Part shown: in pieces, positions 1 through 64,000 of the stretch
How the letters are laid out: each line of letters begins with the position of its first letter
How positions within the stretch are numbered: position 1 is the stretch's first letter
NCBI GenBank assembly: GCA_964552375.1
Contig: CAZKFX010000001.1
Span: 3,929 to 67,928 of the forward strand
From: an uncultured Candidatus Saccharibacteria bacterium
Lineage (GTDB): Bacteria; Patescibacteriota; Minisyncoccia; Minisyncoccales; CAZJYT01
Length of the DNA stretch: 64,000 bases
Reading direction: 5' to 3'
Notes under the pieces: model-generated
Told to the model about the DNA's origin: nothing
Seen by the model: only the letters and a program-made list of their open reading frames with translations
The model's database searches: none
Translations under genes and position numbers: made by a program

Positions 1-59
1 CTTTTGCCAGTAGAATTTTTCCATCATCAGATAAAATAAGACACTTTTTTCCTAAATTT

Positions 60-2183
60 TTGCATTGGGATGGTTGGTGGAATGAATTTTTAACCTGGTG
101 TACTATTGGTTTTTTTGGAGCTTTCTTTTTAATGCAAGCTAACACTCTTTTTAGACTTCATATTACCGGAAGTTCAATCACAGGAGATGCAGGAATTTTA
201 GGAGATATCATTCTCTACTTTTTGCCTATTTTATTTTTATTAATTGGATTTTTCCTTGCTCTTCAAACCGCCCAGGCAGTAGCAGCTGTAGCAATGTTAG
301 CAGGAGGAGCATTAATGGCAGGAATGGCATTAAAATCATTTGGAAAAAAAATGGCATTGAGGTCAAGTGCAAAAAAGAAAAAATTAGAACAAAAAATGGC
401 AAGAGGAGAATCACTATCAACAAAAGAAAAAGCAGAATTAGCCTTGGCTAAAGTTGGGGAGGCTCCTGCGGTCTTTTATTATGGAATAAGAAAGAGGATA
501 CCCTTTATGAAAAAAGAGACCTGGGGGGATGTAGAAAAAGCACATAGAATGGAAACGAGAAAAGAATTAGAAGGAAAATCTATGGAGAATTTAGCAGAAA
601 CTTATAAAGATAAAACTCAAAGTGAAACTAGAAGACAAGAAGCTGCTTTACATTTAATGAAAAGAGGACGGAAAGGAATTGAAAAATTAAAGGGGGCCGG
701 AGCCACAGATGAAGAAATAGCAAGTTATATGCAAATGGCAGCCAGTGAAGGAAGATGGGAAGACGCTCAATGGTTTGGAACTTTCTTAATAGAAAAGCAT
801 AAAGGAAAGATTGAGGAAGTTAATAAATACTTTGAAGGAATTTTTGATAAAGAAGATAAAGAAAAAATAGCAGCGAGGCTTTCTACTCAAGAAGGAAAAG
901 AAGGAGAGAGGTTAAGAAAATTGGAAGAACACTACAACAACAAAGAAATTGGGGAAGAAGAATACAAAAAGAAAAAAGAAGAAATAGTGAATGAGTATTT
1001 AAAAGAGCATGCTAGTGAGGAATTTTTAGGAATTCTTTCGCCAGAAATATTGGCTTCTGGAATTACTATAACTACTGCCCAACAAAAGGAATTAGCTGAA
1101 GCTCTGGCTAAAATAGATTCTCCTTTGCATGTCCAGGCTCTTGCTAGTCAATTTGGAACCGCATTTACTCATAATTTGCAACAGTATTTAGAAGAACACG
1201 TTGATGAAGTTGGAAAAAATCTAAATACTTATCTTAGAAGCACTCCTGCCCAAGCCTTAGGTTTAAGGCTACCTCAAAAACTTCAAGAATTAGAAGCTTC
1301 AATTGATATGCGATTAGAAAGAGCAATAGAAGAAAAAGAAAATGCTTTACAAGCATTAGTCGTTACAAAAAGAGAGTTATCTTCAATCCAAGATCCGGCA
1401 AGAAAAAGAGAACTTCAAGCTAAAATAAAAGAGCTTGAAAAAACTTATGGCACCGAAGAAGAGATTCAAAAACAGATAAAAGCATTAACTGCTACTCGAG
1501 TCAATTTACACAAAATGAGCGGAAGAGAACTAATAGATTTAGGAAAGTTGCACGGTGTAGAAATAGAATTACCAAAAGAGGAAGAAGAAAAAGTAACAAT
1601 AAAAGGAGGAGAGGAAACAAAAAGACAACCTTCTTCAACTTCTTTCACTCCAACTCCTCCAGTTTCTCCTCCGCCTTCATCTGAAGAAAGAACACCTCCT
1701 CCAACTAAACCGGCACCAAGACCAACTACTACTCAAAGAATTAAAGAAATAGAAAAAGAGATAAAAGAGTTAGAAAGGGTAAAAAGCCAAATTAAAAGAT
1801 TACAAGACGAAAAAGAGGCTGTTTTAAGAGCTCCTCACATTTCACCTGAAGATAAGAAAAAAAGAAAAATGAAATTGGATGCTCAGATTTCTAAAATTTT
1901 AAAACCAACTGGAATTGAAAAACCAGAAGATTTGGAGGGAAAAATAAAAGAAATGGAAGAAAAAAGACAAAAGCTGATTGAGAGGGAAATAGAAATAAGA
2001 AATAAAATAAAGGAAATGAAAGATTTATCTTCATTAGATATCCAAAAAGAAATAGACAAAATAGAAAAAGAGCTAAGTGAAACATCAGAAAGAGAAATTG
2101 AAAAAAGAGAAAGATTAAAAGAGTTAAAAGAGAGATTAAAAGAACTAAAAGAAAGAAAAGAAAGAGTAGAAAGGCAAGCTTAA
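60..2183 (+). CDS. Membrane-anchored coiled-coil protein (2-3 N-terminal TM helices, long K/E-rich coiled coil, Pro/Thr-rich linker). TTG start as called by the ORF track; frame stays open to the window edge, so may be 5'-partial
   Basis: Hydrophobic N-terminus (ILYFLPILFLLIGFFLAL, AAVAMLAGGALMAGMAL); heptad-like K/E-rich body; PTPPVSPPPSSEERTPPPTKPAPRPTTT linker; no in-frame stop between nt 3 and 60. Confidence 0.5.
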   Translation: MHWDGWWNEFLTWCTIGFFGAFFLMQANTLFRLHITGSSITGDAGILGDIILYFLPILFLLIGFFLALQTAQAVAAVAMLAGGALMAGMALKSFGKKMALRSSAKKKKLEQKMARGESLSTKEKAELALAKVGEAPAVFYYGIRKRIPFMKKETWGDVEKAHRMETRKELEGKSMENLAETYKDKTQSETRRQEAALHLMKRGRKGIEKLKGAGATDEEIASYMQMAASEGRWEDAQWFGTFLIEKHKGKIEEVNKYFEGIFDKEDKEKIAARLSTQEGKEGERLRKLEEHYNNKEIGEEEYKKKKEEIVNEYLKEHASEEFLGILSPEILASGITITTAQQKELAEALAKIDSPLHVQALASQFGTAFTHNLQQYLEEHVDEVGKNLNTYLRSTPAQALGLRLPQKLQELEASIDMRLERAIEEKENALQALVVTKRELSSIQDPARKRELQAKIKELEKTYGTEEEIQKQIKALTATRVNLHKMSGRELIDLGKLHGVEIELPKEEEEKVTIKGGEETKRQPSSTSFTPTPPVSPPPSSEERTPPPTKPAPRPTTTQRIKEIEKEIKELERVKSQIKRLQDEKEAVLRAPHISPEDKKKRKMKLDAQISKILKPTGIEKPEDLEGKIKEMEEKRQKLIEREIEIRNKIKEMKDLSSLDIQKEIDKIEKELSETSEREIEKRERLKELKERLKELKERKERVERQA

Positions 2184-2244
2184 AAGTTTAAAAAAAATTG
2201 GTGAGATTTGATTTTTTCTCTAAAAAAAGCTATTTTTATATAGT

Positions 2245-2634
2245 ATGAGAAAATATACGCCAGAAGATGCCTGGAGAGCTTATGAACAATTGCCCCAAGA
2301 GATAAAGAAAGTAATTTTTTCGGTAGATACCTCCGAGACAATTGAAAAAATTTGTGTTAGAAATAATATAAAAAGAGAAAAAAGCTCTTTGTTAGCAGAA
2401 CAAATAGGATATGTCTTGTTGGGGCTTTTTCCACCAGAGGAATTTAAAGAATGGCTTTATGAAGAATTTGGAAAAGAAAAGGGAAAGTTAATTTCACATG
2501 ATATTTTTAGGTTTATTTTTTTCCCGATAAAAAATGAACTAGAGGAAATTTATAAAACAGAAGTAATTAGTTTGCCAAAAGCTAAAATTTCTCCTCCCCC
2601 AAAAAGAGATATTTATAGAGAACCGATAGAATAA
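2245..2634 (+). CDS. Hypothetical protein
   Basis: Intact ORF in operon context upstream of T4SS-like genes; no recognisable motif. Confidence 0.3.
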   Translation: MRKYTPEDAWRAYEQLPQEIKKVIFSVDTSETIEKICVRNNIKREKSSLLAEQIGYVLLGLFPPEEFKEWLYEEFGKEKGKLISHDIFRFIFFPIKNELEEIYKTEVISLPKAKISPPPKRDIYREPIE

Positions 2635-2636
2635 AA

Positions 2637-3053
2637 ATGCCCTTTATTGTTCCTAAGTTTATTGAAAAAGAAGCAAAAATTGTAGGTCCTTTGACTTTCA
2701 GACAATTTGGCTTTTTCCTTTTTGCGGGTGTCATTGCTTTTTTCTTGTATTTTACAATTGGCAAAAAAAATCTTCCTTTGTTTTTGATAATTATAGGACC
2801 AGTAATAGCTATAGCAATGATTTTTGCATTTGGAAAGGTAGAAGGGAGAGATTTTCCAGTTTTTTTAAAAAATTTTTTGTCCCACCAACAATCTCCAAAA
2901 ATGTTTTATTTTCAAAAAAAGACAATAGCTCCTGAAATTTTGCATTTTAAAATTAAAAAAGGAGAAGAAGAAAAAAAAGAAATGGAGCCTGCAAAAGGTT
3001 TTACAAAAACAAGTTTGCAAAAAATGTTTGTTGAAATTGAAACCAAAAAATAG
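2637..3053 (+). CDS. VirB3/PrgI-like small two-TM protein (T4SS inner-membrane component candidate)
   Basis: N-terminal ...KIVGPLTFRQFGFFLFAGVIAFFLYF.. plus a second TM helix; sits immediately upstream of the VirB4 homologue, as in Gram-positive type-IV systems. Confidence 0.45.
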   Translation: MPFIVPKFIEKEAKIVGPLTFRQFGFFLFAGVIAFFLYFTIGKKNLPLFLIIIGPVIAIAMIFAFGKVEGRDFPVFLKNFLSHQQSPKMFYFQKKTIAPEILHFKIKKGEEEKKEMEPAKGFTKTSLQKMFVEIETKK

Positions 3054-3059
3054 CATTTT

Positions 3060-3689
3060 ATGGCAAAAGCTCCCAGTCAGCAATTTTTAGAGATAAAACA
3101 AATTAGAGATGGAGTGATGATATTGAAAGACGGAAGTTTAAGAAAGATTTTGGCTGTTTCTTCTTTAAATTTGGCAGTGAAGTCTAAAGAAGAACAAGAA
3201 GCCATTTTTTATCAATTTCAAAATTTCTTAAATTCTTTAGATTTTTTCTGTCAAATAATTGTTCAATCTCAAAGATTAAATATTACAGGATATCTAGAAG
3301 AATTAGAAAAATTAGAACAAAAACAACCAAATGAACTTTTAAAATTCCAAACTAGAAATTATCGCCAGTTTATCCAAAAATTAGTAGCTACAGGAACGAT
3401 TATGAATAAAAATTTCTTTTTGGTAGTTCCCTTTTATATGTCAGAACTTAAAGAAGTAATTCCCTCAAAAAAGGCAGGCAAAGGAGAGATGGCAGAACTT
3501 AAATTTCAATTGGCAAAAAATCAACTTGAACAAAGAGCTGAATTTTTAATATTAGGTTTAAGGAGGTGTGGTTTAAATGCAGCTCCCCTAAATAGTGAGC
3601 AATTAATTGAGCTTTTGTGGAATTTTTATCATCCAAAAGAAGCAGAAATGGGATATTATCCTTCTATTCCTTCTGAAATAATAAAATAA
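3060..3689 (+). CDS. VirB4/TraC-family protein, N-terminal domain (separate ORF)
   Basis: IRDGVMILKDGSLRKILAVSSLNLAVKSKEEQEAIFYQFQNFLNSL resembles the N-terminal region of PrgJ/TcpF/VirB4 proteins; ends TAA at 3687-3689, 1 nt before the ATG of the ATPase ORF. Confidence 0.5.
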   Translation: MAKAPSQQFLEIKQIRDGVMILKDGSLRKILAVSSLNLAVKSKEEQEAIFYQFQNFLNSLDFFCQIIVQSQRLNITGYLEELEKLEQKQPNELLKFQTRNYRQFIQKLVATGTIMNKNFFLVVPFYMSELKEVIPSKKAGKGEMAELKFQLAKNQLEQRAEFLILGLRRCGLNAAPLNSEQLIELLWNFYHPKEAEMGYYPSIPSEIIK

Positions 3690-3690
3690 A

Positions 3691-5538
3691 ATGAAGCTTC
3701 AAATTGCTAAAATTTTAAATAAATTTTTAAAAAGGAAAAAGCAAGCAAAAAAGTTAACTCTTCCTGTAGGAAAAGAGGAAGAATTAAAATTAGCAGATTT
3801 TATTGCCCCTCCCTCAGTTAAAATATTCCCAAATTATATCCAATTAGGAGAAAGATTAGCTAAAAGTTATTTTGTCTTTTCTTATCCTCGTTATTTAACT
3901 GCTGCCTGGGTCGCTCCTGTTATAAATTTAGATGTTCCTCTTTTAATGTCTTTTTTTATTCATCCTACCGATACAGGCTATATTTTAAAGAAACTCCAAA
4001 AAAGACTTACTGAAGTTCAGGCAGAAATTGCAGAAAGAGAAGAAAAAGGATTAATTAGAGATCCAACTTTGGAGACAGCTTATAAAGACATTGAGGAATT
4101 AAGAGATAAACTTCAGACAGGGCAAGAGAGAATGTTTAGATTTGGTCTTTATTTGACTGCTTTTGGAGATAGTGAAAGAGAATTAAAAGAGGTTGAAACT
4201 ACTTTAAGATCAATCTTGGAAGCAAAATTAGTCTACATTAAACCTTGTCTTTATCAGCAAAAACAAGGACTTCACTCTTGTTTTCCTTACGGTTTAGATC
4301 AATTAATGACTCATCATTTAATGAATACTTCTACCCTTTCAAGTATTTTTCCTTTTGTCTCTTTTGATTTAAGTGCAAATGAAGGAATTCTCTATGGGAT
4401 TAATCAACACAACAAATCTTTGGTTTTATTCAATAGATTTAGTTTAGAAAATGCTAATATGGTTGTCTTTGCAAAATCAGGTTCTGGTAAAAGTTATGCT
4501 GTCAAATTAGAAACCTTAAGACTGTTAATGACTGGTGTAGAAGTAATTATTATTGATCCTGAAAATGAATATAAACCCTTAGCAGAAGCTGTTGGAGGTT
4601 CTTTTATTAATATTTCTCTAAGTTCTCCCCATCATATTAATCCTTTTGATTTGCCAGAAAAATTAAGGCCAGATGAAAACCCAGAAGATGTTTTGCGTTC
4701 AAATATTATTAATCTGGTAGGTTTGATGCGTTTAATGTTAGGTGGATTAACCCCTGAAGAAGATGCAATAATGGATAGGGCTTTAACTGAGACTTATGCT
4801 GCAAAAGATATTACTCCAGAAACCAATCCTTCAACCTGGAAAGATAATACTCCCTTAATGGAGGATTTAGAAAGTGTTTTAGAAGGAATGGAGGGGGCAG
4901 AATCAATTTTGAAAAGATTGAGAAAATTCACCAAAGGAACTTATGCTCAATTTTTCAACCAACCTACTAATGTATCTTTGGATAAACCATTAATAGTCTT
5001 TGGAATTAGAGATTTAGAAGATGAATTAAGACCAATGGCAATGTTTATAATTATGAGATACATTTGGAATAAAGTAAGATCAGAACTTAAAAAAAGAATT
5101 TTGGTAGTAGATGAAGCCTGGTGGTTAATGCAATACGAAGACTCAGCTTCATTTTTGTTTGGATTGTGTAAAAGAGGAAGAAAATATGGACTGGGTGTCA
5201 CCACCATTACCCAAGATGTTAATGATTTTATGAAATCTACTTATGGCCAACCAATTATTACTAACTCAGCCTTGCAATTTTTAATGAAACAATCTCCAGC
5301 AACTATTGATGTAGTTCAAAAAGTTTTCAATCTAACTGAAGAAGAAAAGCATTTGCTTTTGGGAGCAGCAGTTGGAGAAGGTCTCTTTTTTGCAGGACCA
5401 AAACATGTTTTTTTAAGAGTAGAGGCTTCCTATGCAGAACATCAAATTATTACAACTTCTCCTGAAGAACTCAAAAAAATTAGAGAGAGAAAAGAAAAAA
5501 TGGAAAAATTAAAAAAAGAAGGAGAGAGAGAAATTTAA
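3691..5538 (+). CDS. virB4: VirB4/TraC/TrbE-family conjugal-transfer-type ATPase (ATPase domain)
   Basis: Walker A FAKSGSGKSYAVK; IIDPENEY; Walker B VVDEAWW; overall VirB4 layout. Confidence 0.8.
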   Translation: MKLQIAKILNKFLKRKKQAKKLTLPVGKEEELKLADFIAPPSVKIFPNYIQLGERLAKSYFVFSYPRYLTAAWVAPVINLDVPLLMSFFIHPTDTGYILKKLQKRLTEVQAEIAEREEKGLIRDPTLETAYKDIEELRDKLQTGQERMFRFGLYLTAFGDSERELKEVETTLRSILEAKLVYIKPCLYQQKQGLHSCFPYGLDQLMTHHLMNTSTLSSIFPFVSFDLSANEGILYGINQHNKSLVLFNRFSLENANMVVFAKSGSGKSYAVKLETLRLLMTGVEVIIIDPENEYKPLAEAVGGSFINISLSSPHHINPFDLPEKLRPDENPEDVLRSNIINLVGLMRLMLGGLTPEEDAIMDRALTETYAAKDITPETNPSTWKDNTPLMEDLESVLEGMEGAESILKRLRKFTKGTYAQFFNQPTNVSLDKPLIVFGIRDLEDELRPMAMFIIMRYIWNKVRSELKKRILVVDEAWWLMQYEDSASFLFGLCKRGRKYGLGVTTITQDVNDFMKSTYGQPIITNSALQFLMKQSPATIDVVQKVFNLTEEEKHLLLGAAVGEGLFFAGPKHVFLRVEASYAEHQIITTSPEELKKIRERKEKMEKLKKEGEREI

Positions 5539-6251
5539 TTTGTTTTGAAAATCAATTTTTGTTGAAAAATAGAAAAAAGAGTGCTTGATAACCAATACAA
5601 AGAAAGGGCGCAAGGCAGTTTTAGTAAAACTAAAAGAGTAAAAAGAGGAAAAAGAATAATCATTTCTTTTTGAAAAATATCTAAAATTTTACTCATTTGA
5701 TCTTTCTTTTGTTGAGAAAAAGAAAAAGGCTGCATTTTAAATTGAATAAACTGAAAAGCAGTTGCCAAAAAAGCTAAAAAGAAAGCTGGCCAATAATATT
5801 GTATTGTCTGAGGGTCTTTTTGAATAAAAAATGAAAGTGAAAGATTTATTTTTCCTAAAAATAATGGCTCAAAATCAAAAGATTGAACTCCTTCCCAAAA
5901 CAATCTAAACAAAGCTAAAAAAATAGGAATTTGCAAAATAGAAAAAAGACAACCTGAAAAAGGATTAAATTTTTCTTTTTTGTAAAGCTCTAAAATAGCT
6001 TTCATTTGTTTTTCTTTGTCTTCTTTGTGTTTTTCTTGAATTTCTTTTACTTTAGATTGAATTTGAGATAAACTCTTTTGAGATTTTATTGCCTTAAAAG
6101 AAAGAGGGGAAAGAATTAATTTAATTAAAATTGTAAAAATTAAAAGAGCTATTCCGAAATCTTTAATGGGGAGAATTTGATAAAGAAAAATTAAGGCCTT
6201 TAAAAGAGGAAAATAGAAAAAATCAATGATGGGATTGTGTAAAAAATTCAT
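5535..6251 (-). CDS. yidC: Membrane protein insertase YidC (short form)
   Basis: KEKFNPFSGCLFSILQIPIFLALF matches the YidC NP..GCLP.L.Q.PIF.AL signature; downstream of yidD-rnpA-rpmH. Confidence 0.85.
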   Translation of the reverse strand: MNFLHNPIIDFFYFPLLKALIFLYQILPIKDFGIALLIFTILIKLILSPLSFKAIKSQKSLSQIQSKVKEIQEKHKEDKEKQMKAILELYKKEKFNPFSGCLFSILQIPIFLALFRLFWEGVQSFDFEPLFLGKINLSLSFFIQKDPQTIQYYWPAFFLAFLATAFQFIQFKMQPFSFSQQKKDQMSKILDIFQKEMIILFPLFTLLVLLKLPCALSLYWLSSTLFSIFQQKLIFKTN

Positions 6252-6257
6252 AAAATT

Positions 6258-6467
6258 TTAAGGAAAATCTATTCCTCCAGGATGCCACAAAAAACATTTT
6301 TTTATTCTTTTTATAGTCTTTAAAACTCCTTTTAAAACCCCGTATTTTTTAATAGCTAAAAAAGAATATTCTGAACAAGAAGGAAAAAATCTACAGTTTT
6401 TCCCCAAAAAAGGAGAAATAAAAATTTGATAAAATCTAATTGCCTTCAAAATTAATTCTTGAAGCAT
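6258..6467 (-). CDS. yidD: Membrane protein insertion efficiency factor YidD
   Basis: CRFFPSCSEY ... HPGGIDFP signature. Confidence 0.85.
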   Translation of the reverse strand: MLQELILKAIRFYQIFISPFLGKNCRFFPSCSEYSFLAIKKYGVLKGVLKTIKRIKKCFLWHPGGIDFP

Positions 6468-6796
6468 TTTGTTTTTTGAAAGAGTTTTTGAATTGTCTTT
6501 TCAATCTCTCTAAATTTTAATTTTTCAATCCCAGGTAAAGCTATAAAAATTCCTTTCAGGCCTGGTTTTAATAAATCAAGTTTTAATCTTACTATCTCTG
6601 CCATTTGTCTTTTTAGTCTATTCCTTATTGTCGCTTTTTTTGAAACTTTTTTTGAAATTAAAAAAGCAAATTGACAAATACTATTTTTTGTTTCCAAAAA
6701 CCTAAAAAATAAAAAATCTTCTTTGGCCTTTTTTCCTTCTTTAAATATTCTCTCAAAATCTTTCCTCTTTGAGAGCCGGTTTTTTTTAGCCAACAT
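6452..6796 (-). CDS. rnpA: RNase P protein component
   Basis: N-terminal KKNRLSKRKDFERIFKEGKK; sits between rpmH and yidD. Confidence 0.8.
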   Translation of the reverse strand: MLAKKNRLSKRKDFERIFKEGKKAKEDFLFFRFLETKNSICQFAFLISKKVSKKATIRNRLKRQMAEIVRLKLDLLKPGLKGIFIALPGIEKLKFREIEKTIQKLFQKTKCFKN

Positions 6797-6802
6797 TAAA
6801 AT

Positions 6803-6937
6803 TTATACTGTAAGTCTCCATCTTCCCTTTGCTCTCCTCCTAGCCAAAATTCTCCTTCCAGCCTTTGTTTTCATTCTCTTTCTAAAACCATGGGTCCTCT
6901 TTCTCTTTTTTACTTTTGGACGATATGTGATTGACAT
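6803..6937 (-). CDS. rpmH: 50S ribosomal protein L34 (ORF-track start trimmed to the internal Met)
   Basis: [44 protein letters not shown] matches the L34 consensus; ATG at 6937-6935 (minus strand). Confidence 0.85.
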
Positions 6938-6960
6938 ATGTGAGATTATAACAAAAAAAG

Positions 6961-7001
6961 TTTTCCCCAACAATCCCCAAGTTTTCCCCAAAATATCCAC
7001 A
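6961..7001. promoter_or_regulatory. Cluster of DnaA-box-like 9-mers in the rpmH/dnaA divergent intergenic region (oriC/dnaA-promoter candidate)
   Basis: ATATCCACA at 6993-7001 (1 mismatch to TTATCCACA); TTTTCCCCA at 6961-6969 and 6982-6990. Confidence 0.3.
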
Positions 7002-7080
7002 AAAATAAAGAGGTAGGGGAGTTGTAGAGTTTTAAAATTAAAAGTATAATAGAAATTGAGATTTAAAATTACCTCTCATT

Positions 7081-8427
7081 ATGAATGAAAAAGAGCTCTG
7101 GGAAGCAGTTTTGGCCCAAATTCAATTGCAAATTTCCCAGGCCAATTTTACTACTTGGTTCAAAGGGACAAGAATTATTGCTAAAAAAGAAAATGAAGTT
7201 TTAATTTCTACTCCTAACACCTTTGTTAAAGAATGGTTAGAACAAAAATATAAACATCTCATTTTCAAAATCATAAGTGGTTTTGAGCCTAAAATAAAAG
7301 AAATTAAATTTTTAATTGGAAAACAAAATTTAAAACCCAGCTTTTGGCAAGAAAGAGAAGAACAAAAACAACAATTAGAATTTGAACAACTAAAGGTAGA
7401 TAGTGAAACAAATCTTAATCCAAGATACACTTTTAAAAACTTTGTAGTAGGTAGCTTTAATGAATTAGCTTTTGCAGCAAGTCAGGCGGTAATAAAAAAT
7501 CCAGGAGTTCTTTACAATCCATTATTCATTTATGGAGGCGTAGGATTAGGAAAAACTCATCTTTTAGAAGCAACAGGTAATGAAATTGTTAAATTGTATC
7601 CTAAAAAGAAGGTAAAATATGTTCCTGCTGAAAGATTCATTAGAGAAGTTGTTGAGGGAATTAAAAATCAAAAAATAGAAGATTTCAAATTAAAATATCA
7701 AAAAGTTGATGTCTTAATTATTGATGATGTTCAATTTTTAGCAGGGAAAGAAAAAACCCAAGAAGAATTTTTCCATTTGTTCAATAGTTTGTACCAAAAA
7801 AACAAACAAATTATTCTTTCCTCTGATAGACCTCCTAAAATAATTCCTTCTTTGACAGAAAGATTAAGATCAAGATTTGAAGGAGGAATGATTGGAGATA
7901 TTTCTTTACCAGATTTTGAAACAAGGGTAGCTATTTTAAAAGTGAAAGCTCAAGAAAAAAATGTAGAGTTTTCAGAAGAAGTTTACAATTTTATTGCTCA
8001 ATCCTTTAAAAGAAATATTAGAGATTTAGAAGGAGCTTTAAACAGATTAATTGTTTATTATAAATTAAACAACAAAGTTCCTGATTTATCTATTACAAAA
8101 AAACTTTTAAAGAAAGTAATTTTGGGAGCTAATCAATGGACTACCCCTAACAAAATTATCTCTACTGTTGCCGAGTTTTATGACCTAACCCAAAAAGATT
8201 TGTTAAGCTCTTCTAGAAAAAAAGAAATCACAAAACCTCGCCAAATCGCAATGTATCTTTTAAAAACCGAATTGAAGAGTTCTTATTTATCTATTGCTAG
8301 GAAATTGGGAGGAAAAGATCATTCAACAGTAATTTATGCTTGTGAAAAAATTGCAAAACAATTGGAAAAAGATAAAAAATTAGAAGAGGAAATTGAGTTG
8401 ATAAAACAAAGAATATATAGTGGATAA
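7081..8427 (+). CDS. dnaA: Chromosomal replication initiator DnaA
   Basis: AAA+ GGVGLGKTHLL; DnaA domain IV; divergent from rpmH-rnpA. Confidence 0.95.
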   Translation: MNEKELWEAVLAQIQLQISQANFTTWFKGTRIIAKKENEVLISTPNTFVKEWLEQKYKHLIFKIISGFEPKIKEIKFLIGKQNLKPSFWQEREEQKQQLEFEQLKVDSETNLNPRYTFKNFVVGSFNELAFAASQAVIKNPGVLYNPLFIYGGVGLGKTHLLEATGNEIVKLYPKKKVKYVPAERFIREVVEGIKNQKIEDFKLKYQKVDVLIIDDVQFLAGKEKTQEEFFHLFNSLYQKNKQIILSSDRPPKIIPSLTERLRSRFEGGMIGDISLPDFETRVAILKVKAQEKNVEFSEEVYNFIAQSFKRNIRDLEGALNRLIVYYKLNNKVPDLSITKKLLKKVILGANQWTTPNKIISTVAEFYDLTQKDLLSSSRKKEITKPRQIAMYLLKTELKSSYLSIARKLGGKDHSTVIYACEKIAKQLEKDKKLEEEIELIKQRIYSG

Positions 8428-8576
8428 ATTGAAGAAAATTTTTCTTTTTAAAAAATAATAAAGTTTTTTTAACACTTTTTTACAACTTTTCCTTTAATTT
8501 TCCACAAATTTTAAATTCAAAAAGATGATAAAATATATAATAACAATAAAATTTTTAAATTAAATTACAATTAAAC
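8428..8576. promoter_or_regulatory. AT-rich dnaA-downstream intergenic region with one DnaA-box-like motif (alternative oriC/DUE candidate)
   Basis: TTTTCCACA at 8498-8506; extremely AT-rich run aaatttttaaattaaattacaattaaac. Confidence 0.25.
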
Positions 8577-9002
8577 ATGGGGGGTGAAACTATTTTTCAA
8601 TTATTTTTAGCTACTATTTTAGGAGCTTTAATCGGTTTAGAAAGAGAATGGAAAAAGAAAGAAGCTGGAATTCAAACTTACAGTTTAGTAACTTTAGGAG
8701 CTTGTTTGTTTACTGTTTTGGTTTTTTCTTTTTCTTTAAATAATCCTTTAATAAAGGTTGATATTTCCAGAGTAATCCAGGCTGTGGCTGTTGGAATGGG
8801 TTTTATTGGAGCTGGAACTATTATTTTTTACCAAGATAAGATAAAAGGTTTAACTACGGCTGCAGGATTATGGACAAGTTCAGGAATTGGAATTAGTATT
8901 GGAGCAAAATACTATTTATTAGGAATTGTAAGTACAGGTATAGTTTTGTTAATTTTTACTGTTTTTGGAGTTTTAGAAAGAAAAATAGTAAAAAGTGAAT
9001 AG
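8577..9002 (+). CDS. MgtC/SapB-family membrane protein
   Basis: ILGALIGLEREWKKKEAGIQTYSLVTLGACLF is the MgtC-family signature. Confidence 0.7.
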   Translation: MGGETIFQLFLATILGALIGLEREWKKKEAGIQTYSLVTLGACLFTVLVFSFSLNNPLIKVDISRVIQAVAVGMGFIGAGTIIFYQDKIKGLTTAAGLWTSSGIGISIGAKYYLLGIVSTGIVLLIFTVFGVLERKIVKSE

Positions 9003-18540: not shown

Positions 18541-18861
18541 ATGAAAATTAAAAAAGGAGACAAAGTAGTAGTTATTGCAGGAAAATACCGGGCAAAGACT
18601 GGAAAGGTAATAAAAGTTATCCCCAAAGAGAAAAAAGTGATAGTTGAGGGAGTAAATTTAGTAAAAAAACATATAAAACCAAAAAGAGAAGGAGAAAAGG
18701 GCCAAATTATTCAAACACCAGCTCCTATTGATGTGTCTAATGTAAAATTGCTTTGTCCAAAATGTGGAAAGGCTACAAGGGTAGGATATAAAATTGTTTT
18801 TGATGAAAATAAAAAAAGACAAAAAATTCGGATTTGTAAAAAATGCAAATCAGAGATATGA
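18541..18861 (+). CDS. rplX: 50S ribosomal protein L24 with C-terminal C4 zinc-ribbon extension
   Basis: KIKKGDKVVVIAGKYRAKTGKV KOW motif; C-terminal CPKCG..x17..CKKC. Confidence 0.85.
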   Translation: MKIKKGDKVVVIAGKYRAKTGKVIKVIPKEKKVIVEGVNLVKKHIKPKREGEKGQIIQTPAPIDVSNVKLLCPKCGKATRVGYKIVFDENKKRQKIRICKKCKSEI

Positions 18862-19415
18862 TGAAACTGAAAGAAAAATATCAAAAAGAAGTAATTCCAA
18901 AGATGATGGAAAAATTTGGCTACAAAAATAAAATGGCAGTGCCAAAGATTGAAAAAGTAGTCGTAAATGTGGGTTTTGGAAAATTGGTTTCAGATAAAAT
19001 CCCTAAAGAAAAAGAAAAAATTTATCAGCAAATTTTGGAAGATTTAGCCTTAATTTGTGGTCAAAGACCTATTTTAACTAAAGCAAAAAAATCAATTTCA
19101 GGATTTAAATTAAGGAAAGGAGAATCCATTGGGGCTAAGGTTACCTTGAGAAAAGATAGAATGTATGATTTTTTAGAAAGGTTAATTCATATTGCTTTGC
19201 CCAGAACAAGAGATTTTAAGGGAATTTCACCAAAATCTTTTGATAAAAATGGTAATTTAACTATTGGAATAAAAGAACATATTGTTTTTCCGGAAATTTC
19301 TCCAGAAAAGGTAAAGGAAATTTTTGGTTTAGAAATTACTATTTGCACTACTGCTAAAGAAAGAGAAGAAGGAATACATCTTTTAAAATTTTTGGGTTTT
19401 CCTATAAAAATGTAG
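18843..19415 (+). CDS. rplE: 50S ribosomal protein L5
   Basis: VPKIEKVVVNVGFGK; L5 family. Confidence 0.9.
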   Translation: MQIRDMMKLKEKYQKEVIPKMMEKFGYKNKMAVPKIEKVVVNVGFGKLVSDKIPKEKEKIYQQILEDLALICGQRPILTKAKKSISGFKLRKGESIGAKVTLRKDRMYDFLERLIHIALPRTRDFKGISPKSFDKNGNLTIGIKEHIVFPEISPEKVKEIFGLEITICTTAKEREEGIHLLKFLGFPIKM

Positions 19416-19422
19416 TATAATA
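19392..19422 (+). promoter_or_regulatory. Putative sigma70-like promoter for tRNA-His (TTGGGT-19nt-TATAAT)
   Basis: TATAAT at 19417-19422, about 10 nt upstream of the tRNA 5' end; weak -35. Confidence 0.25.
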
Positions 19423-19431
19423 TTTAAAAAT

Positions 19432-19507
19432 GGCGGTCGTAGCTTAATTGGCTAAAGCGCCTCGCTGTGGCCGAGGAGATCTGCGGGTTCGAGTCCCGCC
19501 GACCGCC
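19432..19507 (+). tRNA. tRNA-His (anticodon GUG) with genomically encoded G-1 and C73 discriminator, no encoded CCA
   Basis: G-1 + GCGGTCG/CGACCGC acceptor stem; anticodon loop CTGTGGC; GGTTCGAGTCC T-arm. Confidence 0.85.
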
Positions 19508-19513
19508 CAAAAT

Positions 19514-20068
19514 CTACCATCTTGCATTGTGAATTTTGAGCCAAAAACCTATTCTGTTTACTATTACGTGTAAAAAGAAAGTTGCTACTAAAATAAAAAG
19601 CCAAATTTTGATTTCTAATTTTAGCCAAGGTTGCAAGAAAATAAAAGCTCCAATTACATAATTTATCTGATCAAAAGGTAAAAATTTTGCTCCAGGTTTC
19701 AAATTTAATCTTCTTTTAATAAAGGCAAATAAAAGATCACCAAAGATTGCTCCCCCCGAAATTAAAAAGCCAAAAAAGAAAAGATTGATTGTTTCATAAT
19801 TTAAAATTGAAATTTTTTTAAAAAAAGAAAATTGATAAAGAAAAAACTGAATTAAAACCACGATTTCACCAACCAAAATTCCCAAAATTGCTCCTCGCCA
19901 GGTTTTATGAGAGCCAAAAATTGGCTTTCCTAAAAATTTTTTTTTAAAATCTATTTGTTTGGCTAAAAAATTAAAAAGATTAAATTTCTTTGCCAAAGGA
20001 GGAGTCATATTAGTAAAATAAGCTGGTAAAAAAAAGTAAAGACAAGATAAAATAAATTCAAAAGTCAT
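19514..20068 (-). CDS. CDP-archaeol synthase (CarS/DUF46)-like polytopic membrane protein
   Basis: FLPAYFTN and GSHKTWRGAILG resemble the CarS LLPAYFAN / GDGKTWRG motifs; 5-6 TM helices. Confidence 0.55.
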   Translation of the reverse strand: MTFEFILSCLYFFLPAYFTNMTPPLAKKFNLFNFLAKQIDFKKKFLGKPIFGSHKTWRGAILGILVGEIVVLIQFFLYQFSFFKKISILNYETINLFFFGFLISGGAIFGDLLFAFIKRRLNLKPGAKFLPFDQINYVIGAFIFLQPWLKLEIKIWLFILVATFFLHVIVNRIGFWLKIHNARW

Positions 20069-20071
20069 AAT

Positions 20072-20452
20072 TTAAGAAATAGCATTTTCAAAATGGTAAA
20101 TTTTAAATTTTTTGTTTTCAAAAATTATAGAAATAATATCAATTTGCCATTTACAATTTAGAGGAAATTTATTTTTTATTAGCCAACCCTCAGCACTTTG
20201 AATTAACCTTTTCTTTTTTTCAGAATTTACCTTTGCTTCGGGAAAAATAAAAAATTTTTTCTTTTTATTAATAGATTTTACCTCCACAAAACAAATTACA
20301 TCTTTCTTTTTTGCCACAATATCAATTTCTCCCCTTTTGCCAAAACGAGCAATTTTGAAAACAAAATTTCTATCCAATATTTTGTAGCCCTTTTCTATCA
20401 AGTAATTTTTAGCAATTTCCTCTCCTAATTTGCCACAATTTTTGGTATTCAC
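20072..20452 (-). CDS. yraN: YraN/UPF0102-family endonuclease-like protein
   Basis: GEEIAKNYLIEKGYKILDRN..GEIDIVAKKKDVICFVEVK. Confidence 0.75.
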   Translation of the reverse strand: MNTKNCGKLGEEIAKNYLIEKGYKILDRNFVFKIARFGKRGEIDIVAKKKDVICFVEVKSINKKKKFFIFPEAKVNSEKKKRLIQSAEGWLIKNKFPLNCKWQIDIISIIFENKKFKIYHFENAIS

Positions 20453-20489
20453 GAATTTTAGATTTTAAAAAAAGTTAGAGTAATTTTTG

Positions 20490-20563
20490 TGGACCTGGTG
20501 GGACTTGAACCCACATCAAGGCAATGCGAATGCCTCGTTTTTTCCAAATTAAACTACAGGCCC
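20490..20563 (-). tRNA. tRNA-Ala (anticodon CGC), no encoded CCA
   Basis: Reverse complement GGGCCTG...CAGGTCC with G3:U70; anticodon loop TTCGCAT; GGTTCAAGTCC T-arm. Confidence 0.8.
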
Positions 20564-20564
20564 T

Positions 20565-22145
20565 CTAATAAATATAGTATAAACAAATTGAAATCACAAT
20601 CAAAATAATAGGCAAGACAAGAGACCAGAAAAATGGATAGCTTTTTATTTTTTCTCTTTCAGTTTCTAAATATTTTAAAGAAATAGAAGCACCAATTCCT
20701 CGATAAAACCAGCCAACAGCTTGAGAGGGAACTCCAAACAATTTTTTAACTTTATTGATAGCAAAAAAGAGATCACCAATAAAACCAAATAGAGAGGTAT
20801 AATTTAGAAAAATTATTCCGGTAGAATCTTGGTACATCATGTCTTCGCTGAAAATAAATCCTGGAATACCTTTTCCTATTACCTTTCCAGAAAGAATAAC
20901 CGGTTTTCCTCTTAAGGGTGAAGCATAAGGATTTCTCATTTGTTCAAGTACTGTAGTTTTAATAGGGGAACTAATTGGAAATTTATACAAAGTTTGCAAA
21001 ATTAAACCAATACCAAAAGCTGCAGGCAAAAGAGCCAGTGGGAGAAAAAAGAAGGCACATAAAGTAAGAAGATAAGGCAACACCAAAATTAATAATCCAA
21101 AAAAGAAATTTTTATATAGTTTGAATTTATCAACCTTCATTCTTTTAATTGCCAAATCTATATCCAAATGAAAGGGTTTGCCTTCTTTTTTTGCAATTTT
21201 GTTTAAAAAACTTATTCTTTTTCCGGTTAAGGGATGGCTACTATTGAGTTCTACTAATTTTGCCCAAGGACTTATGATATCAAAAGCCATTACCTCAGTA
21301 ATAATTTTCTCGTCTTTTAAATCCAAAAAAGAACTAACCATGTACTTTGCATTTTTTACATCAATAATTCCCAAATGTCTTGTGCTTTGTAAAAGATGTT
21401 GAGCCTTATCAGTATCTTTTACTTTCACAATCCCGTAAGCAATTTTAAAAAGAGCACTAGAAAGATCTTTGGGATCGGTAAGTTTTGCAGAAAAAGCATC
21501 AGCCAAATATTCTCTTATCCTGCTCAAATAAAGTAGTAAATAAATTCCGATAAAGTATAAAATATAAGCAAAAACTGCAATAAATAATGTTACACTTGAT
21601 CTTTTTTCTCTGGATCTTGAGCGAATGAGAAAAGAATAAATTTCATATAATATTTGGACCAAAGTGCTCCCTATCATCATTATAATAAAATCGCGATTAA
21701 CGATATGTCCTAATTCATGAGCTATTACCGCTTTTTGTTCTCTTTCGTTGAGAAAATGAAAAATCCCTTCAGTAATAATAATTCTTGCATTGAATCTGCC
21801 AGAACCATAAGTAAAAGCAGTGGGATTTTTATCGGGAATAATTCCCACCTTGGGAAACTTAAATTTATATTTTTGAGAAACCCTTTCAATAATTTGTTCA
21901 ATTTGGGGATATTCTTTTTCAAGTTCTTTTTTTGAAAGAAATCTTACTCTGTAACACCATTTATTAATAAGATCAGTAATTGCAGGTCCCACTAACCATG
22001 AAATAAAATTAATAGTGATAGTCAATCCAATAGCAAACCAGAGGTTTATTTTTCCAAAATACAGCATTATTAAAATTATTACCGCACAGACAAAAGAAAA
22101 TAATATAAAAAGAGTAAAAAGTGAAGCAAAAAATAGTCTATTCAT
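20565..22145 (-). CDS. M48-family (HtpX/Ste24-like) zinc metalloprotease, polytopic membrane
   Basis: AVIAHELGHIVNRD HExxH motif; multiple TM helices. Confidence 0.75.
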   Translation of the reverse strand: MNRLFFASLFTLFILFSFVCAVIILIMLYFGKINLWFAIGLTITINFISWLVGPAITDLINKWCYRVRFLSKKELEKEYPQIEQIIERVSQKYKFKFPKVGIIPDKNPTAFTYGSGRFNARIIITEGIFHFLNEREQKAVIAHELGHIVNRDFIIMMIGSTLVQILYEIYSFLIRSRSREKRSSVTLFIAVFAYILYFIGIYLLLYLSRIREYLADAFSAKLTDPKDLSSALFKIAYGIVKVKDTDKAQHLLQSTRHLGIIDVKNAKYMVSSFLDLKDEKIITEVMAFDIISPWAKLVELNSSHPLTGKRISFLNKIAKKEGKPFHLDIDLAIKRMKVDKFKLYKNFFFGLLILVLPYLLTLCAFFFLPLALLPAAFGIGLILQTLYKFPISSPIKTTVLEQMRNPYASPLRGKPVILSGKVIGKGIPGFIFSEDMMYQDSTGIIFLNYTSLFGFIGDLFFAINKVKKLFGVPSQAVGWFYRGIGASISLKYLETEREKIKSYPFFWSLVLPIILIVISICLYYIY

Positions 22146-22158
22146 AAAAAATTTTTAG

Positions 22159-22229
22159 TCGGAGAGCCGAGAATCGAACTCGGGCCCCAGCCTCCCGAAG
22201 GCTGTGTACTACCATTATACTACTCTCCG
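22159..22229 (-). tRNA. tRNA-Pro (anticodon CGG), no encoded CCA
   Basis: Reverse complement CGGAGAG...CTCTCCG acceptor; anticodon loop TTCGGGA; GTTCGATTC T-loop. Confidence 0.8.
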
Positions 22230-22288
22230 TCTTTTAAAATTTTACAATTTATATTTTTTTCTTTCAATATCACTGCTTTACCCAGCCG

Positions 22289-22315
22289 TTGCTTACCCAG
22301 GGTAAGCAATTTTTG
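22289..22315 (+). terminator. Perfect 9-bp stem / 3-nt loop hairpin followed by a T-run (terminator- or attenuator-like) upstream of rsmA
   Basis: TTGCTTACC-CAG-GGTAAGCAA then TTTTTG; preceded by a TACCCAG direct repeat. Confidence 0.35.
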
Positions 22316-22358
22316 ATTGATGGCAAAAAAGTAAAAAAATTTATATAAAAATTTTAGA

Positions 22359-23159
22359 ATGAAAAAATATCTTTTTTTCAAAAAATATCAATTTTTACCT
22401 TTAAAAAAATTGGGTCAGCATTTTTTGATTAATGAAGCAATTTTGGAGAAAATTGTAAAAGTAGCCAAAATTAGTTCAAAAGATGTAGTTTTAGAAATTG
22501 GAGCAGGTTTTGGAAATTTGACAAGAAAAATTGCAATAAAATCAAAAAAAGTAATTGCCATAGAAAAAGACCCAAGAATAATTCCTCTTTTAAAAGAAAA
22601 TCTCAAAGAATATTCCAATGTAAAAATTGTTAAAGGAGATGTTTTAAAAATAGATTTTAATTTGTCTGAAGATTACAAAATAGTTGCCAATTTGCCCTAT
22701 TATATTACCTCACCGGTTTTGGAGCTTTTTTTGGAAAAAGTTAAAAAAAAGCCAAAGGCTTTGTTTTTGACTCTTCAAAAAGAAATGGCTCAAAGAATAT
22801 GTGCTAACCCTCCAAAAATGAATTCTTTGGCTATTTTTGTTAAATTTTATGCAAGACCAAAAATTATTTTTTATATTTCTAAAAATCACTTTTGGCCAAA
22901 GCCAAAAGTTGACTCTGCTTTAGTGAAAATTGTTCCTTTGTGTTCAATTCCTTTTGAAGATCCTAAAAAGTTTTTCAAAATTGTAAAGGCTGGCTTTTCT
23001 CATCCAAGAAAACAATTGATCAATAACCTTTCTGAAAAATTAAAATTGTCAAAAGAAAAGGCAAAAAATTGGCTTTTGAAAGCCAAAATTCCTCCCTCAA
23101 AAAGAGCTGAAAATTTAAAAATCAAAGATTGGATAAAATTGGCCAAATTAGATTGTTGA
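22359..23159 (+). CDS. rsmA: 16S rRNA (adenine1518/1519-N6)-dimethyltransferase
   Basis: LGQHFLINEAILEKIV, LEIGAGFGNLT, NLPYYITSP. Confidence 0.85.
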   Translation: MKKYLFFKKYQFLPLKKLGQHFLINEAILEKIVKVAKISSKDVVLEIGAGFGNLTRKIAIKSKKVIAIEKDPRIIPLLKENLKEYSNVKIVKGDVLKIDFNLSEDYKIVANLPYYITSPVLELFLEKVKKKPKALFLTLQKEMAQRICANPPKMNSLAIFVKFYARPKIIFYISKNHFWPKPKVDSALVKIVPLCSIPFEDPKKFFKIVKAGFSHPRKQLINNLSEKLKLSKEKAKNWLLKAKIPPSKRAENLKIKDWIKLAKLDC

Positions 23160-23192
23160 AATTTATTTTTTAATAAAATAAAATTAAAAAGT

Positions 23193-23747
23193 ATGAGAAA
23201 AATTTTTCTCTTTCTCTTTATTTTGAAAATTTTATTTTTTCCTTTAATTTGTCAGGGAAAATTGAGGTATTATGAGGCATGTGAGAGTGTCTCAAGTGGA
23301 GTTTGTATGACTCCTACTTATACCGTTTGTTATGATGGTTTGGTGCCATGCGGAAAAGATGTTTGGTATGCTCAAGGATCTCATCCAGATTGTCCTACTT
23401 CCTCGCTTCCAATGAGTGTTACTACTACTCATTGTCAGCTTTGTCATTTTTTTATTATGTTTAATGGCGCAGTTGATTTTCTCATTTGGGAAATTGTTTT
23501 ACCTTTGGCGGTTTTAATGCTAATTGTAGGAGGAATTTTATATATTTTAGCAATTTTAGAGTTTGTTCCTGGAGGACCCCAGACTGTAAATCAGGCAAAA
23601 CAAGTAATTAGTGCTGTTTTCATTGGTTTATTTATTGTCTTTTCTGCCTGGTTTTTGGTCAATTTATTTTTCACCTTAATTGGAGTAGCTGATTGGACAG
23701 GATTAAAAGAAGGCTGGTTTAAAATTGATTGTCCAGTAGAACTATGA
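23193..23747 (+). CDS. Secreted Cys-rich domain with C-terminal 2-TM 'GG..V..AK..I' hairpin module (paralogue of 47592 and 48642 proteins)
   Basis: Signal-like N-terminus; about 12 Cys; LMLIVGGILYILAILEFVPGGPQTVNQAKQVISAVFIGLFIVF. Confidence 0.4.
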   Translation: MRKIFLFLFILKILFFPLICQGKLRYYEACESVSSGVCMTPTYTVCYDGLVPCGKDVWYAQGSHPDCPTSSLPMSVTTTHCQLCHFFIMFNGAVDFLIWEIVLPLAVLMLIVGGILYILAILEFVPGGPQTVNQAKQVISAVFIGLFIVFSAWFLVNLFFTLIGVADWTGLKEGWFKIDCPVEL

Positions 23748-24706
23748 AATGTTATCTTGGCATAGATGTTGGTTCATTAACTTGTAAATTTGTTTTAATT
23801 AATGAAAAAACAGAGGTTTTGTATTGGAAATATTTTAGGACAGAAGGCAATGTGATTTTGGCAATTCAAAAAGGATTGAAAGAGTTAAAAGATTGGATTG
23901 ATAATTCAAATTTGAAAATTGAAATTGGAGGAGTATCCGCTACAGGTTCTGCAAGATATTTAGTAGGAGCCATTGTTGGAGCAGATTTGATTAAAAATGA
24001 AGTTACCGCTCATGCTAAAGGAGCTCTTCATTTTGTTCCCAATGTAAGAACAATCATTGAAATTGGGGGTCAAGATTCAAAAATTATTATTTTAGAAAAC
24101 GGAGTAGTAGTAGATTTTGGTTTAAATTTAGTGTGTGCTGCAGGATGTGGTAGTTTTTTAGATGCTCAGGCATTTAGATTGAAAATTCCAGTTGAAGAAT
24201 TTGGAAAATTGGCTTTAAAGTCTAAAAATCCAACAATTATAGCTTCAAGATGCACAGTCTTTGCTGAATCTGATATGATTCACAAACAACAGATGGGACA
24301 TAAAATTGAAGATATTATTGCTGGCCTTTGTGAGGGCCTGGCAAGAAACTATTTAGCTGGAGTAGCCAAAGGAAAAAAAATTTTACCTCCTATTGTATTT
24401 TTGGGTGGTGTTTCTCAAAATGTGGGAATGAGATGGGCTTTTGAAAAAAATTTGGGTCAAAAATTGATAGTTCCCCCTTACAATACCGTAATGGGGGCTT
24501 TTGGTGTTGCTCTTTTGGTAAAAGAAAAACCTCCTTTAAAGACAAAGTTTCGGGGTTTTGAAATTTATCAAAAAAATATTCAATGTAGTTCTTTTAGATG
24601 TAAAGGCTGTCCCAACCAATGTGAAGTAGTTGAAGCAAAAATAGATGGAAAGGTAATAGGAAGATGGGGAGATAGATGTGGAAGATGGTCAAATCTTATT
24701 TATTAG
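23729..24706 (+). CDS. BadF/BadG/BcrA/BcrD-type ATPase (CoA-substrate-specific enzyme activase-like) with Cys-rich C-terminal tail
   Basis: LGIDVGSLTCK; EIGGQDSKII; CAAGCGSFLD; C-terminal CSSFRCKGCPNQCEV. Confidence 0.65.
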   Translation: MSSRTMKCYLGIDVGSLTCKFVLINEKTEVLYWKYFRTEGNVILAIQKGLKELKDWIDNSNLKIEIGGVSATGSARYLVGAIVGADLIKNEVTAHAKGALHFVPNVRTIIEIGGQDSKIIILENGVVVDFGLNLVCAAGCGSFLDAQAFRLKIPVEEFGKLALKSKNPTIIASRCTVFAESDMIHKQQMGHKIEDIIAGLCEGLARNYLAGVAKGKKILPPIVFLGGVSQNVGMRWAFEKNLGQKLIVPPYNTVMGAFGVALLVKEKPPLKTKFRGFEIYQKNIQCSSFRCKGCPNQCEVVEAKIDGKVIGRWGDRCGRWSNLIY

Positions 24707-25228
24707 ATGGCAAATTTTAAAATTTTTAATAAAACTTATTTTTTACCAAAGCTTTTAAGGAAAGAATTAAAAAAGCCTTTTGGGAGGCCTATTTTTGGCA
24801 CAAAAAAGGAAGTTTTGAGAGAATTTCAAAAAATTATTAAAGAAAAAAAATATAAAAAAATAATTACAGTAGGAGATTATTGCTCTTTAAATTTACCCTC
24901 TGATATTAGAATTTTTGATGGGAAAATAAAAAGAAAAAAAGTTAATTCCCGTTTGTTAAAAGATAAAAACCTTTTAAAATGTAAAAATCCGCCGGGAACA
25001 ATTCAAAAAGAAGTTTGGCAAAAGATTAAAAAGGCTTTAAAAGAAAACAAAAATATTTTTGTTGAGGGAGAAGAAGATCTTTTGGTTATTCCTACAGTTA
25101 TTTTGGCTGAAAGAAATTCTCTTGTTGTTTATGGATTTCCTCAAAAAGGGATTTGCTTGATTGAGGTTTCTTTTAAAACAAAAAAAATCTTTAGAGAAAT
25201 TTTAGAAGAATTTGAAAGCTCAAGCTAA
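24707..25228 (+). CDS. Hypothetical protein, possibly DUF359-like (archaeal GTP-dependent dephospho-CoA kinase-like pattern)
   Basis: ITVGDYCSLNLPSDIRIFDGKIKRK loosely matches the VGDVV...PD..I.DGKTKR pattern; size about 170 aa. Confidence 0.3.
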   Translation: MANFKIFNKTYFLPKLLRKELKKPFGRPIFGTKKEVLREFQKIIKEKKYKKIITVGDYCSLNLPSDIRIFDGKIKRKKVNSRLLKDKNLLKCKNPPGTIQKEVWQKIKKALKENKNIFVEGEEDLLVIPTVILAERNSLVVYGFPQKGICLIEVSFKTKKIFREILEEFESSS

Positions 25229-25233
25229 TTTTT

Positions 25234-26364
25234 ATGAGAAAAAATTTATTTTTGTTTTCTCTGGTTGGTATAGGATTTTTTTTGTTCATTTTCTTTTGGG
25301 AAATAAAAAAAAGCTGGCATTTTAATGAAAATTTTTTAAATTCAAATTTACCAAAAAAAGAATTAAAAGCAAAAAGTCTTTCAAAAACTAAACCTCCTCT
25401 TTCCTTAAAAGTAGTAAAAGTTTTGGAGGTTTTGGGTCAACCAGAATTTGTTTTTGTTAAAGATAATCTTGCTTTTTTAGCAAGTGGATATTCTGGAATT
25501 CAAATTTTTGATGTTACAGAGCCTCAAAATGCAAAGTTAGTTGGCAGTTTTGATACTCCAGGTTATGCAGAAGGTATTTTTGTTTTAAAAAATTTTGCTT
25601 ATGTTGCCGATAAAGACGGAGGATTTTTGATTTTAGATGTTTCTAATCCTAAATTTCCCAAATTAATAAATAGAAACAAAAAAATTTCAGCTGAAGGGGT
25701 TTTTGTTAAAGATGGATTGGCTTTTTTGGCATATGCCTGGTGGGGAATAAAAATATTTGATGTTTCCAATCCCGCTTTACCAAAATTAATTTTAGAGAAA
25801 GATTTACCAGATGAGTCAGAGGCGGTTTTTGTTGATAGAAATTATCTTTTTGTAGCTAAAGCTAACTGGACCAAAAAAGATGGAAAAGCAAAAAAAGGAG
25901 ATCTTCAAATTTTTGATATTTCAGACCCCAAAAATCCAAATCTTGTTTTTACCCACTTTCCTTCAGTAGGATACGCTGAGAGTGTTTTTGTCAAAGATAA
26001 TTTACTTTTTTTAGCGGTTGATAAGGCAGGATTTTTAATATTTGATATCTCAAATCCCCAAAAACCTGTTTTGCTTTCCAATTTTAAAACTTCTGGTTCT
26101 GTAGAAAGTATTTTTGTTTTTGAAAAATATGCCTTTTTAGCCAGTGGAAAATCTGGTCTAAAAATAATTGATGTTTCTCAACCTGAAAATCCAAAATTGA
26201 TTTCTACTCTTTCAATTTCTGGCTTTTGTGAGAGAATTTTTGTTTCTAAAAATTATATTTATTTAGCAGTAAAAGAAACCCCCTCATTGGCTAATATAAA
26301 CACCAAAAAGCAAAAAGGCTATCTTTATATTATTAAATTTTCTCCAAATCATGAAAAAGATTGA
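25234..26364 (+). CDS. LVIVD-repeat beta-propeller protein, N-terminal membrane anchor/signal
   Basis: At least 6 repeats of A.G..(I/V)FV.....A(Y/F)...GG..I.D(V/I)SNP..P.L. Confidence 0.65.
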   Translation: MRKNLFLFSLVGIGFFLFIFFWEIKKSWHFNENFLNSNLPKKELKAKSLSKTKPPLSLKVVKVLEVLGQPEFVFVKDNLAFLASGYSGIQIFDVTEPQNAKLVGSFDTPGYAEGIFVLKNFAYVADKDGGFLILDVSNPKFPKLINRNKKISAEGVFVKDGLAFLAYAWWGIKIFDVSNPALPKLILEKDLPDESEAVFVDRNYLFVAKANWTKKDGKAKKGDLQIFDISDPKNPNLVFTHFPSVGYAESVFVKDNLLFLAVDKAGFLIFDISNPQKPVLLSNFKTSGSVESIFVFEKYAFLASGKSGLKIIDVSQPENPKLISTLSISGFCERIFVSKNYIYLAVKETPSLANINTKKQKGYLYIIKFSPNHEKD

Positions 26365-27449
26365 TTTTAAAAAGGGGGTATGCTAAAATTATTTTTATGA
26401 TGAAATTTGATTTTGAAAAAATTAAAAAAGAAGGAAAAGAAAAGATAAAAAAAGCAAAAAATTTAGAGCAATTAAAAGAAATTTTTGATTTTTATTTTGG
26501 GAAAGAGGGAAAAATAAGTTTAATCTTCAAATCCTTAAAAGAAATGGGAGGAAAAGAGAAAAAGAAAATAGGACAAATAGCAAATGAATTAAAGAACTTT
26601 TTAAAAAGAGAGATAGAGAAAAAAGAAAATGAATTAAAAGAAAAACTTAAAAAAGAAATAGAAGAAAGGGAATGGTTAGATATTAGTTTGCCAGGTAAAA
26701 AACCTGAATTGGGTCATTTACATCCTTTAACTTTAATTACCAGAAAAATTGTTTCAATTTTTCAATCAATGGGTTTTTCAGTTGTTGAAGGTCCCGAAAT
26801 TGAAAACGAATGGTACAATTTTGATGCCTTAAATATCCCTAAAGAGCATCCAGCCAGGGATTTGTGGGACACTTTATATTTAAAAAATAATTTTAAAAGT
26901 GAAAATAAAAAAAATGGGAAATTTTTATTAAGAACCCACACCTCACCGGTTCAAATTCGTTATTTAGAAAAACACCAACCTCCTTTCAAAATTATAGCTC
27001 CAGGAAGAGTTTTTAGACATGAAGCCACAGATAGCAAGCATGAGATTAATTTTCACCAAATAGAAGGATTAATGGTGGCTGAAAAAGTTTCGGTTCCCCA
27101 TTTTAAGGCTATTATTTCCCATTTTTTAAATGAATTTTTTCAAAAAAAAGTCAAAATGAGATTGAGGCCTTCTTTTTTTCCTTTTACTGAGCCTTCTTTT
27201 GAAATAGATATTTTGTGTGTCATTTGTCAGGGAAAAGGTTGTTCAACCTGTTTGGGTTCTGGATATTTAGAAATAATGGGAGCTGGAATGGTTCATCCCA
27301 ATGTTTTTAAAAATTCGGGTTTAAATCCAAAGTTTTGGAAGGGTTTTGCTTTTGGTTTGGGTCTTGAAAGAATGGCAATGCTAAAATATAAAATTGATGA
27401 TATTAGACTATTTTTTAGTGGGGATTTAAGATTTTTAAAGCAATTTTGA
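26361..27449 (+). CDS. pheS: Phenylalanine--tRNA ligase alpha subunit
   Basis: IPKEHPARD, RTHTSPVQIRY, FRHEATDSKHEINFHQIEGL; class II motifs. Confidence 0.9.
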   Translation: MILKRGYAKIIFMMKFDFEKIKKEGKEKIKKAKNLEQLKEIFDFYFGKEGKISLIFKSLKEMGGKEKKKIGQIANELKNFLKREIEKKENELKEKLKKEIEEREWLDISLPGKKPELGHLHPLTLITRKIVSIFQSMGFSVVEGPEIENEWYNFDALNIPKEHPARDLWDTLYLKNNFKSENKKNGKFLLRTHTSPVQIRYLEKHQPPFKIIAPGRVFRHEATDSKHEINFHQIEGLMVAEKVSVPHFKAIISHFLNEFFQKKVKMRLRPSFFPFTEPSFEIDILCVICQGKGCSTCLGSGYLEIMGAGMVHPNVFKNSGLNPKFWKGFAFGLGLERMAMLKYKIDDIRLFFSGDLRFLKQF

Positions 27450-28021
27450 AAATTTTTATGAGAGAGAAGTTAACTTTTGAAAGAAGCGAAGAAAAGAAGA
27501 AAGAGACAGGTGAGGAAAAGAGTGAAAAAGAGAGAAAATTATCAGAAAGAGACCTGGCAAAGGTAGAATATATAAAAAGAAATACTCATTTGGGAAGGAT
27601 AGTGAAAGCACTTTTAGATAGTGAAAATGGGGAACGTCCTATGGATAAGGTAAGAAAAGAAATAAGAGCAGGACGCAAACCCGGCGGTCTTACCTTTCCT
27701 GCTGGGAGAGAATTGAAAATTTTTGAAATAGATGGTGGTACAATAAGACTAAAAGCGAGAGATGAGGAATTAAATCAAAAACTATTAGAATATTGGAGGA
27801 GAGCTGATGAGTTAGGTCTAGTGAGAGATATTTTAGAGATTGTTGAAGAAAAAGGAAGAATACCTCTTTCAGAAATAACAAATCGGTTTAGTTCTCTTTC
27901 TTCTCGTGATACTATTATTGAGAAGGTAAAAAAATTAGAAGAAGCGGGTTTAATTCAATCTTCAAAAGAGGGAAAAAGGAGAATTTTAATAAAAAAAGAA
28001 TTTAAAGAAAAAAAAGAATAA
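27446..28021 (+). CDS. K/E/R-rich winged-helix protein (paralogue of 30062 protein); true start probably MREKL at 27458
   Basis: C-terminal wHTH-like RIPLSEITNRFSSLSSRDTIIEKVKKLEEAGLIQ; N-terminus MREKL shared with the 30062 ORF. Confidence 0.4.
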   Translation: MKIFMREKLTFERSEEKKKETGEEKSEKERKLSERDLAKVEYIKRNTHLGRIVKALLDSENGERPMDKVRKEIRAGRKPGGLTFPAGRELKIFEIDGGTIRLKARDEELNQKLLEYWRRADELGLVRDILEIVEEKGRIPLSEITNRFSSLSSRDTIIEKVKKLEEAGLIQSSKEGKRRILIKKEFKEKKE

Positions 28022-28024
28022 AAT

Positions 28025-30055
28025 ATGCTTTTTTCTTTCCAATTTTTACAATCTTTTTTTGATAAAAAGCTTCCCCCTCCAAAAAAGTTGGCAGAGATTT
28101 TAACCAATCATATTTTTGAGGTGGAAAATGTAGAAAAAAAAGATAAAGATTATGTTTTAGATATTGATATTTTGCCAAACAGAGGAGATTGCCTTTCTCA
28201 TTTAGGATTGGCAAGAGAAATTTCAGCTATTTTAAATTTAAAATTAAAAGCACCAAAAATAAAAATTAAAGAATCAAAAGAAAAAATTGAAAAATATGTT
28301 TCTTTGGAGGTTAAAGATAAAACTTGCAAAAGATATACTGCCAGATTAATAAGAGGTATAAAAGTTTCTCAGTCTCCTTTGTGGTTAAAAAAGAGATTAG
28401 AAATTTGTGGCCTAAATTCTATAAATAATGTTGTTGATATTTTAAATTATGTAATGCTTGAATTTGGTCAACCCTTACATGCTTTTGATTTTGATAAAAT
28501 TTCTTTGCCCAAAAAAATAATTGTCAGAAATGCAAAAGAAGGAGAAGAAATAGTTAGTTTAGATGGGAAAAAATATAAATTAGACAGAGAGATATTATTA
28601 ATTGCTGATTCAAAAAAGCCCTTAGCAATAGCTGGAATTAAAGGAGGAAAGGAAGCTGAAATTAAAAAAGAGACAAAAAATATTTTAATTGAAAGTGCTA
28701 ATTTTGAGGGACCAAAAATTAGAAAGGCCTGCCGGAAATTAAAATTATTTACCGAAGCCTCAAAGAGATTTGAACATCGAATAGACCCCAATTTAACTGA
28801 GATTGCTCTAGAAAGAGCTTGCCAATTAATTCAACAAATTTGTGGAGGTGAGATTTTAAAAGGAAAATTGGATTTTTATTTAGAAAAAGAATCTCCAAGG
28901 ATTGTGGCTTTGGACTTTAAAAATTTAAGAGAAATTTTAGGGATTCATATTTCTCAAAAAGAAGTTAAAAGAATTTTGAATTCTCTTGGGTTCAAAACCA
29001 AAAAAGAGAAAGAAAAGTTAATAGTTAAAATCCCCACATTTAGAAGAGATATTTTTTTGCCAGAAGATTTAATTGAAGAAGTGGGAAGAATTGTAGGTTA
29101 TGAGAAGATTCCAATTGAGTTTCCAAAGGTATTTTTAGTACCTCCAAAAAGGAATTTGGAAATTTTCTGGCAAGAAATGACAAGAGATATTTTAAAAGAA
29201 ATGGGATTTTGTGAGGTTTATAATTATTCTTTTTTGAGCAAAAGAGAAATTGAAATTTTTGATTTTTTGCCAAATGAAGTAATAGAAATTGAAAATCCAA
29301 CTAGTGAAAAATTCCAATTTTTAAGACCAAGTTTAATTCCTAATTTGTTAAAAAACATTAAAAAGAATTTGCCCTATTTTAAAGAAATAAAAATTTTTGA
29401 GATAGGAAAAATTTTTAAAAAGGAAAATTCTCAAAAGATTTTAGAGAAAAAAATGCTTAGTGGAGCTCTTTTTGGAGAGAAGTTTTTTGAAGCTAAAGGA
29501 ACAGTAGAGGTTTTGCTAAATAAATTGGGTATAGCAAATGTTTGGTTTGATGAATATCAAGCTGTCCCCACTCAAACCAAAATTTCTATTTGGCATCCTA
29601 AAAGGTGTGCTGAAATTAAAATTAATCAAGAAAAAATAGGATTTTTAGGAGAAATTTGTGGTGATATTTTAGAAAAATATGAAATCTCTGGAAAGGTAAC
29701 TTTTTTTGATATTGATTTTGAAAAGTTCTCAAAATTGGCTTCAGAGGAACACGAATATCAACCCATTTCTCCCTATCCAGCGATAATAAGAGATATTGCT
29801 ATTTTGGTACCTAAAAAAGTAAAAGTTGTACAAATTTTAAATGTGATAAATTCTGTTGGCAAAGGATTAATTAGAGATGTTGATTTATTTGATATTTATG
29901 AAGATAAAGAGTTTTCAGAAGGAAAAAAGAGTTTAGCTTTTAGAATTGTTTATCAAGCAAAAGATAGGGCCTTGAGTCCAGAAGAGGTAGAAAAAGTTCA
30001 AGAAAATATTATTGAGGCTTTAGAAAAAAATCCTGACTGGAAAGTAAGAAGGTAA
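28025..30055 (+). CDS. pheT: Phenylalanine--tRNA ligase beta subunit (short form without N-terminal tRNA-binding domain)
   Basis: B3/B4 domain (ADSKKPLAIAGIKGG), B5 domain, C-terminal FDXB domain (FDIYED); 676 aa. Confidence 0.9.
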   Translation: MLFSFQFLQSFFDKKLPPPKKLAEILTNHIFEVENVEKKDKDYVLDIDILPNRGDCLSHLGLAREISAILNLKLKAPKIKIKESKEKIEKYVSLEVKDKTCKRYTARLIRGIKVSQSPLWLKKRLEICGLNSINNVVDILNYVMLEFGQPLHAFDFDKISLPKKIIVRNAKEGEEIVSLDGKKYKLDREILLIADSKKPLAIAGIKGGKEAEIKKETKNILIESANFEGPKIRKACRKLKLFTEASKRFEHRIDPNLTEIALERACQLIQQICGGEILKGKLDFYLEKESPRIVALDFKNLREILGIHISQKEVKRILNSLGFKTKKEKEKLIVKIPTFRRDIFLPEDLIEEVGRIVGYEKIPIEFPKVFLVPPKRNLEIFWQEMTRDILKEMGFCEVYNYSFLSKREIEIFDFLPNEVIEIENPTSEKFQFLRPSLIPNLLKNIKKNLPYFKEIKIFEIGKIFKKENSQKILEKKMLSGALFGEKFFEAKGTVEVLLNKLGIANVWFDEYQAVPTQTKISIWHPKRCAEIKINQEKIGFLGEICGDILEKYEISGKVTFFDIDFEKFSKLASEEHEYQPISPYPAIIRDIAILVPKKVKVVQILNVINSVGKGLIRDVDLFDIYEDKEFSEGKKSLAFRIVYQAKDRALSPEEVEKVQENIIEALEKNPDWKVRR

Positions 30056-30061
30056 ATTTTT

Positions 30062-30643
30062 ATGAGAGAAAAGCTTAGAATTAGAGAAAGCAGAAAAGAA
30101 AATGCAAGAGAAAACGAAAAAGCGGGGAATGAAATTGATAAGCTAAAAAACCTCTTGGGTTTATTTGAAGAAGGAAAAATTTTAAATTTAGTTCAAGAGA
30201 TTATCACAGAACAGCCAGAACTTTCCTTTTTTAAGGTAGCAGAGGAAATTCAAAAAATTACAGGAAAGTCTTCCAAGTCTGTTTACACAACACTCACATT
30301 ATTAGAAAGACAAGGCATAATACAAAAAGGAGAAAGAGAAGATAAAATAAAAATTGAAAATATTAATTGGGAAAAAGCAAGAGATTTGTGGGATGAAAGT
30401 GACCATAAAAAAATTTTAGAGTTTATTAATGAGAAAGGTAATGTTACCATAAAAGAAATTCAAGAAAATTTTAGGTTTTCTTCTTCTAAGGTTAGAAAAA
30501 TAGTGAGACAATTAAAAGAAAAAAAATTAATAAAGGTTATAAATTTTGGGATTCCTCATATAATTTGTTCTATAGATAAATTAAATGAGACTTCAAATCT
30601 TAAAGAATTATTTGAAATAAAAAACAAAAAGAAAAAACAATGA
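30062..30643 (+). CDS. K/E-rich protein with two winged-helix-like modules (paralogue of 27446 protein)
   Basis: MREKL N-terminus; wHTH-like GNVTIKEIQENFRFSSSKVRKIVRQLKEKKLIKV and KSSKSVYTTLTLLERQGIIQ. Confidence 0.4.
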   Translation: MREKLRIRESRKENARENEKAGNEIDKLKNLLGLFEEGKILNLVQEIITEQPELSFFKVAEEIQKITGKSSKSVYTTLTLLERQGIIQKGEREDKIKIENINWEKARDLWDESDHKKILEFINEKGNVTIKEIQENFRFSSSKVRKIVRQLKEKKLIKVINFGIPHIICSIDKLNETSNLKELFEIKNKKKKQ

Positions 30644-32556
30644 AAGAGAATGAAAAGAAAATAGATTATAGTGCTAAAGATATTCAGGTGCTTGAAGGTT
30701 TAGAACCTGTAAGGAAGAGGCCAGGGATGTATATTGGTTCTACTGATACTGAGGGCTTGCATCATCTTCTTGTTGAAGTAGTTGCTAATGCGGTAGATGA
30801 GGCGATAATGGGTTATTGTTCAGAGATTAAAGTTTTCCTTTTGCCAAAAAACGGAATTGAAGTCCAAGATAATGGAAGAGGAATTCCTGTAGATATTCAT
30901 CCCAAGACAAAAAAATCAGCTTTAGAAACGGTAATGACATATTTGCATGCGGGAGCAAAATTTGGAGGAAAAATTTATCTCTCTACAGGAGGACTGCATG
31001 GAGTGGGAATTTCTGCAGTTTGTGCCCTTTCTTCTTATTTGAAAGCAGAAGTTTGTAGAGGAGGAGAGAGATATTGTCAAGAATATTCAAGAGGAAAGGC
31101 CATTTCTCCTTTAAAGAAAATAGGAAAATGCTCAAATAGCGGAACCTCAATTTATTTTGAGCCAGATCCTCAAATTTTCAAAACAATTAAATGGAATTTC
31201 AAAAAAATTTTAAATCATTTAAGACAACAAGCTTATTTGACAAAAAAACTAAAAATTACCCTCTTTGATAAAAGAAAAAAACCCTTTACTTCTTATACTC
31301 TTTATTTTGAAGGGGGTTTGCCTTCTTATATAAAATATCTCACCAGAGGAGCAGAACCCTTGCATCAAAACATTTATTATGGATTTGGCGAAAAAGAAGG
31401 AACAATTGTAGAAGCTTCTTTTTTGTATACAAAAGAGATGGAATGCTATGAAGAAAGCTTTGCTAATAATGTATTTACACCAGGGGGAGGTACTCATTTG
31501 ACCGGCTTTAGAAGTGCCCTAACTAGAACTCTTAATGATTTTGCCAGAAAAAATGGATTTTTAAAGGAAAAAGATGAAAATTTAAGTGGAGAAGATATCA
31601 GGGAAGGATTGACAGCGGTGGTTTCAATTAAAATTAGAGATCCTCAATTTGAAGGTCAGACAAAGGCAAAATTAGGAAATTCAGAAGCAAAGGCGATAGT
31701 AGAACAAATAGTTGCACAAACTCTTTCTGAATTTTTAGAAAGACATCCCCAAGATGCCAAAGCTATTATTGAAAAATGTATTTTAGCCCAAAAAGCAAGA
31801 AAAGCGGCAAAGGCAGCAAGAGAGACAGTGCTAAAAAAAGGAATTCTAAGAGGTTTGGCTTTACCCGGGAAACTGGCAGATTGTGTTTCAAGAAAACCTC
31901 AAGAAAGTGAATTGTTTATTGTAGAAGGAGAGTCAGCAGGGGGAAGTTCCAGACAGGCAAGAGATCGTCATTTTCAGGCAATTTTACCTTTAAAAGGAAA
32001 AATTTTAAATGTAGAAAGGGCGAGATTAAATAAGATTTTGGCCTCCAAAGAGATAAAAAATTTAATAATTGCTTTAGGTACTGCCATTGGTGAAGATTTC
32101 AATCCAGACAAAGCGAGATATCATCGGATAATAATAATGTGTGATGCTGATAGTGATGGCAATCACATTAAAACCTTACTTTTAACTCTTTTTTACAGAT
32201 ATTTTAAACCACTAATTGAGAGGGGATATTTATATATTGCTCAACCCCCTCTCTACAAAATTCAAATTGGAAAAGAAGTAAAATATGCTTATAGTGAACA
32301 AGAAAAAGAAAAAATTTTAAAGAAAATTAAAAACAAAGCGGTTTCCATTCAAAGATATAAAGGATTGGGAGAAATGAATAGCCAAGAATTATGGGAGACT
32401 ACAATGAATCCTAAAAATAGGGTTTTGCTTAAAGTGACCATTGAAGATGCCAAAGAAGCAGATAGAATTTTTGATATTTTAATGGGAAATGAAGTATTAC
32501 CTCGGAAAAAGTTTATTCAAAATTACGCCAAATCTGTTAAAAATTTAGACATTTAA
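30640..32556 (+). CDS. gyrB: DNA gyrase subunit B
   Basis: GLEPVRKRPGMYIGST, LHHLLVEVVANAVDEA, EGESAGG, Toprim PLKGKILNVE. Confidence 0.9.
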   Translation: MKENEKKIDYSAKDIQVLEGLEPVRKRPGMYIGSTDTEGLHHLLVEVVANAVDEAIMGYCSEIKVFLLPKNGIEVQDNGRGIPVDIHPKTKKSALETVMTYLHAGAKFGGKIYLSTGGLHGVGISAVCALSSYLKAEVCRGGERYCQEYSRGKAISPLKKIGKCSNSGTSIYFEPDPQIFKTIKWNFKKILNHLRQQAYLTKKLKITLFDKRKKPFTSYTLYFEGGLPSYIKYLTRGAEPLHQNIYYGFGEKEGTIVEASFLYTKEMECYEESFANNVFTPGGGTHLTGFRSALTRTLNDFARKNGFLKEKDENLSGEDIREGLTAVVSIKIRDPQFEGQTKAKLGNSEAKAIVEQIVAQTLSEFLERHPQDAKAIIEKCILAQKARKAAKAARETVLKKGILRGLALPGKLADCVSRKPQESELFIVEGESAGGSSRQARDRHFQAILPLKGKILNVERARLNKILASKEIKNLIIALGTAIGEDFNPDKARYHRIIIMCDADSDGNHIKTLLLTLFYRYFKPLIERGYLYIAQPPLYKIQIGKEVKYAYSEQEKEKILKKIKNKAVSIQRYKGLGEMNSQELWETTMNPKNRVLLKVTIEDAKEADRIFDILMGNEVLPRKKFIQNYAKSVKNLDI

Positions 32557-32560
32557 AAAT

Positions 32561-33295
32561 GTGATAATTAAAAAAGTAAAGACAAGGGTTTTTTTACCTC
32601 CAAAAGATGATTTATTTTCTTTAATCAAAGAATCTCTGACTAATTTAAAAGAAAATTCAGTGATTGTTTTTACTTCAAAAATTGTGTCTATTTGGGAAGG
32701 GAGATGTATAAGAAAAAGTTTAGTTAAAAATAGAGAAGAATTAATTAAAAAAGAGGCAAAATTTTATATTAAAGAAAATAATTCTTTTTTAACCATTAAA
32801 CACAATAGCATTTTACCTTCAGCAGGTATTGATGAATCAAACGGAGATGAATATTACATTCTTTTACCAAAACACCCCTTTTTAAGTGCCAAAAAAATTT
32901 ATTATTTTATCAAAACTACTTACAAATTAAAAAAATTTGGTATAATTATCTCTGATAGCCATACAATTCCCCTAAGAAAAGGAACAATAGGAATTTCTTT
33001 GGCATATTGGGGAATAAAGCCCTTAAGAGATTATAGAGGAAAGAAAGATATTTTTGGAAGAAAATTGAAAGTTACTCAATTAAACATTGTAGATTCATTA
33101 GCTGCAATAGCTAATTTAGCAATGGGAGAAGGCAAAGAAAGGACACCAATTGTGATAATTGAAAATTTAAAAGAAGTAGAATTTGAAGAAAAAGCAGGAA
33201 AAATTAATTACTTAAAAATAAATAGAGAAAGAGATATTTATAAACCTTTGCTTTCAGTATTTAAAAATGGAAAAAGTAAACATAAGGAAAAGTAA
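32561..33295 (+). CDS. F420-0:gamma-glutamyl ligase (CofE)-family protein
   Basis: VIVFTSKIVSIWEGR; SAGIDESN; GIIISDSH..PLRKGTIGISL; KDIFGRKLKVTQLNIVDSLAAIANLAMGEG matches the CofE-family architecture. Confidence 0.6.
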   Translation: MIIKKVKTRVFLPPKDDLFSLIKESLTNLKENSVIVFTSKIVSIWEGRCIRKSLVKNREELIKKEAKFYIKENNSFLTIKHNSILPSAGIDESNGDEYYILLPKHPFLSAKKIYYFIKTTYKLKKFGIIISDSHTIPLRKGTIGISLAYWGIKPLRDYRGKKDIFGRKLKVTQLNIVDSLAAIANLAMGEGKERTPIVIIENLKEVEFEEKAGKINYLKINRERDIYKPLLSVFKNGKSKHKEK

Positions 33296-33542
33296 AAATT
33301 TAATTTATCAAAACTTTTCTATTTTGGCAGATGGTTCGGGTGTAAGAAATCCTCCATCAAAATCTATTTTGCAAAAATTTGAATATTACGAAAATAAAAT
33401 AATTTTGCATTTTAAAAATTTTTATATTGCTGAAATTAAAGCCAAAAATTTAGATGGCGAAAGAGAACTTTATAAAATAGCCCAAAGATTACCCGAATTT
33501 GTTGGAAAAAGCTACGAAGAGATTTTAAATTTTAACTTTTAA
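33267..33542 (+). CDS. Hypothetical small protein
   Basis: ORF overlapping the end of the CofE-like gene; no motif. Confidence 0.25.
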   Translation: MEKVNIRKSKNLIYQNFSILADGSGVRNPPSKSILQKFEYYENKIILHFKNFYIAEIKAKNLDGERELYKIAQRLPEFVGKSYEEILNFNF

Positions 33543-33550
33543 TTTAATTT

Positions 33551-33979
33551 ATGATAGAAATAAACAATTTGACCGGAAGAGAAATTAATGATGGTCTTTT
33601 AAAAAAAATATCAGAAAGTGTTTTAAAAGAAGAAGGAAAAGAGAAAGAAAATTTATCAATTGCTTTTGTGGGTCCAAATAGAATTAGAAGATTAAACAGA
33701 GAATTTAAGGGTAAAAATAGGGTGACAGAAATTTTGGTTTTTCCAAATAAAAAAGTTCAATTTGGACCCTACAAGTCAGGAGATTTAAGAGAAATGGAAG
33801 GGATAGGAGAAATAGTAATTTGTCCGAGAGAAATAAAGAAAAAAGTGAAAAGGCAAGGAGGTGATTTTGAAAAGGAATTAGTTAAAAGTTTAATTTTTGG
33901 AATTTTGCTTTTGACTAGAGAGAAAAAAGAAGAAATTGAACAAAAAAAAGAATATTATTTTTCAAAATATTTAAAATAA
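33551..33979 (+). CDS. ybeY: YbeY-like protein with degenerate metal-binding site
   Basis: LSIAFVGPNRIRRLNREFKGKNRVTEILVFP matches the YbeY N-terminal core; the HG.LHL.G.DH triad position reads FGILLLTREKK, with all three His replaced. Confidence 0.5.
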   Translation: MIEINNLTGREINDGLLKKISESVLKEEGKEKENLSIAFVGPNRIRRLNREFKGKNRVTEILVFPNKKVQFGPYKSGDLREMEGIGEIVICPREIKKKVKRQGGDFEKELVKSLIFGILLLTREKKEEIEQKKEYYFSKYLK

Positions 33980-33986
33980 AATTTTC

Positions 33987-35207
33987 ATGGCAAAAAAAAT
34001 TTTTTTGAGTGCCATTGATATTGGCTCTTCAAAAATTAAATTAGCTATAGCTAGAGAAGGAAAAGAAGGAATTGAGATTTTAAGTAATTTACAAATTCCT
34101 TCTTTCGGAGTGAGAAGGGGGGTGGTGATAAACCCAGAAAAGACCGCTGAGAAAATTGATTTTTTAATTGAAAAAGCTCAAGAAGAAACCGGAGGAAAAA
34201 TTAGAGAAGTTATCGTTAATATTGGTGGTGCCCATCTTTTTTCCAAAAATTCTCGGGGATTAGTTTCTGTATCCAGGGCGGATCAGAAAATTTCTCAACA
34301 AGATATTAACCGAGTTTTGGAAGCTTCAAAGACAGTTTCTTTGGGTTCCAATCAAGAAATTTTAGATATTTTTCCTAAAGAATTTATTGTTGATGGACAA
34401 CGAGGAATTAAAAACCCCCTTGATTTAAATGGGGTGAGATTAGAAGTAGAGGCAGTGGTTGTAGGAGGTTTTTCGCCTTATATTAGAAATTGTCGCGAAA
34501 CTATTTCTCTTTGTGATCTTTCTTTGATAGATTTGGTGCCCACTCCTTTGGCTAGTGCCTTGGGAGTTTTAAGGTCTAGAGAGAAAGAATTAGGAGTGGC
34601 GGTTGTAGATATCGGAGCTGGAACCACAAATTTATGTGTTTTTGAAGAACAAAATTTAATTCATTTAGCTGTCTTTCCAATGGGATCTGCAAATATTACT
34701 AATGATATTGCTATTTGTCTAAAAATAGATATTGATTTAGCAGAAAGAATAAAAATTAAATATGGAAGTTGCCTTAAAGAAAAAGCAGAAAAGAGATTAC
34801 ATAAAAATGAGAAAATAAAAATAGAAACCAAAGAAATCTTTTCTTTCAGTAAAAAATTGTTAGCTCAAATAATTGAAGCAAGAATTGTGGAGATTTTTAA
34901 AGAAGTTCAAAAGGAATTAAAGAAAATTGGCAAAGACCAAAAACTTCCTGCAGGAGTAGTTTTAACTGGAGGAGGTGCCAAACTTCCCTATTTAAAAGAG
35001 TTGGCTAAAAAATATTTGAGATTGCCCTGTAGAATAGGATATCCAATAGGTTTTCCTTCTCAATTTAATGATCTTTCTTTTTCTGTTTTGGCAGGTTTGA
35101 TTTTAAGAACTGTTGAAAGAGAGGACTTTTTCCCTGAAGAGAAGGTTTTAAATGGAAAAAAAATATTTGAGCATATTAAAAAAATTTTTAAGTTTTTTTT
35201 ACCTTAA
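33987..35207 (+). CDS. ftsA: Cell division protein FtsA
   Basis: Actin-like ATPase IFLSAIDIGSSKIKLAIA ... VVDIGAGTTN; followed by ftsZ. Confidence 0.85.
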   Translation: MAKKIFLSAIDIGSSKIKLAIAREGKEGIEILSNLQIPSFGVRRGVVINPEKTAEKIDFLIEKAQEETGGKIREVIVNIGGAHLFSKNSRGLVSVSRADQKISQQDINRVLEASKTVSLGSNQEILDIFPKEFIVDGQRGIKNPLDLNGVRLEVEAVVVGGFSPYIRNCRETISLCDLSLIDLVPTPLASALGVLRSREKELGVAVVDIGAGTTNLCVFEEQNLIHLAVFPMGSANITNDIAICLKIDIDLAERIKIKYGSCLKEKAEKRLHKNEKIKIETKEIFSFSKKLLAQIIEARIVEIFKEVQKELKKIGKDQKLPAGVVLTGGGAKLPYLKELAKKYLRLPCRIGYPIGFPSQFNDLSFSVLAGLILRTVEREDFFPEEKVLNGKKIFEHIKKIFKFFLP

Positions 35208-35213
35208 AAATCT

Positions 35214-36152
35214 ATGAGGTATCAACCCAAAATTAAAGTAATAGGAATTGGAGGGGCTGGAGGAAATACGATTTCCAGATTAAAAAAACTTAAAGCTGAA
35301 GGGGTAGAATTAATAGCTTTAAATACTGATGCTCAAGATTTGAAAAAGACAAAAGCTCATTTGAAAATTAGAATTGGAAAGAAATTAACTCAGGGATTAG
35401 GAACTGGAATGGATTGGCAAACAGGCGAAAGGGCAGTTATGGAACAAAAAGAAGAAATAAAAGAGGTTTTAAAAGATGCAGATTTAGTTTTTATTACTTT
35501 AGGATTAGGAGGAGGAACAGGTTCTGGCGGAGCCCCAGTGATTGCTGAGATTTGTAGAGAACTGAAAATTTTAACTTTGGTTGTAGCAACAATTCCTTTT
35601 TCTTTTGAGGGAGAATTAAGAAAAAAGATAGCCCAAATTACAATAGAAAAATTAAGACAAAAAGTGGATAGTTTAATTTTAATTCCCAATGATAAACTTT
35701 TGGAAAGTTTTGATTTTAAAATTTCTGTTTCTGAGGCTTTTTGGAGGGCTGATGAGATATTGAGAGAGGCAATTTTAGGAATTATAGATTTGGTAAGTGG
35801 CCCTGGTTTAATTAATGTTGATTTTGGCAACCTTAAAACGATTTTAAAAAATTCTGGAAAGGCTTATTTTGGTATTGGAAAAGGTTTTGGCGAAAAGAGA
35901 ATAGAAAAAGCAACAAATTCAGCTCTGTTTTCACCTTTAATAGAAATTTCTCCTAAAAAAGCCAAAGGAGTTTTGTTCAATGTTTCAGGTAGAGAGATTT
36001 CTTTGGGGGAGGTTGAACAAATAGCCCAATTTCTTTCAGAAAAAGTTCATCCCGAAGCTAAAATAATTTTTGGAGCCAAAGAGGATTTAAGCTTGAAGAA
36101 AGGAGAAATAAAAGTAATTTTAATTTTAACTAATTTTAATGACTCTTTTTGA
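35214..36152 (+). CDS. ftsZ: Cell division protein FtsZ (ftsA-linked copy; short, no conserved C-terminal peptide, T7 loop NVDFGN)
   Basis: GIGGAGGN; GLGGGTGSGGAP; T7 loop GLINVDFGNLKTIL; 312 aa ending ..ILTNFNDSF. Confidence 0.85.
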   Translation: MRYQPKIKVIGIGGAGGNTISRLKKLKAEGVELIALNTDAQDLKKTKAHLKIRIGKKLTQGLGTGMDWQTGERAVMEQKEEIKEVLKDADLVFITLGLGGGTGSGGAPVIAEICRELKILTLVVATIPFSFEGELRKKIAQITIEKLRQKVDSLILIPNDKLLESFDFKISVSEAFWRADEILREAILGIIDLVSGPGLINVDFGNLKTILKNSGKAYFGIGKGFGEKRIEKATNSALFSPLIEISPKKAKGVLFNVSGREISLGEVEQIAQFLSEKVHPEAKIIFGAKEDLSLKKGEIKVILILTNFNDSF

Positions 36153-36163
36153 AAGATACAAAA

Positions 36164-36192
36164 TTGACAAGAAGATTATAAAGTGATATAAA
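36164..36192 (+). promoter_or_regulatory. Sigma70-like promoter upstream of ppa (TTGACA-17nt-TATAAA)
   Basis: TTGACA at 36164-36169, TATAAA at 36187-36192, 17-nt spacer, 11 nt before the ppa ATG. Confidence 0.4.
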
Positions 36193-36203
36193 ATCAAAAA
36201 ATC

Positions 36204-36710
36204 ATGAAAAAGAAAGAAAATTTAAAAATTCTTGTCTTTGTAGAAATTCCTAAGGGTTCTTGTCAAAAATACGAATTTGATGAAAATTTGGGAAAAATAA
36301 AGTTAGATAGGACATTATATAGTCCAATGTATTTTCCTTTTGAATATGGATTTATAAAAGACACTAGGGGCGAAGACGGCGATCCTTTAGATTGTGTTTT
36401 AATTACTTCTTTTCCCACTTTTCCTGGATGTTTGGTTGAGGCAAGACCTATTGGGGTTTTGGAAATGGAAGATGAGGCGGGCAAAGACAATAAAATTTTG
36501 GCCCTACCCATAGAAAAAATTGATCCAAGATTGGCTTTTATAAAAGATATTAAAGATTTACCAGAACATTGGAAAAAAGAGATTAAAGAATTTTTTGAAA
36601 ATTATAAAAAGTTAGAACCTGGAAAATGGGTGAAACTTAAAGGATTTAAATCAAAAAAGGAGGCAGAAAAATTAATTTTGAAGGCAAAGGTCAAAAATAA
36701 TAAAAATTAA
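36204..36710 (+). CDS. ppa: Inorganic pyrophosphatase (family I)
   Basis: EDGDPLDCVLI, YGFIKDT, DNKILALP. Confidence 0.85.
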   Translation: MKKKENLKILVFVEIPKGSCQKYEFDENLGKIKLDRTLYSPMYFPFEYGFIKDTRGEDGDPLDCVLITSFPTFPGCLVEARPIGVLEMEDEAGKDNKILALPIEKIDPRLAFIKDIKDLPEHWKKEIKEFFENYKKLEPGKWVKLKGFKSKKEAEKLILKAKVKNNKN

Positions 36711-36747
36711 AAACAAAAGGTCAAAAAAATAATAAAAATTAAAAAAT

Positions 36748-37851
36748 ATGGCAAAAATTACTCTTTCTCTTATTAAAGCAGATATTGGTTCTGTTGGAGG
36801 ACATCTTAAACCAAGTGAAAAATTGTTAGACGCAGTAAAAAAGTATATAAAACAAAAAGGTAAAGATTTTATAATTGATTATTATGTTGGTTTTACTGGC
36901 GATGATGTTGCTATTTTAACAACTCATAGATTAGGAAAAAGAAATCCTAAAGTTCACAAACTTTGCTGGAATGCCTTTTTAGCTGGAACCAAGGTAGCTA
37001 AATCTCAGGGATTATATGGAGCAGGACAAGATTTGTTAGTTTCTGCTTTTTCTGGAAATGTTAAGGGAATGGGGCCCCAAGTAGCTGAAATGGAATTTGA
37101 AGAAAGACCCTCAGAACCATTTTTAATATTCTGCGCTGATAAAACCGAACCCGGAGCCTTTAATTTACCTGTTTATTTAGCTTTTACAGATCCGATGCAT
37201 TGTGCTGGTTTGATTTTATCTCCAAATTTAAAAAAGGGATTTAAATTTGTGATTATGGATGTTAGCTATACTAAAGGAGACAGAATAATTGAATTGGTAA
37301 GCCCAGAAGAAATTTATGATATTGCTTGTTTGTTAAGAGATACGGGGAGATTTGTAATTGAATCTGTTTGGTCAAGAGCAACTGGAGAGCAAGCTGTAAT
37401 AGCAAGCACTACTAGATTGCACAATATTGCTGGAAAATATGTAGGAAAAGACGATCCGGTAATGATTGTAAGAACTCAAAAAGATTTTCCAGCTACTGGT
37501 GAAATTCTTTCTCCATATACAATTGGGCATTTTGTTGCTGGGTTTATGAGAGGATCTCACAATGGACCATTAATGCCAGTAAAGAAGAATTCCCATATTT
37601 CTTTTTTTGATGGTCCTCCAGTGGTTTCTTGTTTGGCTTTTTCTGTAAAAAATGGAAAATTGACAGAACCAGTAGATTGTTTTGACCACCCCTATTGGGA
37701 TTGGGTAAGAGATAGAATTTCTCAAAAAGCTCAAGAAATTAGAAGACAGGGATTTTTTGGCAATGCCATGCTTCCAATGTCAGAATTAGAATATACTGGA
37801 GTAATGGAAAGCTTAAAAAAATTAGAAAAGAAATTCTTCATTAGAAAATAA
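36748..37851 (+). CDS. fbp: Archaeal-type bifunctional fructose-1,6-bisphosphate aldolase/phosphatase (FBPase class V)
   Basis: N-terminal MAKITLSLIKADIGSVGGH matches the class V IKADIGS..GH start; about 367 aa. Confidence 0.75.
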   Translation: MAKITLSLIKADIGSVGGHLKPSEKLLDAVKKYIKQKGKDFIIDYYVGFTGDDVAILTTHRLGKRNPKVHKLCWNAFLAGTKVAKSQGLYGAGQDLLVSAFSGNVKGMGPQVAEMEFEERPSEPFLIFCADKTEPGAFNLPVYLAFTDPMHCAGLILSPNLKKGFKFVIMDVSYTKGDRIIELVSPEEIYDIACLLRDTGRFVIESVWSRATGEQAVIASTTRLHNIAGKYVGKDDPVMIVRTQKDFPATGEILSPYTIGHFVAGFMRGSHNGPLMPVKKNSHISFFDGPPVVSCLAFSVKNGKLTEPVDCFDHPYWDWVRDRISQKAQEIRRQGFFGNAMLPMSELEYTGVMESLKKLEKKFFIRK

Positions 37852-37855
37852 AATC

Positions 37856-38500
37856 ATGCTTTCTCTGAAAGCAAAGATTAGGAAAGAGAGAAAAAAAAGA
37901 GCTTTAAAGAAATTAAGGGAAAAAGGACTAATTCCTGCTATTTTATATGGCTCTAAAATTAAAAATATTTGTTTGACTTTAGACTTAAAAGAATTTGAAA
38001 AAGTATATAAAAAAGCAGGCGAGACAGAGATGATAAAATTGGAGGTTGATGATGGAAAAGAGTATTTGGTTTTAATAAAAGAAGTAGCTCTCCATCCTTT
38101 GACAGACAAACCCCTCCATGTTGATTTTTATCATCCAGAATTAAAAGAAGAAATTGAGGTAGTTTTACCTTTAGTTTTTGAAGGAGAGGCTCCTGCTGTC
38201 AAAGAATTGGGTGGTACTTTAGTGAAAAAACTTTCTGAGATAGAGGTAAGAGGTCTTTTACAAAAACTTCCAAAAGAGATAAAAGTAGACATTAGCTCTC
38301 TCTGCACATTTGATGACCGAATTTTGGTTGGAGATTTAAAATTACCAGAAGGAGTAAAGGTTTTAAGAGATTCAAAAGAAATTTTAGCTTTCGTAGCTCC
38401 TCCAGAAAAAGTAGAAGAGGAGTTGGAAAAACCTCCAAAAGAAGAAATTCAAGAGGTTGAGGTGATAAAGGAAAAGAAAAAAGAAAGTGAAGGCGCCTAA
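37856..38500 (+). CDS. rplY: 50S ribosomal protein L25 / general stress protein Ctc
   Basis: RKKRALKKLREKGLIPAILYG; two-domain Ctc form. Confidence 0.8.
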   Translation: MLSLKAKIRKERKKRALKKLREKGLIPAILYGSKIKNICLTLDLKEFEKVYKKAGETEMIKLEVDDGKEYLVLIKEVALHPLTDKPLHVDFYHPELKEEIEVVLPLVFEGEAPAVKELGGTLVKKLSEIEVRGLLQKLPKEIKVDISSLCTFDDRILVGDLKLPEGVKVLRDSKEILAFVAPPEKVEEELEKPPKEEIQEVEVIKEKKKESEGA

Positions 38501-40004
38501 AAATATGAATTTTTTTAAAAAACTAAAGAGTTTTCTCTCTTTATTTTTTTTGTTTGTTTTTTTGTTTTTAGTCTTAATTTTGCCTTATTTTTTTATCTTT
38601 GCTCAAAATGAAGAACTTTGTGAAAGCAGGACTGAGTGCAAAGAGCTTTTAAAAAAATATGAAGAGAAAATCGCCGAATTAGAAAAAGAAATGCAAAAAG
38701 CAAAAGAAAAGAAAATGACCCTTAAAAATGAACTTTATTTGCTTAACAAAAAACTTAAAAAATTAAAATTAAAAATTGAACAAAATCAGGCTCTTATTAA
38801 AGAATTAAGCCTTGAAATTAAAGATACCGAAGATTCTATTGAAAAGACAATTTTTGAGATTGAAAACTCAAAAGAAAATTTAGCAAAAATTTTAAGAGAA
38901 ATTTACAAAGAAGATCAAAAATCCCCGATAGAGATTTTACTTTCAAGAGGAAGGCTTTCTGATTATTTTACTCATTTAACCGATTTGCAAATTTTAAGTG
39001 CAGAAAATGAAAAGATTTTAAATAACATAAAAGAGGCTAAAAATTTGTTAGAAGAGCAAAAAAGATCTTTAAAAGAAGACAAAATGGCATTGGAAAAAAC
39101 GCTTAAATTTCAGATTTTGCAAAAAAAGCTAAAAGAAGAAGCTCAAGAGGAAAATAATAAACTTTTAAAATTAAGCGAAGCCCAATATCAAAGGCTTAAA
39201 AAAGAAAAAAAGAAAGCAGAAAAGAAAGCAGAGGAAATAAGAAAAAGACTTTTTAGATTAATTGGAGTGAAAAAAATTCCCACCTATCAAGAAGCTTTAA
39301 TGGTGGCTAAAGAAATAGAAGAACTTACTCAAATTAGAGCTCCTTTTTTGTTGGCAATTTTAACCCAAGAATCAAGATTGGGAAAAAATGTTGGCCAATG
39401 TTATTTAAGAGACTTTAAGACGGGGAAAGGAGTAAAAATTGTAAATGGTAAAGAGATTCCTTGGCCAAGGGTAATGAAGCCCAGTTGGATACCTTTATTT
39501 TTAGAAACTACAAAAGATTTAAATTTAGATCCCAAAAATACTCCGGTTTCTTGTTGGATTCCAGCCTGTGCCAATAGGTGGCGGGTTTTTTGGCAAAAAA
39601 AATACGTTGAGGTTTCTCCAGAAGGTGAACCAATTTGTAAATGTAAAAATTGTTATCCTTATGGCTGGGGAGGAGCAATGGGGCCTGCTCAATTAATGCC
39701 TTTCAATTGGATAGGAAGTGATAAATATAAAGAGAGGATAGAATTTATTACTAAAAAGAAAGCTAATCCTTGGGATTTTTTTGATGCAGCCTTAGGAGCT
39801 GCCTTGCACTTGAAAGATTGTTTTGAGTGGGGAGCTAAAAACGAAAAAGAAGCTGCTGCTTGTTATTTTGGAGGACCCAGAAATATGAAAAAATCTTATC
39901 ATTTAAGTGTTTATGCAGAACCTGTAATGGCAATTTCAAAATGCCACCAAGATTTCATTGAGAATGAAAAGATGAGTGAATGGTGTCAGAGAATTATTTT
40001 TTAG
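38487..40004 (+). CDS. Secreted/anchored coiled-coil protein with C-terminal lytic-transglycosylase-like domain
   Basis: N-terminal TM helix; about 230-aa coiled coil; LLAILTQESRLG (E-S catalytic dyad position) and GGAMGPAQLMP resemble the SLT/goose-lysozyme fold. Confidence 0.5.
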   Translation: MKAPKNMNFFKKLKSFLSLFFLFVFLFLVLILPYFFIFAQNEELCESRTECKELLKKYEEKIAELEKEMQKAKEKKMTLKNELYLLNKKLKKLKLKIEQNQALIKELSLEIKDTEDSIEKTIFEIENSKENLAKILREIYKEDQKSPIEILLSRGRLSDYFTHLTDLQILSAENEKILNNIKEAKNLLEEQKRSLKEDKMALEKTLKFQILQKKLKEEAQEENNKLLKLSEAQYQRLKKEKKKAEKKAEEIRKRLFRLIGVKKIPTYQEALMVAKEIEELTQIRAPFLLAILTQESRLGKNVGQCYLRDFKTGKGVKIVNGKEIPWPRVMKPSWIPLFLETTKDLNLDPKNTPVSCWIPACANRWRVFWQKKYVEVSPEGEPICKCKNCYPYGWGGAMGPAQLMPFNWIGSDKYKERIEFITKKKANPWDFFDAALGAALHLKDCFEWGAKNEKEAAACYFGGPRNMKKSYHLSVYAEPVMAISKCHQDFIENEKMSEWCQRIIF

Positions 40005-40489
40005 TCCAAAATTGTCACTGGCAAAATTTTTTTGCCCCATTTTAGCATTTCTTTTTTATCTTTTACCAAAATATCAAAAATTCCATCATATTTGATGTTG
40101 GTTCTGTCTTCGCAAAAATATAATTTCCCCTCAATTATTACCCTAGTTCCAAAAGGATATTTTCTTGGGCAAGCTACAATGTTCTTTTTGGTTTTACAAA
40201 TATTCAAACCAGAAGCAGAAATACAGGGGGTATTATCTGTTTCTTTTTTTGAAGGATAATAGGCGGTAACCACAGCGATTATTGTCTTTGATTTTTTAAT
40301 TTTTGGTTCTTGAAAAGGAAAAGGCAAAAGAGAGTGATTTCTTACCAAAAGAACTCCAGAGATTGAAAAATCTTTTTTTTCTTTAAAATTTTCAGAAGCT
40401 TTTATTAATAAAAAAGAGCTTGAAAGAGAAAATAAGATTAATATGAAAAAAGTAATATTTAAAAAGATTAAAACTTTTATTTTTTTCAT
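40001..40489 (-). CDS. Secreted 3D-domain (MltA/YuiC-like) protein
   Basis: Signal peptide; PFGTRVIIEG ... NIKYDGIFDILV matches the 3D-domain PLGT.V.IEG...D.GGAI.G..IDLF pattern. Confidence 0.55.
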   Translation of the reverse strand: MKKIKVLIFLNITFFILILFSLSSSFLLIKASENFKEKKDFSISGVLLVRNHSLLPFPFQEPKIKKSKTIIAVVTAYYPSKKETDNTPCISASGLNICKTKKNIVACPRKYPFGTRVIIEGKLYFCEDRTNIKYDGIFDILVKDKKEMLKWGKKILPVTILD

Positions 40490-40541
40490 AATAATATTTT
40501 TTATTACATTGATATAATTTTAAAGTCAATAGAACTTAAAA

Positions 40542-41300
40542 ATGTTAGGTTATATCATTTTGGGAATTTTACAAGGAGTATTTGAATGGCTTCCCCTTTC
40601 TAGTGAAGCAATAGTGACTTTGGCAAATGAGTTTTTTTTAAAAAAAGAAATTTCAAACTCAATTGATCTTTCTTTGTTTTTACATTTTGGAACTCTTTTG
40701 GCAGTTTTAATTTATTTTAAAAAAGACTGGAGAGAAATTTTAGAGTTAAAAAATATTAAACTGCTTTATTTTTTAACAATTGCGACAATTACTTCTTTAA
40801 TTTTGGGTTTTCCTTTATATAAATTGGTTAAAAATGTTGCTGTAGGAAATTTTCTCTTGTTAATAACGGGTTTTGGATTATTTTTTACAGGTTTTTTAAG
40901 AAAAAAAGAAAAAAAATTTAAAAATAGGGATTACAATTTTAAATTAGCCTTAATTGCAGGTTTTTTTCAAGGTTTAGCAGTAATTCCAGGAGTTTCCAGG
41001 TCAGGAGTTACTATTTTTGCTCTTTCTTTGGGAGGGTTTTCTTTTCCCGAGATTTTAAAAATTTCTTATATGATGTCTTTGCCGGTTGTTTTTTTGAGCT
41101 CTTTTTATCTTCTTTTAAAAAATCCGATTTTGATTTTTGAGGGTTGGATTTCTTTAATTTTTAGTTTTTTAGTTGGGATTTTTACTTTAGATTTTTTGAT
41201 AAAATTGACAAAAAAAGTAAACTTTTCAAAAATTGCTTTCTTTTTTGGTTTTTTATGTATTCTTTCAGCTTTAATCAATTTTTTTGTGAAATTTTACTAA
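40542..41300 (+). CDS. uppP: Undecaprenyl-diphosphatase (BacA/UppP)
   Basis: GILQGVFEWLPLSSEA and PGVSRSGVTI motifs; 7-8 TM helices. Confidence 0.75.
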   Translation: MLGYIILGILQGVFEWLPLSSEAIVTLANEFFLKKEISNSIDLSLFLHFGTLLAVLIYFKKDWREILELKNIKLLYFLTIATITSLILGFPLYKLVKNVAVGNFLLLITGFGLFFTGFLRKKEKKFKNRDYNFKLALIAGFFQGLAVIPGVSRSGVTIFALSLGGFSFPEILKISYMMSLPVVFLSSFYLLLKNPILIFEGWISLIFSFLVGIFTLDFLIKLTKKVNFSKIAFFFGFLCILSALINFFVKFY

Positions 41301-41301
41301 A

Positions 41302-42288
41302 ATGAAACATTTTTCTTTTTTGGCAAAAATTACCCTAATAATTATTTTCTTTTTTAACTGCTTTTTGGGTTATCAGTTTTATCAAATAAAAACAGAATTT
41401 ACCAGAGAAACAGAGTCAAAAAAGGAAATTTTAAAAGAAAAAGAAAAATTGGAAAATTTAGTAAAAAAATATCAAAAAGAAAATAAACTTTTAAAAGAAA
41501 AAGAGAAAGCTCTAAAAGAAAAAATTGAGGCAATAAAAAATGAAATTGAAGATTTAGAAAAAAAAGTTCAAAAATTGAAGGTTTTAAAAGAAAAAAAGAA
41601 ATTTTATCTGCCAATTTTGGTTTACCATCATATTGAAAAAGTCTCTGATAATACTTCGCCTCTTAAAAGAAAGTTAAGTGTTTCACCTTTAATTTTTGAA
41701 AAACAAATGGAATATTTATTTTTACAAAATTACCATCCTATCACTTTTTGTGATTTAGAAAAATTTATTTTTGAGGGAAAGTCTCTTTCAGAGAGGAGTT
41801 TAATTGTTACTTTTGATGATGGTTGGCTTTCTCAATATAAAAATGCTCTTCCAATTTTAAAAAAATACAAATTTCCTGCTGTATTTTTTATTGTTACAGA
41901 TTATGTTGGAGGCTCTTCTTTTATGAATTGGGAACAATTGGAAAATTTAAAGAAAAATGGAATGGAAATTGGTTCTCATTCAGTTTCTCATCCAGATTTG
42001 ACCTTAATTTCTCCTCCAAAATTGGATTTTCAGATTAAAAATAGCAAGTTAATTTTAGAAAAAAAACTTAATTTGAAAATAAAAGCTTTTGCCTACCCTT
42101 ATGGAAATTACAATTCAAAAGTGATAGCGACATTAAAAAAACATGGATATTTGTTTGGTAGAACCGTTCTTACTTTAAAAGAAAAAAAGATTTTTTGGCA
42201 GAGCTTAGATAATTTATATGCTTTAAAAGCAATTCAAGTGCCAAATTCTTTAAAAGAGTTTAAAAACCTTTTCCCGCCAAAAGAATAA
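41302..42288 (+). CDS. Membrane-anchored polysaccharide deacetylase (NodB homology domain) with coiled-coil linker
   Basis: VTFDDGW, HSVSHPDL, AYPYG NodB motifs. Confidence 0.8.
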   Translation: MKHFSFLAKITLIIIFFFNCFLGYQFYQIKTEFTRETESKKEILKEKEKLENLVKKYQKENKLLKEKEKALKEKIEAIKNEIEDLEKKVQKLKVLKEKKKFYLPILVYHHIEKVSDNTSPLKRKLSVSPLIFEKQMEYLFLQNYHPITFCDLEKFIFEGKSLSERSLIVTFDDGWLSQYKNALPILKKYKFPAVFFIVTDYVGGSSFMNWEQLENLKKNGMEIGSHSVSHPDLTLISPPKLDFQIKNSKLILEKKLNLKIKAFAYPYGNYNSKVIATLKKHGYLFGRTVLTLKEKKIFWQSLDNLYALKAIQVPNSLKEFKNLFPPKE

Positions 42289-42292
42289 ATTT

Positions 42293-43021
42293 TTATAAAT
42301 TAGCTTTTTGAAGAGATTTAATTATTTTATCTAAGTCTCCTTCTAAAACATCTTCTAAATTGTGCCAGCTTTTTTTTATTCTATGGTCAGTAATTCTGTT
42401 TTGGGGGAAATTATAAGTTCTAATTTTTTCAGCCCTTTCTGAAGAACCTATTTGACTTTTTCTCTGTGTTTGAATTTTTTCTAATTCTTCCCTTTTTTGT
42501 TTTTCTAATAATTTAGCCTCCAAAATAGATAGAGCATTTTCTTTGTTTTGAAACAAACTTCTTTCTGTTTGAGAAGTTACTACTATTCCTGTAGGTAAAT
42601 GGGTAATTCTTATAGCGGTCATTCTTTTGTTTACATATTGGCCTCCAGGCCCTGAGGCTTTATAAGTTTCAATTTTTAATTCATTAGGATTAATTTTAAT
42701 TTCTGCTTTTTTTGGTTTTGGTAAAACAACTACCGAAGCAGTAGAAGTATGAATTCTTCCTGATTTTTCTGTAATAGGAATTCTTTGGACTCTATGGACT
42801 CCTCCTTCATATTTTAGCTGTGAAAAAGCATTTTCTCCTTCAACCTCAAAAACAATTTTTTTAATTCCATTCAAATCACTATAGTGACAATCTAAGACTT
42901 TTAGTTTCCAGTTTTTCTTTTGACAAAATTTAGAGTACATTCTAAAAAGATCTCTTGCAAACAGAGAAGCTTCCTCTCCACCGGCCCCCGCTCTTATTTC
43001 TAAAATTACTTTTTCTTTCAT
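42293..43021 (-). CDS. prfA: Peptide chain release factor, RF1-type (PxT motif), lacking N-terminal domain 1
   Basis: GGQ motif [10 protein letters not shown]; codon-recognition PIT tripeptide in [17 protein letters not shown]; starts at the position equivalent to about residue 113 of E. coli RF1; start overlaps the rpmE stop (ATGA). Confidence 0.75.
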
Positions 43022-43239
43022 TTCTCTCTGAGTTTTTTTGATTTGGCTAATTTTTGCTTAAATTTTTCTACTCTTCCCATCGTATCTACAATTTTTTCTT
43101 TTCCAGTATAAAAAGGATGGCAAGCAGAACAAATTTCTACCTTAATAAATTCTTTTGTAGAACCCACAAAAAAAGTATTTCCACACGCACATTCTACCTT
43201 AGCCTTTGGATAATATTTTGGATGAATTCCCTTTTTCAT
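43018..43239 (-). CDS. rpmE: 50S ribosomal protein L31
   Basis: [10 protein letters not shown] ... CACGN ... [10 protein letters not shown]. Confidence 0.9.
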
Positions 43240-43303
43240 ATATTTAAATTTATATAGCTTTTTTCTTGAAAAATCAAGTTTTATATGTTAAAAGAAAATA
43301 TTT

Positions 43304-44014
43304 ATGATGACAGAAATGGAAACCTTAGATTTTAAATTGGAAATAAATGAGATGGCCAAAGCAGGTCTTCATTTTGGCCATTCGGTTTCCAAGGTTCATC
43401 CCAAAATGTTGCCTTATTTGGCTGGAGTAAGAAATGCCATTCATATTATTGATTTAGAAAAAACAAAGGAAAAACTTGAAGAGGCTTTAAAATTTATTTA
43501 TCAATTAGTAAAAGAAAATAAAATTATTCTTTTTGTGGGCACTAAAATTCAAGTTAGAGATTTAGTTAAAGAAATAGCTTTAGCTACTGGTTTTCCTTAT
43601 GTAAATCAAAGATGGTTAGGGGGCACTTTTACAAATTTTGATGTTATAAGAAAAAGAGTGGAATATATGAAAGAGTTGGAGTTAAAATTAAAAGATCCAC
43701 AGATAAGATCAAAATATACAAAAAAAGAAATAAATTTGTTAAAAGAAAAATTAGAAAAACTAAAATTAAAATTTGATGGAATAAGAAATTTAGAAAGAAT
43801 TCCCGATGCTATTTTTGTGATAGATATGGTAAGAGATTATTTAGCAATAAAAGAAGCAAGAAAAAAAGGAGTTAAAGTTGTAGCCATTTCAGATAGTAAT
43901 TCAAATCCAACCTTGGCTGATTATTTCATTCCTGCTAATGATGATGCTATTTTTTCGGTAAAATATATTTTAGATAAAGTAAAAGAAGCAATATTGAAAG
44001 CAAAAGGAAAATAA
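43304..44014 (+). CDS. rpsB: 30S ribosomal protein S2
   Basis: AGLHFGHSVSKVHPKMLPYLAGVRNAIHIIDLEKT. Confidence 0.9.
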   Translation: MMTEMETLDFKLEINEMAKAGLHFGHSVSKVHPKMLPYLAGVRNAIHIIDLEKTKEKLEEALKFIYQLVKENKIILFVGTKIQVRDLVKEIALATGFPYVNQRWLGGTFTNFDVIRKRVEYMKELELKLKDPQIRSKYTKKEINLLKEKLEKLKLKFDGIRNLERIPDAIFVIDMVRDYLAIKEARKKGVKVVAISDSNSNPTLADYFIPANDDAIFSVKYILDKVKEAILKAKGK

Positions 44015-44020
44015 AAAATT

Positions 44021-44467
44021 ATGGTATCAATTGAGAAAATTAAAAAATTAAGAAAAGAAACCCAGCTTTCTCTTTTGGAATGTAAAAACGCTTTAATAAA
44101 AGCCAATGGTGATTTAGAAAAAGCAAAAGAAATTTTAAGAAAATGGGGCAAAGAAATAGCTGACAAAAAAAGAGAAAGAGAAACTAGAGAGGGAATAATT
44201 GAAAGCTATGTTCATGCTAACAAAAAAATTGGTGTTTTGTTAGAATTAAATTGTGAAAGTGATTTTGTTGCCAAAAATTCAGAATTCCAAAGGTTAGCCC
44301 ATGAGTTAGCTTTACAAATTGCAGCTGTTGACCCAAATGAAATTCCTTTGTTAGAACAAAACTGGATAAAAGACGAAAAAAAGAAAATAAAAGAACTAAT
44401 TGAAGAATATATTGCTAAATTGGGTGAAAATATTGTTTTGAGAAGGTTTGTAAGATATGAAATTTGA
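44021..44467 (+). CDS. tsf: Elongation factor Ts (short form)
   Basis: [40 protein letters not shown]-like N-terminus; [26 protein letters not shown]. Confidence 0.85.
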
Positions 44468-44780
44468 GATTTCAGAAATAATTGCTCTTTTTGGATTGAT
44501 TTTTGGTTTTTCAGGAATGGCAATTATAATTTTAAGGAAAATTCCTGTTTTGGTTGAGTTGCCACAAATTCCTTCAAAGAAACCGGTTTTAAAACCAAAG
44601 ATTTCAAAAAAAATTTCTTTTGAGAGGGTTTTAGAAAAAGCATTGAGAAAAATAAGGATTCAGCTTTTAAAGTTAGAAAGAATTCTTTTTTTGAAAATCC
44701 AGCAGATAAAAAGAAATTCAGAAAAAGAAAGAGAAAATATTAAATATTGGGAAAAGATTAAAAGGGAATTGAAAAAATAA
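44457..44780 (+). CDS. Hypothetical single-TM protein
   Basis: One N-terminal TM helix then a K/R-rich tail; overlaps the tsf stop. Confidence 0.3.
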
Positions 44781-44783
44781 AAT

Positions 44784-44856
44784 GCCGTCCTAGCTCAATT
44801 GGCAGAGCAGTGGTTTTGTAAACCACCGGTTCGGGGTTCGAGTCCCCGGGACGGCT
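44784..44856 (+). tRNA. tRNA-Thr (anticodon UGU), no encoded CCA
   Basis: GCCGTCC/GGACGGC acceptor; anticodon loop TTTGTAA; GGTTCGAGTCC T-arm. Confidence 0.85.
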
Positions 44857-44863
44857 CAATTTT

Positions 44864-45706
44864 TTAAGTTTTATTTTTTTGTTTTCTTTTTCTATAAAGA
44901 ACTAAAATCACAAACAAAAGTACAAAAATTAATATTCCCAAAATTATTGCTCCAATTTTCAAAAAAACCATTATTTTTGGTTTTCTTTCTTTTGGCGAAA
45001 GACAATCTAAATCTTCATTTGCAAGACAATCTGGATCACAAATTCCATCTATTGCTCTATCACAATAGTTATCTTTTCCTCCAGAAGGACAATCTTGAGG
45101 GCAATTTTTATAATTTTCTCCTTTTTCACATTTTCCATTAGAGCAAACAGCTACTTTTTGGCAGTCTGGATCTTCTTTCTTAATACAATCTGGATCACAT
45201 ATTCCGTCTTTTACTTTATCACAATATCCATCAGCGCCCCCAGAAGGACAGTCTTTTGGACAGTTTTTATAATTTTCACCCAGGACACATTTTCCGTCTC
45301 CGCAAACTCCTTCTTTTAATTCCAATTGCATTAATTTTGTCACCTCAATTTCTCTGTTGTCAGGCAAAATACAGACAGCACATTTTGGAGAAAGCAAATG
45401 AGCACATTTTTTTCTATCTTTAATGGTTTTCATTTCATAACCCTTTTTTGTACAAAAACTATATTCTTTTCCACACTCTCCCCATAAGAACTTCCAGGCA
45501 ACACAACTTTTTTTATTGGGAAAAACACAAATACCATATTGATTTCCTTTTTCGTCGGTTTTAATTTGATAATCATACCCCAATTTATAACAATAAAGAG
45601 CAGCTGGATTTTTTAGAGCTAAAACTTTAGAGAAAATGAAAATTCCCACAAAAAGGAATAAAAAAATGGAAAAATTTTTTATTTTTTTCATATTCATAAT
45701 ATTCAT
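44864..45706 (-). CDS. Cys-rich tandem-repeat surface protein with C-terminal TM anchor
   Basis: Signal peptide; two about 48-aa repeats CxxGKCxxGENYKNCPxDCPSGGxDxYCDxxxDGICDPDCxxxEDxDC; C-terminal hydrophobic helix + KRKQKNKT. Confidence 0.5.
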   Translation of the reverse strand: MNIMNMKKIKNFSIFLFLFVGIFIFSKVLALKNPAALYCYKLGYDYQIKTDEKGNQYGICVFPNKKSCVAWKFLWGECGKEYSFCTKKGYEMKTIKDRKKCAHLLSPKCAVCILPDNREIEVTKLMQLELKEGVCGDGKCVLGENYKNCPKDCPSGGADGYCDKVKDGICDPDCIKKEDPDCQKVAVCSNGKCEKGENYKNCPQDCPSGGKDNYCDRAIDGICDPDCLANEDLDCLSPKERKPKIMVFLKIGAIILGILIFVLLFVILVLYRKRKQKNKT

Positions 45707-45726
45707 AAAAAATTTAATTTTTTATT

Positions 45727-47595
45727 TTAAGGCGGAGGAATTATTCCTTCTCCATAATCTCCTGACATATGAGTACCCAAAAGACAAGTGTCAAAATCAA
45801 AACTTTCATATCCATCAAAGCAAGGATCACCAGGAATTCCTCCCCAGCTATTTTTTAAAATCCAATATCTTTTAACATTATTATACCCTACCAATACCAT
45901 TGCATGATTGGCACCTGGCAGACATTTGTAAATATCACACCCATCATCATCCAAACTTCCTGTGGTTCCCCCTCCAACACCAACCTTTACATACAAGGGC
46001 CCATATTTAATTAAACCATATTGAAGTTCCCCTCTGTTGTTTAAAATTTTTGGGGTGACACTATCAGTATTGGTTATTTTCCATAGCTCAATTGGACTAG
46101 CATCATCACAAGTTGCTGGACAAGGAGAATCAGTTTGCAAATAACCATAGCAATCTTCTGTTGGCACACCATTTGTCTTAATAAAATTGAAAGCACAATT
46201 TCCACCATTACAATCTCCAATAGGACAACAATCTGAAATTAAATACTGTTCAGACAAATCAGGCGTTAAAGAGCTGTCTCCTTTTTCTATTTTATATTTT
46301 GCTTCCATACTTCCTATAGTTGCAAAAGCCCAACAAGCTCCACAAGCTCCTTGATTTTTTACTGGGGTCATCCAATTTTCTCCATTTACATTTCTCCAGT
46401 CCCAAAATTGAGGAGGAATGTGAATAGTGATAGTGTCTGTAGCTACTACTCCTGAGGCGTCAGTTACCTTTAATGTAATAATATGGTCTATTACTGTTGA
46501 AGTAGCAACTCCAGTTAAATCATTTTTAACAAAACTACTAGAAGCGCCAATAACTCCATCTATATTAGAAGTCCATTCTATAGTATAAGGAAGAGTACCT
46601 CCTGTAATTAAGGCTTGAAAATTTATTGGGTCTCCTTGGGCAAAAGCAGTATCATCAGGAGGAGAGGAAATAGTCGCAGTTAAAAAAGGAGGATTAACCT
46701 TTACCTGAGCAGAAGCAACAGCTGTTTTTCCACAATTGTCAGTTACGCGCAAAAGAGGATGATAAGTGCCAGGAATATTGTAAATATAAGTGGTGATTCC
46801 AGAAATGAAGCTTTGCCAGTCAAAAATACCATCTCCTTCAAAATCCCATTCATATTTCACTATTTGACCTTGTCCTGGGGGTGGATCAAAAGAATAGGTG
46901 CTTCCATCAAAATAAACTGTTTCACCTGCTACTACAACAACACTTAGAGCAGTTGGAGAAGGATTTTTTCCTACTCTTGGTTTGGGGACAGGAGGAAGGT
47001 CTTGAATGCAATCTGTTCCTGTCCAACAATAACCTGAATCACAGGCATAACAATTTTCTCCTGCTCCACAACAAACACCTCCAGTGATATGAGAATTGGA
47101 AGGAGAGAAAGTTAGACATCCTGGTATGGCACTACAGGTTGGAGTGCAACCAGAGGAGGTTATTTTAAAATTAGCCACATTTTCTGTTTCGGTGGCAAAT
47201 CCCAAAATATCTTTTGCTTTAATATCAATATAATAATTACCAACAGGAGCACCACTTGAGTCCCAACTATTTCCATATTTTCCATCATTAGCTAAATCAT
47301 CGTTATGAGATCCATCATCATAAAGCTGAACAGTTGCTATATTTGTTTCGTCTGGATTTTGTAAAAAAGCAACAACTGAACTGACTCCAGAGATATCTGT
47401 TACTTTAGCATTAATAATAAAAGTAGCTCCTTGGTCTGCGCTTGAAGGTGAAACACTTACATCAGAAACTGTTGGATAAGGTTGATTTGCTATTTCCAAA
47501 GAAGGTTTTTGAGAAAAAGAAATTTTTATACAAAAAATTCCAAAAATGATTAAAATTAAAAATAACAAAGGAAAAAATTTACTTTTTTTCATCAT
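45727..47595 (-). CDS. Secreted multidomain papain-like (C1) cysteine peptidase with N-terminal beta-sandwich, Cys-rich and PKD-like domains
   Basis: NQGACGACWAFAT (active-site Cys), NHAMVLVGY (His), ILKNSWG (Asn); PKD-like YEWDFEGDG; signal peptide. Confidence 0.7.
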   Translation of the reverse strand: MMKKSKFFPLLFLILIIFGIFCIKISFSQKPSLEIANQPYPTVSDVSVSPSSADQGATFIINAKVTDISGVSSVVAFLQNPDETNIATVQLYDDGSHNDDLANDGKYGNSWDSSGAPVGNYYIDIKAKDILGFATETENVANFKITSSGCTPTCSAIPGCLTFSPSNSHITGGVCCGAGENCYACDSGYCWTGTDCIQDLPPVPKPRVGKNPSPTALSVVVVAGETVYFDGSTYSFDPPPGQGQIVKYEWDFEGDGIFDWQSFISGITTYIYNIPGTYHPLLRVTDNCGKTAVASAQVKVNPPFLTATISSPPDDTAFAQGDPINFQALITGGTLPYTIEWTSNIDGVIGASSSFVKNDLTGVATSTVIDHIITLKVTDASGVVATDTITIHIPPQFWDWRNVNGENWMTPVKNQGACGACWAFATIGSMEAKYKIEKGDSSLTPDLSEQYLISDCCPIGDCNGGNCAFNFIKTNGVPTEDCYGYLQTDSPCPATCDDASPIELWKITNTDSVTPKILNNRGELQYGLIKYGPLYVKVGVGGGTTGSLDDDGCDIYKCLPGANHAMVLVGYNNVKRYWILKNSWGGIPGDPCFDGYESFDFDTCLLGTHMSGDYGEGIIPPP

Positions 47596-48503
47596 ATATT
47601 ATCTAATTTACTACAATTTCCCCAATTATCACAAGCTTTAATATCTACATAATAGGGGCCTTCAGGAAAAGAAGCAGAATTCCAGACATTTCCAAAAATA
47701 CTGTCAGAACTTGAGACATCACTGTGGAGTCCATCGTCAAACAATTCTATTATTTCAAGAACAGTATTGTCAGGTCTCTGCAAAAGAGCATAAGCAGACG
47801 CAATAGGGTTGGCATCGGTTATTTTGACTCTAATTTCAAACAATGTTCCTTGAGGTGCAGAAATAGGAGTAATGTGAGTATTTGTAATATTAGGAGGAGT
47901 AGTGTCTATAAAACCAAAACCGAGAGCTACAAAACATGCAGGACATCCTACTGCTGACCCACAGTCTACATGGGTTTCTCCACAATCTTTTACACCATCT
48001 GAACAATGGTTACAATTTTGGCAATACAAAGAAGAAGGATTGCTGACATCTTCAAAAATCCAGACACCCCCATTACAATAAAGCTGAAGGGATAAATCAC
48101 AATCTCCAGGAGTACAAGTTAATCCAGCAGTAGTCATTGTGCCAGTAGAAGGAGCGACACCAAACAATTTACCACTTATGTTAATTACTACCTTTATAGA
48201 AGAAACAATAAAAATTCCTATTGTAGCCACCAGTATTAATTCTTTTGCTTTTTCAACTCTTTCTGGATTTCCACCAGACATTAAAAGAAAAAAAGCAGCA
48301 CCAATTAAAAGAAAAGTTCCAACAATTACTCCTACCCAAAACAAAAAATTAGTAAAAGTAGAGACCAATTTTTGCCAAATAGGATAAGCACTTGGCCTTT
48401 TTATTACTATAGAAAAGGCTGAAAGAAAAAAGGGCAAAAATAGTAAAAATAACAAAAAATAAAGAAAAAATCTTTTTGAGAAGGTTTTAAAAATGGAAAG
48501 CAT
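47592..48503 (-). CDS. Membrane protein: N-terminal TM + 2-TM 'GG..V..AK..I' module, C-terminal beta-sandwich domain homologous to the N-terminal domain of the 45727 protease
   Basis: FLLIGAAFFLLMSGGNPERVEKAKELILVATIGIFIV; the C-terminal ISAPQGTLFEIRVKITD...LFDDGLHSD...GNVWNS...YYVDIKACD aligns with the protease's N-terminal domain. Confidence 0.45.
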   Translation of the reverse strand: MLSIFKTFSKRFFLYFLLFLLFLPFFLSAFSIVIKRPSAYPIWQKLVSTFTNFLFWVGVIVGTFLLIGAAFFLLMSGGNPERVEKAKELILVATIGIFIVSSIKVVINISGKLFGVAPSTGTMTTAGLTCTPGDCDLSLQLYCNGGVWIFEDVSNPSSLYCQNCNHCSDGVKDCGETHVDCGSAVGCPACFVALGFGFIDTTPPNITNTHITPISAPQGTLFEIRVKITDANPIASAYALLQRPDNTVLEIIELFDDGLHSDVSSSDSIFGNVWNSASFPEGPYYVDIKACDNWGNCSKLDNI

Positions 48504-48641
48504 AAAATTATTTTTTAAATTTTATCATTATCTTGGAAAGATTGCAAGAATAATTGATGTTGACAAAATTGAAAACATTTTTTATTTTTTAAATATAAAA
48601 AAGGTCGTAGGAAAAGGTCGCAAAATAAAAATTAAAAAGAT

Positions 48642-49172
48642 ATGAAAAAAGGAATTGCTATTTTAGGAACAATTTGTCTTTTGGGAGTTTTAATTTTGCC
48701 AGCAATAAGTGAAGCTGCAAGGACAACGACAAACTGTTGTCAGATTAGAAGGACATTTTCTTTTAATGGAAAGACTTGGTTGTCTGGAAGATGTTATGGA
48801 GAAATAGGAATAGAATATGGTACGACAGCTGTTACTACTACTGCTACAGGATGTGAAACACCAGGAGGAGTTGTACTATGTGAAGCCGCACCAGGACTTG
48901 GAGTGGAGCCAGGTAAAAATGTAGAACAAAGACCTGACTGGGGTGCTGGATGTATGCTAAATAGTGTCTATCGGATTTCAGACTTTATTTTCATGATTTT
49001 GATTGTAGTGGCAGTAATTATTGGTTTGGCAGGAGGTTATAATATTTTGACTGCTGGAGGTGATGCTGAAAAAGTGAACAAAGGAAGAGACTTGATATTG
49101 TATGCTATTATTGGAATGGTAGTAGCTTTCTTTGCAAGAGCTATTCCTTCAATTGTATCTCTGTTGATATAA
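48642..49172 (+). CDS. Secreted Cys/Thr-rich domain with C-terminal 2-TM 'GG..V..AK..I' hairpin module (pilin-like candidate)
   Basis: Signal peptide ..AISEAA; IVVAVIIGLAGGYNILTAGGDAEKVNKGRDLILYAIIGMVVAFF. Confidence 0.4.
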   Translation: MKKGIAILGTICLLGVLILPAISEAARTTTNCCQIRRTFSFNGKTWLSGRCYGEIGIEYGTTAVTTTATGCETPGGVVLCEAAPGLGVEPGKNVEQRPDWGAGCMLNSVYRISDFIFMILIVVAVIIGLAGGYNILTAGGDAEKVNKGRDLILYAIIGMVVAFFARAIPSIVSLLI

Positions 49173-49214
49173 AAGTTAGAAAGAATCGAGGGTGGAAGGG
49201 GTGGGGCTTCCCTT

Positions 49215-50675
49215 TTGATGTTACAAAAGGGAAAAAAAGGTTTTTTTGAATTAAATAAAAATTTGATAATTTTTTTCTTTTTGGGAACATTAGCAGGTTC
49301 CCTTTTTTCTTTTATTTTAATTTCTAAAGCAGAATTTAAAGGGAAAATTGACTATTTTGGAAAAATTGAAATTTTAACTGAAGTTTCACAGTCTATCAAA
49401 TTAGACAATAAAAAATTTAATGAAAAGATTGAGACAAAAACAAAAAAAATTTTTAGTGGCGAAACTGCTTTTTTGGGTGCTCATTATATTAAAAACGAAA
49501 GTGTTCTTCCTAAAAGAATAAAAATAATTACAAATGATAATCCAGAAAATTTAAATTTTTTACCAGTTGAAATGGTTTGGCAGGCAGTTCAAATTACTAC
49601 TGGAAAAACCTACAAAAGAAACCCAAGTGTTTTAAAAGATAGCAGAGGAAATTTGTGGTTATTTTTCTCTCAAGATACATATTTTGGTCAGGAAGGCAAA
49701 GGATGTGATGAAGAGGGCGTCAATTGTGAAAATCATCAATATGAGGGTTATTACATAATTTCTCAAGATCAAGGAATTTCTTTTTCTCAACCTTTCAAAT
49801 TTCCAGAGATTGAAAATTTTCATCCAAAAATAATTTCTCCAATTGAAGATGAAAAGGGAAGAATTTGGGTTTTTCTTTCAGATAGTAAAGGAGAAAAAGG
49901 AATTTATTATTTTATTATCAACAATGGAAAATTCAGTGAGCCAAAAAAATTGGAAATTGTCAAAAATAATGTAGATTTTGTCTCTGTGGCAAAGAAAGAA
50001 AATTTAATTTTTGTAATTTATGAAGATAAAGAAGGTTCAAAAATAGTTTGGACAAAAGATTTTGGTGAAAGCTGGGAAGGGCCTTTTTTAATAGACAAAA
50101 GAGCTTCAAGGGCAAGAGGAATTTTTGCAAAAGATGGAAAATTAAAAATTGTTTGGCAAAACAAAGAAACAAAAAAGGGAATTTATTTGACAGATTGCAA
50201 TTTTGAGAACTCTTTTTTAAATTGTTCCTCCTCTTTGGTTTATCTGGTAGAAGGGTTTGCCACAGAAGATAAAGAGCCCTTTTTATTGCAAGATTCTTTT
50301 TCTAATTTTTGGTTATTTTGGACAGTAAAAGAAGGAAAAGAAAAAGGTAAAATTACTCAATGGATAAATTTTGCTACCTCTTCAGATTTAAAAAAATTTT
50401 CTTTACCAAAAATTTTAATGAAAAGAGAAAATAGATGGAATTTTTCTCCTTTTGCCATAGAAAATAAAAATCAAATCTATCTCTTTTTTGCCTCAGAAAA
50501 CGATAGATATTCCTCTGAAGGAAGGGTAAATTCTAATATTTGGATGGCAAAATTGGGAAAAGAGATTGAAATTGAAATTTTACCAAAAGAGAAAATTGGT
50601 TTTGATGTCGCTTTTATTTTTAGAGAAAATTTAGCACAAAATGATTATTTAACAATTGTTGAAATTAAAAAATAA
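49215..50675 (+). CDS. Membrane-anchored BNR/Asp-box repeat protein (sialidase-like beta-propeller candidate)
   Basis: Asp-boxes SQDQGISF and TKDFGESW; recurring W.F(F/L)S / W.FW strands; N-terminal TM helix. Confidence 0.55.
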   Translation: MMLQKGKKGFFELNKNLIIFFFLGTLAGSLFSFILISKAEFKGKIDYFGKIEILTEVSQSIKLDNKKFNEKIETKTKKIFSGETAFLGAHYIKNESVLPKRIKIITNDNPENLNFLPVEMVWQAVQITTGKTYKRNPSVLKDSRGNLWLFFSQDTYFGQEGKGCDEEGVNCENHQYEGYYIISQDQGISFSQPFKFPEIENFHPKIISPIEDEKGRIWVFLSDSKGEKGIYYFIINNGKFSEPKKLEIVKNNVDFVSVAKKENLIFVIYEDKEGSKIVWTKDFGESWEGPFLIDKRASRARGIFAKDGKLKIVWQNKETKKGIYLTDCNFENSFLNCSSSLVYLVEGFATEDKEPFLLQDSFSNFWLFWTVKEGKEKGKITQWINFATSSDLKKFSLPKILMKRENRWNFSPFAIENKNQIYLFFASENDRYSSEGRVNSNIWMAKLGKEIEIEILPKEKIGFDVAFIFRENLAQNDYLTIVEIKK

Positions 50676-50679
50676 TTTT

Positions 50680-51939
50680 TTAAAAAATTTGATTTTTTAT
50701 TAAATCTTCAAAACTCTCTCTCTTTCTTATTAGCTTTACCTTTCCATTTAAAATTGCAATTTCAGCTGGTCTTAATCTTGAGTTAAATTGAGAAGACATT
50801 GAAAAACCATAAGCTCCGGCATTAAAAATTGCCAGAATATCTCCTTCTTTCAAAACAGGCAATTTTCTTAATTCTTTTTTGCTGGTATTAAAAACATCCC
50901 CTCCTTCACACAAATTTCCTCCGATTAAATACTTTTTAAATTTTTTGGATTTAACTTTCAAAGAAAGTAAAATTTTATGAAAGGCTCCATAAATAAAAGG
51001 TCTAGCAAAAATATTGAATCCTGCATCTAAAATACAAACATCAATTGGTTTTTCTCCTTGACTAAGATGGACTACTTTTGTTAACAGCACCCCAGCATTA
51101 CCAATTATAAATCTTCCAGGCTCAATTCTTGCCTCAAAAACTCCAGCCTCCTTTGTTGCTCTTTTTATTATTTTGGCATAAGAGGTTAATTCTTTTTGAT
51201 TAAAATCTCTTTCTTTAGGAGAATGGGCAATTCCAATTCCTCCACCAAAATCAAGGAAATTTAAATTTGTTATTTTTTTTACTCTTTTGGCAACATCTGT
51301 CATTACTCTGGCAATTTTTTCAAAAACCAAAAGATCTTTTGCTAACCAGTTAGAACCAGCATGGCAATGCAAACCCAAAACCTCCAAACCTTCTTTTTTT
51401 GCCAATTTTACAGCTTCTATTGCTTTCGGGGGAATTATTCCAAATTTACTGTATTTTCCTCCTGTTTTTATATGGGAATGGGCTCCAATTTCAATTAGAG
51501 GATTTATTCTTATTCCAATTTGAAAAATTTTTTTCTTTTTAGAAATCTTTTTAATTTGGGAAAAAGAATCTGCATTAATGAAAATTGATTTTTTTGCTAA
51601 ATAATCCAAATCTTTATCAGTTAAAGCAGGACAAGTTAACATTATTTCTCTTTCTGAAAAACCTGCCTTTAAAGCAGTTTCTACCTCAAAAGGAGAAGCT
51701 GTATCTACTCCATCTACTTTATTTTTTAAAAACTTAAGCAAAGCTAAAGATGAATTTGCTTTTTGGGCATAATAAATTTTAATATTGGCTTTAGCCTTTT
51801 TGATAGCTTTTTTTAACTTTTCAATATTTTGAGCAACCTTCTCAAAGTCATAAACATAAAGAGGAGTCCCAAATTCTTTGGCTAATTCCTCCGCTTTTAT
51901 GTTTCCAAAATATAATTGATTATTTTTAATTTTAATCAT
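50680..51939 (-). CDS. lysA: Diaminopimelate decarboxylase (fold-III PLP decarboxylase)
   Basis: YYAQKANSS (PLP Lys), HCHAGSN, GGGIGIAH, CEGGDVF. Confidence 0.8.
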   Translation of the reverse strand: MIKIKNNQLYFGNIKAEELAKEFGTPLYVYDFEKVAQNIEKLKKAIKKAKANIKIYYAQKANSSLALLKFLKNKVDGVDTASPFEVETALKAGFSEREIMLTCPALTDKDLDYLAKKSIFINADSFSQIKKISKKKKIFQIGIRINPLIEIGAHSHIKTGGKYSKFGIIPPKAIEAVKLAKKEGLEVLGLHCHAGSNWLAKDLLVFEKIARVMTDVAKRVKKITNLNFLDFGGGIGIAHSPKERDFNQKELTSYAKIIKRATKEAGVFEARIEPGRFIIGNAGVLLTKVVHLSQGEKPIDVCILDAGFNIFARPFIYGAFHKILLSLKVKSKKFKKYLIGGNLCEGGDVFNTSKKELRKLPVLKEGDILAIFNAGAYGFSMSSQFNSRLRPAEIAILNGKVKLIRKRESFEDLIKNQIF

Positions 51940-52801
51940 TTTTTAAATGTCTTATTAAAGCCCTTTGGATAGCCTTAATTGGAGCCTTTCTCTTTGTGTA
52001 ATATTCAAATTGAGCAACTCCTTGTTCTAAAAACATTTCAATTCCAGAGACAATTTTTGCTCCTTTTTTTTCTGCTTCTTTTAGCATTTTTGTTTTGAGA
52101 GGAGAATAAATAACATCCATTACAATTTGTTTTTTTGAAAAGACTTCTTTTGGAACTGGAGAAATATTTTGGTAAGGAGGCATTCCCAAAGGAGTGGCAT
52201 TAATAATAATATCAAAATCTTTCAATTCCATTAAGTTAGAAAAGTCTGAATATTCCAGATTAAATTTTTTAGCTAATTTTTTTGCTTCATTTTTGTCTTT
52301 GTTAAAAATTTTTATTTTCCCTCCTTCTTTTTTTAATCCATACACTATTGCTCTTGCTGCTCCCCCAGCTCCAATTATTCCAATTTTTTTTCCTTTGATT
52401 TTTGTTCTTTTTTTAATTGGTTTTAAACCTCCCAACCAGTCAGTATTGTAACCTTTCAAAATTCCATTTTCATTGACTATTGTATTTACCGCTCCAATTT
52501 CTTTTGCTACCTTGTCTATTTCATCTAAATATTTCATTACCTTTACTTTATGAGGCATAGTACAACTTACTCCTCTTATTCCCATTATTCTGATAGCCTT
52601 TATTGCCCACTTTAAATCTTTCAATTTTACTCTTGCTCCCAAAAATACAAATTCGTCTTCAATTCCCAAGACTTTGTAACCTGTATTGTGTAATAAAGGA
52701 GAAAGTGAATGCTCTATTGGATCTCCAATTACCAAACAAATTTTTGTTTTAGCTGAAATCATAATTTTTATAAATTCCAACAATATCTGAAAGAACAGCA
52801 C
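51932..52801 (-). CDS. aroE: Shikimate dehydrogenase
   Basis: IGDPIEHSLSPLLHN, GYNTDW, IIGAGGAARAIVYGL. Confidence 0.85.
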   Translation of the reverse strand: MLFFQILLEFIKIMISAKTKICLVIGDPIEHSLSPLLHNTGYKVLGIEDEFVFLGARVKLKDLKWAIKAIRIMGIRGVSCTMPHKVKVMKYLDEIDKVAKEIGAVNTIVNENGILKGYNTDWLGGLKPIKKRTKIKGKKIGIIGAGGAARAIVYGLKKEGGKIKIFNKDKNEAKKLAKKFNLEYSDFSNLMELKDFDIIINATPLGMPPYQNISPVPKEVFSKKQIVMDVIYSPLKTKMLKEAEKKGAKIVSGIEMFLEQGVAQFEYYTKRKAPIKAIQRALIRHLKND

Positions 52802-53759
52802 TTGCGGTTTCTATAGGGCCTGCTCCTTTTCCTAAAATGGTAATTTCATCTGCCAATTCTGTTTTTATTTTCACTACATTTAAAGTATCATCTACATTTA
52901 AAGGATCATTTTTAGGGATTAATTGAGGTTCTACTTTCAAAAGCCCATCTTTGTTTACCTTTCCTATTAGTTTTACTGCATACCCTGATTTTTCTGCTAA
53001 TCTTAAAAATTCAGAGGTTATTTCTCTAATTCCCTTTATTTTTACATCTTTCAAAGTGGCACAAATCCCAAAAACTGCATTAGCCAAAATGACAAGTTTT
53101 ATTGCGGTATCAATTCCATCAATGTCTTTTGAAGGATCTGTTTCAGCAATTCCCATTTGTTGAGCTTTTTTTAAAGCTTGCTCTAAAGACAATCTTTCTT
53201 TTGTCATTTTGGTCAAAATATAATTAGAGGTGCCATTAAGAATTCCTTTTATAGAAATAATTTCTCTCTCTTGCAACTCATTTTTAGCTAAAGAAATTAT
53301 TGGCAAAGCTCCTCCTACTGTTGCTCCAAATTTTAGCTTTTTTTGTTTTTCTTTTGCTAATTTCATCAATTTCTTGTAAGCCAAAGCTATAGGACCTTTA
53401 TTTGAAGTAACTACATTTTTTCCAGTTTCCAGAGCTGAAATTATATGGCTCAATCCAGGTTCTCCATTCTCAATATTTGTGGGAGTAGCCTCTACCAAAA
53501 CCTCGTAATTTAAACTTTTTATTATTTTCAGGGTATCTTTTTCATCTATTCTTTCTCCTCTTTTGAAAGCTTCTATTTCTTTTGTCGTTAATCCATTTTC
53601 ATTTATTATTAATCCGTTTTTATTTCCAATTCCAACAATTTTTAAAAAAATTCCATATTTTTTATATATTTTTTCTTTTTTCCTCTCTATTACCTCTCTT
53701 GTGCCACTTCCTACATTTCCAAAACCAATTAATAAAATTCTTACTATTTTTTCTTTCAT
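52749..53759 (-). CDS. hom: Homoserine dehydrogenase
   Basis: VRILLIGFGNVGSG; LNGTSNYILT; HSD catalytic domain; 53-nt overlap with aroE. Confidence 0.8.
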   Translation of the reverse strand: MKEKIVRILLIGFGNVGSGTREVIERKKEKIYKKYGIFLKIVGIGNKNGLIINENGLTTKEIEAFKRGERIDEKDTLKIIKSLNYEVLVEATPTNIENGEPGLSHIISALETGKNVVTSNKGPIALAYKKLMKLAKEKQKKLKFGATVGGALPIISLAKNELQEREIISIKGILNGTSNYILTKMTKERLSLEQALKKAQQMGIAETDPSKDIDGIDTAIKLVILANAVFGICATLKDVKIKGIREITSEFLRLAEKSGYAVKLIGKVNKDGLLKVEPQLIPKNDPLNVDDTLNVVKIKTELADEITILGKGAGPIETASAVLSDIVGIYKNYDFS

Positions 53760-53760
53760 T

Positions 53761-54336
53761 TTAGTTTGATTTTAAAATTGAAAGAATTTTTTTTAAAATT
53801 TCTTTTGGGGTTTGATTGGAAATTTCTAAAATAAAATCTGCCCTTTTTTCATAAAGTGGTAGTCTTTGAGAATAAATTTCCATTTCTTTTTCAAGAGAGC
53901 TTTTTTTGCCAGTTAATGGGGGTCTCCATTCTTTGTTATATTTTTCATTTTCTTTTTTTAACCTCTCTTTCAATATTTCTTTTTTCACTTTTAAAAAAAT
54001 TATAATTTTTTCTGGTAGCTTTTTAACTAAATTAAAATTTTTTTCTCCAAAGGTCAAGTTCTTTGAAAATTTTACATCATTTACAAACAATCCTCCTCCC
54101 GTAGCGACCACAATTTTTTCTTTTTTAATTATTTCTTTTAAAACATTGTGTTCCAAAAGACGAAATTTAAACCAGTCTTTACCATCTTGAGTAATTTTAG
54201 CAATTGACTTTTTAGCTTTTTTTACTATCAATTCATCCATTTCTACAAATTCATAATTTAATTTTTTTGCTAAAATTTTTCCCAAGGTTGTTTTTCCAGC
54301 TCCCCTAAATCCAGTTAAAAAAATCTTTTTTTTCAT
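53761..54336 (-). CDS. aroK: Shikimate kinase
   Basis: IFLTGFRGAGKTTLGKILAKKL P-loop, EMDELI, VVATGGGLF. Confidence 0.75.
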   Translation of the reverse strand: MKKKIFLTGFRGAGKTTLGKILAKKLNYEFVEMDELIVKKAKKSIAKITQDGKDWFKFRLLEHNVLKEIIKKEKIVVATGGGLFVNDVKFSKNLTFGEKNFNLVKKLPEKIIIFLKVKKEILKERLKKENEKYNKEWRPPLTGKKSSLEKEMEIYSQRLPLYEKRADFILEISNQTPKEILKKILSILKSN

Positions 54337-54411
54337 TAATTAAAATTTTATAAAATAATAAAGAAATTGACAAAATTTGACAGGAAAATTTAAATTTGCT
54401 AATATCCCTTT

Positions 54412-54618
54412 ATGGAATTTAAAAAATTTGCCAAAAAAATTTCAAGCTTCTTTAAAGAAGCCTTTTTAGAATTGAAAAAGGTAAAATGGTTGAGCAGAAA
54501 AGAAACAATTGAGTATACTTTAGTGGTTATTTTTATTACCTTGGTAGTAGCTATTTTTTTGGGAAGTTTAGATTATTTGTTTTATAAAGCAATCCGCTAT
54601 TTTATATTGAAATATTAA
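54412..54618 (+). CDS. secE: Preprotein translocase subunit SecE
   Basis: FLELKKVKWLSRKETIEYTLVVIFITLVVAIFLGSLDY; immediately upstream of nusG. Confidence 0.8.
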   Translation: MEFKKFAKKISSFFKEAFLELKKVKWLSRKETIEYTLVVIFITLVVAIFLGSLDYLFYKAIRYFILKY

Positions 54619-54619
54619 A

Positions 54620-55165
54620 ATGCCAAAACAAAATTTACCTCAAGAAAGAAATTGGTACGTAATCCATACTTATTCTGGCTACGAAGAGGCAGTAGCTAAG
54701 GCTCTAAAACAAAGAGTAGAAAATTTAGGTTTAAAAGATAAGATTTTTAATGTCATTGTCCCCAAAGAGAAAAAGATTAAAATCAAAAATGGAAAAAGAA
54801 AGGTGGTAGAAGAAAAAATTTATCCAGGTTATGTATTAGTAGAAATGATAGTTACTGATGAGACCTGGTATGTAGTTAGAAACACTCCCAATGTGACAGG
54901 ATTTGTAGGAGCAGGAACAACACCAATTCCTCTTTCAGAAAAAGAAATAGAGATACTCAAAAAGAGAATGAGTCAAAAAGAGCCAGAGCATAAAATTGAT
55001 GTGAAAATTGGAGAAATAGTGAGAATTGTTGATGGTCCTTTTAAAGATTTTGATGGAAAGGTTGCCGAAATTGATGAAAAAAGAGGAAAAGTTAAGGTTT
55101 TGGTTAATTTATTCGGAAGAGATACTCCAGTAGAATTAGATTGTCTTCAAATTAAAAAAATATAA
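54620..55165 (+). CDS. nusG: Transcription termination/antitermination factor NusG
   Basis: NWYVIHTYSGYE NGN domain; C-terminal KOW GEIVRIVDGPFKDFDGKV. Confidence 0.9.
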   Translation: MPKQNLPQERNWYVIHTYSGYEEAVAKALKQRVENLGLKDKIFNVIVPKEKKIKIKNGKRKVVEEKIYPGYVLVEMIVTDETWYVVRNTPNVTGFVGAGTTPIPLSEKEIEILKKRMSQKEPEHKIDVKIGEIVRIVDGPFKDFDGKVAEIDEKRGKVKVLVNLFGRDTPVELDCLQIKKI

Positions 55166-55171
55166 TTTTTT

Positions 55172-55597
55172 ATGGCAAAAAAAATCACAAAAATAATAAA
55201 ACTTCAAATTCCTGCCGGAAAAGCCACTCCCGCTCCTCCAGTAGGACCAGTTTTGGCTCCTCAGGGGATAAATGTGGGAGAGTTTTGTAAAAAGTTTAAT
55301 GATTTAACAAAAGAAAAAGCAGGATTTACCATTCCCGTAGAAATTATTATTTATGAAGACAGAAGTTACGATCTTAAACTAAAACAACCTCCTGCTTCAG
55401 AATTGATTAAAAAAGCAATAGGAATTGAAAAGGGTTCTGGTCAGCCCAATAAAAAAAAGGTAGGAAAACTTACAAAAGCTCAATTAAAAGAAATTGCTAA
55501 ACAAAAACTCCCCGATTTAAATACTGATGATATTGAAAAGGCAATGAAAATAATAGCTGGAACCGCAAAGCAAATGGGAGTGGAAATTGAAGAATAA
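55172..55597 (+). CDS. rplK: 50S ribosomal protein L11
   Basis: [29 protein letters not shown]. Confidence 0.95.
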
Positions 55598-55603
55598 AAA
55601 ATT

Positions 55604-56155
55604 ATGGTTTTGTCAGATAAAGAAATAAAAGAATATGTAAGAAAATATAAAATGATCTCTCCCTTTAAGAGCTCTTTGATTACAAAAAATAAAGTTTCTT
55701 TTGGTTTGTCTTCTTATGGATATGATTTTAGGATAGCTCAAGAATTTAAAATTTTTACCAATGTTAACAACGCAATTGTTGATCCTAAAAATTTTGATTC
55801 TCGTTCTTTTGTTGATTTTCAAGGAAAAGTTTGTATTATTCCTCCAAACTCTTTTGTTTTAGGGAAAAGTATTGAATATTTTAGAATTCCTCGGGATGTT
55901 TTGGGAATTTGTCTGGGAAAGTCAACCTATGCCCGTTGCGGAATAATTGTCAATGTTACTCCTTTAGAACCCGGATGGGAAGGTTATGTGACTGTAGAAA
56001 TTTCAAACACTAGTCCTTTACCAGCAAAAATTTATGCCAAAGAGGGTATTTGCCAAGTGATTTTTATTAAAGGAAGTAAAGAATGTGAAGTTTCTTACGG
56101 AGATAGAAAAGGAAAATATCAAAAACAAAAGGGTTTAACTTTGCCCAAAGTTTGA
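55604..56155 (+). CDS. dcd: dCTP deaminase (dUTPase-fold)
   Basis: [12 protein letters not shown]-terminus; dCTP deaminase family length; sits at the position normally taken by rplA. Confidence 0.8.
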
Positions 56156-56775
56156 AAATGAAAAAAAATAAATTTTCTGGAAGATTTATTGTTTTTGAGG
56201 GATTAGATGGTTCTGGTAAATCTACTCAAGTTAGTCTTTTAGATAAATTTTTAAGAAAGAAAACAAAAAAGGTTCACTGCACAGCAGAACCCACTCAATA
56301 TCTAATTGGAGGATTAATTAAAAGTTGGATTGCTAACGATTGGAAAAGTTCTCCCGATTGTTTGCAACTTTTATTTGCAGCAGATAGAGCCTATCATTTA
56401 GAAAAAGAAATTATCCCTTTATTAAAAAAGGGAGTGACGGTAATTTGTGATAGATATTTGTTTTCCAGTTTGGCTTATGGAAGCTTGGATTTAGATTTTG
56501 GTTGGCTTTTGAAAATTAACGAGAAATTTGTTTTACCTGACATTACTTTTTTTTTAGATGTCTCACCTGAAATTTGTATTGAGAGAATGAGAAAAGAGAG
56601 ATTTTCAATTGAGTTGTTTGAAAAAAAAGAAAAATTAGAAAAAGCAAGAGAAAATTTTCTAAAACTAAAAGAGAAATTTGATAATTTTTATATTATAAAT
56701 GGAGAAAAAAAGATTAAAGAGGTTTTTGAGAAAATAAGAGAAATTTTAGAAAGGTCTCAATTAATAAAAAATTAA
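56152..56775 (+). CDS. tmk: Thymidylate kinase
   Basis: [18 protein letters not shown]-loop, DRY motif region. Confidence 0.85.
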
Positions 56776-56787
56776 TTTAAAAATCTT

Positions 56788-57528
56788 ATGAGAAATAGAG
56801 AAAAATTTCCTCAAAAAAGAGAAATACAACCAGAAAAAATAGAAGAAAAAGAAAAATATTTTGAAAAGATAGCAGAAAAAACAGCAGAGGTGGTAATAAA
56901 ATCAATTAAGATGGAATCTTTTGATTTTTCTGAAGAGGAGATTGAAGATGAGGAAAAGATAATAGAAATAAAATATGAAAATAAGAAAGGGGAAAAAATA
57001 AAAGGAGCAAATCAATTTTTCCTTTCAGAAACTAAAGTGAAAAACGGAAAAATTGAAATTAAAGCAGAAAAAGGAATAAATAGGTTTGATGGTTCAGATA
57101 TAGGAGTAGAAAAAGGAAAAATAGTAGTTGATTCAGTGATAAATTATGGAGATGTTTCTGGAATGAAAGTAAGAGGTAAAGAGAATGAAATACGATTTTT
57201 AAGAGAAATAAATACCATTGATTTGTCTGGTATAAGAGGAGAAGTTAAAAAGGTTAAAGGAAAAAAAGAGAAAATTGGAGAGTTGACGGTAAAAATTGAC
57301 AAAGGAGCAATAAATGGAGATTTTAGTGGGGCTAAAGGGTTAAAAATCTTAAAAGTAGAAGGTATAATGAAAGAAGCTGATTTTAGTGGTATAAATGTAG
57401 ATGCTCTTGACCTTACCAATTTTGAAGCTGAAACCATTAATCTTAGTGATGCTCAATATAAAGAAATCCGCGGAAATTTAGAGAAATTTAATAAAGTGGA
57501 GGGAGTTGAGAGATCAGAGGAAGGTTAA
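56788..57528 (+). CDS. Hypothetical acidic Lys/Glu/Gly-rich repeat protein
   Basis: Low-complexity KGEK / IKGA repeats; no motif. Confidence 0.3.
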   Translation: MRNREKFPQKREIQPEKIEEKEKYFEKIAEKTAEVVIKSIKMESFDFSEEEIEDEEKIIEIKYENKKGEKIKGANQFFLSETKVKNGKIEIKAEKGINRFDGSDIGVEKGKIVVDSVINYGDVSGMKVRGKENEIRFLREINTIDLSGIRGEVKKVKGKKEKIGELTVKIDKGAINGDFSGAKGLKILKVEGIMKEADFSGINVDALDLTNFEAETINLSDAQYKEIRGNLEKFNKVEGVERSEEG

Positions 57529-58192
57529 AATTTTTATGGCGAAAATTTTAAAAAGAACAGGACATCACCGAATTTTGGCTATTTTGGTAGGATTAAATGG
57601 AGAAAACCCTTTAGAATTGATTGAATTGGCAGGAAGGACCTCTTATCAAAGTAGACACAAAATTACCAAAGATTCTGCCAAGAAATTTATAAAAATGCTC
57701 ATAAAAAGAGGACACGAATCAGTTTTGGAACATTCTGCAATGACAGTAGAATTCAACAATGTTTCTCGGGGTTTTACTCACGAAATAGTCCGGCATAGAT
57801 TAGCTTCTTTTACTCAAGAATCTACAAGATATGTAAGCAAAAACAATTTTAAAGTAGTAATACCTCCCGATAAAGATAAAGATGAAAAAATCGTTGATTT
57901 AAAATTGCCAGATGGTAAAAAAATAAAGGTATCTTTTCAAGAATGGATGGATTTAAATGAGAAAATGTATCAGGGATTGAAAAAAGCAGGTTGGAAAACA
58001 GAAGATGCAAGGCAGGTTTTGCCAATTGGAATTGTTTCTCAAATTGTAGTTACCGCTAATTTTAGAGAATGGCGTCACATTTTTAAATTGAGAACCGCCC
58101 CTGATGCTCATTGGGAGATTCGCTTTGTGATGAAAAATTTATTAAAAGAAGTAAAAGAAAAAATTCCTATAATTTTTGATGATTTAAATTAA
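57506..58192 (+). CDS. thyX: Flavin-dependent thymidylate synthase ThyX (start may be the internal Met at 57536)
   Basis: THEIVRHRLASFTQESTRY ThyX RHR...S..S.RY motif. Confidence 0.85.
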   Translation: MRDQRKVKIFMAKILKRTGHHRILAILVGLNGENPLELIELAGRTSYQSRHKITKDSAKKFIKMLIKRGHESVLEHSAMTVEFNNVSRGFTHEIVRHRLASFTQESTRYVSKNNFKVVIPPDKDKDEKIVDLKLPDGKKIKVSFQEWMDLNEKMYQGLKKAGWKTEDARQVLPIGIVSQIVVTANFREWRHIFKLRTAPDAHWEIRFVMKNLLKEVKEKIPIIFDDLN

Positions 58193-58195
58193 ATT

Positions 58196-59674
58196 ATGGA
58201 TTTTTTTGTCAAAATAGGATTAGAAATTCATGTTCAATTGGAGACAAAAACAAAAATGTTTTGTAATTGTCTTAATGATCCTTTAGAAAAGCATCCTAAT
58301 TTAAATATTTGCGAAATTTGCACTGGCCAACCGGGGACTTTGCCCACAATTAACAAAAATGCAGTGGAAAAAGTAATAAAAACAGGCCTTGCTCTTAATT
58401 GTCAAATTTCTCAATATTCCCAATTTGATAGAAAAAATTATTTTTATCCTGATTTGCCAAAGGGTTATCAAATTTCTCAATTTTATTTTCCTCTTTGTAA
58501 AAATGGTTTTTTAGAAATAGAGACTGAGAAAGGAAAGAAAAAAATAAAAATTAGAGAAATTCATTTAGAAGAAGACACAGCAAAATTAATTCACGAAAAA
58601 GATTTTTCTTTAGTAGATTTCAATAGAGCAGGTATTCCTTTAATGGAAATGACAACAGAACCACAAATGACCTCACCAAAGGAAGCTAGAATATTTGCTG
58701 AAAAATTTCATTTACTAATGCATTATTTAAAAGTTTCTGATGCAGATATGGAAAAGGGTCAAATGCGAGTGGAGGCTAACGTTTCGGTAAGCAAAAGCGA
58801 AAAAGAAATTGGCGAAAGGGTAGAAATTAAAAATTTAAATTCTTTTAAAAGTTTAGAAAGGGCTCTTGATTATGAAATTAAAAGACAAATTGAGATTTTA
58901 AAAAAAGGAGGAAAAATATTTCAACAAACCAGAGGATGGGATGAAAAAAGACAAATTACTGTTTTACAAAGAGAGAAAGAAAAAGCCAAAGACTATCGCT
59001 ATTTTCCAGAACCTGATTTACCCCCTCTTTATATTTCACAAGAGATGATAAAGAAGATAAAATTGGAAATTCCAGAGCTTCCTTGGGAAAAGAAAGAAAG
59101 ATTTGAGAAAGAATATCAATTAGACAAAAAGACAATAGAATTTTTTGTTTATCATAAAGAATTGGGACAATTTTATGAAAAAACAATGTCTGAATTGAGA
59201 CAATGGGTTAAAGAAGTTCAAAAAAAAGAAAGGATAAGCGAAGGAGAATTTTATAAATTGAGCAGACTTTGTGCCAATTACATTATTTCTGATTTGCAGG
59301 GTTTGTTAAAAGAGGCAAAAATTGAAAATGAAGATTTTCTTTTAACACCAGAAAATTTTGCTGAATTGATAACTTTAATTTATACGAATAAAATTTCCAG
59401 TAAAATAGCTAAGATGGTTCTCAAAGAAATGTTTGCTACTGGCAAAGATCCTTCTAATATAATTTATGAAAAAAAATTAATTCAAATTACAGATGAAAAA
59501 GAAATAGAAAAAGTAGTAAAATCTGTAATTTCAGAAAACCAAAAAGCAGTTGATGATTACAAAAAAGGGAAAAAGGAAGCCTTGCAATTTTTAATTGGAA
59601 AAGCAATGGCAAAGACAAAAGGAAAAGCAAATCCTCAAACAATTAAAGAGTTGTTAAGTAAATTTCTTTCTTAA
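58196..59674 (+). CDS. gatB: Asp-tRNA(Asn)/Glu-tRNA(Gln) amidotransferase subunit B
   Basis: IGLEIHVQLETKTKMFCNC; GatB/YqeY C-terminal domain. Confidence 0.9.
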   Translation: MDFFVKIGLEIHVQLETKTKMFCNCLNDPLEKHPNLNICEICTGQPGTLPTINKNAVEKVIKTGLALNCQISQYSQFDRKNYFYPDLPKGYQISQFYFPLCKNGFLEIETEKGKKKIKIREIHLEEDTAKLIHEKDFSLVDFNRAGIPLMEMTTEPQMTSPKEARIFAEKFHLLMHYLKVSDADMEKGQMRVEANVSVSKSEKEIGERVEIKNLNSFKSLERALDYEIKRQIEILKKGGKIFQQTRGWDEKRQITVLQREKEKAKDYRYFPEPDLPPLYISQEMIKKIKLEIPELPWEKKERFEKEYQLDKKTIEFFVYHKELGQFYEKTMSELRQWVKEVQKKERISEGEFYKLSRLCANYIISDLQGLLKEAKIENEDFLLTPENFAELITLIYTNKISSKIAKMVLKEMFATGKDPSNIIYEKKLIQITDEKEIEKVVKSVISENQKAVDDYKKGKKEALQFLIGKAMAKTKGKANPQTIKELLSKFLS

Positions 59675-59696
59675 ATTTAAAAATAAAAAAACAAAG

Positions 59697-60779
59697 ATGC
59701 TTTTTAGAGAAGCCTCTAAAATATTTTTTTTATATTTGAGTAAATATTCAGATTTTTTTTTAAATTTTGTCTCTTCTTTTCCTTTTGAAGCTTCTATTAA
59801 ACTGACTGAGAGATGTAATAGTAAATGTATCACTTGTAATGTTTGGAAGAAAAAGCCAAAAAATGAATGGAGCGGGAAAGAAATAATAGAGATTTTTAAA
59901 CAATTAAGGGAAATAAAAATAAAGGCAATTACTCTTACTGGTGGAGAACCATTGTTAAGAGAGGATATTGGAAATTTAATTAAAAAAGCAAAAGAAATAA
60001 CGGGTGCCAAAGTTTATCTTATTACCAATGGACTTTTGTTAAAAAAGAAAGCAAAAATTTTAATAGAAAGTGGAATAGATTATATTAGTGTATCTCTTGA
60101 TGGAGTTGAAGAGATAAATGATAAGATAAGAGGAATTCCTGGACATTTTAAAAAGGCTATTGAGGGGATTAAATTTTTAAAAAAATTATCAAGAGAAAAA
60201 CCTTTAATTAATATTGGGACTACTCTATTAAAATTAAATTTAACTCAAATTCCTCAACTAATAAAAATTTGTCAAGAGTTAAAAGTAAACTGGTCTTTTA
60301 ATCTTTTAGATCAAAGCCTTTATTTTTTTCAAGGAATAGATTTCTCTAATTTAACAATAAAAGATAAAATTTTAATTAAAAAGACAATTGATTATTTAAA
60401 TAAGGTTTCCCAAAAAAACCCTGAAGTGTTTTCTTTTCCTCCGTTTGTTTTAGAATTTTCCAAAAACTATCTCGAAGGTAAAAGACCTTATTTTAAGTGT
60501 AGTTCAGGTTTTTTGAGGGTTTTTATTACTCCTACCTTTGATGTTTATTCTGGTTGTTGGGCTCTTTCTCCAATAGGAAACCTTCGAAAAGAGAAATTAA
60601 AAGATATTTTGAATTCTAAAAGATACAAAAAGAGAATAAAGAAAATGTTCAATTTAAAATGTCCTTATTGTACTTGCGGTTATATTTTTTCTTTAATAAT
60701 TGAAAATTTACCCTCTTTTCTTTTTTGGTTAATAAAAAATAAAAAAATTATTAAAAAGTATTTTCAGCTTTATTTGTAG
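59697..60779 (+). CDS. Radical SAM protein with SPASM-like C-terminal Cys cluster
   Basis: CNSKCITC (Cx3Cx2C); GGEPLL; C-terminal CPYCTCGY. Confidence 0.7.
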   Translation: MLFREASKIFFLYLSKYSDFFLNFVSSFPFEASIKLTERCNSKCITCNVWKKKPKNEWSGKEIIEIFKQLREIKIKAITLTGGEPLLREDIGNLIKKAKEITGAKVYLITNGLLLKKKAKILIESGIDYISVSLDGVEEINDKIRGIPGHFKKAIEGIKFLKKLSREKPLINIGTTLLKLNLTQIPQLIKICQELKVNWSFNLLDQSLYFFQGIDFSNLTIKDKILIKKTIDYLNKVSQKNPEVFSFPPFVLEFSKNYLEGKRPYFKCSSGFLRVFITPTFDVYSGCWALSPIGNLRKEKLKDILNSKRYKKRIKKMFNLKCPYCTCGYIFSLIIENLPSFLFWLIKNKKIIKKYFQLYL

Positions 60780-61168
60780 GTTTAAAAAATGTTATTTTTC
60801 AATGCTCTATCTAATATTACCGATAGGTTTTATTTTAAATTTACTTTATTATAAAGCGCAACGAAAACAAAAACTTATCCATCACTAGCCAGTTAATGAG
60901 AAAAAGTTTAAAGAGAAAGACTTTAAAAAATATCAAATTTGGAAGTAGTGAGACCGATTTTACATTTTAAATTTTCACTAAAATTTTGATAAAATTTTTT
61001 AATACCAAAAAGAAAGGAAATTAATTTTTCAAAAGAAAGATTAAAGGGATTTTTAAAAAGACTAAATTTTTTCAACTTTAACAAAAGGGGCCCTGAAAAA
61101 ATTTTCAAATGTTGGATGTAATTGTGTAGCTTTAGTAATTTAGCTATCCTTTCTCAATATAAAAAGCG

Positions 61169-62125
61169 GTGGCAAAAAATTTTAAAATGTGTGCTAACAA
61201 AATTAAAAAAGTTTTAGTAACAGGTGGAGCTGGATTTATCGGCTCTCATTTAGTTGATGCTTTAATTGAAAGAAATTATCAAGTAGTAGTTATTGATAAT
61301 TTATCTACAGGAAAAAAAGAAAATTTAAACAAAAAAGCCAAATTTTACAAAATTGATATTTGTTCTCAAAAAATCTCTCAAATTTTCAAAAAAGAAAAAC
61401 CAGAAGTTGTTTTTCATTTTGCTTCCCAAGTTGATGTTAGAAAGTCTATTAAAGACCCAATTTTGGAGGCCAAAATTAATATTTTAGGTTCTTTGAATTT
61501 AATTCAAAATTTTATCCAAATTCCTCAGTGTAGAAAATTTATTTTTGCCTCATCAGGTGGGGCTATTTATGGTGAGGCTGACCTTATTCCTACTCCTGAA
61601 ACACATCCAGAAAATCCACAATCTCCTTACGGAATCACTAAATTAACTATTGAAAAATATCTTTATTTTTATAAAAAGATTTATGGATTAAATTATATAT
61701 CTCTACGTCTTGCTAATGTTTATGGACCTCGCCAAAACTCAGAAGGAGAGGCTGGAGTAGTAGCAGTGTTTTGTAATAAAATGATTTTTGGGGGTCAACC
61801 AATTATTAATGGTTCAGGTTATCAAACCCGTGATTTTGTTTATGTAAAAGATGTAATTGAAGCCTGTGTTTTAGCTTTGAAAAAGAATAAAGTGGGGATT
61901 TTTAACATTGGCACTGGTAAAGAAACCACCATTAATACAATTTTTAAAAAATTAAAAAAGTTAACTGGTTCCAATTGTAAAAAAATTCATGGCCCAGAAA
62001 AACCGGGAGAACTAAAAAGAAGTTGTTTAGATTATTCCAAAGCCAAAAAAGAACTCAACTGGGTGCCAAAATATAATTTAGAAGAAGGACTAAAAGAAAC
62101 TATAAAGTGGTTTAAAAAGTTTTAG
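61169..62125 (+). CDS. NAD-dependent nucleoside-diphosphate-sugar epimerase/dehydratase (GalE-like)
   Basis: VLVTGGAGFIGSHL; YGITK (YxxxK); SDR extended family. Confidence 0.8.
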   Translation: MAKNFKMCANKIKKVLVTGGAGFIGSHLVDALIERNYQVVVIDNLSTGKKENLNKKAKFYKIDICSQKISQIFKKEKPEVVFHFASQVDVRKSIKDPILEAKINILGSLNLIQNFIQIPQCRKFIFASSGGAIYGEADLIPTPETHPENPQSPYGITKLTIEKYLYFYKKIYGLNYISLRLANVYGPRQNSEGEAGVVAVFCNKMIFGGQPIINGSGYQTRDFVYVKDVIEACVLALKKNKVGIFNIGTGKETTINTIFKKLKKLTGSNCKKIHGPEKPGELKRSCLDYSKAKKELNWVPKYNLEEGLKETIKWFKKF

Positions 62126-62231
62126 ACTTTAGAATTATTTTCATAAAGAAAATCTCCCAAAAATTTTTGAAGTTGGTTAAAGATTTGGCTGTTTTCTCTT
62201 CTGCTAAAATTAAATTTTCCATTTTTAAAAA

Positions 62232-63371
62232 TCAACGAACCTTTTCCCAAACTGGCTTTTGTTTTCCTAACAAACTTTTAATTATTCCTAACAAAGAAGC
62301 TAAATTTACCAAACAAAAGTAATAAATCAAGTTTAGCAACAAATTAAGTTTTCTTCCTTTTCTTTCAATAAGCCAACCGATTATAGCTAAAACATAAAAG
62401 AGGATTTGAGAAAGAAATAAAATTAAATAAAAAAAATGAGTTTTTATTAAAAAAATATTTATCAGAAAAATAAAAATTAAAAAAAATCCTACTACCCATC
62501 TTAAAATTTTATGAGAAATGAGCTGAAAAATTAGAAAAAATTTAAATTTTTTAAAAGCTTCCTTAAGTAAAATCAAAGCTCCTTTAAAATGCCAGCCGAC
62601 AAATACTACTTTTCTTTTAAAATTAGAAAGAGCTTGACGATACACTTCTTCTTCAGAGATAGCTTCTGGTTCTAATATTACTCCATATCCTTGTAAAATC
62701 ACTTGAATTGGCAAATCAAAATCATCTCCGCGAAACGGAGAAATTGGTTTATAAAGTTCTTTTTTAATTGCATAAATTGAACCGTTAGCTCCTAAAAGTG
62801 AAAAAAACTTGCTTTCTAATTTTTTGATTAATTTTTCGTAATTCCAATAAACTCCTTCTATTTCGCCAACTGATCCCTTAGACAGATTAATATATTTTAG
62901 TTGTCCAGAAACACAACCTATTCTTTTGTCAGCGAAATTACGAACCAATTTCTTTAAAGCTTCTTTTTTGAACATTGCGTTAGCATCTGTTAAGACAATA
63001 ATTTCTCCTTTACATTTTGATAAGGTTCTGTAAATTGTATGTTGTTTGCCTTTCCTTTCTGGAAAAGCAAAAAGCTTCACTCCTTTTTGTTCATACTCTT
63101 TTACTATTTCATTTGTTTTATCATTAGATTCTGAAGCTACAATAATCTCTAATTTTTCTTTTGGGTAATCTAAGGCCAAGCTATTTTCTATTTTCTGCCT
63201 GATTATTTTTTCTTCGTTGTAAACAGGAATTAAAAGAGAAACAGAAGGAAAAAATTCTCTTTTTTCAACTTTCTTTCCAAAGAAAAATCCCAAAATAAAC
63301 AAAATTAAAGGATATCCAACATAACAATATAGAATCAAAAAAATAAAAAACCAAAAAAGAAATTCAAGCAT
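62232..63371 (-). CDS. Family-2 glycosyltransferase, membrane-integrated
   Basis: SLLIPVYNEEK, DAN (DxD-like), multiple TM helices. Confidence 0.75.
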   Translation of the reverse strand: MLEFLFWFFIFLILYCYVGYPLILFILGFFFGKKVEKREFFPSVSLLIPVYNEEKIIRQKIENSLALDYPKEKLEIIVASESNDKTNEIVKEYEQKGVKLFAFPERKGKQHTIYRTLSKCKGEIIVLTDANAMFKKEALKKLVRNFADKRIGCVSGQLKYINLSKGSVGEIEGVYWNYEKLIKKLESKFFSLLGANGSIYAIKKELYKPISPFRGDDFDLPIQVILQGYGVILEPEAISEEEVYRQALSNFKRKVVFVGWHFKGALILLKEAFKKFKFFLIFQLISHKILRWVVGFFLIFIFLINIFLIKTHFFYLILFLSQILFYVLAIIGWLIERKGRKLNLLLNLIYYFCLVNLASLLGIIKSLLGKQKPVWEKVR

Positions 63372-64000
63372 TGATCCTTTTTTTAATCCACTGATAAGTA
63401 ATTTTTAAACCTTCCTCTAAACCAATTTTTGGTTGCCACTTTAATATTTTTTTCATTTTTCTAATATCTGCTTTTCTAGAAAGAGGTCCTACAGGTTTTT
63501 TCAAATCATATATTGGCTTTATTTTTTTTCTTGAGATCTTAATAATTTTTTTAGCGATTTCGTTTATTGAAACAGCTTTGCCAGAACCTATGTTTAAAGT
63601 TAGAGGCGAAACCTTTGAAATCGCTCTTTCCATTTTAATTAAAGCTTCAACGCAATCTGTAACATATATGTAATCTCTACTTTGTTTTCCATTTCCCCAG
63701 ATTGTAAATTTCTTTTTGGGATAAAAAATTGCTTTTTTGATTAAATCAGAAATGGCATGAGATCTTTCATTGAGAGGTTCGTTGATTCCATAAACATTAA
63801 AAATTCTGGCAATTCCAACTTTTATATTTTCCATTAAATTTAATTGAATTTCTGCCAAAAATTTTGACAAACCATAACCTCCATCTGGATTTAAATAAAA
63901 TCTAAATTTAAATTTTTGATTTTTTAAAATTTTCTCCATCTCTAAGTCTTTCTCAGAGAAAATAGCTTCAAAAGAAAATTGCTTGTCTAAAGGATAGATG
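63364..64000 (-). CDS. NAD-dependent epimerase/dehydratase, C-terminal part (5' end beyond the window edge)
   Basis: YGLSKFLAE (YxxxK) and epimerase C-terminal region; no Rossmann N-terminus before the window end. Confidence 0.6.
   Translation of the reverse strand, partial: IYPLDKQFSFEAIFSEKDLEMEKILKNQKFKFRFYLNPDGGYGLSKFLAEIQLNLMENIKVGIARIFNVYGINEPLNERSHAISDLIKKAIFYPKKKFTIWGNGKQSRDYIYVTDCVEALIKMERAISKVSPLTLNIGSGKAVSINEIAKKIIKISRKKIKPIYDLKKPVGPLSRKADIRKMKKILKWQPKIGLEEGLKITYQWIKKRINA

Follow-up and report, generated by a model that had tools for sequence, protein, structure and literature searches.

The beginning of the analysed window, a stretch of 64,000 nucleotides, most probably encodes the cytoplasmic-membrane core of a Patescibacteria-type type IV secretion system (T4SS), a chromosomal machine that is inherited vertically and descends from a monoderm conjugation apparatus of the MPF-FATA class. 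We put the probability of this reading at about 85%. VirB4 and PrgI score above the cutoffs of their models and gene order is conserved among relatives, in agreement with the original prediction of a chromosomal T4SS-like module typical of small-genome episymbionts. Nearly all ultra-small Patescibacteria (CPR) carry a chromosomal T4SS cluster near dnaA, and as this system was published in 2023–2025, the cluster is a real, well conserved and ordinary member of a known system. Judged by similarity, its VirB4 belongs to the Patescibacteria VirB4 clade.

The cluster comprises five co-directional, tightly spaced genes on the plus strand (Table 1), with intergenic gaps of 61, 2, 6 and 1 nt and no plus-strand terminator-like site inside it. 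The original prediction recognised the tight, co-directional arrangement, although it counted four genes and overlooked the 129-aa ORF here called p129. Its placement of the cluster beside the replication origin rests on the adjoining gene set rpmH-rnpA-yidC/dnaA and a few DnaA-box-like sites (6993, 8419 and 8498); DnaA boxes are not statistically enriched over the window (18 found, 16 expected).

Table 1. Genes of the T4SS cluster, the neighbouring origin genes and candidate pilins within the window.
Feature	Position	Strand	Remarks
VirB6-like polytopic membrane protein, 3' two-thirds	1–2183	+	Frame open to window edge; 100% identical to P0121
p129, soluble helical protein	2245–2634	+	Conserved family; fifth operon gene
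PrgI/VirB3-like small membrane protein, two TM segments	2637–3053	+	Pfam PF12666 PrgI
TrsD-like protein, 209 aa, VirB4 N-terminal domain as separate polypeptide	3060–3689	+	Partial NCBIfam/Pfam matches
VirB4-family T4SS ATPase, 615 aa	3691–5538	+	Pfam, NCBIfam and PDB matches; ATPase motifs
yidC	5535–6251	-	Abuts VirB4 end of cluster
yidD	6258–6467	-	After yidC
rnpA	6452–6796	-	After yidD
rpmH	about 6803–6937	-	After rnpA
dnaA	7081–8427	+	After rpmH
Candidate VirB2-like T4SS pilin (pilin A): signal peptide, Cys-rich segment, two-TM pilin domain	23193–23747	+	PF18895
Candidate pilin-domain protein (pilin B), Cys-rich, choice-of-anchor-X C-terminal extension	47592–48503	-	PF18895, choice_anch_X
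Candidate VirB2-like T4SS pilin (pilin C): signal peptide, Cys-rich segment, C-terminal pilin domain	48642–49172	+	PF18895

The prediction of a VirB3/PrgI-like protein with two TM segments was confirmed by a match to the Pfam PrgI family (E = 1.7e-11, 45 bits, cutoff 27) and by two hydrophobic segments in the protein and in its homologues. The TrsD-like protein covers the N-terminal part alone of full-length VirB4 models, aligning with positions 107–278 of 894 in NCBIfam VirB4_plasma (E = 6e-10) and 6–171 of 752 in NCBIfam conju_CD1110 (E = 7.5e-7). It also matches positions 15–175 of 375 in Pfam TraC_F_IV and, at 21.8 bits (cutoff 200; E = 1.4e-4), the TrsD model NF041427. The trsD stop codon TAA is followed, after one base, by the ATG of virB4, the product of which matches Pfam P-loop_TraG (E = 4.7e-30), AAA_10 and DUF87, and positions 161–732 of 752 in conju_CD1110 (E = 6.7e-116, 388 bits, cutoff 325). 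Among PDB entries it matches the VirB4 C-domain 4ag5 (E = 1e-46) and TrwK (E = 1.7e-5). Both the Walker A (AKSGSGKS) and Walker B (ILVVDE) motifs are intact, and thousands of homologues of 590–615 aa share 70–75% identity with it. On sequence grounds the ATPase is the C-terminal three quarters of a canonical VirB4, and since positions 6–171 and 161–732 belong to the same 752-position model, TrsD and VirB4 are complementary halves of one such protein. The VirB4-family ATPase distributed over two ORFs, as originally proposed, is the known TrsD plus VirB4 arrangement.

Conservation was assessed in the 80 closest loci, from related species-level Paceibacteria genomes. Most of them keep the order p129-prgI-trsD-virB4-yidC-rnpA-dnaA; virB4 is present in 80 loci, trsD in 78, prgI in 76 (in each case immediately upstream of trsD), yidC in 64, rnpA in 62 and dnaA in 55, with order unchanged. 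Median identity is 68.5% for VirB4, 55.8% for TrsD, 56.0% for DnaA and 40.7% for YidC, so that VirB4 is more strongly conserved than DnaA.

These data bear directly on two other explanations of the cluster. The two VirB4 ORFs could represent a decaying pseudogene, produced by a frameshift or a sequencing error in the A-rich run at 3680–3692. Removal of one A from AAAATAAAATG would fuse the two frames, and a fused homologue is known once (P0008, 804 aa). Against this, a separate trsD-like ORF of about 210 aa, with only a few bases between stop and start, is found in 78 of the 80 loci, and the two-ORF architecture dominates among the thousands of VirB4 homologues. Both halves are well conserved, as their median identities show; Bacillales plasmids have the same split, which the pGO1 subclass shows in the form of TrsD. 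The comparative data thus refute this reading. Very improbable, too, is an integrated conjugative element (ICE) or ICE remnant lying near the origin by chance, although the closest characterised relatives of the recognisable operon proteins come from the conjugation machinery of Firmicutes plasmids and ICEs. A Pfam scan of every ORF of 214 aa or more in the window, among which 38487–40004 and 56788–57528 had no Pfam match, found no relaxase, type IV coupling protein (T4CP), integrase or recombinase, in line with the earlier statement that such genes are missing from the window; nor was a VirB8-like or VirB1-like gene identified within the 64 kb. A T4CP or relaxase could be encoded elsewhere in the genome, and VirD4-like genes are common in Patescibacteria, though far from virB4 (PMC12102498). 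The same site by yidC-rnpA-dnaA in most of the 80 genomes argues strongly against an ICE. Further points against it are the conservation of VirB4 beyond that of DnaA, the GC content of the cluster (0.29–0.35, inside the window range of 0.25–0.36) and the monophyletic, class-congruent Patescibacteria VirB4 clade in the published phylogeny (PMC12102498). With no mobility genes found and synteny conserved, the region is indeed not obviously a conjugative element.

The first gene was originally taken for a 707-aa TM-anchored coiled-coil protein starting at position 60. Its reading frame continues upstream without a stop as far as base 3, and the window edge truncates it; the ORF corresponds to the last 726 codons of P0121, a 961-aa protein (100% identical over the whole query), and aligns with residues 243–972 of the 972-aa homologue L001:3197-6115. 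It is therefore a polytopic membrane protein truncated by the window edge, and the coiled-coil description is ruled out. P0121 has about 9 hydrophobic helices followed by a K/E-rich helical tail of ~600 aa (17% E, 14% K), of which the window holds the final 2–3 helices and the tail; its relatives have 7–9 hydrophobic segments within the first 340 aa. A few members of the family match Pfam TrbL below threshold (best E = 7e-7); P0121 itself does not match it. An AF2 model of residues 1–409 (pLDDT 64) resembles R388 TrwI/VirB6 chains (Foldseek probability 0.93–1.0, TM 0.41–0.50), but with weak E-values of 0.05–0.17, and an hhalign comparison with a single PrgH sequence was not significant. Remote evidence thus suggests a VirB6/TrbL-like membrane domain. 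As the 707-aa ORF is a truncated view of a VirB6-like protein, the proposed channel component is probably correct, but the idea of a novel protein without a family is not upheld. The Pro-rich stretch described as a stalk is present as a linker in the tail, yet is not kept even in the closest homologue, L001. We suggest that the tail is probably cytoplasmic, because a strongly basic segment follows the last hydrophobic helix ahead of it. The topology is ambiguous, as a count of nine helices from a cytoplasmic N-terminus would leave the tail outside the cell.

p129 consists of a six-helix domain of about 106 aa, a variable linker and a conserved C-terminal D-x-Y-R-E-P-I-E peptide, which is visible in the family alignment. 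No match was found in Pfam, NCBIfam or PHROG, whereas a library of 1.84 billion proteins yielded 1676 cluster representatives (E <= 1e-3). Of the 64 loci with enough flank, 55 have a family member encoded on the virB4 strand no more than 6 kb upstream of that gene, usually immediately ahead of prgI. Its AF2 model (pLDDT 84) has no significant structural neighbour in the PDB. We speculate that p129, given its conserved C-terminal peptide, may be an adaptor docking on another subunit.

Candidate pilins are found elsewhere in the window. Pilin A, which adjoins ksgA 18 kb from the operon, matches the Pfam T4SS_pilin family PF18895 (E = 2.4e-10, 40.8 bits, cutoff 26.6) and is probably part of the same machine; homologues lie close to virB4 in 13 other loci. 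The corresponding numbers are 18 loci for pilin B and 11 for pilin C. Pilin B scores slightly under the cutoff (E = 3.4e-5, 24.3 bits), matches NCBIfam choice_anch_X (E = 1.4e-5) and is co-oriented with a gene for a PKD and papain-family protease (45727–47595). Pilin C scores above it (E = 1.5e-7, 31.8 bits) and weakly matches the mycoplasma ICE pilin-like model NF045849.

By analogy with the R388 structure and the literature on Gram-positive T4SS, PrgI would anchor a hexameric TrsD-VirB4 motor at the membrane. Established T4SS architecture further suggests that the VirB6-like protein makes the membrane channel and stalk base, and that ATP hydrolysis powers the building of a VirB2-type pilus or conduit directed at the host cell. 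In Southlakia, the one Saccharibacterium in which this has been shown, Tn-seq found the T4SS genes SEML1_0006-0019 to be essential for epibiotic growth (PMC10633639). By extension the machine may serve an epibiotic or parasitic lifestyle and not conjugation, possibly by passing proteins or other macromolecules between parasite and host in a contact-dependent manner. A doubtful alternative, which concerns the direction of transport and leaves the identities of the parts unaffected, is import of host DNA, RNA or other macromolecules, as in archaeal Ced or Helicobacter ComB. VirB4 has weak but significant matches to CedB (E = 6.6e-16) and CedD (E = 7.4e-6), ATPases of archaeal DNA import; these matches are far under the curated cutoffs (58 bits against 700), and the best match is a conjugative VirB4. 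The lack of T4CP and relaxase genes among the scanned ORFs would fit import, as would the missing nucleotide synthesis of Patescibacteria, the co-location of T4SS and competence genes in class ABY1 (PMC12102498) and a 2026 preprint reporting a related parasite that feeds on host RNA and has tubular structures, possibly T4SS pili. In Southlakia, however, comEC deletion leaves viability unchanged, yet the T4SS is essential (reviewed in PMC12857230), and import is not known for any bacterial monoderm T4SS of this class.

Among characterised systems, staphylococcal pGO1/pSK41 share the gene order trsC-trsD-trsE, with a separate VirB4 N-terminal domain, and the Geobacillus plasmid pGspE55-1 has a PrgI/TrsD-like/DUF87 cluster in the same order. 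Unlike the present cluster these are plasmid conjugation systems with relaxase and T4CP, and similarity is low (tblastn identities of 25–33%, and the low TrsD score given above). Enterococcal pCF10 shares the VirB6-like, VirB3-like and VirB4 core (PrgH-PrgI-PrgJ) and the VirB4 family conju_CD1110. PrgJ, however, is a single fused 796-aa VirB4, p129 has no equivalent there (hhalign against PrgF and PrgG not significant), and pCF10 additionally carries adhesins, relaxase and T4CP. P0121 resembles R388 VirB6/TrwI in its polytopic helical membrane domain and similar predicted fold, and "extended VirB6" proteins (e.g. of Rickettsiales) in the large hydrophilic C-terminal domain that follows (PMC12857230), though without an above-threshold sequence match; in contrast to these proteins, its tail is K/E-rich, fast-evolving and helical, and the host cell is monoderm. 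The T4SS of Southlakia epibionticum ML1 (Wang et al. 2023, PMC10633639) is likewise chromosomal, origin-proximal and Gram-positive-like; it includes pilins, and no relaxase or coupling protein is recognisable in its cluster. It belongs to class Saccharimonadia and holds a pilin array and VirB1-like hydrolases within its cluster, whereas here the pilins are dispersed 18–45 kb away and an adjacent hydrolase is absent. Patescibacteria T4SS have been reviewed (PMC12857230), and their VirB4 clade, TrsD, PrgI, pilin arrays, relaxase absence and proximity to dnaA/rnpA/rpmH have been described (Quiñonero-Coronel et al. 2025, PMC12102498). From the Paceibacteria arrangement of that study the cluster shows no essential difference: both combine a VirB4 of about 600 aa and a separately encoded TrsD-like protein with PrgI/VirB3 and VirB2-like pilins, have dnaA/rnpA/rpmH (and ksgA) adjacent and lack a nearby relaxase. 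Most relatives carry a ~150-aa gene and an SPFH/Band-7 gene between the VirB6-like gene and p129; both are missing from this genome and from L001, its closest relative. Only two details are possibly new: the p129 family and the VirB6-like tail, which is unusually long here (a protein of 961 aa against 640–830 aa in relatives).

The first 5,538 bases of the window carry five co-directional genes on the forward strand, separated by gaps of 61, 2, 6 and 1 nt, and no terminator-like site was found on that strand within the cluster. The original prediction had described four tightly packed genes; direction and packing hold, but a 129-aa ORF (p129) was missed in the count, and the first ORF also has to be corrected. 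Its core interpretation, a chromosomal module resembling a type IV secretion system (T4SS), is supported by the profile matches of VirB4 and PrgI, the conserved operon and position, and the lack of mobility genes in 64 kb. At the downstream end, the stop codons of virB4 and the convergent yidC overlap by 4 nt (5535-5538), leaving no intergenic room for a terminator between the two genes.

Window coordinates of the T4SS-like cluster and other genes discussed in the text
Feature	Position	Strand	Remark
VirB6-like gene (3' part)	1-2183	+	
p129	2245-2634	+	129 aa
prgI	2637-3053	+	138 aa
trsD-like	3060-3689	+	209 aa
virB4	3691-5538	+	615 aa
yidC	5535-6251	-	strong Pfam match
yidD	6258-6467	-	strong Pfam match
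rnpA	6452-6796	-	strong Pfam match
rpmH	about 6803-6937	-	strong Pfam match
dnaA	7081-8427	+	strong Pfam match
Gene of archaeal flavour	12258-13421		
Divergent ftsZ paralogue	16144-17310		388 aa
T4SS pilin-domain gene (PF18895)	23193-23747	+	40.8 bits, cutoff 26.6
Gene of archaeal flavour	32561-33295		
ftsA	33987-35207		
Canonical short ftsZ	35214-36152		follows ftsA
Gene of archaeal flavour	36748-37851		
Possible cell-wall remodelling factor	38487-40004		505 aa
Class-I peptide release factor	42293-43021	-	242 aa
DUF333	44864-45706	-	
PKD + papain-family C1 protease	45727-47595	-	
Pilin-domain protein, Cys-rich + choice-of-anchor-X extension	47592-48503	-	PF18895 just below cutoff 26.6
T4SS pilin-domain gene (PF18895)	48642-49172	+	31.8 bits, cutoff 26.6
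BNR/sialidase-like repeat protein	49215-50675	+	

The product of prgI belongs to the PrgI/VirB3 family, with two transmembrane segments and a match to PF12666 (45 bits, cutoff 27), and its gene lies next to the TrsD-virB4 pair as predicted. VirB4 matches the Pfam families P-loop_TraG (105 bits, cutoff 25.8), AAA_10 and DUF87, and the C-terminal domain of VirB4 in the PDB (4ag5, E 1e-46). Both ATPase motifs are intact (Walker A AKSGSGKS, Walker B ILVVDE). Against the NCBIfam model conju_CD1110 it scores 388 bits, above the curated cutoff of 325, over positions 161-732 of 752, which bears out its assignment to the VirB4 family. The TrsD-like protein aligns to positions 6-171 of the same model, to positions 107-278 of a mycoplasma VirB4 model and to a TrsD model. 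Since the two proteins cover successive parts of conju_CD1110, they are complementary parts of a canonical VirB4, and the predicted split of this ATPase over two ORFs is upheld. The TrsD-like protein reaches 21.8 bits against the TrsD/TraD subfamily of pGO1-type plasmids (NF041427, cutoff 200); it is homologous to this subfamily in architecture and position and not a member of it. The only match in PHROG was that of the TrsD-like protein to the N-terminal region of a terminase large subunit (E 3.9e-9), which probably reflects a shared ATPase-type domain.

The junction between trsD and virB4 reads TAA-A-ATG within an A-rich run, and a one-base frameshift producing a pseudogene is in principle possible at such a site. 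This explanation is ruled out by the comparative data. The prevailing architecture among thousands of VirB4 homologues measures 590-615 aa (70-75% identity), and just one of the top 120 is a fused protein (804 aa). A distinct ORF, about 210 aa long, directly precedes virB4 in 78 of 80 species-level genomes, and the order PrgI, TrsD-like, DUF87 is found on a Geobacillus plasmid. Furthermore, 2,272 TrsD homologues have been reported in Patescibacteria, and in the pGO1 subclass TrsD is homologous to the N-terminal part of VirB4 (PMC12102498). Some patescibacterial VirB4 homologues (P0023 and P0033) are about 1,270 aa long and carry intein and LAGLIDADG domains (PF14890, PF14528), in keeping with a core role and high conservation of VirB4.

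An alternative to a chromosomal module is an ordinary integrative or conjugative element. A Pfam search of window ORFs with 214 aa or more, two of which had no Pfam match, returned housekeeping or surface proteins and no relaxase, type IV coupling protein (T4CP), integrase or recombinase across the 64 kb, in agreement with the original prediction; att boundaries were likewise not found there. The order VirB6-like, p129, prgI, trsD, virB4, followed by yidC and rnpA on the reverse strand and dnaA on the forward strand, recurs in Nealsonbacteria, Minisyncoccales, Staskawiczbacteria, Wildermuthbacteria and other Paceibacteria, with further genes between some of its members. The cultured archaeal parasite Minisyncoccus archaeiphilus has the same operon, located at the very end of its chromosome record. 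VirB4 of the window is 64-85% identical to its counterparts in 80 Paceibacteria genomes; those of its top 120 database matches that carry a name are patescibacterial MAGs. Median identities to the window proteins across these genomes are 68.5% for VirB4, 56.0% for DnaA, 55.8% for TrsD and 40.7% for YidC, so VirB4 is more strongly constrained than the replication initiator. The GC content of the cluster lies inside the range of the window. The absence of mobility genes from the ORFs searched in the 64 kb, the conserved position beside housekeeping genes across species, the conservation of VirB4 and the ordinary GC content together reject a mobile element, and we retain the reading as a chromosomal T4SS-like module.

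The location of this module beside the replication origin, as originally proposed, holds for the adjoining gene set yidC-yidD-rnpA-rpmH-dnaA. DnaA-box-like sites flank dnaA, but no significant enrichment of DnaA boxes was found across the window, so the statement rests mainly on the gene set. An Rfam search of the window returned five tRNAs only.

Careful inspection of the first gene revealed that it is cut by the edge of the window. The ORF tool places it at 60-2183, from the first start codon, whereas the frame extends without a stop to base 3, and the translation from there aligns unbroken to a 972-aa protein (residues 243-972) in L001, the most closely related locus (47% identity overall, with a nearly identical membrane part). 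A database search retrieved the full-length version, P0121 (961 aa), from a 70.9-kb contig with 100% identity over the entire query. Residues 1-350 of P0121 hold about nine hydrophobic helices, and after them come a strongly basic segment (KSFGKKMALRSSAKKKK) and a tail of 606 aa with 17% Glu and 14% Lys. The supposed 707-aa membrane-anchored coiled-coil protein is thus the last two or three membrane helices and the tail of a polytopic membrane protein. Its Pro-rich stalk is a real stretch but not a conserved one; in the closest homologue an unrelated sequence rich in Gly and Arg takes its place, so it is a variable linker. The homologues encoded in 32 related loci measure 640-830 aa, with 7-9 hydrophobic segments among the first 340 residues, and residues L136, L145, N147, F148, R221, L228, P233, A235, W260 and W267 are invariant in the aligned membrane domain.

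VirB6 proteins are polytopic, with at least five transmembrane helices, and are encoded beside virB3/virB4; P0121 combines its helices with a place in the same operon. P0121 gave no match to the Pfam family TrbL (PF04610) at E<=1 and did not reach its gathering score. Two members of the locus set match TrbL/VirB6 below threshold (best E 7e-7), as do two database homologues over almost the entire profile (4.2e-5 and 1e-3); one homologue, P0129, scores 23.8 bits against a cutoff of 25.9. Searches of Pfam, NCBIfam and PHROG with P0121 returned nothing meaningful, and the family profile gave only coiled-coil noise from the tail against PDB sequences. The comparison with PrgH of pCF10 by hhalign was not significant, a weak test with a single-sequence template. 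A profile search for further VirB6-like homologues in a set of 5.8 billion proteins gave only 8 matches, a low number that probably reflects a word prefilter swamped by hydrophobic words. For the precomputed label PF19590, a literature search found no paper. Residues 1-409 were modelled with AF2 at moderate quality (pLDDT 64, pTM 0.56). The sole specific PDB neighbours of the model in Foldseek are TrwI/VirB6 chains of the R388 T4SS, at ranks 2-5 (probability 0.93-1.0, target-normalised TM 0.41-0.50, 262-284 aligned columns, E 0.05-0.17). The TrbL matches of relatives, the modelled fold and the operon position best fit a VirB6-like protein of the "extended VirB6" type named in a 2025 nomenclature review (PMC12857230), formal membership not being established.

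The fifth gene, p129, has no match in Pfam, NCBIfam or PHROG. It belongs to a family with 1,676 cluster representatives (E<=1e-3) in a library of 1.84 billion proteins, whose members combine a helical domain (about 106 aa) with a variable linker of low complexity and, at the C-terminus, the conserved peptide D-x-Y-R-E-P-I-E. With the family HMM, a single copy is detected in the window. Among the 64 loci whose flanks were long enough, 55 have a copy at most 6 kb upstream of virB4 on the same strand, usually directly before prgI. The AF2 model of p129 is confident (pLDDT 84) and had no significant neighbour in a PDB fold search (best E 2.4); hhalign of the family profile against PrgF and PrgG of pCF10 was not significant, the templates again being single sequences and the test weak. 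The terminal peptide on its flexible linker suggests to us a putative docking motif. In many loci (such as L015:6909-8312 (-) and 6414-6893 (+)) two extra genes lie between the VirB6-like gene and p129. In most relatives one encodes a soluble protein (about 150 aa) and the other, on the opposite strand, an SPFH/Band-7 membrane protein (about 450 aa); neither gene occurs in the window or in L001.

In the window the pilin genes are set apart from virB4, at distances of 18-45 kb. Relatives encode giant proteins (440-1,190 aa) in divergent orientation upstream of the VirB6-like gene (L001:84-3224, L015:1560-4028 and L015:234-1547, all on the reverse strand); these carry a T4SS_pilin domain at the N-terminus and look like pilin-fused surface proteins; the matching region falls just outside the left edge of the window. 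Two of the pilin-domain genes of the window stand in a surface-protein neighbourhood (44864-50675) that could be host-interaction equipment linked to the T4SS. The 505-aa protein has no Pfam match and matches weakly, in NCBIfam, coiled-coil murein-hydrolase activators and hydrolases (EnvC, PcsB, NlpC/P60 DIP1281); it may be a factor of cell-wall remodelling and could be an analogue of VirB1.

Other genes of the window also merit mention. The class-I release factor begins at position 100 of the PCRF profile and seems to be without domain 1; its start follows rpmE (L31) immediately, which leaves no space for a lost N-terminal exon in a different frame. Of the two FtsZ-family proteins, the paralogue has far weaker Tubulin and FtsZ_C scores. 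The three genes of archaeal flavour encode an FBP aldolase/phosphatase (36748-37851; PF01950, E 6.6e-163), a geranylgeranyl-reductase-like flavoprotein (12258-13421) and an F420-0:gamma-glutamyl-ligase-like protein (32561-33295). Close relatives of the source organism include the archaea-parasitising Minisyncoccus and Microsyncoccus.

By analogy with established T4SS structures, PrgI would anchor the TrsD-VirB4 motor at the membrane, the VirB6-like protein would form the channel and stalk base, and VirB2-like pilins would build an extracellular pilus or a conduit to the host. The literature suggests that such a machine may serve contact-dependent exchange with the host, by export or import, rather than conjugation. 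A further, rather unlikely reading is that in the T4SS core of Paceibacteria p129 and the K/E-rich VirB6-like tail replace the coupling protein, recruiting substrates or gating the channel. The peptide of the six-helix p129 domain would then dock onto TrsD/VirB4, and the fast-evolving tail of 300-600 aa would be a second lineage-specific cytoplasmic part. If true, this would amount to a mechanistically distinct T4SS sub-architecture; p129 and the long tail are small leads.

The T4SS of Patescibacteria, highlighted in the 2025 review (PMC12857230), has been surveyed in 3,035 genomes by Quiñonero-Coronel et al. 2025 (PMC12102498). VirB4 was present in 2,417 of these, as a monophyletic clade nested in MPF-FATA, with TrsD, PrgI/VirB3, VirB6 and VirB2-like pilins encoded near virB4 and almost no relaxases; in Paceibacteria and Microgenomatia virB4 lies near dnaA, dnaN, rnpA, rpmH and ksgA (PMC12102498). 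In Southlakia, Tn-seq showed that the T4SS genes SEML1_0006-0019 are indispensable when the cells grow as epibionts, and a role in protein export, or an alternative one, was suggested (Wang et al. 2023, PMC10633639). A 2026 preprint describes possible T4SS pili at the Minisyncoccota-host interface. A conjugation-derived T4SS has been kept as a core gene set. Its conservation, greater than that of DnaA, its place beside the origin and its essentiality in the single species examined make a central role probable in the way ultra-small Patescibacteria exploit their hosts. This significance was recognised in 2023-2025, and our modest additions are the identification of the coiled-coil protein as a truncated VirB6-like protein, the widespread p129 family (about 1,700 cluster representatives) and the operon of M. 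archaeiphilus, which offers an experimental system in culture. The window, with VirB4, a separate TrsD-like protein, PrgI/VirB3 and VirB2-like pilins, no relaxase or T4CP with the cluster in 64 kb, and yidC-yidD-rnpA-rpmH-dnaA directly downstream, corresponds in these features to this MPF-FATA-derived type. Its cluster, the headline of the original prediction included, is already known; it is a typical member of the Patescibacteria T4SS and one further ordinary example of it.

Follow-up and report, generated by a model that had tools for sequence, protein, structure and literature searches.

The window, a 64-kb stretch of DNA from a Parcubacteria/Paceibacteria (Patescibacteria, CPR) bacterium with a tiny genome of about 30% GC, carries a gene for an integral-membrane protein of the CarS (PF01864) family. 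The protein is proposed, with about an even chance of being right, to be the CDP-lipid synthase of the cell, where it replaces CdsA and acts on phosphatidate that derives from scavenged fatty acids. It would then be the sole CTP:lipid-phosphate cytidylyltransferase of its host, and would catalyze this reaction on this substrate despite an Asn at the second position of the catalytic dyad. Relatives keep the gene in a block of lipid-building genes; thus, the protein probably makes a CTP-activated lipid. In the literature, CPR/Patescibacteria are repeatedly called incapable of lipid synthesis of their own. The CarS-like gene and the island that surrounds it in relatives suggest a concrete, testable phospholipid route to the ordinary-looking membranes of CPR cells, in which an enzyme of an archaeal family would perform a central step in the synthesis of a bacterial membrane.

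The CarS-like gene and its family

The CarS-like ORF (Table 1) is a genuine gene. The encoded protein has 710 homologues at E ≤ 1e-3, relatives clustered at 50% identity give 2096 clusters, and the clade alignment includes 45 invariant columns. The dN/dS ratio, calculated against a 92%-identical relative (L037), is 0.147, which indicates purifying selection. A chance ORF is ruled out by the homologue numbers, the conservation and the dN/dS. A sequence-only reading of this DNA had described a 184-aa ORF with FLPAYFTN and KTWRG motifs, flanked by tRNA-His and a tRNA-Ala/yraN locus; both motifs were verified by hand on the sequence, and the flanking genes lie as described. The yraN stop codon is located 3 nt ahead of the CarS-like ATG; based on this spacing, the two genes are probably co-transcribed. 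Among 53 relatives, 19 likewise encode YraN less than 4 kb upstream.

Table 1. Features of the window that bear on the CarS-like gene (positions in the 64-kb window; island remnant, probable displaced remnant of the lipid island).
Feature	Position	Strand	Description
DUF362	9829-10863	+	island remnant; Pfam
BioY	10876-11481	+	island remnant; Pfam
SDR/KR	11518-12255	+	island remnant; Pfam
Geranylgeranyl-reductase-family flavoprotein (GGR)	12258-13421	+	TIGR02032, 182.9 vs cutoff 158.8
FabA-like dehydratase	13411-13908	+	island remnant; Pfam
tRNA-His(gtg)	19433-19508	+	convergent; ends 5 nt past the CarS-like stop codon
CarS-like CDS	19514-20068	-	ATG start, 184 aa, five predicted TM helices
DQIN	19661-19672	-	residues 133-136; N136 at the position of TmCdsA D249, second dyad Asp
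GDLLFAFIKRR	19709-19741	-	residues 110-120; D111 = TmCdsA D219, first dyad Asp
KTWRG loop	19892-19906	-	residues 55-59; superfamily motif, aligns to E. coli CdsA PGKTWQG
FLPAYFTN	20009-20032	-	residues 13-20, TM1; P15, Y17 and N20 (near-)invariant in 202 clade members
YraN/UPF0102	20072-20452	-	directly upstream of the CarS-like CDS; PF02021
tRNA-Ala(cgc)	20489-20563	-	upstream of the CarS-like CDS, same strand
DUF359 protein	24707-25228	+	recurrent island family in relatives
BacA	40542-41300		

The assignment to the CarS/DUF46 family, also made in the sequence-only reading, is borne out by profile and fold. PF01864 matches the protein over profile positions 3-175 of 175 (111.9 bits, E=4.4e-32; Pfam cutoff 22), whereas the CdsA model PF01148 (CTP_transf_1), suggested as the competing profile, gives a partial match of 28.3 bits to residues 54-131 only. 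NCBIfam NF003114, an equivalog model for CDP-2,3-bis-(O-geranylgeranyl)-sn-glycerol synthase, scores 130.8 bits (E=4.6e-38), below its cutoff of 148. Thus, by score the protein is a member of the family but falls short of the level set for a functional orthologue of CarS. The AF2 model (pLDDT 88.7, pTM 0.83) has helices at residues 3-28, 57-77, 96-120, 134-149 and 153-176, and its best Foldseek match is the CarS of Aeropyrum pernix, 5GUF (probability 1.00, TM 0.73/0.84, rmsd 2.1 Å over 168 columns). This structure (ApCarS) is the sole PDB relative of the protein by sequence and by fold; 4Q2E (TmCdsA) is not among the Foldseek matches of the model. By BLASTP, identity to E. coli CdsA is 21% over 116 columns. 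A disguised CdsA is ruled out by profile scores, length and fold. The view of KTWRG as a CarS-associated motif does not hold, as the aligned segment of E. coli CdsA reads GKTWQG and the motif is therefore not specific to CarS.

Host and distribution

The sequence-only reading had placed a CarS-like protein in a bacterium, and the host is indeed a member of the Patescibacteria. Archaeal contamination of the contig is ruled out by the bacterial genes of the window (dnaA, rnpA, yidC, FtsZ/FtsA, BacA and bacterial-type ribosomal protein genes) and by the synteny of relatives, a Patescibacteria gene order common to all 80 genome loci. One locus (L051) stems from a bin labelled 'Pacearchaeota'; since it includes YraN, PHP, an N-type CarS-like gene, an MscS-TM-like gene and a bacterial GyrA, this label is wrong.

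The CarS-like proteins group in a compact clade, with members in no fewer than 99 Patescibacteria genomes at species level. Complete genomes with the gene are CP179887.1 and CP179889.1. The database label "CDP-archaeol synthase" is already attached to the clade; in the searchable literature, no paper was found that ties CarS or PF01864 to Patescibacteria. The closest named relatives are CarS proteins of DPANN archaea, which are 38-44% identical, have the same length and score 170-188 bits against the clade profile. In an effectively unrooted NJ tree of 146 representatives, the core clade is monophyletic and lies amid unnamed and DPANN sequences. One neighbour in the tree, P0125, has canonical motifs and resides on a bacterial-looking contig. 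In some relatives, CarS is fused to DUF212 or PAP2 domains, the latter of the lipid-phosphate phosphatase superfamily.

A lipid island in relatives, broken in the window

The neighbourhoods of 82 Patescibacteria loci, about 20 kb each, were compared by annotation of recurrent ORF clusters (downstream n=48, upstream n=53). A conserved island surrounds the CarS-like gene and encodes PlsY, DegV, a CDP-alcohol transferase similar to PIP/AIP synthases, a PHP phosphoesterase and a FakA-DegV fusion. PlsC and UppS are sometimes encoded as well, and certain genomes add mevalonate, prenyl-synthase, GGR and UbiA genes. FakA-DegV is encoded within 8 kb downstream of the CarS-like gene in 39 of the 48 loci. 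PlsY is found downstream in 25/48 and upstream in 24/53; for the upstream copy, the score exceeds the cutoff of the PlsY equivalog model. PlsC is part of the island at all nine loci of cluster c24, among which are two from complete genomes of Nealsonbacteria, and UppS occurs in 9/48, an echo of the uppS-cdsA adjacency of E. coli. The most conserved neighbour is a small MscS-TM-like membrane protein (41/48), the gene of which overlaps the CarS-like stop codon; a DUF359 family also recurs (13/48).

The CDP-alcohol transferase (CDP-OH_P_transf) and PHP genes are divergent and upstream in 21-23 of the 53 loci. The transferase has an intact CDP-alcohol motif, as checked by hand, and is closest to the mycobacterial PIP synthase, a user of CDP-DAG. 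Thus, the intact motif and the likeness to PIP/AIP synthases indicate that the island transferase needs a CDP-lipid donor. Canonical CdsA, a possible source of such a donor, was searched by phmmer with the E. coli CdsA as query in 1.24 Mb of Patescibacteria DNA translated in six frames (the whole 64-kb window and about 20 kb per relative); the matches are CarS-like genes only, with no canonical CdsA in this DNA.

In the window, the CarS-like gene is split from the lipid island and retains only yraN as a neighbour. The break is marked by the tRNA-His(gtg) gene, at the place where relatives have the MscS-TM-like and FakA-DegV genes, and no FakA, PlsY, PlsC or CDP-alcohol transferase is encoded in the 64 kb. 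The five genes at 9829-13908 (+) are a probable displaced remnant of the island, as relatives encode the same families downstream of their CarS-like genes.

An altered catalytic dyad

The dyad was mapped through alignments of the CarS-like protein to E. coli CdsA and of E. coli CdsA to TmCdsA, complemented by 5GUF. D111, K118, R119, D133 and Q134 are each found in all 202 clade members; within the KTWRG loop, 201 members have K55 and G59 and 198 have R58, and R120 is also retained in the CarS-like protein. The conserved core GD...SFxKRR plus DQxD is incomplete: the signature Ser is replaced by A115 (Ala in 192/202), and N136 (Asn in 200/202) aligns with the second Asp of DQLD in ApCarS. By contrast, ApCarS and the DPANN CarS proteins retain the Ser and both dyad Asp residues. 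Related P-A-Y-x-A-N forms of the FLPAYFTN segment are seen in DPANN relatives. Two loci, L029 and L032, are D-type and retain the Asp, and the MscS-TM-like partner is absent from 11 of 65 N-type loci.

The D249-type Asp of TmCdsA is part of a Mg-K dyad reported to be key to catalysis and is the sole dyad residue conserved across all CDS enzymes. With N136 and A115 in place, the activity of the CarS-like protein is therefore not assured. Among representatives of CarS-family clusters at 50% identity, DQxD is commonest and DQxN is present in 11; a small number of other clusters also have Asn, Ser or Val at the N136-equivalent position. Thus, the position may matter less in CarS than in CdsA. An Asn fixed at a supposedly universal dyad position is a natural experiment on how the superfamily uses its metal centre.

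The Asp-to-Asn change may instead have altered the chemistry, such that the protein would be a CTP-dependent kinase of polyprenol, a dolichol-like alcohol or diacylglycerol that functions in carrier-lipid recycling; this reading is very doubtful. Dolichol and phytol kinases are members of the CTP-transferase superfamily, and the near-fixed N136 and A115 together with retained CTP-loop residues are compatible with such an activity, as are BacA in the window and the UppS, prenyl synthase and GGR-family reductases of the island, the last of which could saturate polyprenols. The most telling neighbour is, however, a CDP-alcohol phosphatidyltransferase, which depends on a CDP-activated donor, and the same pairing is found with DPANN CarS genes that have the canonical Asp; the variation at the N136 position in other CarS clusters likewise argues against a switch to kinase chemistry.

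It is highly improbable that the protein is a dead or structural CarS relic, kept as a membrane partner or regulator of, for example, the translationally coupled MscS-TM-like protein of relatives. The loss of the dyad Asp and the overlap of the neighbouring gene with the CarS-like stop codon are in keeping with a relic, and the CdsA of Streptococcus mitis loses its activity when the other dyad Asp is changed to Asn (PMC7018664). Against it, the remaining active-site residues are present in 202/202 clade members, dN/dS is low, the gene is retained in at least 99 species with tiny genomes, and the 1.24 Mb examined offer the transferase no alternative source of CDP-lipid.

Scavenged fatty acids or isoprenoids as the source of substrate

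In the proposed route, FakA-DegV, PlsY and PlsC would convert scavenged fatty acids to phosphatidate. The CarS-like enzyme would then transfer CMP from CTP to the phosphate group of a phosphorylated glycerolipid in the membrane, most likely phosphatidate, to yield a CDP-diacylglycerol-type donor, which the PIP/AIP-synthase-like transferase and the PHP phosphoesterase would use to form a phospholipid, probably with an inositol head group. If so, FakA-DegV would be the source of the acyl-phosphate asked about by Probst et al., a question that the presence of this fusion in the island would answer. The sequence-only reading had left the choice between activation of an isoprenoid and of a scavenged lipid; the gene neighbourhoods of relatives make a substrate built of scavenged fatty acids, with a CDP-diacylglycerol-type product, the likelier of the two.

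Published work on CPR bacteria is in line with this route. The polar lipids of CPR cells, as analysed in the CPR size fraction, are fatty-acid-based, and Nealsonbacteria encode PlsY and PlsC without PlsX or ACP (PMC7242380). Nealsonbacteria also grow with E. coli lysate, from which the authors conclude that archaeal lipids are not needed (10.1101/2022.04.20.488981). Archaeal CarS in purified form has a preference for DGGGP over phosphatidate (PMC9385802), and AfCarS fails to complement an E. coli cdsA mutant (Jain et al. 2014, cited in PMC9385802); therefore, the use of phosphatidate would need a shift in specificity.

The isoprenoid genes of the same island (GGR, UbiA, IdsA-like synthase and mevalonate genes) count against the fatty-acid route. 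They would fit a true CarS-type enzyme that acts on an isoprenoid glycerol phosphate, ether-linked or of a mixed acyl/prenyl type. The cell would make this substrate with the island UbiA, GGPP-type synthase and GGR or obtain it from an archaeal host, and the enzyme might use it besides phosphatidate, as a promiscuous sole cytidylyltransferase. This alternative is unlikely, but it accords with the family, the fold and the nearest (DPANN) relatives of the protein, all archaeal CarS, and with the transferase, for which an archaetidylinositol-phosphate (AIP) synthase model is the best match (112 bits). A GGR-family gene that passes TIGR02032 is located 6 kb away in the window. Three relatives (L091, L092 and L014) have a block of SDR, UbiA, GGR, polyprenyl synthase, NUDIX, HMG-CoA synthase and HMG-CoA reductase genes, and the best model for the polyprenyl synthase, as judged by the L063 protein that represents its cluster, is the methanogen IdsA/GGPP synthase. 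UbiA homologues are, in addition, widespread in the carrier lineages on the same contigs as the CarS-like gene. Some Paceibacteria parasitise methanogens (PMC12281837), one Parcubacteria genome is reported with GGGPS and DGGGPS homologues (PMC7852524), and the CarS activity of crude membranes tolerates ester bonds and G3P stereochemistry (PMC9385802).

Several results weigh against an isoprenoid substrate. GGGPS and G1PDH are absent from the 64-kb window and from the recurrent ORF clusters annotated at the 82 loci, as is a clear DGGGPS from the window and the annotated neighbourhood genes. The island UbiA matches AfUbiA, an enzyme of unknown substrate, better (E=2e-10) than it matches DGGGP synthase (E=0.009), and it falls far under every NCBIfam cutoff. 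UbiA is adjacent in only three loci, and GGR and prenyl synthase are part of the island in 6-7 of 48. The mevalonate pathway, prenyl synthase and UppS are required anyhow for the carrier lipid of peptidoglycan. The fatty-acid lipids of the CPR size fraction and the growth of Nealsonbacteria on bacterial lysate also disfavour this substrate.

A combination of both sources is considered quite unlikely. The Parcubacteria clade would have acquired a DPANN-type CarS, now with an Asn dyad, as its sole CDP-lipid synthase and would use it to form hybrid acyl/isoprenoid phospholipids. A bacterial module of fatty-acid scavenging (FakA-DegV, two PlsY paralogues and PlsC) would be joined to archaeal-type modules (mevalonate, IdsA-like prenyl synthase, GGR, UbiA and the AIP-synthase-like head-group enzyme). 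If true, the lipid divide between bacteria and archaea would have been crossed naturally within the CPR.

Comparison with known systems

The CarS-like protein shares with archaeal CarS (ApCarS 5GUF, AfCarS) a size of about 180 aa, five TM helices, the full-length PF01864 match, the fold and the P-A-Y-x-x-N, K-T-W-R-G, G-D...K-R-R and D-Q motifs. Unlike ApCarS, with which it is 22% identical, it has a bacterial host, an Asn for the Asp of DQxD and an Ala for the Ser, and its relatives differ from archaeal CarS in that the neighbours are bacterial genes of fatty-acid incorporation. The CarS genes of DPANN archaea (Woesearchaeota, Nanoarchaeota; for example MFC1801695.1, HLC65901.1 and PIN70709.1) are similarly coupled to a CDP-alcohol phosphatidyltransferase, in one operon. 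By contrast, the DPANN transferase is co-directional and, in a single instance, a serine-type enzyme encoded beside a PS decarboxylase; SFxKRR and DQxD are canonical in the DPANN proteins, and the contigs carry archaeal markers.

CdsA (T. maritima 4Q2E/4Q2G; E. coli b0175) belongs to the same superfamily and has the same catalytic core, with KTWxG, GD and KR aligned, and the reaction and pathway position proposed for the CarS-like protein are those of CdsA. The placement of the gene among PlsY, PlsC, UppS and a head-group transferase in relatives, absent in the window, is a functional analogy to CdsA. While CdsA has about 270-285 aa and 9 TM helices, the CarS-like protein has 184 aa and 5, is without the N-terminal and dimerisation domains and the PGHGG segment, has Asn at the D249-equivalent position and matches PF01148 only in part (28 bits).

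Bacteria of the Cloacimonadota/FCB group also have archaeal beside bacterial lipid-enzyme homologues, yet these are GGGPS and DGGGPS without CarS, and CdsA is thought to be used (Villanueva et al. 2021, PMC7852524). The carriers of the CarS-like gene present the reverse: in the DNA examined, GGGPS, a clear DGGGPS and CdsA are absent, whereas CarS is present. The CarS-like gene enters the debate on the lipid divide from the side opposite to the FCB-group bacteria.

A CarS-family protein in Patescibacteria

The CarS-like gene encodes a member of the archaeal CDP-archaeol synthase (CarS; PF01864, DUF46) family. The sequence-only reading had made this assignment from two motifs, and profile comparison bears it out: PF01864 matches the protein over profile positions 3-175 of 175 (Pfam; 111.9 bits, E=4.4e-32), whereas PF01148, the CdsA family, scores just 28.3 bits and is confined to residues 54-131. 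As CdsA is not the best match and a DUF46 match is found, the family assignment stands. The NCBIfam CarS equivalog model NF003114 also matches (130.8 bits, E=4.6e-38), below its curated cutoff of 148. Among solved structures, sequence searches reach A. pernix CarS, 5GUF, alone (E=1.8e-4 from the one sequence, 2.6e-8 from a profile of the clade). AlphaFold2, given an alignment of 23 sequences, predicts five long helices with confidence (pLDDT 88.7, pTM 0.83); compared with the PDB by Foldseek, the model matches 5GUF (probability 1.00, TM 0.73/0.84, rmsd 2.1 A, 168 columns, 22% identity) and no CdsA. The reading frame, both motifs and the tRNA-His and tRNA-Ala/yraN flanks had been placed accurately (Table). 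KTWRG had been taken as specific to CarS; E. coli CdsA (annotated K-12 record) has GKTWQG at the aligned position, so KTWxG is not.

Table. Features of the window and of loci (L handles) of Patescibacteria relatives that carry the CarS-like gene
Feature	Location	Strand	Remarks
Type IV secretion module	2637-5538		PrgI-like + VirB4/TraC-like ATPase, the latter in two ORFs (3060-3689, 3691-5538)
yidC	5535-6251		Adjoins type IV secretion module, with rnpA and dnaA
rnpA	6452-6796
dnaA	7081-8427
SDR, ketoreductase-type	11518-12255		Flanks GGR-family flavoprotein
GGR-family flavoprotein	12258-13421	+	TIGR02032, 182.9 vs cutoff 158.8
FabA-like dehydratase	13411-13908		Other flank of GGR-family flavoprotein
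ftsZ, two genes	16144-17310; 35214-36152		Tubulin + FtsZ_C; one adjoins ftsA
tRNA-His(gtg)	19433-19508	+	Convergent on CarS-like stop codon, gap 5 nt
CarS-like	19514-20068	-	ATG start, 184 codons
FLPAYFTN motif	Residues 13-20		CarS-like protein
KTWRG motif	Residues 55-59		CarS-like protein
YraN/UPF0102	20072-20452	-	126 aa; ends 3 nt ahead of CarS-like ATG
tRNA-Ala(cgc)	20489-20563		Precedes YraN gene
T4SS_pilin, two genes	23193-23747; 48642-49172
DUF359	24707-25228		4.6 kb from CarS-like gene
F420_ligase-like	32561-33295
ftsA	33987-35207
FBPase_3	36748-37851
GyrA with intein	L003 1-925		695-kb contig
MscS-TM-like	L007 10549-11220; L091 4098-4787		Position +1; absent from window
FakA-DegV fusion	L007 11227-13011		Also in 55 other loci
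PlsY paralogues	L076 9426-10004; L062 15745-16422		Examples
Isoprenoid + phospholipid blocks	L091 10001-15914; L014 16444 onward; L093 9493-11932
CarS-like	L029 3556-4101; L032 10001-10546

The best 120 homologues (61-92% identity, 181-198 aa) are, where named, from Patescibacteria, Parcubacteria or Paceibacterales, and already carry the label CDP-archaeol synthase at NCBI and JGI. That a CPR bacterium can encode a PF01864 protein is already implicit in database annotation. In a scan with a single genome for each GTDB species, 99 loci were confirmed and 80 retained, all 80 from Patescibacteria-type MAGs, including complete Nealsonbacteria genomes. An exhaustive profile search returns 2096 clusters (50% identity) at E<=1e-3 and 175 at E<=1e-30. 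No paper linking CarS or PF01864 to Patescibacteria was found in the literature searched, and FCB-group bacteria that have GGGPS and DGGGPS are without CarS (Villanueva et al.). What appears undescribed is that the gene marks a compact Parcubacteria clade closest to DPANN CarS, that a conserved lipid island surrounds it, and that Asn has become fixed in place of Asp at a position of the dyad considered universal.

A neighbor-joining tree of 146 cluster representatives bears on the phylogeny with archaeal CarS that had been proposed as a check. The group of the window protein forms a monophyletic core, and its closest neighbours among named sequences are DPANN proteins (Nanoarchaeota, Nanoarchaeia and Woesearchaeota; 38-44% identity to the window protein), whereas crenarchaeal ApCarS is just 22% identical. 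DPANN archaea and CPR bacteria share habitats, and the sequence affinities fit gene transfer between them in either direction. A tree neighbour with canonical motifs (P0125) is probably also bacterial, as its contig carries RecG, a sortase and a DksA-type protein. Two MAGs are probably mis-binned or mislabelled. L051 (DAOSDI010000010.1), titled 'Candidatus Pacearchaeota archaeon', has a typical Parcubacteria CarS-like island, and its gene order, typical of CPR, and bacterial GyrA point to a wrong label; L027 (DATKUR010000013.1), titled 'Candidatus Humimicrobiaceae bacterium', bears a typical Parcubacteria CarS-like island. The GyrA of one relative is interrupted by an intein with a LAGLIDADG endonuclease.

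Active site

Across the 202 aligned members of the clade, P15, Y17, N20, K55, G59, G110, D111, K118, R119, D133, Q134, Y137 and H167 vary little or not at all. The dN/dS of the window gene against a 92%-identical relative is 0.147, and such strong selection in very small genomes makes it very improbable that the protein is an inactive relic.

In CdsA the Mg2+-K+ centre is bound by an Asp-Asp dyad that is central to catalysis; of the two residues only D249 is kept across every CDS enzyme, and S. mitis CdsA is inactivated when the Asp at the D219 position is changed to Asn (PMC7018664). The dyad was mapped by aligning the window protein to E. coli CdsA and the latter to T. maritima CdsA crystal chains, in whose numbering the GD Asp falls at 239 and the final DRID Asp at 269; the chains carry a 20-residue tag, so these equal D219 and D249. 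By this two-step alignment, D111 of the window protein occupies the D219 position and N136 that of D249. The D249 equivalent is Asn in 200 of the 202 clade sequences but remains Asp in ApCarS (DQLD) and DPANN relatives (DQ[IL]D), and in 192 of the clade sequences Ala replaces the signature Ser (GDxxxSFxKRR). Only L029 and L032 keep both Ser115 and Asp136. At these two loci the MscS-TM-like and FakA-DegV neighbours are missing; an NAD-epimerase-family gene lies upstream, and downstream come thiolase, DUF359-cytidylyltransferase-like and UppS genes. The two members may reflect the ancestral state. This fixed, selected Asp-to-Asn change is the main reason for caution against filing the protein as an orthodox CarS or CdsA equivalent. 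Together with nearby carrier-lipid genes, the altered dyad could point to changed chemistry (e.g., a CTP-dependent lipid kinase); we consider this improbable given the conserved pairing with a CDP-alcohol transferase, which is common to DPANN, on whose contigs the CarS gene overlaps the transferase gene end by one base.

Lipid island of relatives

ORFs called in 82 loci were clustered and representatives annotated, with frequencies taken among loci with enough flanking sequence. The usual order is CCA-adding enzyme, HAD, YraN, PlsY, HAD, DegV, then CDP-OH_P_transf (21/53) and PHP (23/53) on the opposite strand, followed by CarS-like, MscS-TM-like (41/48), FakA(Dak2)-DegV fusion (39/48), thiolase (24/48), DUF359, DUF362, BioY and SDR. 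Beyond SDR lie, alternatively, FabA-NMO, FabA-NMO with PlsC, or UbiA, GGR and polyprenyl synthase. UppS (9/48), GGR (7/48) and prenyl synthase (6/48) are less frequent, and PlsC (ORF cluster c24) occurs in 9 loci, two complete Nealsonbacteria genomes included. Where the sequence reaches at least 3 kb to one side (78 loci), 64 loci have at least one bacterial phospholipid gene; the window is among the 14 exceptions. Such a conserved island contradicts the usual view of these bacteria as lacking a lipid pathway.

The most conserved neighbour, MscS-TM-like (~217 aa), has two PF05552 ('mechanosensitive channel conserved TM helix') segments; its start and the CarS-like stop overlap by ~7 nt, an arrangement suggestive of translational coupling and perhaps of a complex. 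PlsY is found downstream in 25/48 loci and upstream in 24/53, and two paralogues flank the CarS-like gene in 26; the upstream copy passes its equivalog cutoff (159 vs 137) and the downstream copy is divergent (99.6 bits). One to four additional DegV genes lie near the fatty-acid kinase fusion (FakA Dak2 and middle domains joined to DegV/FakB). In three 50%-identity cluster representatives (P0146, P0180, P0243), the CarS domain is fused at its N-terminus to DUF212 or PAP2, the latter a lipid-phosphate phosphatase superfamily. The CDP-OH_P_transf protein has an intact DxxDGxxAR...G...D...D motif; its best models are archaetidylinositol-phosphate synthase (112 bits, under the 180 cutoff) and PIP synthase, and among solved structures it is closest to mycobacterial PIP synthase, AF2299 and IPCT-DIPPS rather than to PgsA or PssA.

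Proposed pathway

The simplest account, to which we give about an even chance, is a Kennedy-type pathway of mixed parts in which the reaction and substrate we infer put the CarS-family enzyme at the CdsA step. FakA-DegV, with extra DegV/FakB proteins, would convert scavenged fatty acids to acyl-phosphate; PlsY would form lysophosphatidate, and PlsC, or possibly the second, divergent PlsY, phosphatidate. In organisms that lack ACP, that second copy might carry out the second acylation. The CarS-family enzyme would join phosphatidate and CTP into a CDP-lipid, to which the PIPS/AIPS-like transferase would add an inositol-phosphate-type head group trimmed by the PHP phosphoesterase. CdsA is the sole step without a canonical bacterial enzyme, and the CarS-like gene lies where CdsA would be expected. 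A phmmer search with E. coli CdsA against a six-frame translation of 1.24 Mb of Patescibacteria DNA, window included, matches the CarS-like genes alone. E. coli cdsA adjoins uppS (annotated K-12 record), and UppS is in the island of some relatives. The Kennedy-type account is in line with published descriptions of fatty-acid-based polar lipids in CPR cells and of PlsY and PlsC without PlsX or ACP in Nealsonbacteria (PMC7242380), and with growth of Nealsonbacteria on E. coli lysate (10.1101/2022.04.20.488981). FakA-DegV would supply the missing acyl-phosphate and so plausibly explain where PlsY obtains it in CPR without PlsX, a question raised in the literature.

An isoprenoid or mixed substrate is unlikely, yet less so than changed chemistry. 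The archaeal affinities of the CarS-like enzyme and its transferase partner argue for it, as do the GGR-family gene of the window and the UbiA, GGR, IdsA-like synthase and mevalonate genes in some relatives' islands; in L091 and L092 the block extends through NUDIX, HMG-CoA synthase and HMG-CoA reductase. However, no GGGPS or G1PDH is seen in the window or among annotated genes of relatives' neighbourhoods, the island UbiA resembles AfUbiA (E=2e-10) more closely than it does DGGGP synthase (E=0.009), and isoprenoid genes are required anyway for undecaprenyl phosphate. UbiA homologues are widespread in the Parcubacteria group (at least 136), in which quinone synthesis is not expected; in some members, UbiA-family, GGR, IdsA-like polyprenyl synthase, NUDIX and HMG-CoA synthase/reductase genes are contiguous with phospholipid genes. 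The CarS-like gene should be moderately surprising to lipid-divide or CPR specialists, and it makes CPR membrane building directly testable.

Genomic context in the window

The arrangement of relatives is broken up in the window. YraN is the sole neighbour retained; the DUF362, BioY, SDR, GGR-family flavoprotein and FabA-like block lies 6-9 kb away on the opposite strand; and no CdsA, PlsY, PlsC, FakA, head-group transferase, GGGPS, UbiA or G1PDH was found within the 64 kb. The GGR-family flavoprotein, in whose position relatives have a FabK-like NMO enoyl reductase domain fused to FabA, might act on prenyl groups as a reductase or stand in for an enoyl reductase. DUF359 (archaeal dephospho-CoA kinase family), FBPase_3 (class V FBP aldolase/phosphatase) and the F420_ligase-like protein belong to families that we take to be typical of archaea. 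The window (GC ~30%) also holds dnaA, rnpA, yidC, two ftsZ, ftsA, bacA, several genes for bacterial-type ribosomal proteins, and type IV secretion and pilin genes, the secretion module lying beside the presumed replication origin.

Follow-up and report, generated by a model that had tools for sequence, protein, structure and literature searches.

RF1 reads UAA and UAG with a PxT 'tripeptide anticodon', and in the solved RF1 complexes the tip of the alpha5 helix reads U1 of the stop codon. GGQ is the catalytic motif for peptidyl-tRNA hydrolysis. Domain 1 contacts the L11 stalk region and, where present, RF3. In canonical RF1 (T. maritima 1RQ0, T. thermophilus 4V63, E. coli 5J30) this domain comprises about 105 residues. 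An RF1 without it has been made in the laboratory, as an engineered E. coli protein (Mora et al. 2003, PMC1586002). According to PMC1586002 (after Mora et al. 2003 and Vestergaard et al. 2005), the truncated RF1 keeps its codon specificity, releases peptide in vitro and works in vivo, with slow growth reported; it cannot stimulate RF3, as stimulation of nucleotide exchange on that factor depends on domain 1. A reviewer in the same article comments that domain 1 seemingly matters more for RF2 than for RF1. By a reviewer comment there, E. coli RF1 is also reportedly inactive on L11-less ribosomes, which would suggest that loss of the L11-contacting domain may not be neutral.

Two groups of natural proteins also lack this domain, and in the survey of Burroughs & Aravind only PrfH and ArfB-type proteins are without the GTPase-interacting domain. 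PrfH, or RFH, combines a codon-recognition-like domain with GGQ and often overlaps its upstream gene (PMC1586002); its decoding region is divergent, it is linked to RtcB/RtcB2 and it rescues damaged ribosomes. ArfB/ICT1 has the GGQ catalytic domain without domains 2/4 and places a basic C-terminal tail in the mRNA channel. In the full-text literature, which included few subscription-journal papers, we found no report of a natural RF1 orthologue lacking domain 1, in CPR or elsewhere.

The window, by which we mean the whole 64-kb stretch of DNA analysed here, comes from an ultra-small Patescibacteria/CPR bacterium of the Parcubacteria-Paceibacteria group and contains a prfA gene from which domain 1 is missing (Table 1). 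The encoded protein has the same architecture as the engineered E. coli RF1; the deletion here is natural and fixed, under purifying selection, and recurrent, whereas the E. coli deletion was made in the laboratory. We consider it very likely that the protein is a genuine, working RF1, probably the only one in the cell, in which domains 2-4 would do everything that termination needs, without RF3.

Table 1. Features of the rpmE-prfA locus (positions in the window)
Feature	Position	Strand	Description
prfA without domain 1	42293..43021	-	242-aa RF1, domains 2, 3 and 4 only, TAA stop
Catalytic GGQ, G126-G127-Q128	42638..42646	-	codons GGA GGC CAA
PxT tripeptide, P82-I83-T84 (PIT)	42770..42778	-	codons CCT ATT ACA
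alpha5 tip, G12-A-G-G-E-E17 (GAGGEE)	42971..42988	-	aligned with the RF1 'GTGGEEA' segment
ATGA overlap	43018..43021	-	rpmE TGA and prfA ATG share 4 nt; presumed termination-reinitiation coupling site
rpmE	43018..43239	-	bL31, 73 aa, TGA stop; first gene of the rpmE-prfA pair
Divergent intergenic region, rpmE (-) / rpsB (+)	43240..43303	.	64 nt; sole place for an rpmE-prfA promoter
rpsB and tsf	43304..44467	+	conserved divergent neighbours; Pfam Ribosomal_S2, EF_TS

The protein profiles locate the missing part precisely. Pfam matches PCRF over positions 100-194 of 194 and the RF-1 domain completely (2-116 of 116), and the NCBIfam prfA profile TIGR00019 matches at 381.4 bits over positions 112-349 of 361, with positions 1-111 unmatched. 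This score lies below the curated equivalog cut-off of 423.25, so the protein is not counted as a full-length, four-domain member. The shortfall arises because a third of the model has no counterpart in the protein, and together with the unmatched 1-111 it identifies an RF1 orthologue of atypical architecture rather than a textbook member. Alignment to solved structures was gapless, with residues 3-237 equivalent to 86-320 of T. maritima RF1 and residues 5-237 to 111-344 of E. coli RF1, and identity to solved RF1s over domains 2-4 was 54-65%. The PIT tripeptide aligns with PVT/PAT of solved RF1, and the alpha5 tip sits 11 residues from the new N-terminus. An AF2 model (pLDDT 81) superposed on ribosome-bound, open RF1 with a TM-score of 0.90-0.91 and an rmsd of 2.4 Å over 241 columns. 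The window protein thus has the PxT, alpha5 tip, GGQ and predicted open fold of canonical RF1 and is wholly without its domain 1.

An earlier note on this DNA had described an RF1-type factor missing its entire N-terminal domain. The RF1 type is confirmed, as PxT and GGQ are both present and the prfA profile outscores those for prfB (TIGR00020, 254 bits), prfH and ArfB, and the absence of domain 1 is borne out by Pfam, NCBIfam and the structure alignments alike. Its estimate that the protein begins at about residue 113 of E. coli RF1 was near, although M1 corresponds to about 107 in the PDB alignment. The note had also assigned to domain 1 the interactions with the L7/L12 stalk and RF3; the RF3 contact stands, but the L11 stalk region fits better than the L7/L12 stalk. 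The ribosomal partner of domain 1, L11, is encoded intact in the window, with both of its domains. We also observed that nusG and rplK (L11) are followed there by dCTP deaminase and thymidylate kinase (54620-56775, + strand) and not by rplA-rplJ-rplL; L1 is absent from its usual place.

The absence of domain 1 and the translational link to an upstream gene, both of which PrfH has too (PMC1586002), together with the score under the prfA equivalog cut-off, would fit a paralogue specialised, like PrfH or ArfB, for rescue or an auxiliary role in a cell with a canonical full-length RF1 elsewhere. We regard this as improbable. The prfH profile TIGR03072 gives 100.3 bits against a cut-off of 166.65, and solved PrfH matches at 1e-14 to 1e-15 against 1e-95 for RF1. 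The ArfB profile NF006718 matches just 35 residues and scores 37 bits, where its cut-off is 100, and unlike ArfB the window protein has domains 2/4 complete, with the second half of PCRF and the domain-4 C-terminus both in place. No RtcB-type ligase lies upstream, where PrfH would have one, or elsewhere in the neighbourhood; prfA is preceded by rpmE. The PxT, alpha5 tip and GGQ are unchanged, in contrast to the divergent decoding region of PrfH, and the rpmE-prfA locus is orthologous to that of relatives whose full-length RF1 is up to 91% identical. Neither the window nor any of the 80 loci from related genomes (±10 kb in the relatives) contained a second RF1, and a tblastn search of the 64-kb window returned no second RF gene.

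The upstream gene was identified as rpmE by Pfam Ribosomal_L31 (1.1e-30) and NF000612 (2e-30). The junction reads ...AAA TGA / ATG AAA..., and the ATGA overlap between the L31 stop and the prfA start, which the earlier note had pointed out, is read straight from the sequence. Its conclusion that there is no room for domain 1 also holds, since an in-frame stop lies just upstream of the ATG, rpmE fills the DNA beyond it and then only 64 nt separate rpmE from rpsB. The arrangement is widely conserved. We found rpmE directly upstream of prfA in 76 of the 80 related genomes, with short and full forms alike, and ATGA or other short overlaps recur in many of them. The two genes overlap or lie within 5 nt of each other at about 35 of 48 short loci and at 13 of 28 full loci; tight spacing is common to both forms, so the coupling would be ancestral and not a consequence of the deletion. 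The overlap suggests that ribosomes that have just terminated with RF2 at the rpmE UGA probably reinitiate at the prfA ATG. A scan for promoters and terminators around the operon gave nothing above the shuffled expectation; prfA would be transcribed from the rpmE promoter. Of the window's TGA stops, about half fall in 4-nt ATGA/TTGA overlaps with the start of the following gene (for example 18166-18169, 30640-30643 and 47592-47595), and a disproportionate share of UGA, and with it of RF2 use, falls at junctions between paired genes, that of rpmE and prfA included.

The order tsf-rpsB<>rpmE-prfA is the same in the relatives L085 and L086, which have a short RF1, in L087, which has a full one, and in L088, where it is partial. 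These shared flanks show the window locus to be the orthologue of the one that carries full-length prfA in relatives, and part of the clade has a full-length RF1 in the same rpmE-prfA neighbourhood. Two further observations concern the neighbouring genes. EF-Ts (44021-44467, + strand) has 148 aa, with Pfam EF_TS matched over 1-76 of 204 and an N-terminal UBA-like part, and short EF-Ts proteins of 145-149 aa occupy the same place in L085-L088; this is apparently another trimmed translation factor. An archaeal-type fructose-1,6-bisphosphate aldolase/phosphatase (36748-37851, + strand; Pfam FBPase_3) adjoins pyrophosphatase and ftsZ/ftsA, and is conserved near the prfA locus in L085 and L087.

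The short RF1 is a lineage-wide, recurrent state in Patescibacteria and not a one-off. We collected the 120 most similar proteins from a collection of 5.8 billion sequences (67-81% identity), and 80 Patescibacteria species representatives (Parcubacteria, Paceibacterota, Nealsonbacteria and Minisyncoccales). The truncation is found in 66 of the 120 homologues and in 50 of the 80 genomes, at the same rpmE-prfA locus. The 66 short proteins are 236-269 aa long, and their first residue lies 0-22 positions ahead of the conserved 'IxEIRAG' strand; 52 are full, with 330-402 aa, and 2 are intermediate. Measured from the rpmE stop to where the core codons begin, the spacing falls into two groups, -11 to 217 nt (median about 23) in the 48 genomes without domain 1 and 254-578 nt in the 28 with it. 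At two more loci, with no detectable rpmE, RF1 is likewise short. Across all 120 homologues G12, G14, G15 and E17 of the alpha5 tip, P82 and T84 of the PxT and the GGQ are invariant, and the 58 invariant core positions include all decoding and catalytic residues. The 50%-identity cluster representatives also included the RF1-like proteins P0241, P0257, P0261, P0271, P0365 and P0366. Several of these start at about position 90 of PCRF and have C-terminal extensions, one with a PrmC_N segment and one with ABC_tran, and in a 477-aa protein among them PCRF and RF-1 stretches each occur twice. Fusion, read-through or fragmentation may account for these proteins.

It is conceivable that domain 1, a flexibly attached helical module (PMC1586002), is now encoded by a small ORF of its own at another place in the genome and associates with RF1 in trans, and the DNA inspected covers 64 kb of this genome and ±10 kb in the relatives. 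We built a domain-1 HMM from the 52 full-length clade sequences and searched with it in six frames. It detects domain 1 at every locus that possesses it, with E-values of 3.7e-8 to 8e-41, but gives no match at E<0.01 in the 64-kb window or at the 50 truncated loci, and over the window and 82 loci it found nothing outside the full-length genes. The graded partial forms (311, 309 and 289 aa) also resemble decay and not relocation. A split gene is thus, in our judgement, slightly less probable even than a specialised paralogue.

An artefact or pseudogene, be it through faulty assembly, a misplaced start or gene decay, is less probable again. All of the sequences are metagenome-derived, and gene callers do yield false short release factors, such as the short RF2 products considered below. 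However, the identical window protein occurs on four contigs and is present in NCBI, JGI, ENA and Logan; independent assemblies agree, those of ENA and Logan keep the identical rpmE-RF junction, and no alternative assembly or upstream exon restores domain 1. The in-frame stop and the rpmE-occupied upstream DNA leave no earlier start, the state recurs in 50 of 80 species, dN/dS is low (0.06-0.09) and the catalytic and decoding residues are invariant.

We compared the short and full forms and found them intermingled, with a median core identity of 71% within the short group, 71% between short and full and 72% within the full group; yet in some short-full comparisons it is as high as 91%. Neighbour-joining trees of the RF1 core require 14 Fitch state changes (minimum 10 and median 14 in 100 bootstraps), and the tree of the neighbouring S2 requires 11 (bootstrap minimum 8), where shuffled labels would be expected to give 19.6. 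Together the two trees indicate that the short state carries phylogenetic signal yet has many origins. A single ancient deletion is rejected on the 14 changes on the RF1 tree and the 11 on the S2 tree.

Partly truncated forms are also found, with 311, 289 and 309 aa (L088 1340-2436, P0069 and L070 9797-10723). A 311-aa form, P0043, is present on 8 contigs with rpmE overlapping its start, and the 289-aa P0069 retains only the last helix of domain 1. Judged from their sequences, these proteins look like intermediate stages of loss. A 319-aa RF1 (L075 6604-7560) has an N-terminal extension that the domain-1 HMM no longer recognises (E = 1.7), and it too looks like such a stage. We consider the loss recurrent because of the at least 8-10 state changes on the trees and these partly truncated forms.

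The closest pairs reveal the deletion directly. The short P0003 and full P0015 are 91.5% identical over the core, and their DNA alignment differs by a single missing block of about 375 nt, bounded by the 3' end of rpmE and the start of domain 2. The dN/dS is 0.06 for this pair; the window prfA and that of L003, the nearest relative at species level, differ with a dN of 0.12 and a dS of about 1.3. No clear signature of compensating residues was found between the short and full RF1 cores, where the largest frequency difference was 0.49, and there was no obvious compensation needed for the loss of domain 1. The use of stop codons did not change either. Among about 880 ORFs from related loci the TAG share was 14.8% with a short RF1 and 13.6% with a full one (p = 0.70), so UAG termination is still required and evidently served. 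In the window the 72 long ORFs end in TAA (47), TGA (16) and TAG (9), and Rfam returned five tRNAs only, with no suppressor tRNA. The earlier note had reasoned that UGA is a stop in this genome and that an RF2 is needed elsewhere, and the 16 TGA-ending ORFs agree with this.

RF2 in the clade is a paralogous class-I factor that shares domains 2-4 at about 38% identity, with SPF in place of PxT, and in L023 and L083 it keeps both domain 1 and the CUU UGA C +1 frameshift. On contig L023 (DAOWKS010000053.1) a truncated RF1 of 252 aa, which overlaps rpmE, occurs together with an RF2 gene that has the SPF motif, a complete domain 1 and a TAC CTT TGA C +1 frameshift site. Two other candidates for such a combination, L089 and L090, had no RF1 within 10 kb. 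No RF2 gene lies within the window although 16 of its 72 ORFs end in TGA, but the idea that the truncated factor has come to read all three stops and replaced RF2 is very improbable, given decoding motifs of the ordinary RF1 type that are identical to those of full-length relatives, the RF2 beside the truncated RF1 of L023 and the conservation in the clade of RF2 with its UGA frameshift autoregulation.

A search with domain 2 of the L023 RF2 gave 120 clade RF2 proteins, of which 81 start downstream of the AGAGG motif, most of them with 219-226 aa and beginning 'MLLRMY' or 'MYERY'. A real truncation of these short RF2 proteins was considered and rejected. In L083 domain 1 and the frameshift site are both found in the DNA ahead of the called start, with no Met in between. 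The Met-free stretch after CTT TGA C and the domain 1 encoded upstream mark the short RF2s as gene-calling artefacts. A start within 20 residues of AGAGG was seen in just two of these proteins, both short fragments, and none of the 120 has an architecture without domain 1, which makes the loss specific to RF1. Public protein sets therefore contain many falsely short RF2 entries that are a product of the programmed frameshift, among them the Patescibacteria entries from L083 (about 2570-3669) and P0139-P0233. Two individual RF2 genes also deserve mention. In the Illumina contig L090 an in-frame TAG (2073-2076, within the RF2 gene at 1495-2400) replaces a conserved Glu just after GGQYVNKR and splits RF2 into calls of 193 aa and 76 aa; this could be an error, a pseudogene or UAG read-through. 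The related, nanopore-style contig L089 has a frameshift in RF2 just before GGQ, probably an indel error.

A working model follows the preferred reading, that of a genuine RF1 working without domain 1. An in-place deletion would have taken the N-terminal helical domain of about 105 residues from prfA. Within the 30S decoding centre, UAA/UAG would be recognised through the PxT loop and alpha5 tip; domain 3 would extend its GGQ loop to the peptidyl-transferase centre for hydrolysis of the peptidyl-tRNA. With domain 1 gone, RF1 may leave the ribosome without RF3, through spontaneous subunit rotation followed by recycling by RRF/EF-G, and UGA stops would be served by the separate RF2 with its domain 1. 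Many bacteria have no RF3, which is a dispensable factor, and spontaneous subunit rotation allows RF1 and RF2 to finish termination (PMC6742477). Thermus and Thermotoga have no RF3 (PMC6742477) yet their RF1 keeps domain 1, so RF3 loss alone does not explain the deletion.

The window protein is a natural variant of a known factor and agrees with what biochemistry has established; what was not anticipated is how widespread the truncation is, how often it recurs and that it sets RF1 apart from RF2. One practical consequence is that pipelines using full-length cut-offs will rank short RF1s below threshold. The role of domain 1 is debated, with RF3 recruitment, L11 stalk docking and subunit bridging under discussion, and so far it has been approached through laboratory deletions only. 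In this large clade it has been lost naturally, and repeatedly, from the essential RF1 of over half the species sampled, while RF2 keeps it. The full, partial and absent forms, some of them 91% identical in the core, make a natural set of proteins that suits kinetic and cryo-EM comparison, and they offer a phylogenetic handle on what else changes with the loss, such as RF3, L11 or the 23S H43/44 region. We lean, by a modest margin, towards the view that in one large branch of Patescibacteria domain 1 of RF1 was deleted repeatedly, in at least 8-10 events, from a state in which it was dispensable, with RF2 retaining its own in a natural RF1/RF2 asymmetry. If this is true, it would point to a lineage-specific change, for example the absence of RF3 or an altered use of the L11 stalk and GTPase centre on the reduced CPR ribosome, and such a change would remove the need of RF1 for contact with the stalk.

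Follow-up and report, generated by a model that had tools for sequence, protein, structure and literature searches.

A tRNA-Thr(UGU) gene followed by a run of genes for exported proteins, found in a 64,000-nt stretch of Patescibacteria DNA (the window), raises the question whether these genes form a variable adhesion or host-interaction island, as proposed in the initial annotation, or whether only some of them belong together. The segment 44784-50675 holds five ORFs, g1-g5, between tRNA-Thr(UGU) and lysA (Table 1), just as that annotation described, and it was also right in that all five products (5/5) are extracytoplasmic or membrane-anchored and non-housekeeping. Its Cys-rich repeat protein is g1 (two 53-aa Cys repeats), its multidomain papain-like protease is g2 (ancX, PKD and Peptidase_C1), the membrane protein sharing a domain with the protease is g3 and the pilin-like protein with two TM segments is g4, which proved to be of VirB2 type. 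A host- or surface-interaction role for the five products is plausible. An anti-phage defence system was rejected as a candidate, none of the five proteins (0/5) having a PADLOC match.

The segment consists of three parts: the predicted operon g3-g2-g1, a variable but recurrent neighbour, g4, and the unrelated g5, and both tRNA-Thr and g5 are bystanders of the three-gene cassette. The operon runs on the minus strand from 48503 to 44864, with a 4-nt overlap between g3 and g2 and a 20-nt gap between g2 and g1. When analysing the intergenic region between g3 and g4, promoter-like consensus matches were identified on both the plus strand (TTGACA-17-TATTTT at 48560-48588) and the minus strand (TTGCAA-17-TAAAAT with a TG at 48547-48519), which hint at a divergent promoter pair; in the scan for promoters and terminators the counts were not enriched over shuffles.

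Table 1. Features of the window discussed in the text
Feature	Position	Strand	Remarks
PrgI/VirB3-like T4SS gene	2637-3053	+	Patescibacteria-type T4SS cluster
TraC-N-like T4SS gene	3060-3689	+	Patescibacteria-type T4SS cluster
VirB4	3691-5538	+	Patescibacteria-type T4SS cluster
Third VirB2-like pilin gene	23193-23747	+	PF18895 2.4e-10, 40.8 bits; also local HMM
tRNA-Thr(UGU)	44784-44857	+	convergent with g1; 6 bp to g1 stop codon
g1	44864-45706	-	280 aa; 8.6% Cys
g1 C-terminal TM segment	44897-44974	-	followed by basic tail
g1 Cys repeats	44999-45316	-	2 x 53 aa; 36/53 residues identical between copies
g1 double DUF333-like module	45314-45622	-	PF03891 58.6 bits (cut-off 25); ends in EIEVTKLMxL motif
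g2	45727-47595	-	622 aa
g2 Peptidase_C1	45730-46416	-	PF00112 123.2 bits (cut-off 20.7); residues 395-590
g2 PKD region	46420-46983	-	PKD 34-35 bits; preceded by Cys-rich segment
g2 ancX (choice-of-anchor-X)	47179-47487	-	N-terminal, after signal peptide; NF041940 31 bits
g3	47592-48503	-	303 aa; first gene of the predicted operon
g3 C-terminal ancX ectodomain	47595-47906	-	NF041940 24.7 bits, just under cut-off 25
g3 T4SS_pilin two-helix hairpin	48153-48395	-	PF18895 24.3 bits, E=3.4e-5, below cut-off 26.6
g3-g4 intergenic	48504-48641	.	divergent; one promoter-like site per strand
g4	48642-49172	+	176 aa
g4 C-terminal hairpin	48936-49169	+	PF18895 31.8 bits, above cut-off 26.6
g5	49215-50675	+	486 aa
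lysA	50680-51939	-	TIGR01048 357 bits (cut-off 298)

The protein g2 is a member of peptidase family C1, carrying the catalytic domain and the conserved motifs of the family and lacking the I29-type inhibitory propeptide (no PF08246 match in g2). Its catalytic set is intact, with Gln415, Cys421 (CGACWAF), His564 (NHAMVLVGY) and Asn582 (LKNSWG), and the PKD domain directly abuts the mature-like start FWDWRNVNG. The best relative found has 59% protein identity, and in a structure comparison the model of a C1 homologue resembled cathepsins S, K, X and C. Four of the 14 cassette proteases, that of the closest relative (L009) among them, have a Ser nucleophile instead of Cys, and proteolysis may therefore not be the conserved activity.

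The predicted topology of g1 is that of a type-I membrane protein with a signal peptide and a C-terminal TM segment. PF03891, a 47-residue Cys-containing domain, was matched in g1 and a second DUF333-like half follows downstream; in an AF2 model (pLDDT 88.6) the module forms two tandem alpha+beta units. A Foldseek search of the PDB with the module gave no structural relative (best E = 0.7) so that no function can be borrowed. The C-terminal TM segment and basic tail are found in 13 of 14 split DUF333 partners (the remaining one, in L009, is cut by a contig end), a constant membrane anchoring that argues for surface retention of the protease.

Among 138 fetched C1-gene loci from bacteria and archaea 48 have a DUF333-C1 fusion and 26 encode the DUF333 module in the adjacent gene, i.e. 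the two are paired in 74/138, while the module went undetected in the other 64, many of which are truncated contigs or other C1 clades. Fusions in other phyla and in archaea place the module N-terminally, directly upstream of the catalytic domain, and the same arrangement was seen in 24 of the 26 fusions among the protein hits. Residues 28-131 of g1, including the EIEVTKLM-like tail, share 35-47% identity with the N-terminal parts of DUF333-C1 fusions. For one natural fusion (P0063) the AF2 model has a module pLDDT above 90 and a whole-chain pTM of 0.80, a value which, going by the pTM formula, suggests that the relative placement of the two domains is predicted with confidence.

From N- to C-terminus g3 consists of a signal peptide, the hairpin, a Cys-rich linker and ancX, with three hydrophobic segments on a Kyte-Doolittle plot, and its orthologues exceed the PF18895 threshold (38.9 bits in L010). 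Its ancX domain is 39-43% identical to that of g2; the ancX copies of hairpin partners and proteases fall mostly into separate old clades, and this together with the 39% identity led us to reject a recent duplication as the source of the g2/g3 pair. In g4 the signal peptide is followed by a Cys-containing N-terminal ectodomain of ~75 aa and then the hairpin, and because of its T4SS_pilin match g4 is classed as a VirB2-type and not a type IV pilin. Both proteins have two hydrophobic helices (Kyte-Doolittle) and short polar basic loops, SGGNPERVEKAK and AGGDAEKVNKGR. With their ectodomains neither g3 nor g4 is a small stand-alone subunit of ~100-130 aa, and neither gene is adjacent to virB4. In six other loci (L002, L006, L007, L041, L051 and L056) the cassette is also flanked by pilin genes whose products have the hairpin at the C-terminus or lack an ectodomain, and g4 is thus a recurrent, sequence-variable cassette neighbour.

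With only the g3 hairpin (residues 1-125) as query, a word-index homologue search gave 0 matches; hairpin proteins were surveyed by profile search of a library of representatives. Ectodomain-bearing hairpins are common in it, the single-hairpin representatives (184-743 aa) having the hairpin exactly at one terminus, and the existence of poly-hairpin proteins suggests an additional role of the hairpin as a plain membrane module. The hairpin profile matched none of the solved VirB2 or TraA structures and retrieved only spurious designed helical proteins. Within the window the T4SS cluster at 2637-5538 (PF19044, 4.7e-30; PF12666, 1.7e-11; PF11130, 1.5e-5) is machinery that could act on VirB2-like proteins; it adjoins yidC-rnpA-rpmH-dnaA (dnaA at 7081-8427) and lies ~42 kb from the cassette. 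The third pilin gene, encoding a Cys-rich N-terminal ectodomain and a C-terminal hairpin, stands alone between ksgA and a gene for a BadF/BcrA-type ATPase.

The same-strand order hairpin gene, C1 gene, DUF333 gene recurs in about 11 distinct Patescibacteria loci (the window, L002, L003, L004/5/92, L006, L007/8, L009, L010, L041, L051 and L056), and in L031, which is cut by a contig end, C1 and DUF333 genes are found in order without the hairpin gene. From its gene order g3-g2-g1 is a predicted operon conserved across the ultrasmall Patescibacteria. The hairpin gene precedes the protease gene in every complete Patescibacteria cassette, and two lineages (L007/P0067 and L041) have direct hairpin-C1 fusions. 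In 8/8 loci ancX is carried by the hairpin partner as well as the protease and in 3/3 by neither, counts that are phylogenetically non-independent (about four lineages with, two or three without), and the protease has counterparts of the ancX and PKD domains of its hairpin partner. The surroundings vary. In the window the cassette lies between tsf/tRNA-Thr and lysA, whereas four contigs have it between PolX and NUDIX-MGMT-L20-L35-IF3, L002 and L007 have it with epimerase and Beta_propel genes, and L010 has it between ftsA and ftsZ. The four syntenic contigs belong to one lineage and have 34-48% protein identity to g2, which points to vertical inheritance.

An island acquired horizontally and inserted at tRNA-Thr would explain the tRNA-adjacent position and the surface-protein cargo, both of which the segment shares with tRNA-linked genomic and pathogenicity islands, and the differing chromosomal sites among lineages imply that the cassette has moved over evolutionary time; L009 has an upstream flank different from that in the window. 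The segment had also been described as GC-richer, and GC at 45-49 kb is indeed 0.33-0.37 against ~0.29, but the excess is confined to g2, g3 and g4 and in these to codon positions 1 and 2 (GC2 z = +2.8 to +4.2). GC3 is native (0.180-0.205 against 0.191 +/- 0.023 in 62 other ORFs; z = -0.5 to +0.6), and the excess is due to the amino acid composition of the Gly/Ala/Pro/Cys-rich ectodomains. Unlike in tRNA-linked islands, no integrase or recombinase domain was found among the genes at 44457-51939 and no long flanking repeat or att repeat around the segment. The 23-nt 3' end of tRNA-Thr (up to 3 mismatches) occurs once in the 64-kb window, in agreement with the earlier remark that a direct repeat of it was not seen, and the gap between the tRNA and the stop codon of g1 is just 6 bp. 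The core operon is located away from tRNAs elsewhere (a tRNA beside the cassette in 0/12 related loci), only g3-g2-g1 travel together while g5 is unlinked to them in other genomes, and the conserved surroundings in the four divergent contigs also speak against insertion. The five-gene tRNA-linked island of the initial annotation is hence already largely refuted, and we hold it to be highly improbable. The outcome that the initial annotation named as its own refutation, a locus of typical composition that is conserved and syntenic in all relatives, was seen only by half: neither the composition nor the order of the core genes is unusual among relatives, whereas the chromosomal position differs between lineages. 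The searches gave no relative close enough for a presence/absence comparison at this very site, the best having 59% identity in the protease, and a scan of genome contigs with lysA alone, using low-complexity peptide patterns, confirmed no relative.

Judging from domain content and gene order, we consider it rather probable (roughly 60%) that the g3-g2-g1 operon builds a surface-tethered protease assembly in a Patescibacterium (CPR bacterium). The g2 protein would be exported by Sec as a papain-family enzyme with Gln-Cys-His-Asn and no classical propeptide. The double DUF333 of g1 would correspond, as a detached unit, to the N-terminal module covalently fused to the same protease elsewhere, and as such it most likely binds the catalytic domain; g1 may then act as a membrane dock for the protease or, alternatively, as a prodomain-like chaperone or inhibitor that keeps the protease from harming the membrane of the cell that makes it. 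The VirB2-type hairpin protein g3, its outward ancX mirroring the N-terminal ancX of the protease, could act as another tether or as a shared head for ligand binding, and g4 would be one more hairpin protein of this type. In such an assembly DUF333 would physically bind C1 and ancX would bind ancX, the protease would be retained at the cell surface, and it may be directed at host or prey envelope proteins or serve peptide scavenging.

Alternatively g3 and g4 could be genuine VirB2 pilins polymerised by the oriC-adjacent T4SS, with the protease either displayed on the pilus, through ancX pairing or in other species by direct fusion, or cutting the ectodomains off pilin precursors. The VirB4, PrgI-like and TraC-N-like genes in the same window are consistent with this, as are the Patescibacteria T4SS loci with essential VirB2-like pilin arrays (PMC10633639; PMC12102498), the VirB2 topology, in which both termini are outside and compatible with terminal fusions, the pilin-C1 fusions and the fact that a PrgB-type adhesin is not known for Patescibacteria T4SS. 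We nevertheless regard it as unlikely: the cassette is distant from virB4 and in other genomes not T4SS-adjacent, a domain of 200-3400 aa per subunit (e.g. in L071) is hard to fit in a packed helical pilus, the poly-hairpin proteins suggest that the hairpin is a simple membrane module as well, and many phyla have DUF333-C1 pairs without any pilin. The self-sufficiency of the DUF333-C1 pair in many non-CPR organisms would also suit a plain secreted nutritional protease that feeds an auxotroph by digesting proteins of the environment or the host, with DUF333 only a folding prodomain in trans and the pilin genes unrelated neighbours, and many biosynthetic pathways are missing in Patescibacteria (PMC10633639). 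The constant place of the hairpin gene upstream of the protease and its two fusions, the mirrored ancX and PKD domains and the invariably membrane-anchored DUF333 partner make this quite improbable. A broader display reading, in which the VirB2-like hairpin of Patescibacteria is a general module for mounting enzymes and adhesin-like domains (on the surface or on the essential T4SS pilus) and the double DUF333 a new class of cis/trans prodomain or inhibitor for a large prokaryotic C1 clade, is put forward as a rather doubtful proposal.

Compared with known systems, g3 and g4 are assigned to the same PF18895 family (g3 with a score below the cut-off) and come from the same phylum as the VirB2-like arrays of Patescibacteria (Southlakia epibionticum SEML1_0006-0019; survey by Quinonero-Coronel et al. 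2025), and have the signal peptide, two-helix hairpin and short basic loop in common with them. The array pilins are small (~100-130 aa) and encoded beside virB4, whereas the cassette hairpin carries a 100-190-aa Cys-rich/ancX ectodomain and its gene, 42 kb from virB4, is in a predicted operon with genes for a protease and a DUF333 protein; neither hairpin-ectodomain fusions nor this operon are mentioned in the literature searched. Procathepsins (N-terminal I29) and cathepsin C (N-terminal exclusion domain) share with g2 the C1 domain and Gln-Cys-His-Asn, and with the fused DUF333-C1 relatives an accessory module ahead of the catalytic domain, but here I29 is replaced by a disulfide-rich double DUF333 that in the window is a separate membrane-anchored gene product. 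Staphylococcus aureus has staphopain-staphostatin operons (scpAB, sspBC) in which the gene of a clan-CA cysteine protease likewise directly precedes that of a small dedicated protease-binding partner; staphostatins are cytoplasmic beta-barrel inhibitors, while g1 is predicted to be extracytoplasmic, Cys-rich and membrane-tethered and inhibition by it is putative. Lactococcal PrtP, a surface-retained multidomain protease of a monoderm, is encoded next to PrtM, a membrane lipoprotein needed for its maturation, and resembles g2/g1 in pairing a multidomain protease with a membrane-anchored protein; there is no sequence relationship. PrtP belongs to the subtilisin-like serine proteases and is anchored through a sortase signal, and PrtM is a PrsA-type foldase.

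Patescibacteria live attached to host cells, and on the broader display reading the cassette would place a papain-like enzyme where it can attack the host cell envelope. The T4SS and VirB2-like pilins are essential in the one Patescibacteria species tested (PMC10633639), and no adhesin or effector of this T4SS is known in the literature searched. Through its gene order, matching domains and fusions the hairpin-protease operon is a testable candidate for hairpin cargo, and from the tight DUF333-C1 pairing follows a testable role for DUF333, a widespread domain whose function is unknown; should the display and prodomain roles be true, DUF333 would gain its first function and the missing adhesins or effectors of the Patescibacteria T4SS would be supplied. 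When scanning genomes, raised GC beside a tRNA gene may reflect nothing but the amino acid composition of Gly/Ala/Pro/Cys-rich ectodomains.

From its sequence g5 is a predicted membrane-anchored BNR/sialidase-like propeller outside the conserved unit. It was rejected as a cassette member, having no homologue in any cassette locus and being located elsewhere in relatives, and the PF09826 propellers that lie close to the L002 and L007 cassettes are not similar to it. Four homologues were found, the three with fetched contigs in other contexts; homologues with 59-62% identity adjoin tRNA synthetase genes in relatives, without the cassette and without lysA. Its BNR_2 match is weak (25.6 bits, with the cut-off at 31.4). 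The protein has an N-terminal TM segment, and SQDQGISF at 183 and TKDFGESW at 280 are Asp-box-like motifs.

Analysis of ORFs, domains and topology confirmed the five consecutive genes for secreted or anchored proteins that had been proposed between tRNA-Thr and lysA (g1-g5, table below), in a window of low GC content (~29%) belonging to the contig ENA ERZ27248349, k141_661425. The true feature is an operon, g3-g2-g1, encoding a hairpin protein, a Peptidase_C1 (C1) protease and a DUF333 membrane protein, in which g3 and g2 share a 4-nt overlap and g2 and g1 are separated by 20 nt; g5 and tRNA-Thr are incidental neighbours. The C1 domain of g2 contains the residues Gln415, Cys421, His564 and Asn582. 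The pilin-like genes in this region are of the VirB2 type, found in type IV secretion systems (T4SS), and not type IV pilins.

Positions of the features in the window (strand and properties where assigned)
Feature	Position	Strand	Properties
T4SS cluster	60-8427 (with yidC-yidD-rnpA-rpmH-dnaA)		Patescibacteria-type
PrgI/VirB3-like gene	2637-3053
TraC-N-like gene	3060-3689
VirB4	3691-5538
Third T4SS_pilin gene	23193-23747		184 aa; Cys-rich N-terminal ectodomain, C-terminal hairpin; PF18895 2.4e-10
FBP aldolase/phosphatase gene	36748-37851		Archaeal-type, PF01950
ORF	44457-44780		107 aa; one N-terminal TM segment, Lys-rich tail
tRNA-Thr(UGU)	44784-44857
g1	44864-45706	-	280 aa; signal peptide, DUF333, 2 x 53-aa Cys repeats, C-terminal TM segment
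g2	45727-47595	-	622 aa; signal peptide, choice-of-anchor-X (ancX) domain, Cys-rich segment, PKD, Peptidase_C1
g3	47592-48503	-	303 aa; signal peptide, VirB2-like T4SS_pilin hairpin, Cys-rich linker, ancX
g4	48642-49172	+	176 aa; signal peptide, Cys-containing ectodomain, C-terminal T4SS_pilin hairpin
g5	49215-50675	+	486 aa; N-terminal TM segment, weak BNR_2 propeller match
lysA	50680-51939		TIGR01048, 357 bits
Biosynthetic genes	50680-54336		lysA, shikimate dehydrogenase-like, homoserine dehydrogenase, shikimate kinase-like

The region had been interpreted as a tRNA-linked island for host interaction or adhesion. This finds partial support, in that a role at the surface is plausible, but the segment is no island. 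A domain search of the genes from 44457 to 51939 found no integrase, the 3' end of the tRNA occurs only once in the 64-kb window, in agreement with the initial annotation, the gap between the tRNA and the stop codon of g1 is only 6 bp, and a tRNA abuts the cassette in 0 of 12 related loci. The GC content is indeed elevated across 45-49 kb, but the excess is located in GC2 (z = +2.8 to +4.2) and GC1, while GC3 of g1-g5 (0.180-0.205) lies within the spread of 62 other ORFs (0.191 ± 0.023), and the GC-rich genes are enriched in Gly/Ala/Pro and Cys and depleted in Lys/Ile/Phe/Asn/Tyr. The GC signal is therefore one of protein composition and not of foreign DNA. The 107-aa ORF, for which no family match was found, overlaps the end of tsf and stops 3 bp short of the tRNA. 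The biosynthetic capacity represented by the PF01950 enzyme and the genes from lysA onwards exceeds the Patescibacteria norm.

Contigs with g2 homologues, scans of GTDB genomes and metagenomes and an HMM survey covering all 170 loci retrieved revealed the three genes in ~11 distinct Patescibacteria loci (the window, L002, L003, L004/5/92, L006, L007/8, L009, L010, L041, L051 and L056), with constant order and on one strand; L031 contains the protease and DUF333 genes and is cut by the contig end. The closest relative is L009 (59% identity for the protease, 68% for the DUF333 protein), with deoC/LOG/HDAC/M16/mnmA/argS upstream. The cassette is flanked by tsf/tRNA-Thr and lysA in the window, by PolX and NUDIX-MGMT-L20-L35-IF3 in L003, L004, L005 and L006 (34-48% protein identity to g2), by epimerase and Beta_propel genes in L002 and L007 and by ftsA and ftsZ in L010, a Moraniibacteriota MAG. 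The chromosomal site differs between lineages and the order of the three genes does not; the trio is thus a selected unit, passed on vertically within lineages and relocated between them. In L010 (7917-14459) the entire cassette is on the same strand as ftsA and ftsZ, and its DUF333 partner differs from g1 in ending with an LPKTAG-like sortase signal (PF00746, 25.4 bits).

Among the protease homologues 26 proteins, all from other phyla, are DUF333-C1 fusions with the module N-terminal in 24 cases, and of 138 loci containing a C1 gene, 48 show a fusion and 26 have DUF333 as a separate neighbouring gene. Represented are, among others, Chloroflexota, Ignavibacteria, Zixibacteria, Acidobacteriota, DPANN archaea and Methanosarcinales. 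Residues 28-131 of g1 align with the N-terminal ~105 residues of the fusions (35-47% identity, with the common conserved tail (E/S)-V-T-x-L-M-x-L), so that g1 and g2 represent a split form of this widespread architecture. All split DUF333 partners with a complete C-terminus (13 of 14, L009 being cut by the contig end) end in a TM segment followed by a basic tail. An AF2 model of the natural fusion P0063 (419 residues) gave pLDDT >90 for the module and a whole-chain pTM of 0.80, which by the pTM formula suggests a low predicted error between the DUF333 and C1 domains. Modelled alone, the module is predicted to form two tandem α+β units (pLDDT 88.6) with no relative in PDB by sequence or Foldseek, and the modelled catalytic domain matches cathepsins. 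Some C1 homologues (P0103, P0110) carry a fused inhibitor domain of the chagasin type (PF09394), which shows that this protein family includes proteases joined to their own inhibitor.

The hairpin is also linked to C1, with direct fusions in L007 (P0067) and L041. Where the genes are separate, the ectodomain of the hairpin partner mirrors the non-catalytic domains of the protease: ancX occurs in both proteins in 8/8 loci and in neither in 3/3, counts that are not phylogenetically independent, and in L003-L005 the mirroring extends to the PKD repeats. The ancX domains of the two proteins are old paralogs (39% identity in the window). A hairpin profile search gave 57,013 representative clusters (E ≤ 1e-3), and among the top matches are single-hairpin proteins of 184-743 aa with the hairpin exactly terminal and a large Cys-rich ectodomain opposite. 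In L071 a 3442-aa protein (1274-11599) has a VirB2-like hairpin at its start and an ancX domain further on; the gene for a 536-aa ancX protein follows, and ybeY-ftsA-ftsZ lies a few kb away. Ranked first in the same search are poly-pilin proteins, of which P0133, P0147, P0148 and P0166 in the representatives library have 3 to 17 tandem VirB2-like hairpins per polypeptide; P0147 (287 aa, 3 hairpins) and P0133 (606 aa, 7 hairpins) were confirmed from sequence as continuous ORFs, and P0166 (1775 aa, 17 hairpins) is given according to the search table.

We propose that the operon would produce a surface-tethered papain-like protease. The g2 protein, in which the I29 propeptide is absent, would be exported via Sec, the DUF333 module of g1 would bind its catalytic domain as a dock or a prodomain-like chaperone/inhibitor, and the hairpin of g3 would anchor an ancX head either pairing with the protease ancX or binding the same ligand. 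The analysis shows the architecture and topology, the catalytic residues, the constant gene order, the fusions and the native composition; all contacts between the proteins, the DUF333 role and the protease target are what we infer. The main alternative is that the hairpins are polymerised by a T4SS into a decorated pilus and not retained in the membrane. VirB2-like pilins of Patescibacteria are known and are essential in S. epibionticum (PMC10633639; PMC12102498), g3 and g4 are VirB2-like as well, and the window has a T4SS cluster, also encoding a 707-aa TM and coiled-coil protein and a 129-aa ORF, adjoining yidC-yidD-rnpA-rpmH-dnaA, an arrangement described for Patescibacteria (PMC12102498). 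The window thus spans the replication origin region, and since its start truncates the cluster, VirB6 and a pilin array, if there is one, may be located further upstream. Genes of the VirB2-like kind are scattered across the genome; the third one is isolated, with ksgA on one side and a BadF/BcrA-type ATPase gene on the other.

Whereas these pilins, C1 peptidases and the DUF333 domain (of unknown function) are known, the operon with protease and DUF333, hairpin-ectodomain or hairpin-protease fusions and the DUF333-C1 partnership are not described in the literature searchable here, and a T4SS survey states that adhesins were not detected.

No sequence homologues of g4 or g5 were detectable in any cassette locus (tblastn, E ≤ 1e-8). 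In L002, L006, L007, L041, L051 and L056 the cassette does have another pilin gene next to it, whose sequence varies, making g4 plausibly an accessory gene of the operon. For g5 only four homologues were found among 5.8 billion clusters, three of them (59-62% identity) adjoining tRNA synthetase or DUF116 genes, and g5 is not related to the propellers (PF09826) in the vicinity of two other cassettes.

As a caveat, in 4 of 14 cassette proteases (L003, L004, L006 and L009, the last being the closest relative) the nucleophile is Ser instead of Cys, with Gln, His and Asn retained, and these may be either Ser-nucleophile variants or non-catalytic binding proteins. The replacement resembles the silicatein and SERA cases within family C1. 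Among the individual proteins it is seen in P0002, P0009, P0011, P0012, P0014, P0016 and P0021, the variant motifs being DASWAF and NVSTLF.

Follow-up and report, generated by a model that had tools for sequence, protein, structure and literature searches.

In cellulosomes, cohesin-dockerin pairs connect a surface anchor bearing a beta-sandwich module to enzymes with a matching terminal module, and varied catalytic cargos use the same connector. The gene pair described here resembles that arrangement in each of these respects. In contrast to cohesin-dockerin pairs, however, both partners carry the same Ig-like domain, with a short N-terminal peptide added on the cargo, and a pilin-like anchor is matched to one adjacent cargo gene. 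Binding between the two is proposed, and the resemblance is functional only; Pfam and NCBIfam scans of either protein revealed no cohesin or dockerin family.

Patescibacteria (CPR) presumably live attached to the cells of a host. They possess abundant, unexplained VirB2-like pilin paralogues, and their T4SS has apparently been co-opted for a role other than conjugation. Known VirB2-type pilins are small. Like VirB2/TrbC pilins, the anchor described here has a signal peptide and a hydrophobic two-helix hairpin (near-threshold match to PF18895), with several paralogues per genome and a VirB4/PrgI cluster by dnaA; unlike them, it is extended at the C-terminus by 190 aa that include an Ig-like domain, and a cargo gene of its own lies downstream. 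A T4SS survey across Patescibacteria reported arrays of VirB2-like pilins, found PrgB-like adhesins to be undetected among its CPR genomes, and makes no mention of such pilin fusions or of a protease partner (bioRxiv 10.1101/2025.01.22.634366).

Donor-strand pili (chaperone-usher, type V and TasA fibres) offer another likeness, in that a pilus-type protein bears an Ig-like domain whose last strand is shortened, and its partner has, at the mature N-terminus, an amphipathic strand that is conserved. Here, by contrast, the half strand is missing from the anchor subtype even at internal positions, and the peptide bears a weak statistical resemblance to that strand; neither the cassette nor its 20 relatives contain chaperone or usher genes. 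Staphopain-staphostatin operons encode a secreted C1 protease and a dedicated downstream inhibitor. Similarly, the present papain-fold protease gene is followed by a small co-conserved gene, here encoding a DUF333 membrane protein, as in 10/10 loci with a C1 protease cargo. The present protease differs in carrying four accessory domains N-terminally and no I29 propeptide, and no similarity of the DUF333 protein to staphostatin or chagasin was found. The shared Ig-like domain itself corresponds to NF041940 (choice-of-anchor X, hereafter X), a named domain without an assigned function that is found in surface proteins anchored in many different ways. To that definition the present analysis adds anchor and cargo subtypes, their terminal positions and the pairing of their genes.

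Organization of the cassette

The window, by which we mean the whole stretch of DNA analysed, comprises 64,000 nt of contig CAZKFX010000001.1 from an uncultured Candidatus Saccharibacteria bacterium (GCA_964552375.1). Its features that bear on the cassette and its T4SS context are as follows.

47592..48503, minus strand: anchor gene, 303 aa (ORF, Pfam T4SS_pilin, AF2)
45727..47595, minus strand: cargo gene, secreted multi-domain papain-like protease, 622 aa (ORF, Pfam, PDB alignments, AF2)
44864..45706, minus strand: third cassette gene, 280 aa, with signal peptide, DUF333 and C-terminal TM helix (Pfam, synteny)
48642..49172, plus strand: plain T4SS_pilin paralogue, 176 aa, divergently transcribed (Pfam E 1.5e-7, 31.8 bits)
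2637..5538, plus strand: monoderm-type T4SS core by yidC and dnaA (Pfam)

The original prediction had described two reading frames, of 303 and 622 aa, that overlap by 4 nt, and both can be read directly in the DNA as stated; the overlap, ATGA, is suggestive of translational coupling between the anchor and protease genes. A near-identical contig (L002) contains the same pair, as does a relative with 82% identity (L003). Together with the DUF333 gene, the two genes on balance probably make up a surface cassette that has been conserved, in a bacterium of the Patescibacteria type. A scan for promoters and terminators gave results no better than shuffles.

The 280-aa protein matches DUF333 (PF03891) with E 7.4e-16 and 58.6 bits against a cut-off of 25, and also bears two Cys-rich repeats of about 50 aa. 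It has no PDB sequence relative, and the literature searched gives no function for DUF333. The T4SS core consists of a PrgI/VirB3-like gene (2637-3053; PrgI E 1.7e-11), a TraC-like N-terminal part (3060-3689) and a VirB4/TraG P-loop ATPase (3691-5538; E 4.7e-30), a layout like that described for Patescibacteria (bioRxiv 10.1101/2025.01.22.634366). This machinery could assemble VirB2-like pilins. The plain 176-aa paralogue next to the anchor gene is a candidate for the major pilin; in L020 and L024, too, the gene immediately upstream of the anchor encodes a plain pilin. Besides the anchor, the window contains two pilin paralogues.

A papain-like protease with N-terminal accessory domains

The protease consists, in order, of a signal peptide, an X domain of about 105 aa, a Cys-rich linker, a PKD domain, a second Ig-like domain and a complete Peptidase_C1 domain. 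All of these segments are encoded on the minus strand.

47512..47595, minus strand: signal peptide, aa 1-28, predicted cleavage SFS/QK (AF2 helix 7-27)
47488..47511, minus strand: N-terminal peptide QKPSLEIA with the S-[FL]-E-[IV] motif, predicted mature start (motif conservation)
47158..47484, minus strand: cargo-type X domain, aa 38-146, with a full-length G strand (NF041940, AF2, cargo clade)
46951..47157, minus strand: Cys-rich linker, aa 147-215 (AF2 pLDDT 32-48)
46690..46950, minus strand: PKD domain, aa 216-302, with YEWDFEGDG at 248-256 (Pfam)
46414..46689, minus strand: second Ig-like domain, aa 303-394 (weak Pfam Ig_3/Big_7, AF2 strands with pLDDT 91-97)
45730..46413, minus strand: Peptidase_C1 catalytic domain, aa 395-622 (Pfam, PDB alignments)

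Peptidase_C1 (PF00112) matches aa 395-590 with E 2.2e-35 and 123.2 bits against a cut-off of 20.7, and 139 PDB sequence relatives were found at E<=1e-5, with cathepsin C ranking first (8e-24). The oxyanion residue Q415 and the nucleophile C421 lie in NQGACGACW, H564 in NHAMVLVGY and N582 in KNSWG (C421, 46333-46335; H564, 45904-45906; N582, 45850-45852), and all four align with the matching residues of cathepsin C (1jqp) and ginger protease (1cqd). The catalytic site is intact. The PKD assignment is supported by both PKD_4 (aa 220-300, E 1.5e-8, 35.0 bits against a cut-off of 27) and PKD (E 2.7e-8, 34.1 bits against 23.5). A complete C1 peptidase preceded by a Cys-rich segment and a PKD-like YEWDFEGDG domain had been predicted, and all three elements are thus borne out; the Cys-rich linker matches no Pfam family. 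The second Ig-like domain recurs in orthologues and in some anchors. An inhibitory N-terminal propeptide of the I29 type is typical of the C1 family, though not universal. Here the Ig-like domain directly precedes the catalytic domain, and Pfam returned no Inhibitor_I29 match to the protease at E<=0.1.

At the other end of the protein, the pattern of small residues at -3 and -1 of the predicted signal peptide is kept in orthologues, which is consistent with cleavage before QK. In the AF2 model of the protease monomer, residues 28-41 have no secondary structure and pLDDT falls below 50 at 29-34, whereas the X domain that follows is modelled with pLDDT 92-97 and closes with a 13-residue G strand (134-146).

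A VirB2-like pilin hairpin joined to a terminal X domain

The anchor comprises a signal or TM helix, a VirB2-like pilin hairpin, a Cys-rich linker and an X domain that ends ...ACDNWGNCSKLDNI-COOH.

48165..48383, minus strand: T4SS_pilin (VirB2/TrbC-like) two-helix hairpin, aa 41-113 (Pfam, AF2)
47904..48158, minus strand: Cys-rich linker, aa 116-200 (AF2 pLDDT 40-57, low confidence)
47595..47903, minus strand: anchor-type X domain, aa 201-303, with a CxxxxxC pair (BLASTP, NF041940, AF2, anchor clade)

T4SS_pilin (PF18895) matches aa 47-108 with E 3.4e-5 and 24.3 bits, just below its cut-off of 26.6, and orthologous anchors reach the PF18895/PF04956 thresholds. AF2 places helices at 2-30, 41-75 and 80-113, with hairpin pLDDT of 81-94 and a loop, GGNPERV, at 77-83. 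A signal peptide followed by two hydrophobic helices with a short loop is the T4SS_pilin architecture, and by sequence and predicted fold the anchor is probably a VirB2-like T4SS pilin paralogue, a more specific identity than the membrane protein that had been proposed. Its Cys-rich linker, like that of the protease, has no Pfam family. The anchor X domain is modelled confidently (pLDDT 96-98) to its last residue, the free C-terminus DNI; its last strand is short (297-300), compared with the 13-residue G strand of the cargo domain, and there is no A' strand.

The shared domain belongs to a widespread family

The original prediction held that an N-terminal protease domain of about 90 aa recurs at the C-terminus of the upstream protein, and took this recurrence to suggest a docking or cohesin-like pairing. 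The recurrence is unmistakable, although the domain is larger, at about 105 aa. The two copies share 40% identity and 64% positives over 100 aa with no gaps (BLASTP, E 3e-23), and their Smith-Waterman score of 225 far exceeds that of 2000 shuffles (28.7 +/- 5.4, maximum 59, z = 36). NF041940, a 37-position model, is matched by the LYDDGxHxDxxxxDGxYGNxW core of both proteins, clearly in the protease (aa 90-127, 31.2 bits against a cut-off of 25) and at the borderline in the anchor (aa 252-289, 24.7 bits).

Homologues of X were gathered by an exhaustive HMM search, which at E<=1e-3 yielded 1677 cluster representatives from many bacterial and archaeal phyla; word-indexed searches with alignments of the shared domain returned no matches. 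X often occurs in tandem, with up to 24 copies, in hundreds of unrelated large surface proteins. Foldseek comparison with the PDB retrieved only generic Ig-like sandwiches, resembling those that accompany the catalytic domains of glycosidases and glycopeptidases as accessory domains, and TapA/TasA chains were among the weak matches (8aif, E 2e-3). Because the domain is so common and so often repeated, its presence in both proteins is unremarkable in itself, and a shared module alone is insufficient to argue for docking. The case for a functional pairing is instead made by gene order, by strict terminal positions and by the separate, congruent clades into which the domains fall.

Anchor and cargo genes are paired across loci

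Related loci were collected with narrow X alignments. Among 21 anchors with downstream DNA, 20 are directly followed by a gene whose product has a signal peptide, then the invariant S-[FL]-E-[IV] motif where the mature protein is predicted to start, and an X domain (the window, L003-L006, L010, L011, L013, L018, L020, L024, L088, L089, L093, L115, L119, L122, L124, L146 and L173). The motif is present in all 20 of these cargos, a cargo-side count that is biased by collection of the loci via the X domain, and in every cargo the peptide lies within 0-3 residues of the predicted cleavage site. The anchors, for their part, carry X at the extreme C-terminus, ending ...ACDxxGNCxxxENI. Among the 150 matches listed, ACDxxGNCxxxENI occurs at the protein end in 10/10 cases, and PSFE[IV] directly behind a signal peptide in 11/13. 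Anchor L092 has no motif-bearing neighbour, and the motif-bearing proteins of L022 and L174 have no adjacent anchor.

Outside the X domains, the partners vary considerably. Besides VirB2-like pilins, the anchors comprise minor-pilin-like (KGVSLLITFF...) and single-TM KGQMFVV-type proteins as well as one giant protein, and cargos include C1 proteases, a C25 protease with Tricorn-like propellers, and Ig/PKD repeat proteins. On reading, the N-termini of the single-TM KGQMFVV type resemble those of archaeal-type pilins.

In a neighbour-joining (NJ) tree, all anchor X copies form one clade, the cargo X copies fall outside it, and the sub-topologies of the two sets are congruent, pointing to an old, co-inherited pair. 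Identity between anchor and cargo X domains averages 45.7% within a locus (range 26-63%) and 41.1% between loci. The pair spans MAGs labelled Saccharibacteria, Parcubacteria, Moraniibacteriota and Aenigmatarchaeota. The putative interface has been kept, whereas the anchors have exchanged their membrane portions and the cargos their catalytic portions, a pattern in these sequences that supports a specific functional pairing.

A tethering model and its alternatives

We favour an account in which the secreted protease is held by the pilin-like anchor through their X modules, as one instance of a conserved tethering module; this account is, in our estimation, somewhat likelier to be right than wrong. 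The VirB2-like pilin paralogue would be oriented with its C-terminus outward, bearing the Cys-rich stalk and an anchor-type X domain with a free carboxyl end. The protease would be exported by Sec and cleaved to a form that starts with QKPSLEIA, followed by the cargo-type X domain, the Ig/PKD spacers and the active, propeptide-less protease. The peptide and X domain at the N-terminus of the cargo would then together bind the C-terminal X of the anchor non-covalently, such that the protease is held on a membrane-embedded or polymerised pilin, where it might cleave surface proteins of a host or prey cell, or proteins in the medium. Relatives would load other cargos onto other pilin-like anchors via the same connector. 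The DUF333 membrane protein, which is specific to the protease cargo, may serve as an inhibitor, in self-protection or as a maturation factor.

Alternatively, there might be no direct docking, with the pilin fusion and the protease each using X independently to recognize a single external ligand, for example a host glycan or S-layer, so that the pilus adheres and the protease is targeted to the same place. The generic and widespread nature of X counts in favour of this explanation and against docking: a domain found in hundreds of unrelated surface proteins, in long tandem arrays, is what would be expected of a binding or spacer module, and its fold is like that of accessory domains of glycosidases and glycopeptidases. 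Within-locus identity that slightly exceeds between-locus identity is also compatible with it. What a common ligand leaves unexplained is the placement of X at the very last residues of the anchor, the invariant S[FL]E[IV] at the mature N-terminus of the cargo, the long separation of anchor-type and cargo-type subfamilies and the adjacency of the genes in all but one locus, and we consider this explanation unlikely. The pair might also be an evolutionary leftover of a partial tandem duplication or of the fission of an X-X surface protein, with no functional coupling. Tandem X-X proteins are indeed common, and the end of the anchor, when concatenated with the mature start of the cargo, resembles a tandem junction. 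The pair is old, however, with diverged X copies in separate clades, and it persists across several MAG phylum labels while both outer ends have been exchanged; neutral remnants would not be expected to keep strict end positions and an invariant motif. We therefore regard a leftover as very improbable.

Within the tethering account there is a more specific proposal, in which the (P)S[FL]E[IV] strand of the cargo would insert beside the truncated last strand of the anchor X and complete it, as in chaperone-usher or type V pili, giving a very stable link, with the anchor C-terminus and cargo N-terminus abutting like the two halves of an X-X junction. Of the 110 profile positions, the anchor X reaches no further than 104; in cargo and tandem X domains the chain runs on as A-[TS]-F-[TS]-[ILV], and [PA]-S-[FL]-E-[IV] has the same spacing of small residue, Phe and aliphatic residue. 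Behind the cargo peptide comes a PxPxP linker, comparable to DTTPP between tandem copies, and the peptide is invariably close to the predicted cleavage site; in the AF2 monomer it is left unpaired, while the last strand of the anchor X has 4 residues and the A' strand is absent. When scored against a G-strand PSSM built from positions 105-109 of 112 non-paired X domains, ASFEI gives P=0.001, but PSFEI (P=0.08) and the PSLEI of the window (P=0.33) are not significant. Adding the first 9 mature residues of the cargo to the anchor raises the X profile score no more than do random or shuffled 9-mers, a test that is uninformative because the last profile columns carry little information. The internal anchor-type X repeats of P0092 lack the same half strand and are directly followed by the next domain. 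The short strand is therefore a property of the subtype itself and requires no complementing strand, which weakens its use as proof of a split domain; the AF2 model of the anchor X, confident to the last residue, likewise speaks against insertion. The anchor fold is probably complete without an added strand, and we hold strand insertion to be a doubtful version of the model.

If the tethering account is correct, a pilin-cargo module offers a testable idea for some of the pilin paralogues of Patescibacteria, namely the presentation of hydrolytic or adhesive cargo at the host interface, and a first candidate role for two choice-of-anchor X subtypes and a subset of DUF333 proteins. Far more tentatively, ultra-small symbiotic bacteria, and perhaps DPANN archaea as well, might use the two-part connector to attach enzymes and adhesins to filaments built from three or more unrelated types of pilin (VirB2-like T4SS, minor type IV pilin-like and single-TM KGQMFVV-type). 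A split Ig fold that takes up an inserted strand may be the mechanism, and pili would serve as enzyme-bearing tools for attack on host cell surfaces. If the connector is a compact peptide-plus-domain pair, it could also be of interest for protein tethering. Should docking fail, the loci would still represent a conserved operon of co-expressed surface proteins that is useful for annotation.

A covalent form of the connection, a Lys-Asn isopeptide bond between QK of the cargo and ENI of the anchor, was considered and rejected: the Lys position varies among cargos (QE, QN, QS, SD, SP), and EN is conserved in all X domains.

Two adjoining genes share an Ig-like domain

The gene for the pilin-like anchor protein and the gene for its secreted protease neighbor, here called cargo, are followed by a third gene on the same strand.

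47592-48503, minus strand: anchor gene (303 aa), first of three
45727-47595, minus strand: cargo gene (622 aa), second of three
44864-45706, minus strand: DUF333 gene (280 aa), third of three

The 4-nt overlap between the first two genes in the original prediction is an ATGA that can be read directly (...GAT AAT ATA TGA / ATG ATG AAA...). The cargo architecture proposed there, comprising a Cys-rich segment, a PKD domain and an N-terminal domain, is likewise recovered by Pfam and AF2.

Domains of the anchor and cargo proteins
Anchor, N-terminal: signal/TM helix
Anchor, helices 41-75 and 80-113: two-helix hairpin (AF2; T4SS_pilin E 3.4e-5, just under the gathering score)
Anchor, between hairpin and X: Cys-rich stretch (AF2, low confidence)
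Anchor, aa 201-303: X domain (AF2 pLDDT 96-98)
Cargo, aa 7-27: N-terminal hydrophobic helix (AF2)
Cargo, aa 38-146: Ig-like X domain, 105 aa (AF2 pLDDT 92-97)
Cargo, aa 147-215: Cys-rich stretch (AF2, low confidence)
Cargo: PKD domain (Pfam PKD_4, 35 bits)
Cargo, aa 303-394: second Ig-like domain
Cargo: Peptidase_C1 domain (Pfam E 2.2e-35)

The two X copies are 40% identical over 100 ungapped residues (E 3e-23), and their Smith-Waterman score of 225 lies far above that of shuffled controls (28.7 +/- 5.4; 2000 shuffles), which bears out the claim that both proteins carry the same domain. The C1 peptidase is also complete as predicted: in alignments with cathepsin C and ginger protease II, Q415, C421, H564 and N582 of the cargo fall on the oxyanion Gln and the catalytic residues. 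A Pfam scan of the cargo detected no I29 propeptide.

X has no Pfam family, showing just weak resemblances to Big_7, Big_13 and DUF4625. The 37-position NCBIfam model NF041940 ("choice-of-anchor X") covers the conserved core L[YF]DDGxHxDxxxxDGxYGNxW of both proteins, scoring 31.2 bits for the cargo and 24.7 for the anchor against a cut-off of 25. In an exhaustive profile search, X matched 1677 cluster representatives at E<=1e-3, of which 384 reach E<=1e-10. Among them are many giant proteins with up to 24 tandem copies, and GTDB genomes place the domain in many bacterial and several archaeal phyla. Foldseek comparison with the PDB yielded generic Ig-like sandwiches alone (accessory domains in a xanthanase, Amuc_1438, PPAD, NPC2, TapA). 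Because X is widespread, often tandem and generic in fold, its sharing by two surface proteins is ordinary by itself.

A conserved anchor-cargo gene pair

Two architectures recur among the X matches, namely a pilin with a C-terminal X domain and a C1 protease preceded by a signal peptide and X; in their contigs, the anchor and cargo genes adjoin in the same order and are followed by a DUF333 gene. We surveyed this pairing by scanning GTDB genomes and metagenomes, with further contig look-ups, counting as an anchor any protein that terminates in an X domain. Of the 21 distinct anchors having downstream DNA, 20 have directly behind them a gene that encodes X, a signal peptide and an S-[FL]-E-[IV] motif without exception, locus L092 being the sole anchor lacking such a neighbor. 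The intergenic gap ranges from -13 to 80 nt, except in locus L013, whose 446-nt gap contains a small ORF. This 94-aa ORF (L013 6544-6828), the only one found to split a pair, resembles, on our reading of its sequence, the four-helix-bundle proteins of 23S rRNA intervening sequences.

The termini that the two proteins turn toward each other's gene are strongly constrained. All anchors end in ...AC[DN]xxGxCxxx[ED][ND][IL], one with a single extra residue, and the S-[FL]-E-[IV] motif of the cargos sits 0-3 residues past the predicted cleavage site. Among 150 listed profile matches, ACDxxGNCxxxENI occurs 10 times, always at the protein end. The same 150 contain 13 PSFE[IV]-type strings, of which 11 come immediately after a signal peptide, and motif-bearing proteins lacking an adjoining anchor were seen in L022 and L174/P0087; these cargo-side frequencies are biased because every locus entered the survey by way of its X domain.

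In a neighbor-joining tree, all the anchor-X sequences form one clade with cargo-X outside, and the sub-groupings of the two sides agree (window with L003 and L010; L004 with L005 and L011; L006 with L018; L020 with L024). Within a locus, anchor-X and cargo-X are 26-63% identical. The outer ends of both proteins, by comparison, are swapped freely between loci.

Kinds of anchor and cargo among the comparison loci
Anchor, VirB2-like pilin: window, L004-L006, L010, L013, L018, L020, L024, L093
Anchor, N-terminus ...KGVSLLITFF...: L119, L122, L124, L146
Anchor, single-TM, N-terminus ...KGQMFVV... or similar: L011, L089, L173
Anchor, end of a >2100-aa protein: L115
Cargo, C1 protease: ten loci
Cargo, C25 gingipain-like protease with Tricorn-like propellers: L173 (protein P0108)
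Cargo, Ig/PKD repeat protein of 1279-1381 aa: L006, L013
Cargo, unclassified: remaining loci

These data point to an old pair of specialized X subtypes, co-inherited while the surroundings of a putative interface were exchanged, and co-inheritance with swapped ends is the pattern expected of interacting modules rather than of neutral duplication.

In the metagenome contigs L119, L122, L124 and L146, the anchor N-terminus reads ...KGVSLLITFFVM..., which to our eye, rather than by the result of any tool, recalls minor type IV pilins or pseudopilins of the GspK kind with no Glu+5. The gene before the L122 anchor has the canonical pilin N-terminus G|SSLVELVVV, and type IV pilus-like systems therefore seem to make use of this connector too. 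Locus L011 (1-8452), from a MAG labelled Aenigmatarchaeota (DPANN), contains a full cassette of anchor, C1 cargo and DUF333 gene, with a Peptidase_C25 gene behind it. In place of the VirB2-like hairpin, the anchor there begins with one helix of the KG-TVEVW type. Either transfer between domains or mis-binning accounts for this cassette, and the flanking genes favor neither.

A DUF333 gene accompanies C1-protease cargos

The 280-aa product of the third gene (44864-45706, minus strand) comprises a signal peptide, DUF333 (58.6 bits), two Cys-rich repeats of ~50 aa, a C-terminal TM helix and a basic tail. Such a gene comes next after the C1-protease cargo in 10/10 loci and is missing after the non-C1 cargos with a readable downstream gene (L006, L013, L115), and its presence therefore tracks the protease, not the anchor. 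As the protease has no propeptide, the DUF333 protein might plausibly, though conjecturally, act as an inhibitor bound to the membrane or as a factor for self-protection, by analogy with staphopain-staphostatin operons, in which a protease gene is accompanied by a dedicated inhibitor gene. No PDB relative of the 280-aa protein and no functional literature on DUF333 were found.

The tandem repeats (GxCGDGKCxxGENYKNCPxDCPSGGxDxYCDxxxDGICDPDC) are of a type that also occurs in ~270-aa proteins encoded directly after ~540-aa X-containing proteins at eight loci (L067, L071, L075, L079, L081, L082, L084 and L085; six labelled Woesearchaeota, two Methanosarcinales). These loci give a second conserved gene pair with X.

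How the cargo might be held by the anchor

From the known topology of VirB2/TraA-type pilins, the hairpin would put the anchor's C-terminal extension, and with it X, outside the cell. The protease signal peptide is predicted to be cut before QKPS; small residues at -3/-1 suit signal peptidase I in essentially all orthologues. The cargo's N-terminal module would bind the X domain at the end of the anchor. An appealing way for it to do so is insertion of the cargo peptide as a strand into the anchor domain. Anchor X ends at profile position 104 of 110, where ordinary X domains go on with A-[TS]-F-[TS]-[ILV], and in AF2 models it has a 4-residue last strand and no A' strand, whereas cargo X has a 13-residue last strand and an A' strand. 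In the cargo, the peptide [PA]-S-[FL]-E-[IV] with PxPxP behind it looks like the junction of two tandem X domains, and AF2 gives it no structure in the monomer. However, a profile-extension test gave no information, a PSSM test was significant for the ASFEI variant alone, and the internal anchor-type repeats of the comparison protein P0092 lack the same half strand with the next domain directly behind, so that the short last strand is a property of the anchor subtype. Because these tests do not establish insertion, we regard docking of cargo on anchor in general as somewhat probable, and its strand-insertion version as a tentative and rather doubtful possibility.

The main alternative is that both X domains bind a shared external ligand and do not dock. 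This would account for the common fold, but it leaves the terminal constraints, the N-terminal motif and the strict adjacency unexplained, and we consider it unlikely.

Three loci (window, L003 and L010) have PSLEI as the cargo motif, with Leu for Phe, and only these have anchors ending xLDNI/xLENI; where they carry Leu, four residues before the C-terminus, the other anchors have A, V, E or R (compared at anchor aa 298-303 and cargo aa 31-35 of the window and in L003 and L010). This may represent co-variation across the proposed interface, within a single clade.

Relation to known systems

The individual parts are all of known kinds (C1 peptidase, PKD, VirB2-like pilin, choice-of-anchor X, DUF333), and the pair is provisionally classified as putative surface tethering through paired modules. 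It is alike in function to cohesin-dockerin display and pilus-associated enzymes, but the defining features of the cohesin-dockerin families, tested for in anchor and cargo, were not found; nor is it a member of the chaperone-usher families, as the cassette and its 20 relatives contain no chaperone or usher genes; the shortened last strand of anchor X also occurs in internal repeats of its subtype. No paper was found on fusions of a pilin with an Ig domain in Patescibacteria, on a division of X into anchor and cargo subtypes, on the S[FL]E[IV] N-terminal motif or on the conserved cassette. For some of the puzzling pilin paralogues of CPR bacteria, the cassette suggests a function that can be tested.

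Genomic setting

With dnaA, yidC, gyrB, pheT, ftsA, gatB and tRNAs present, and a G+C content of ~30%, the window looks chromosomal. It contains a monoderm-type T4SS core (2637-5538).

2637-3053, plus strand: PrgI/VirB3-like gene
3060-3689, plus strand: TraC-like N-terminal part
3691-5538, plus strand: VirB4/TraG P-loop ATPase

The core directly adjoins yidC (5535-6251, minus strand) and dnaA (7081-8427), and beside it a 707-aa ORF (60-2183) and a 129-aa ORF (2245-2634) match no Pfam family. T4SS_pilin (PF18895) paralogues number three, at 23193-23747, at 48642-49172 and in the 303-aa anchor. This layout, origin-proximal core included, is that reported for Patescibacteria (bioRxiv 10.1101/2025.01.22.634366), and the MAGs holding the cassette's closest relatives are labelled Saccharibacteria, Parcubacteria, Moraniibacteriota or "Patescibacteria group"; on these grounds the window is inferred to come from a member of this group. 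Well away from the core and from the cassette, the 184-aa paralogue at 23193-23747 (plus strand; PF18895 E 2.4e-10) is flanked by a ksgA-like gene and a BadF/BcrA-type ATPase gene. The plain pilin gene at 48642-49172 is followed on the plus strand (49215-50675) by the gene for a 486-aa protein in which propeller signals of the BNR/sialidase kind are weak (BNR_2 E 9e-6, under cut-off) and which could be another surface hydrolase of the cassette neighborhood.
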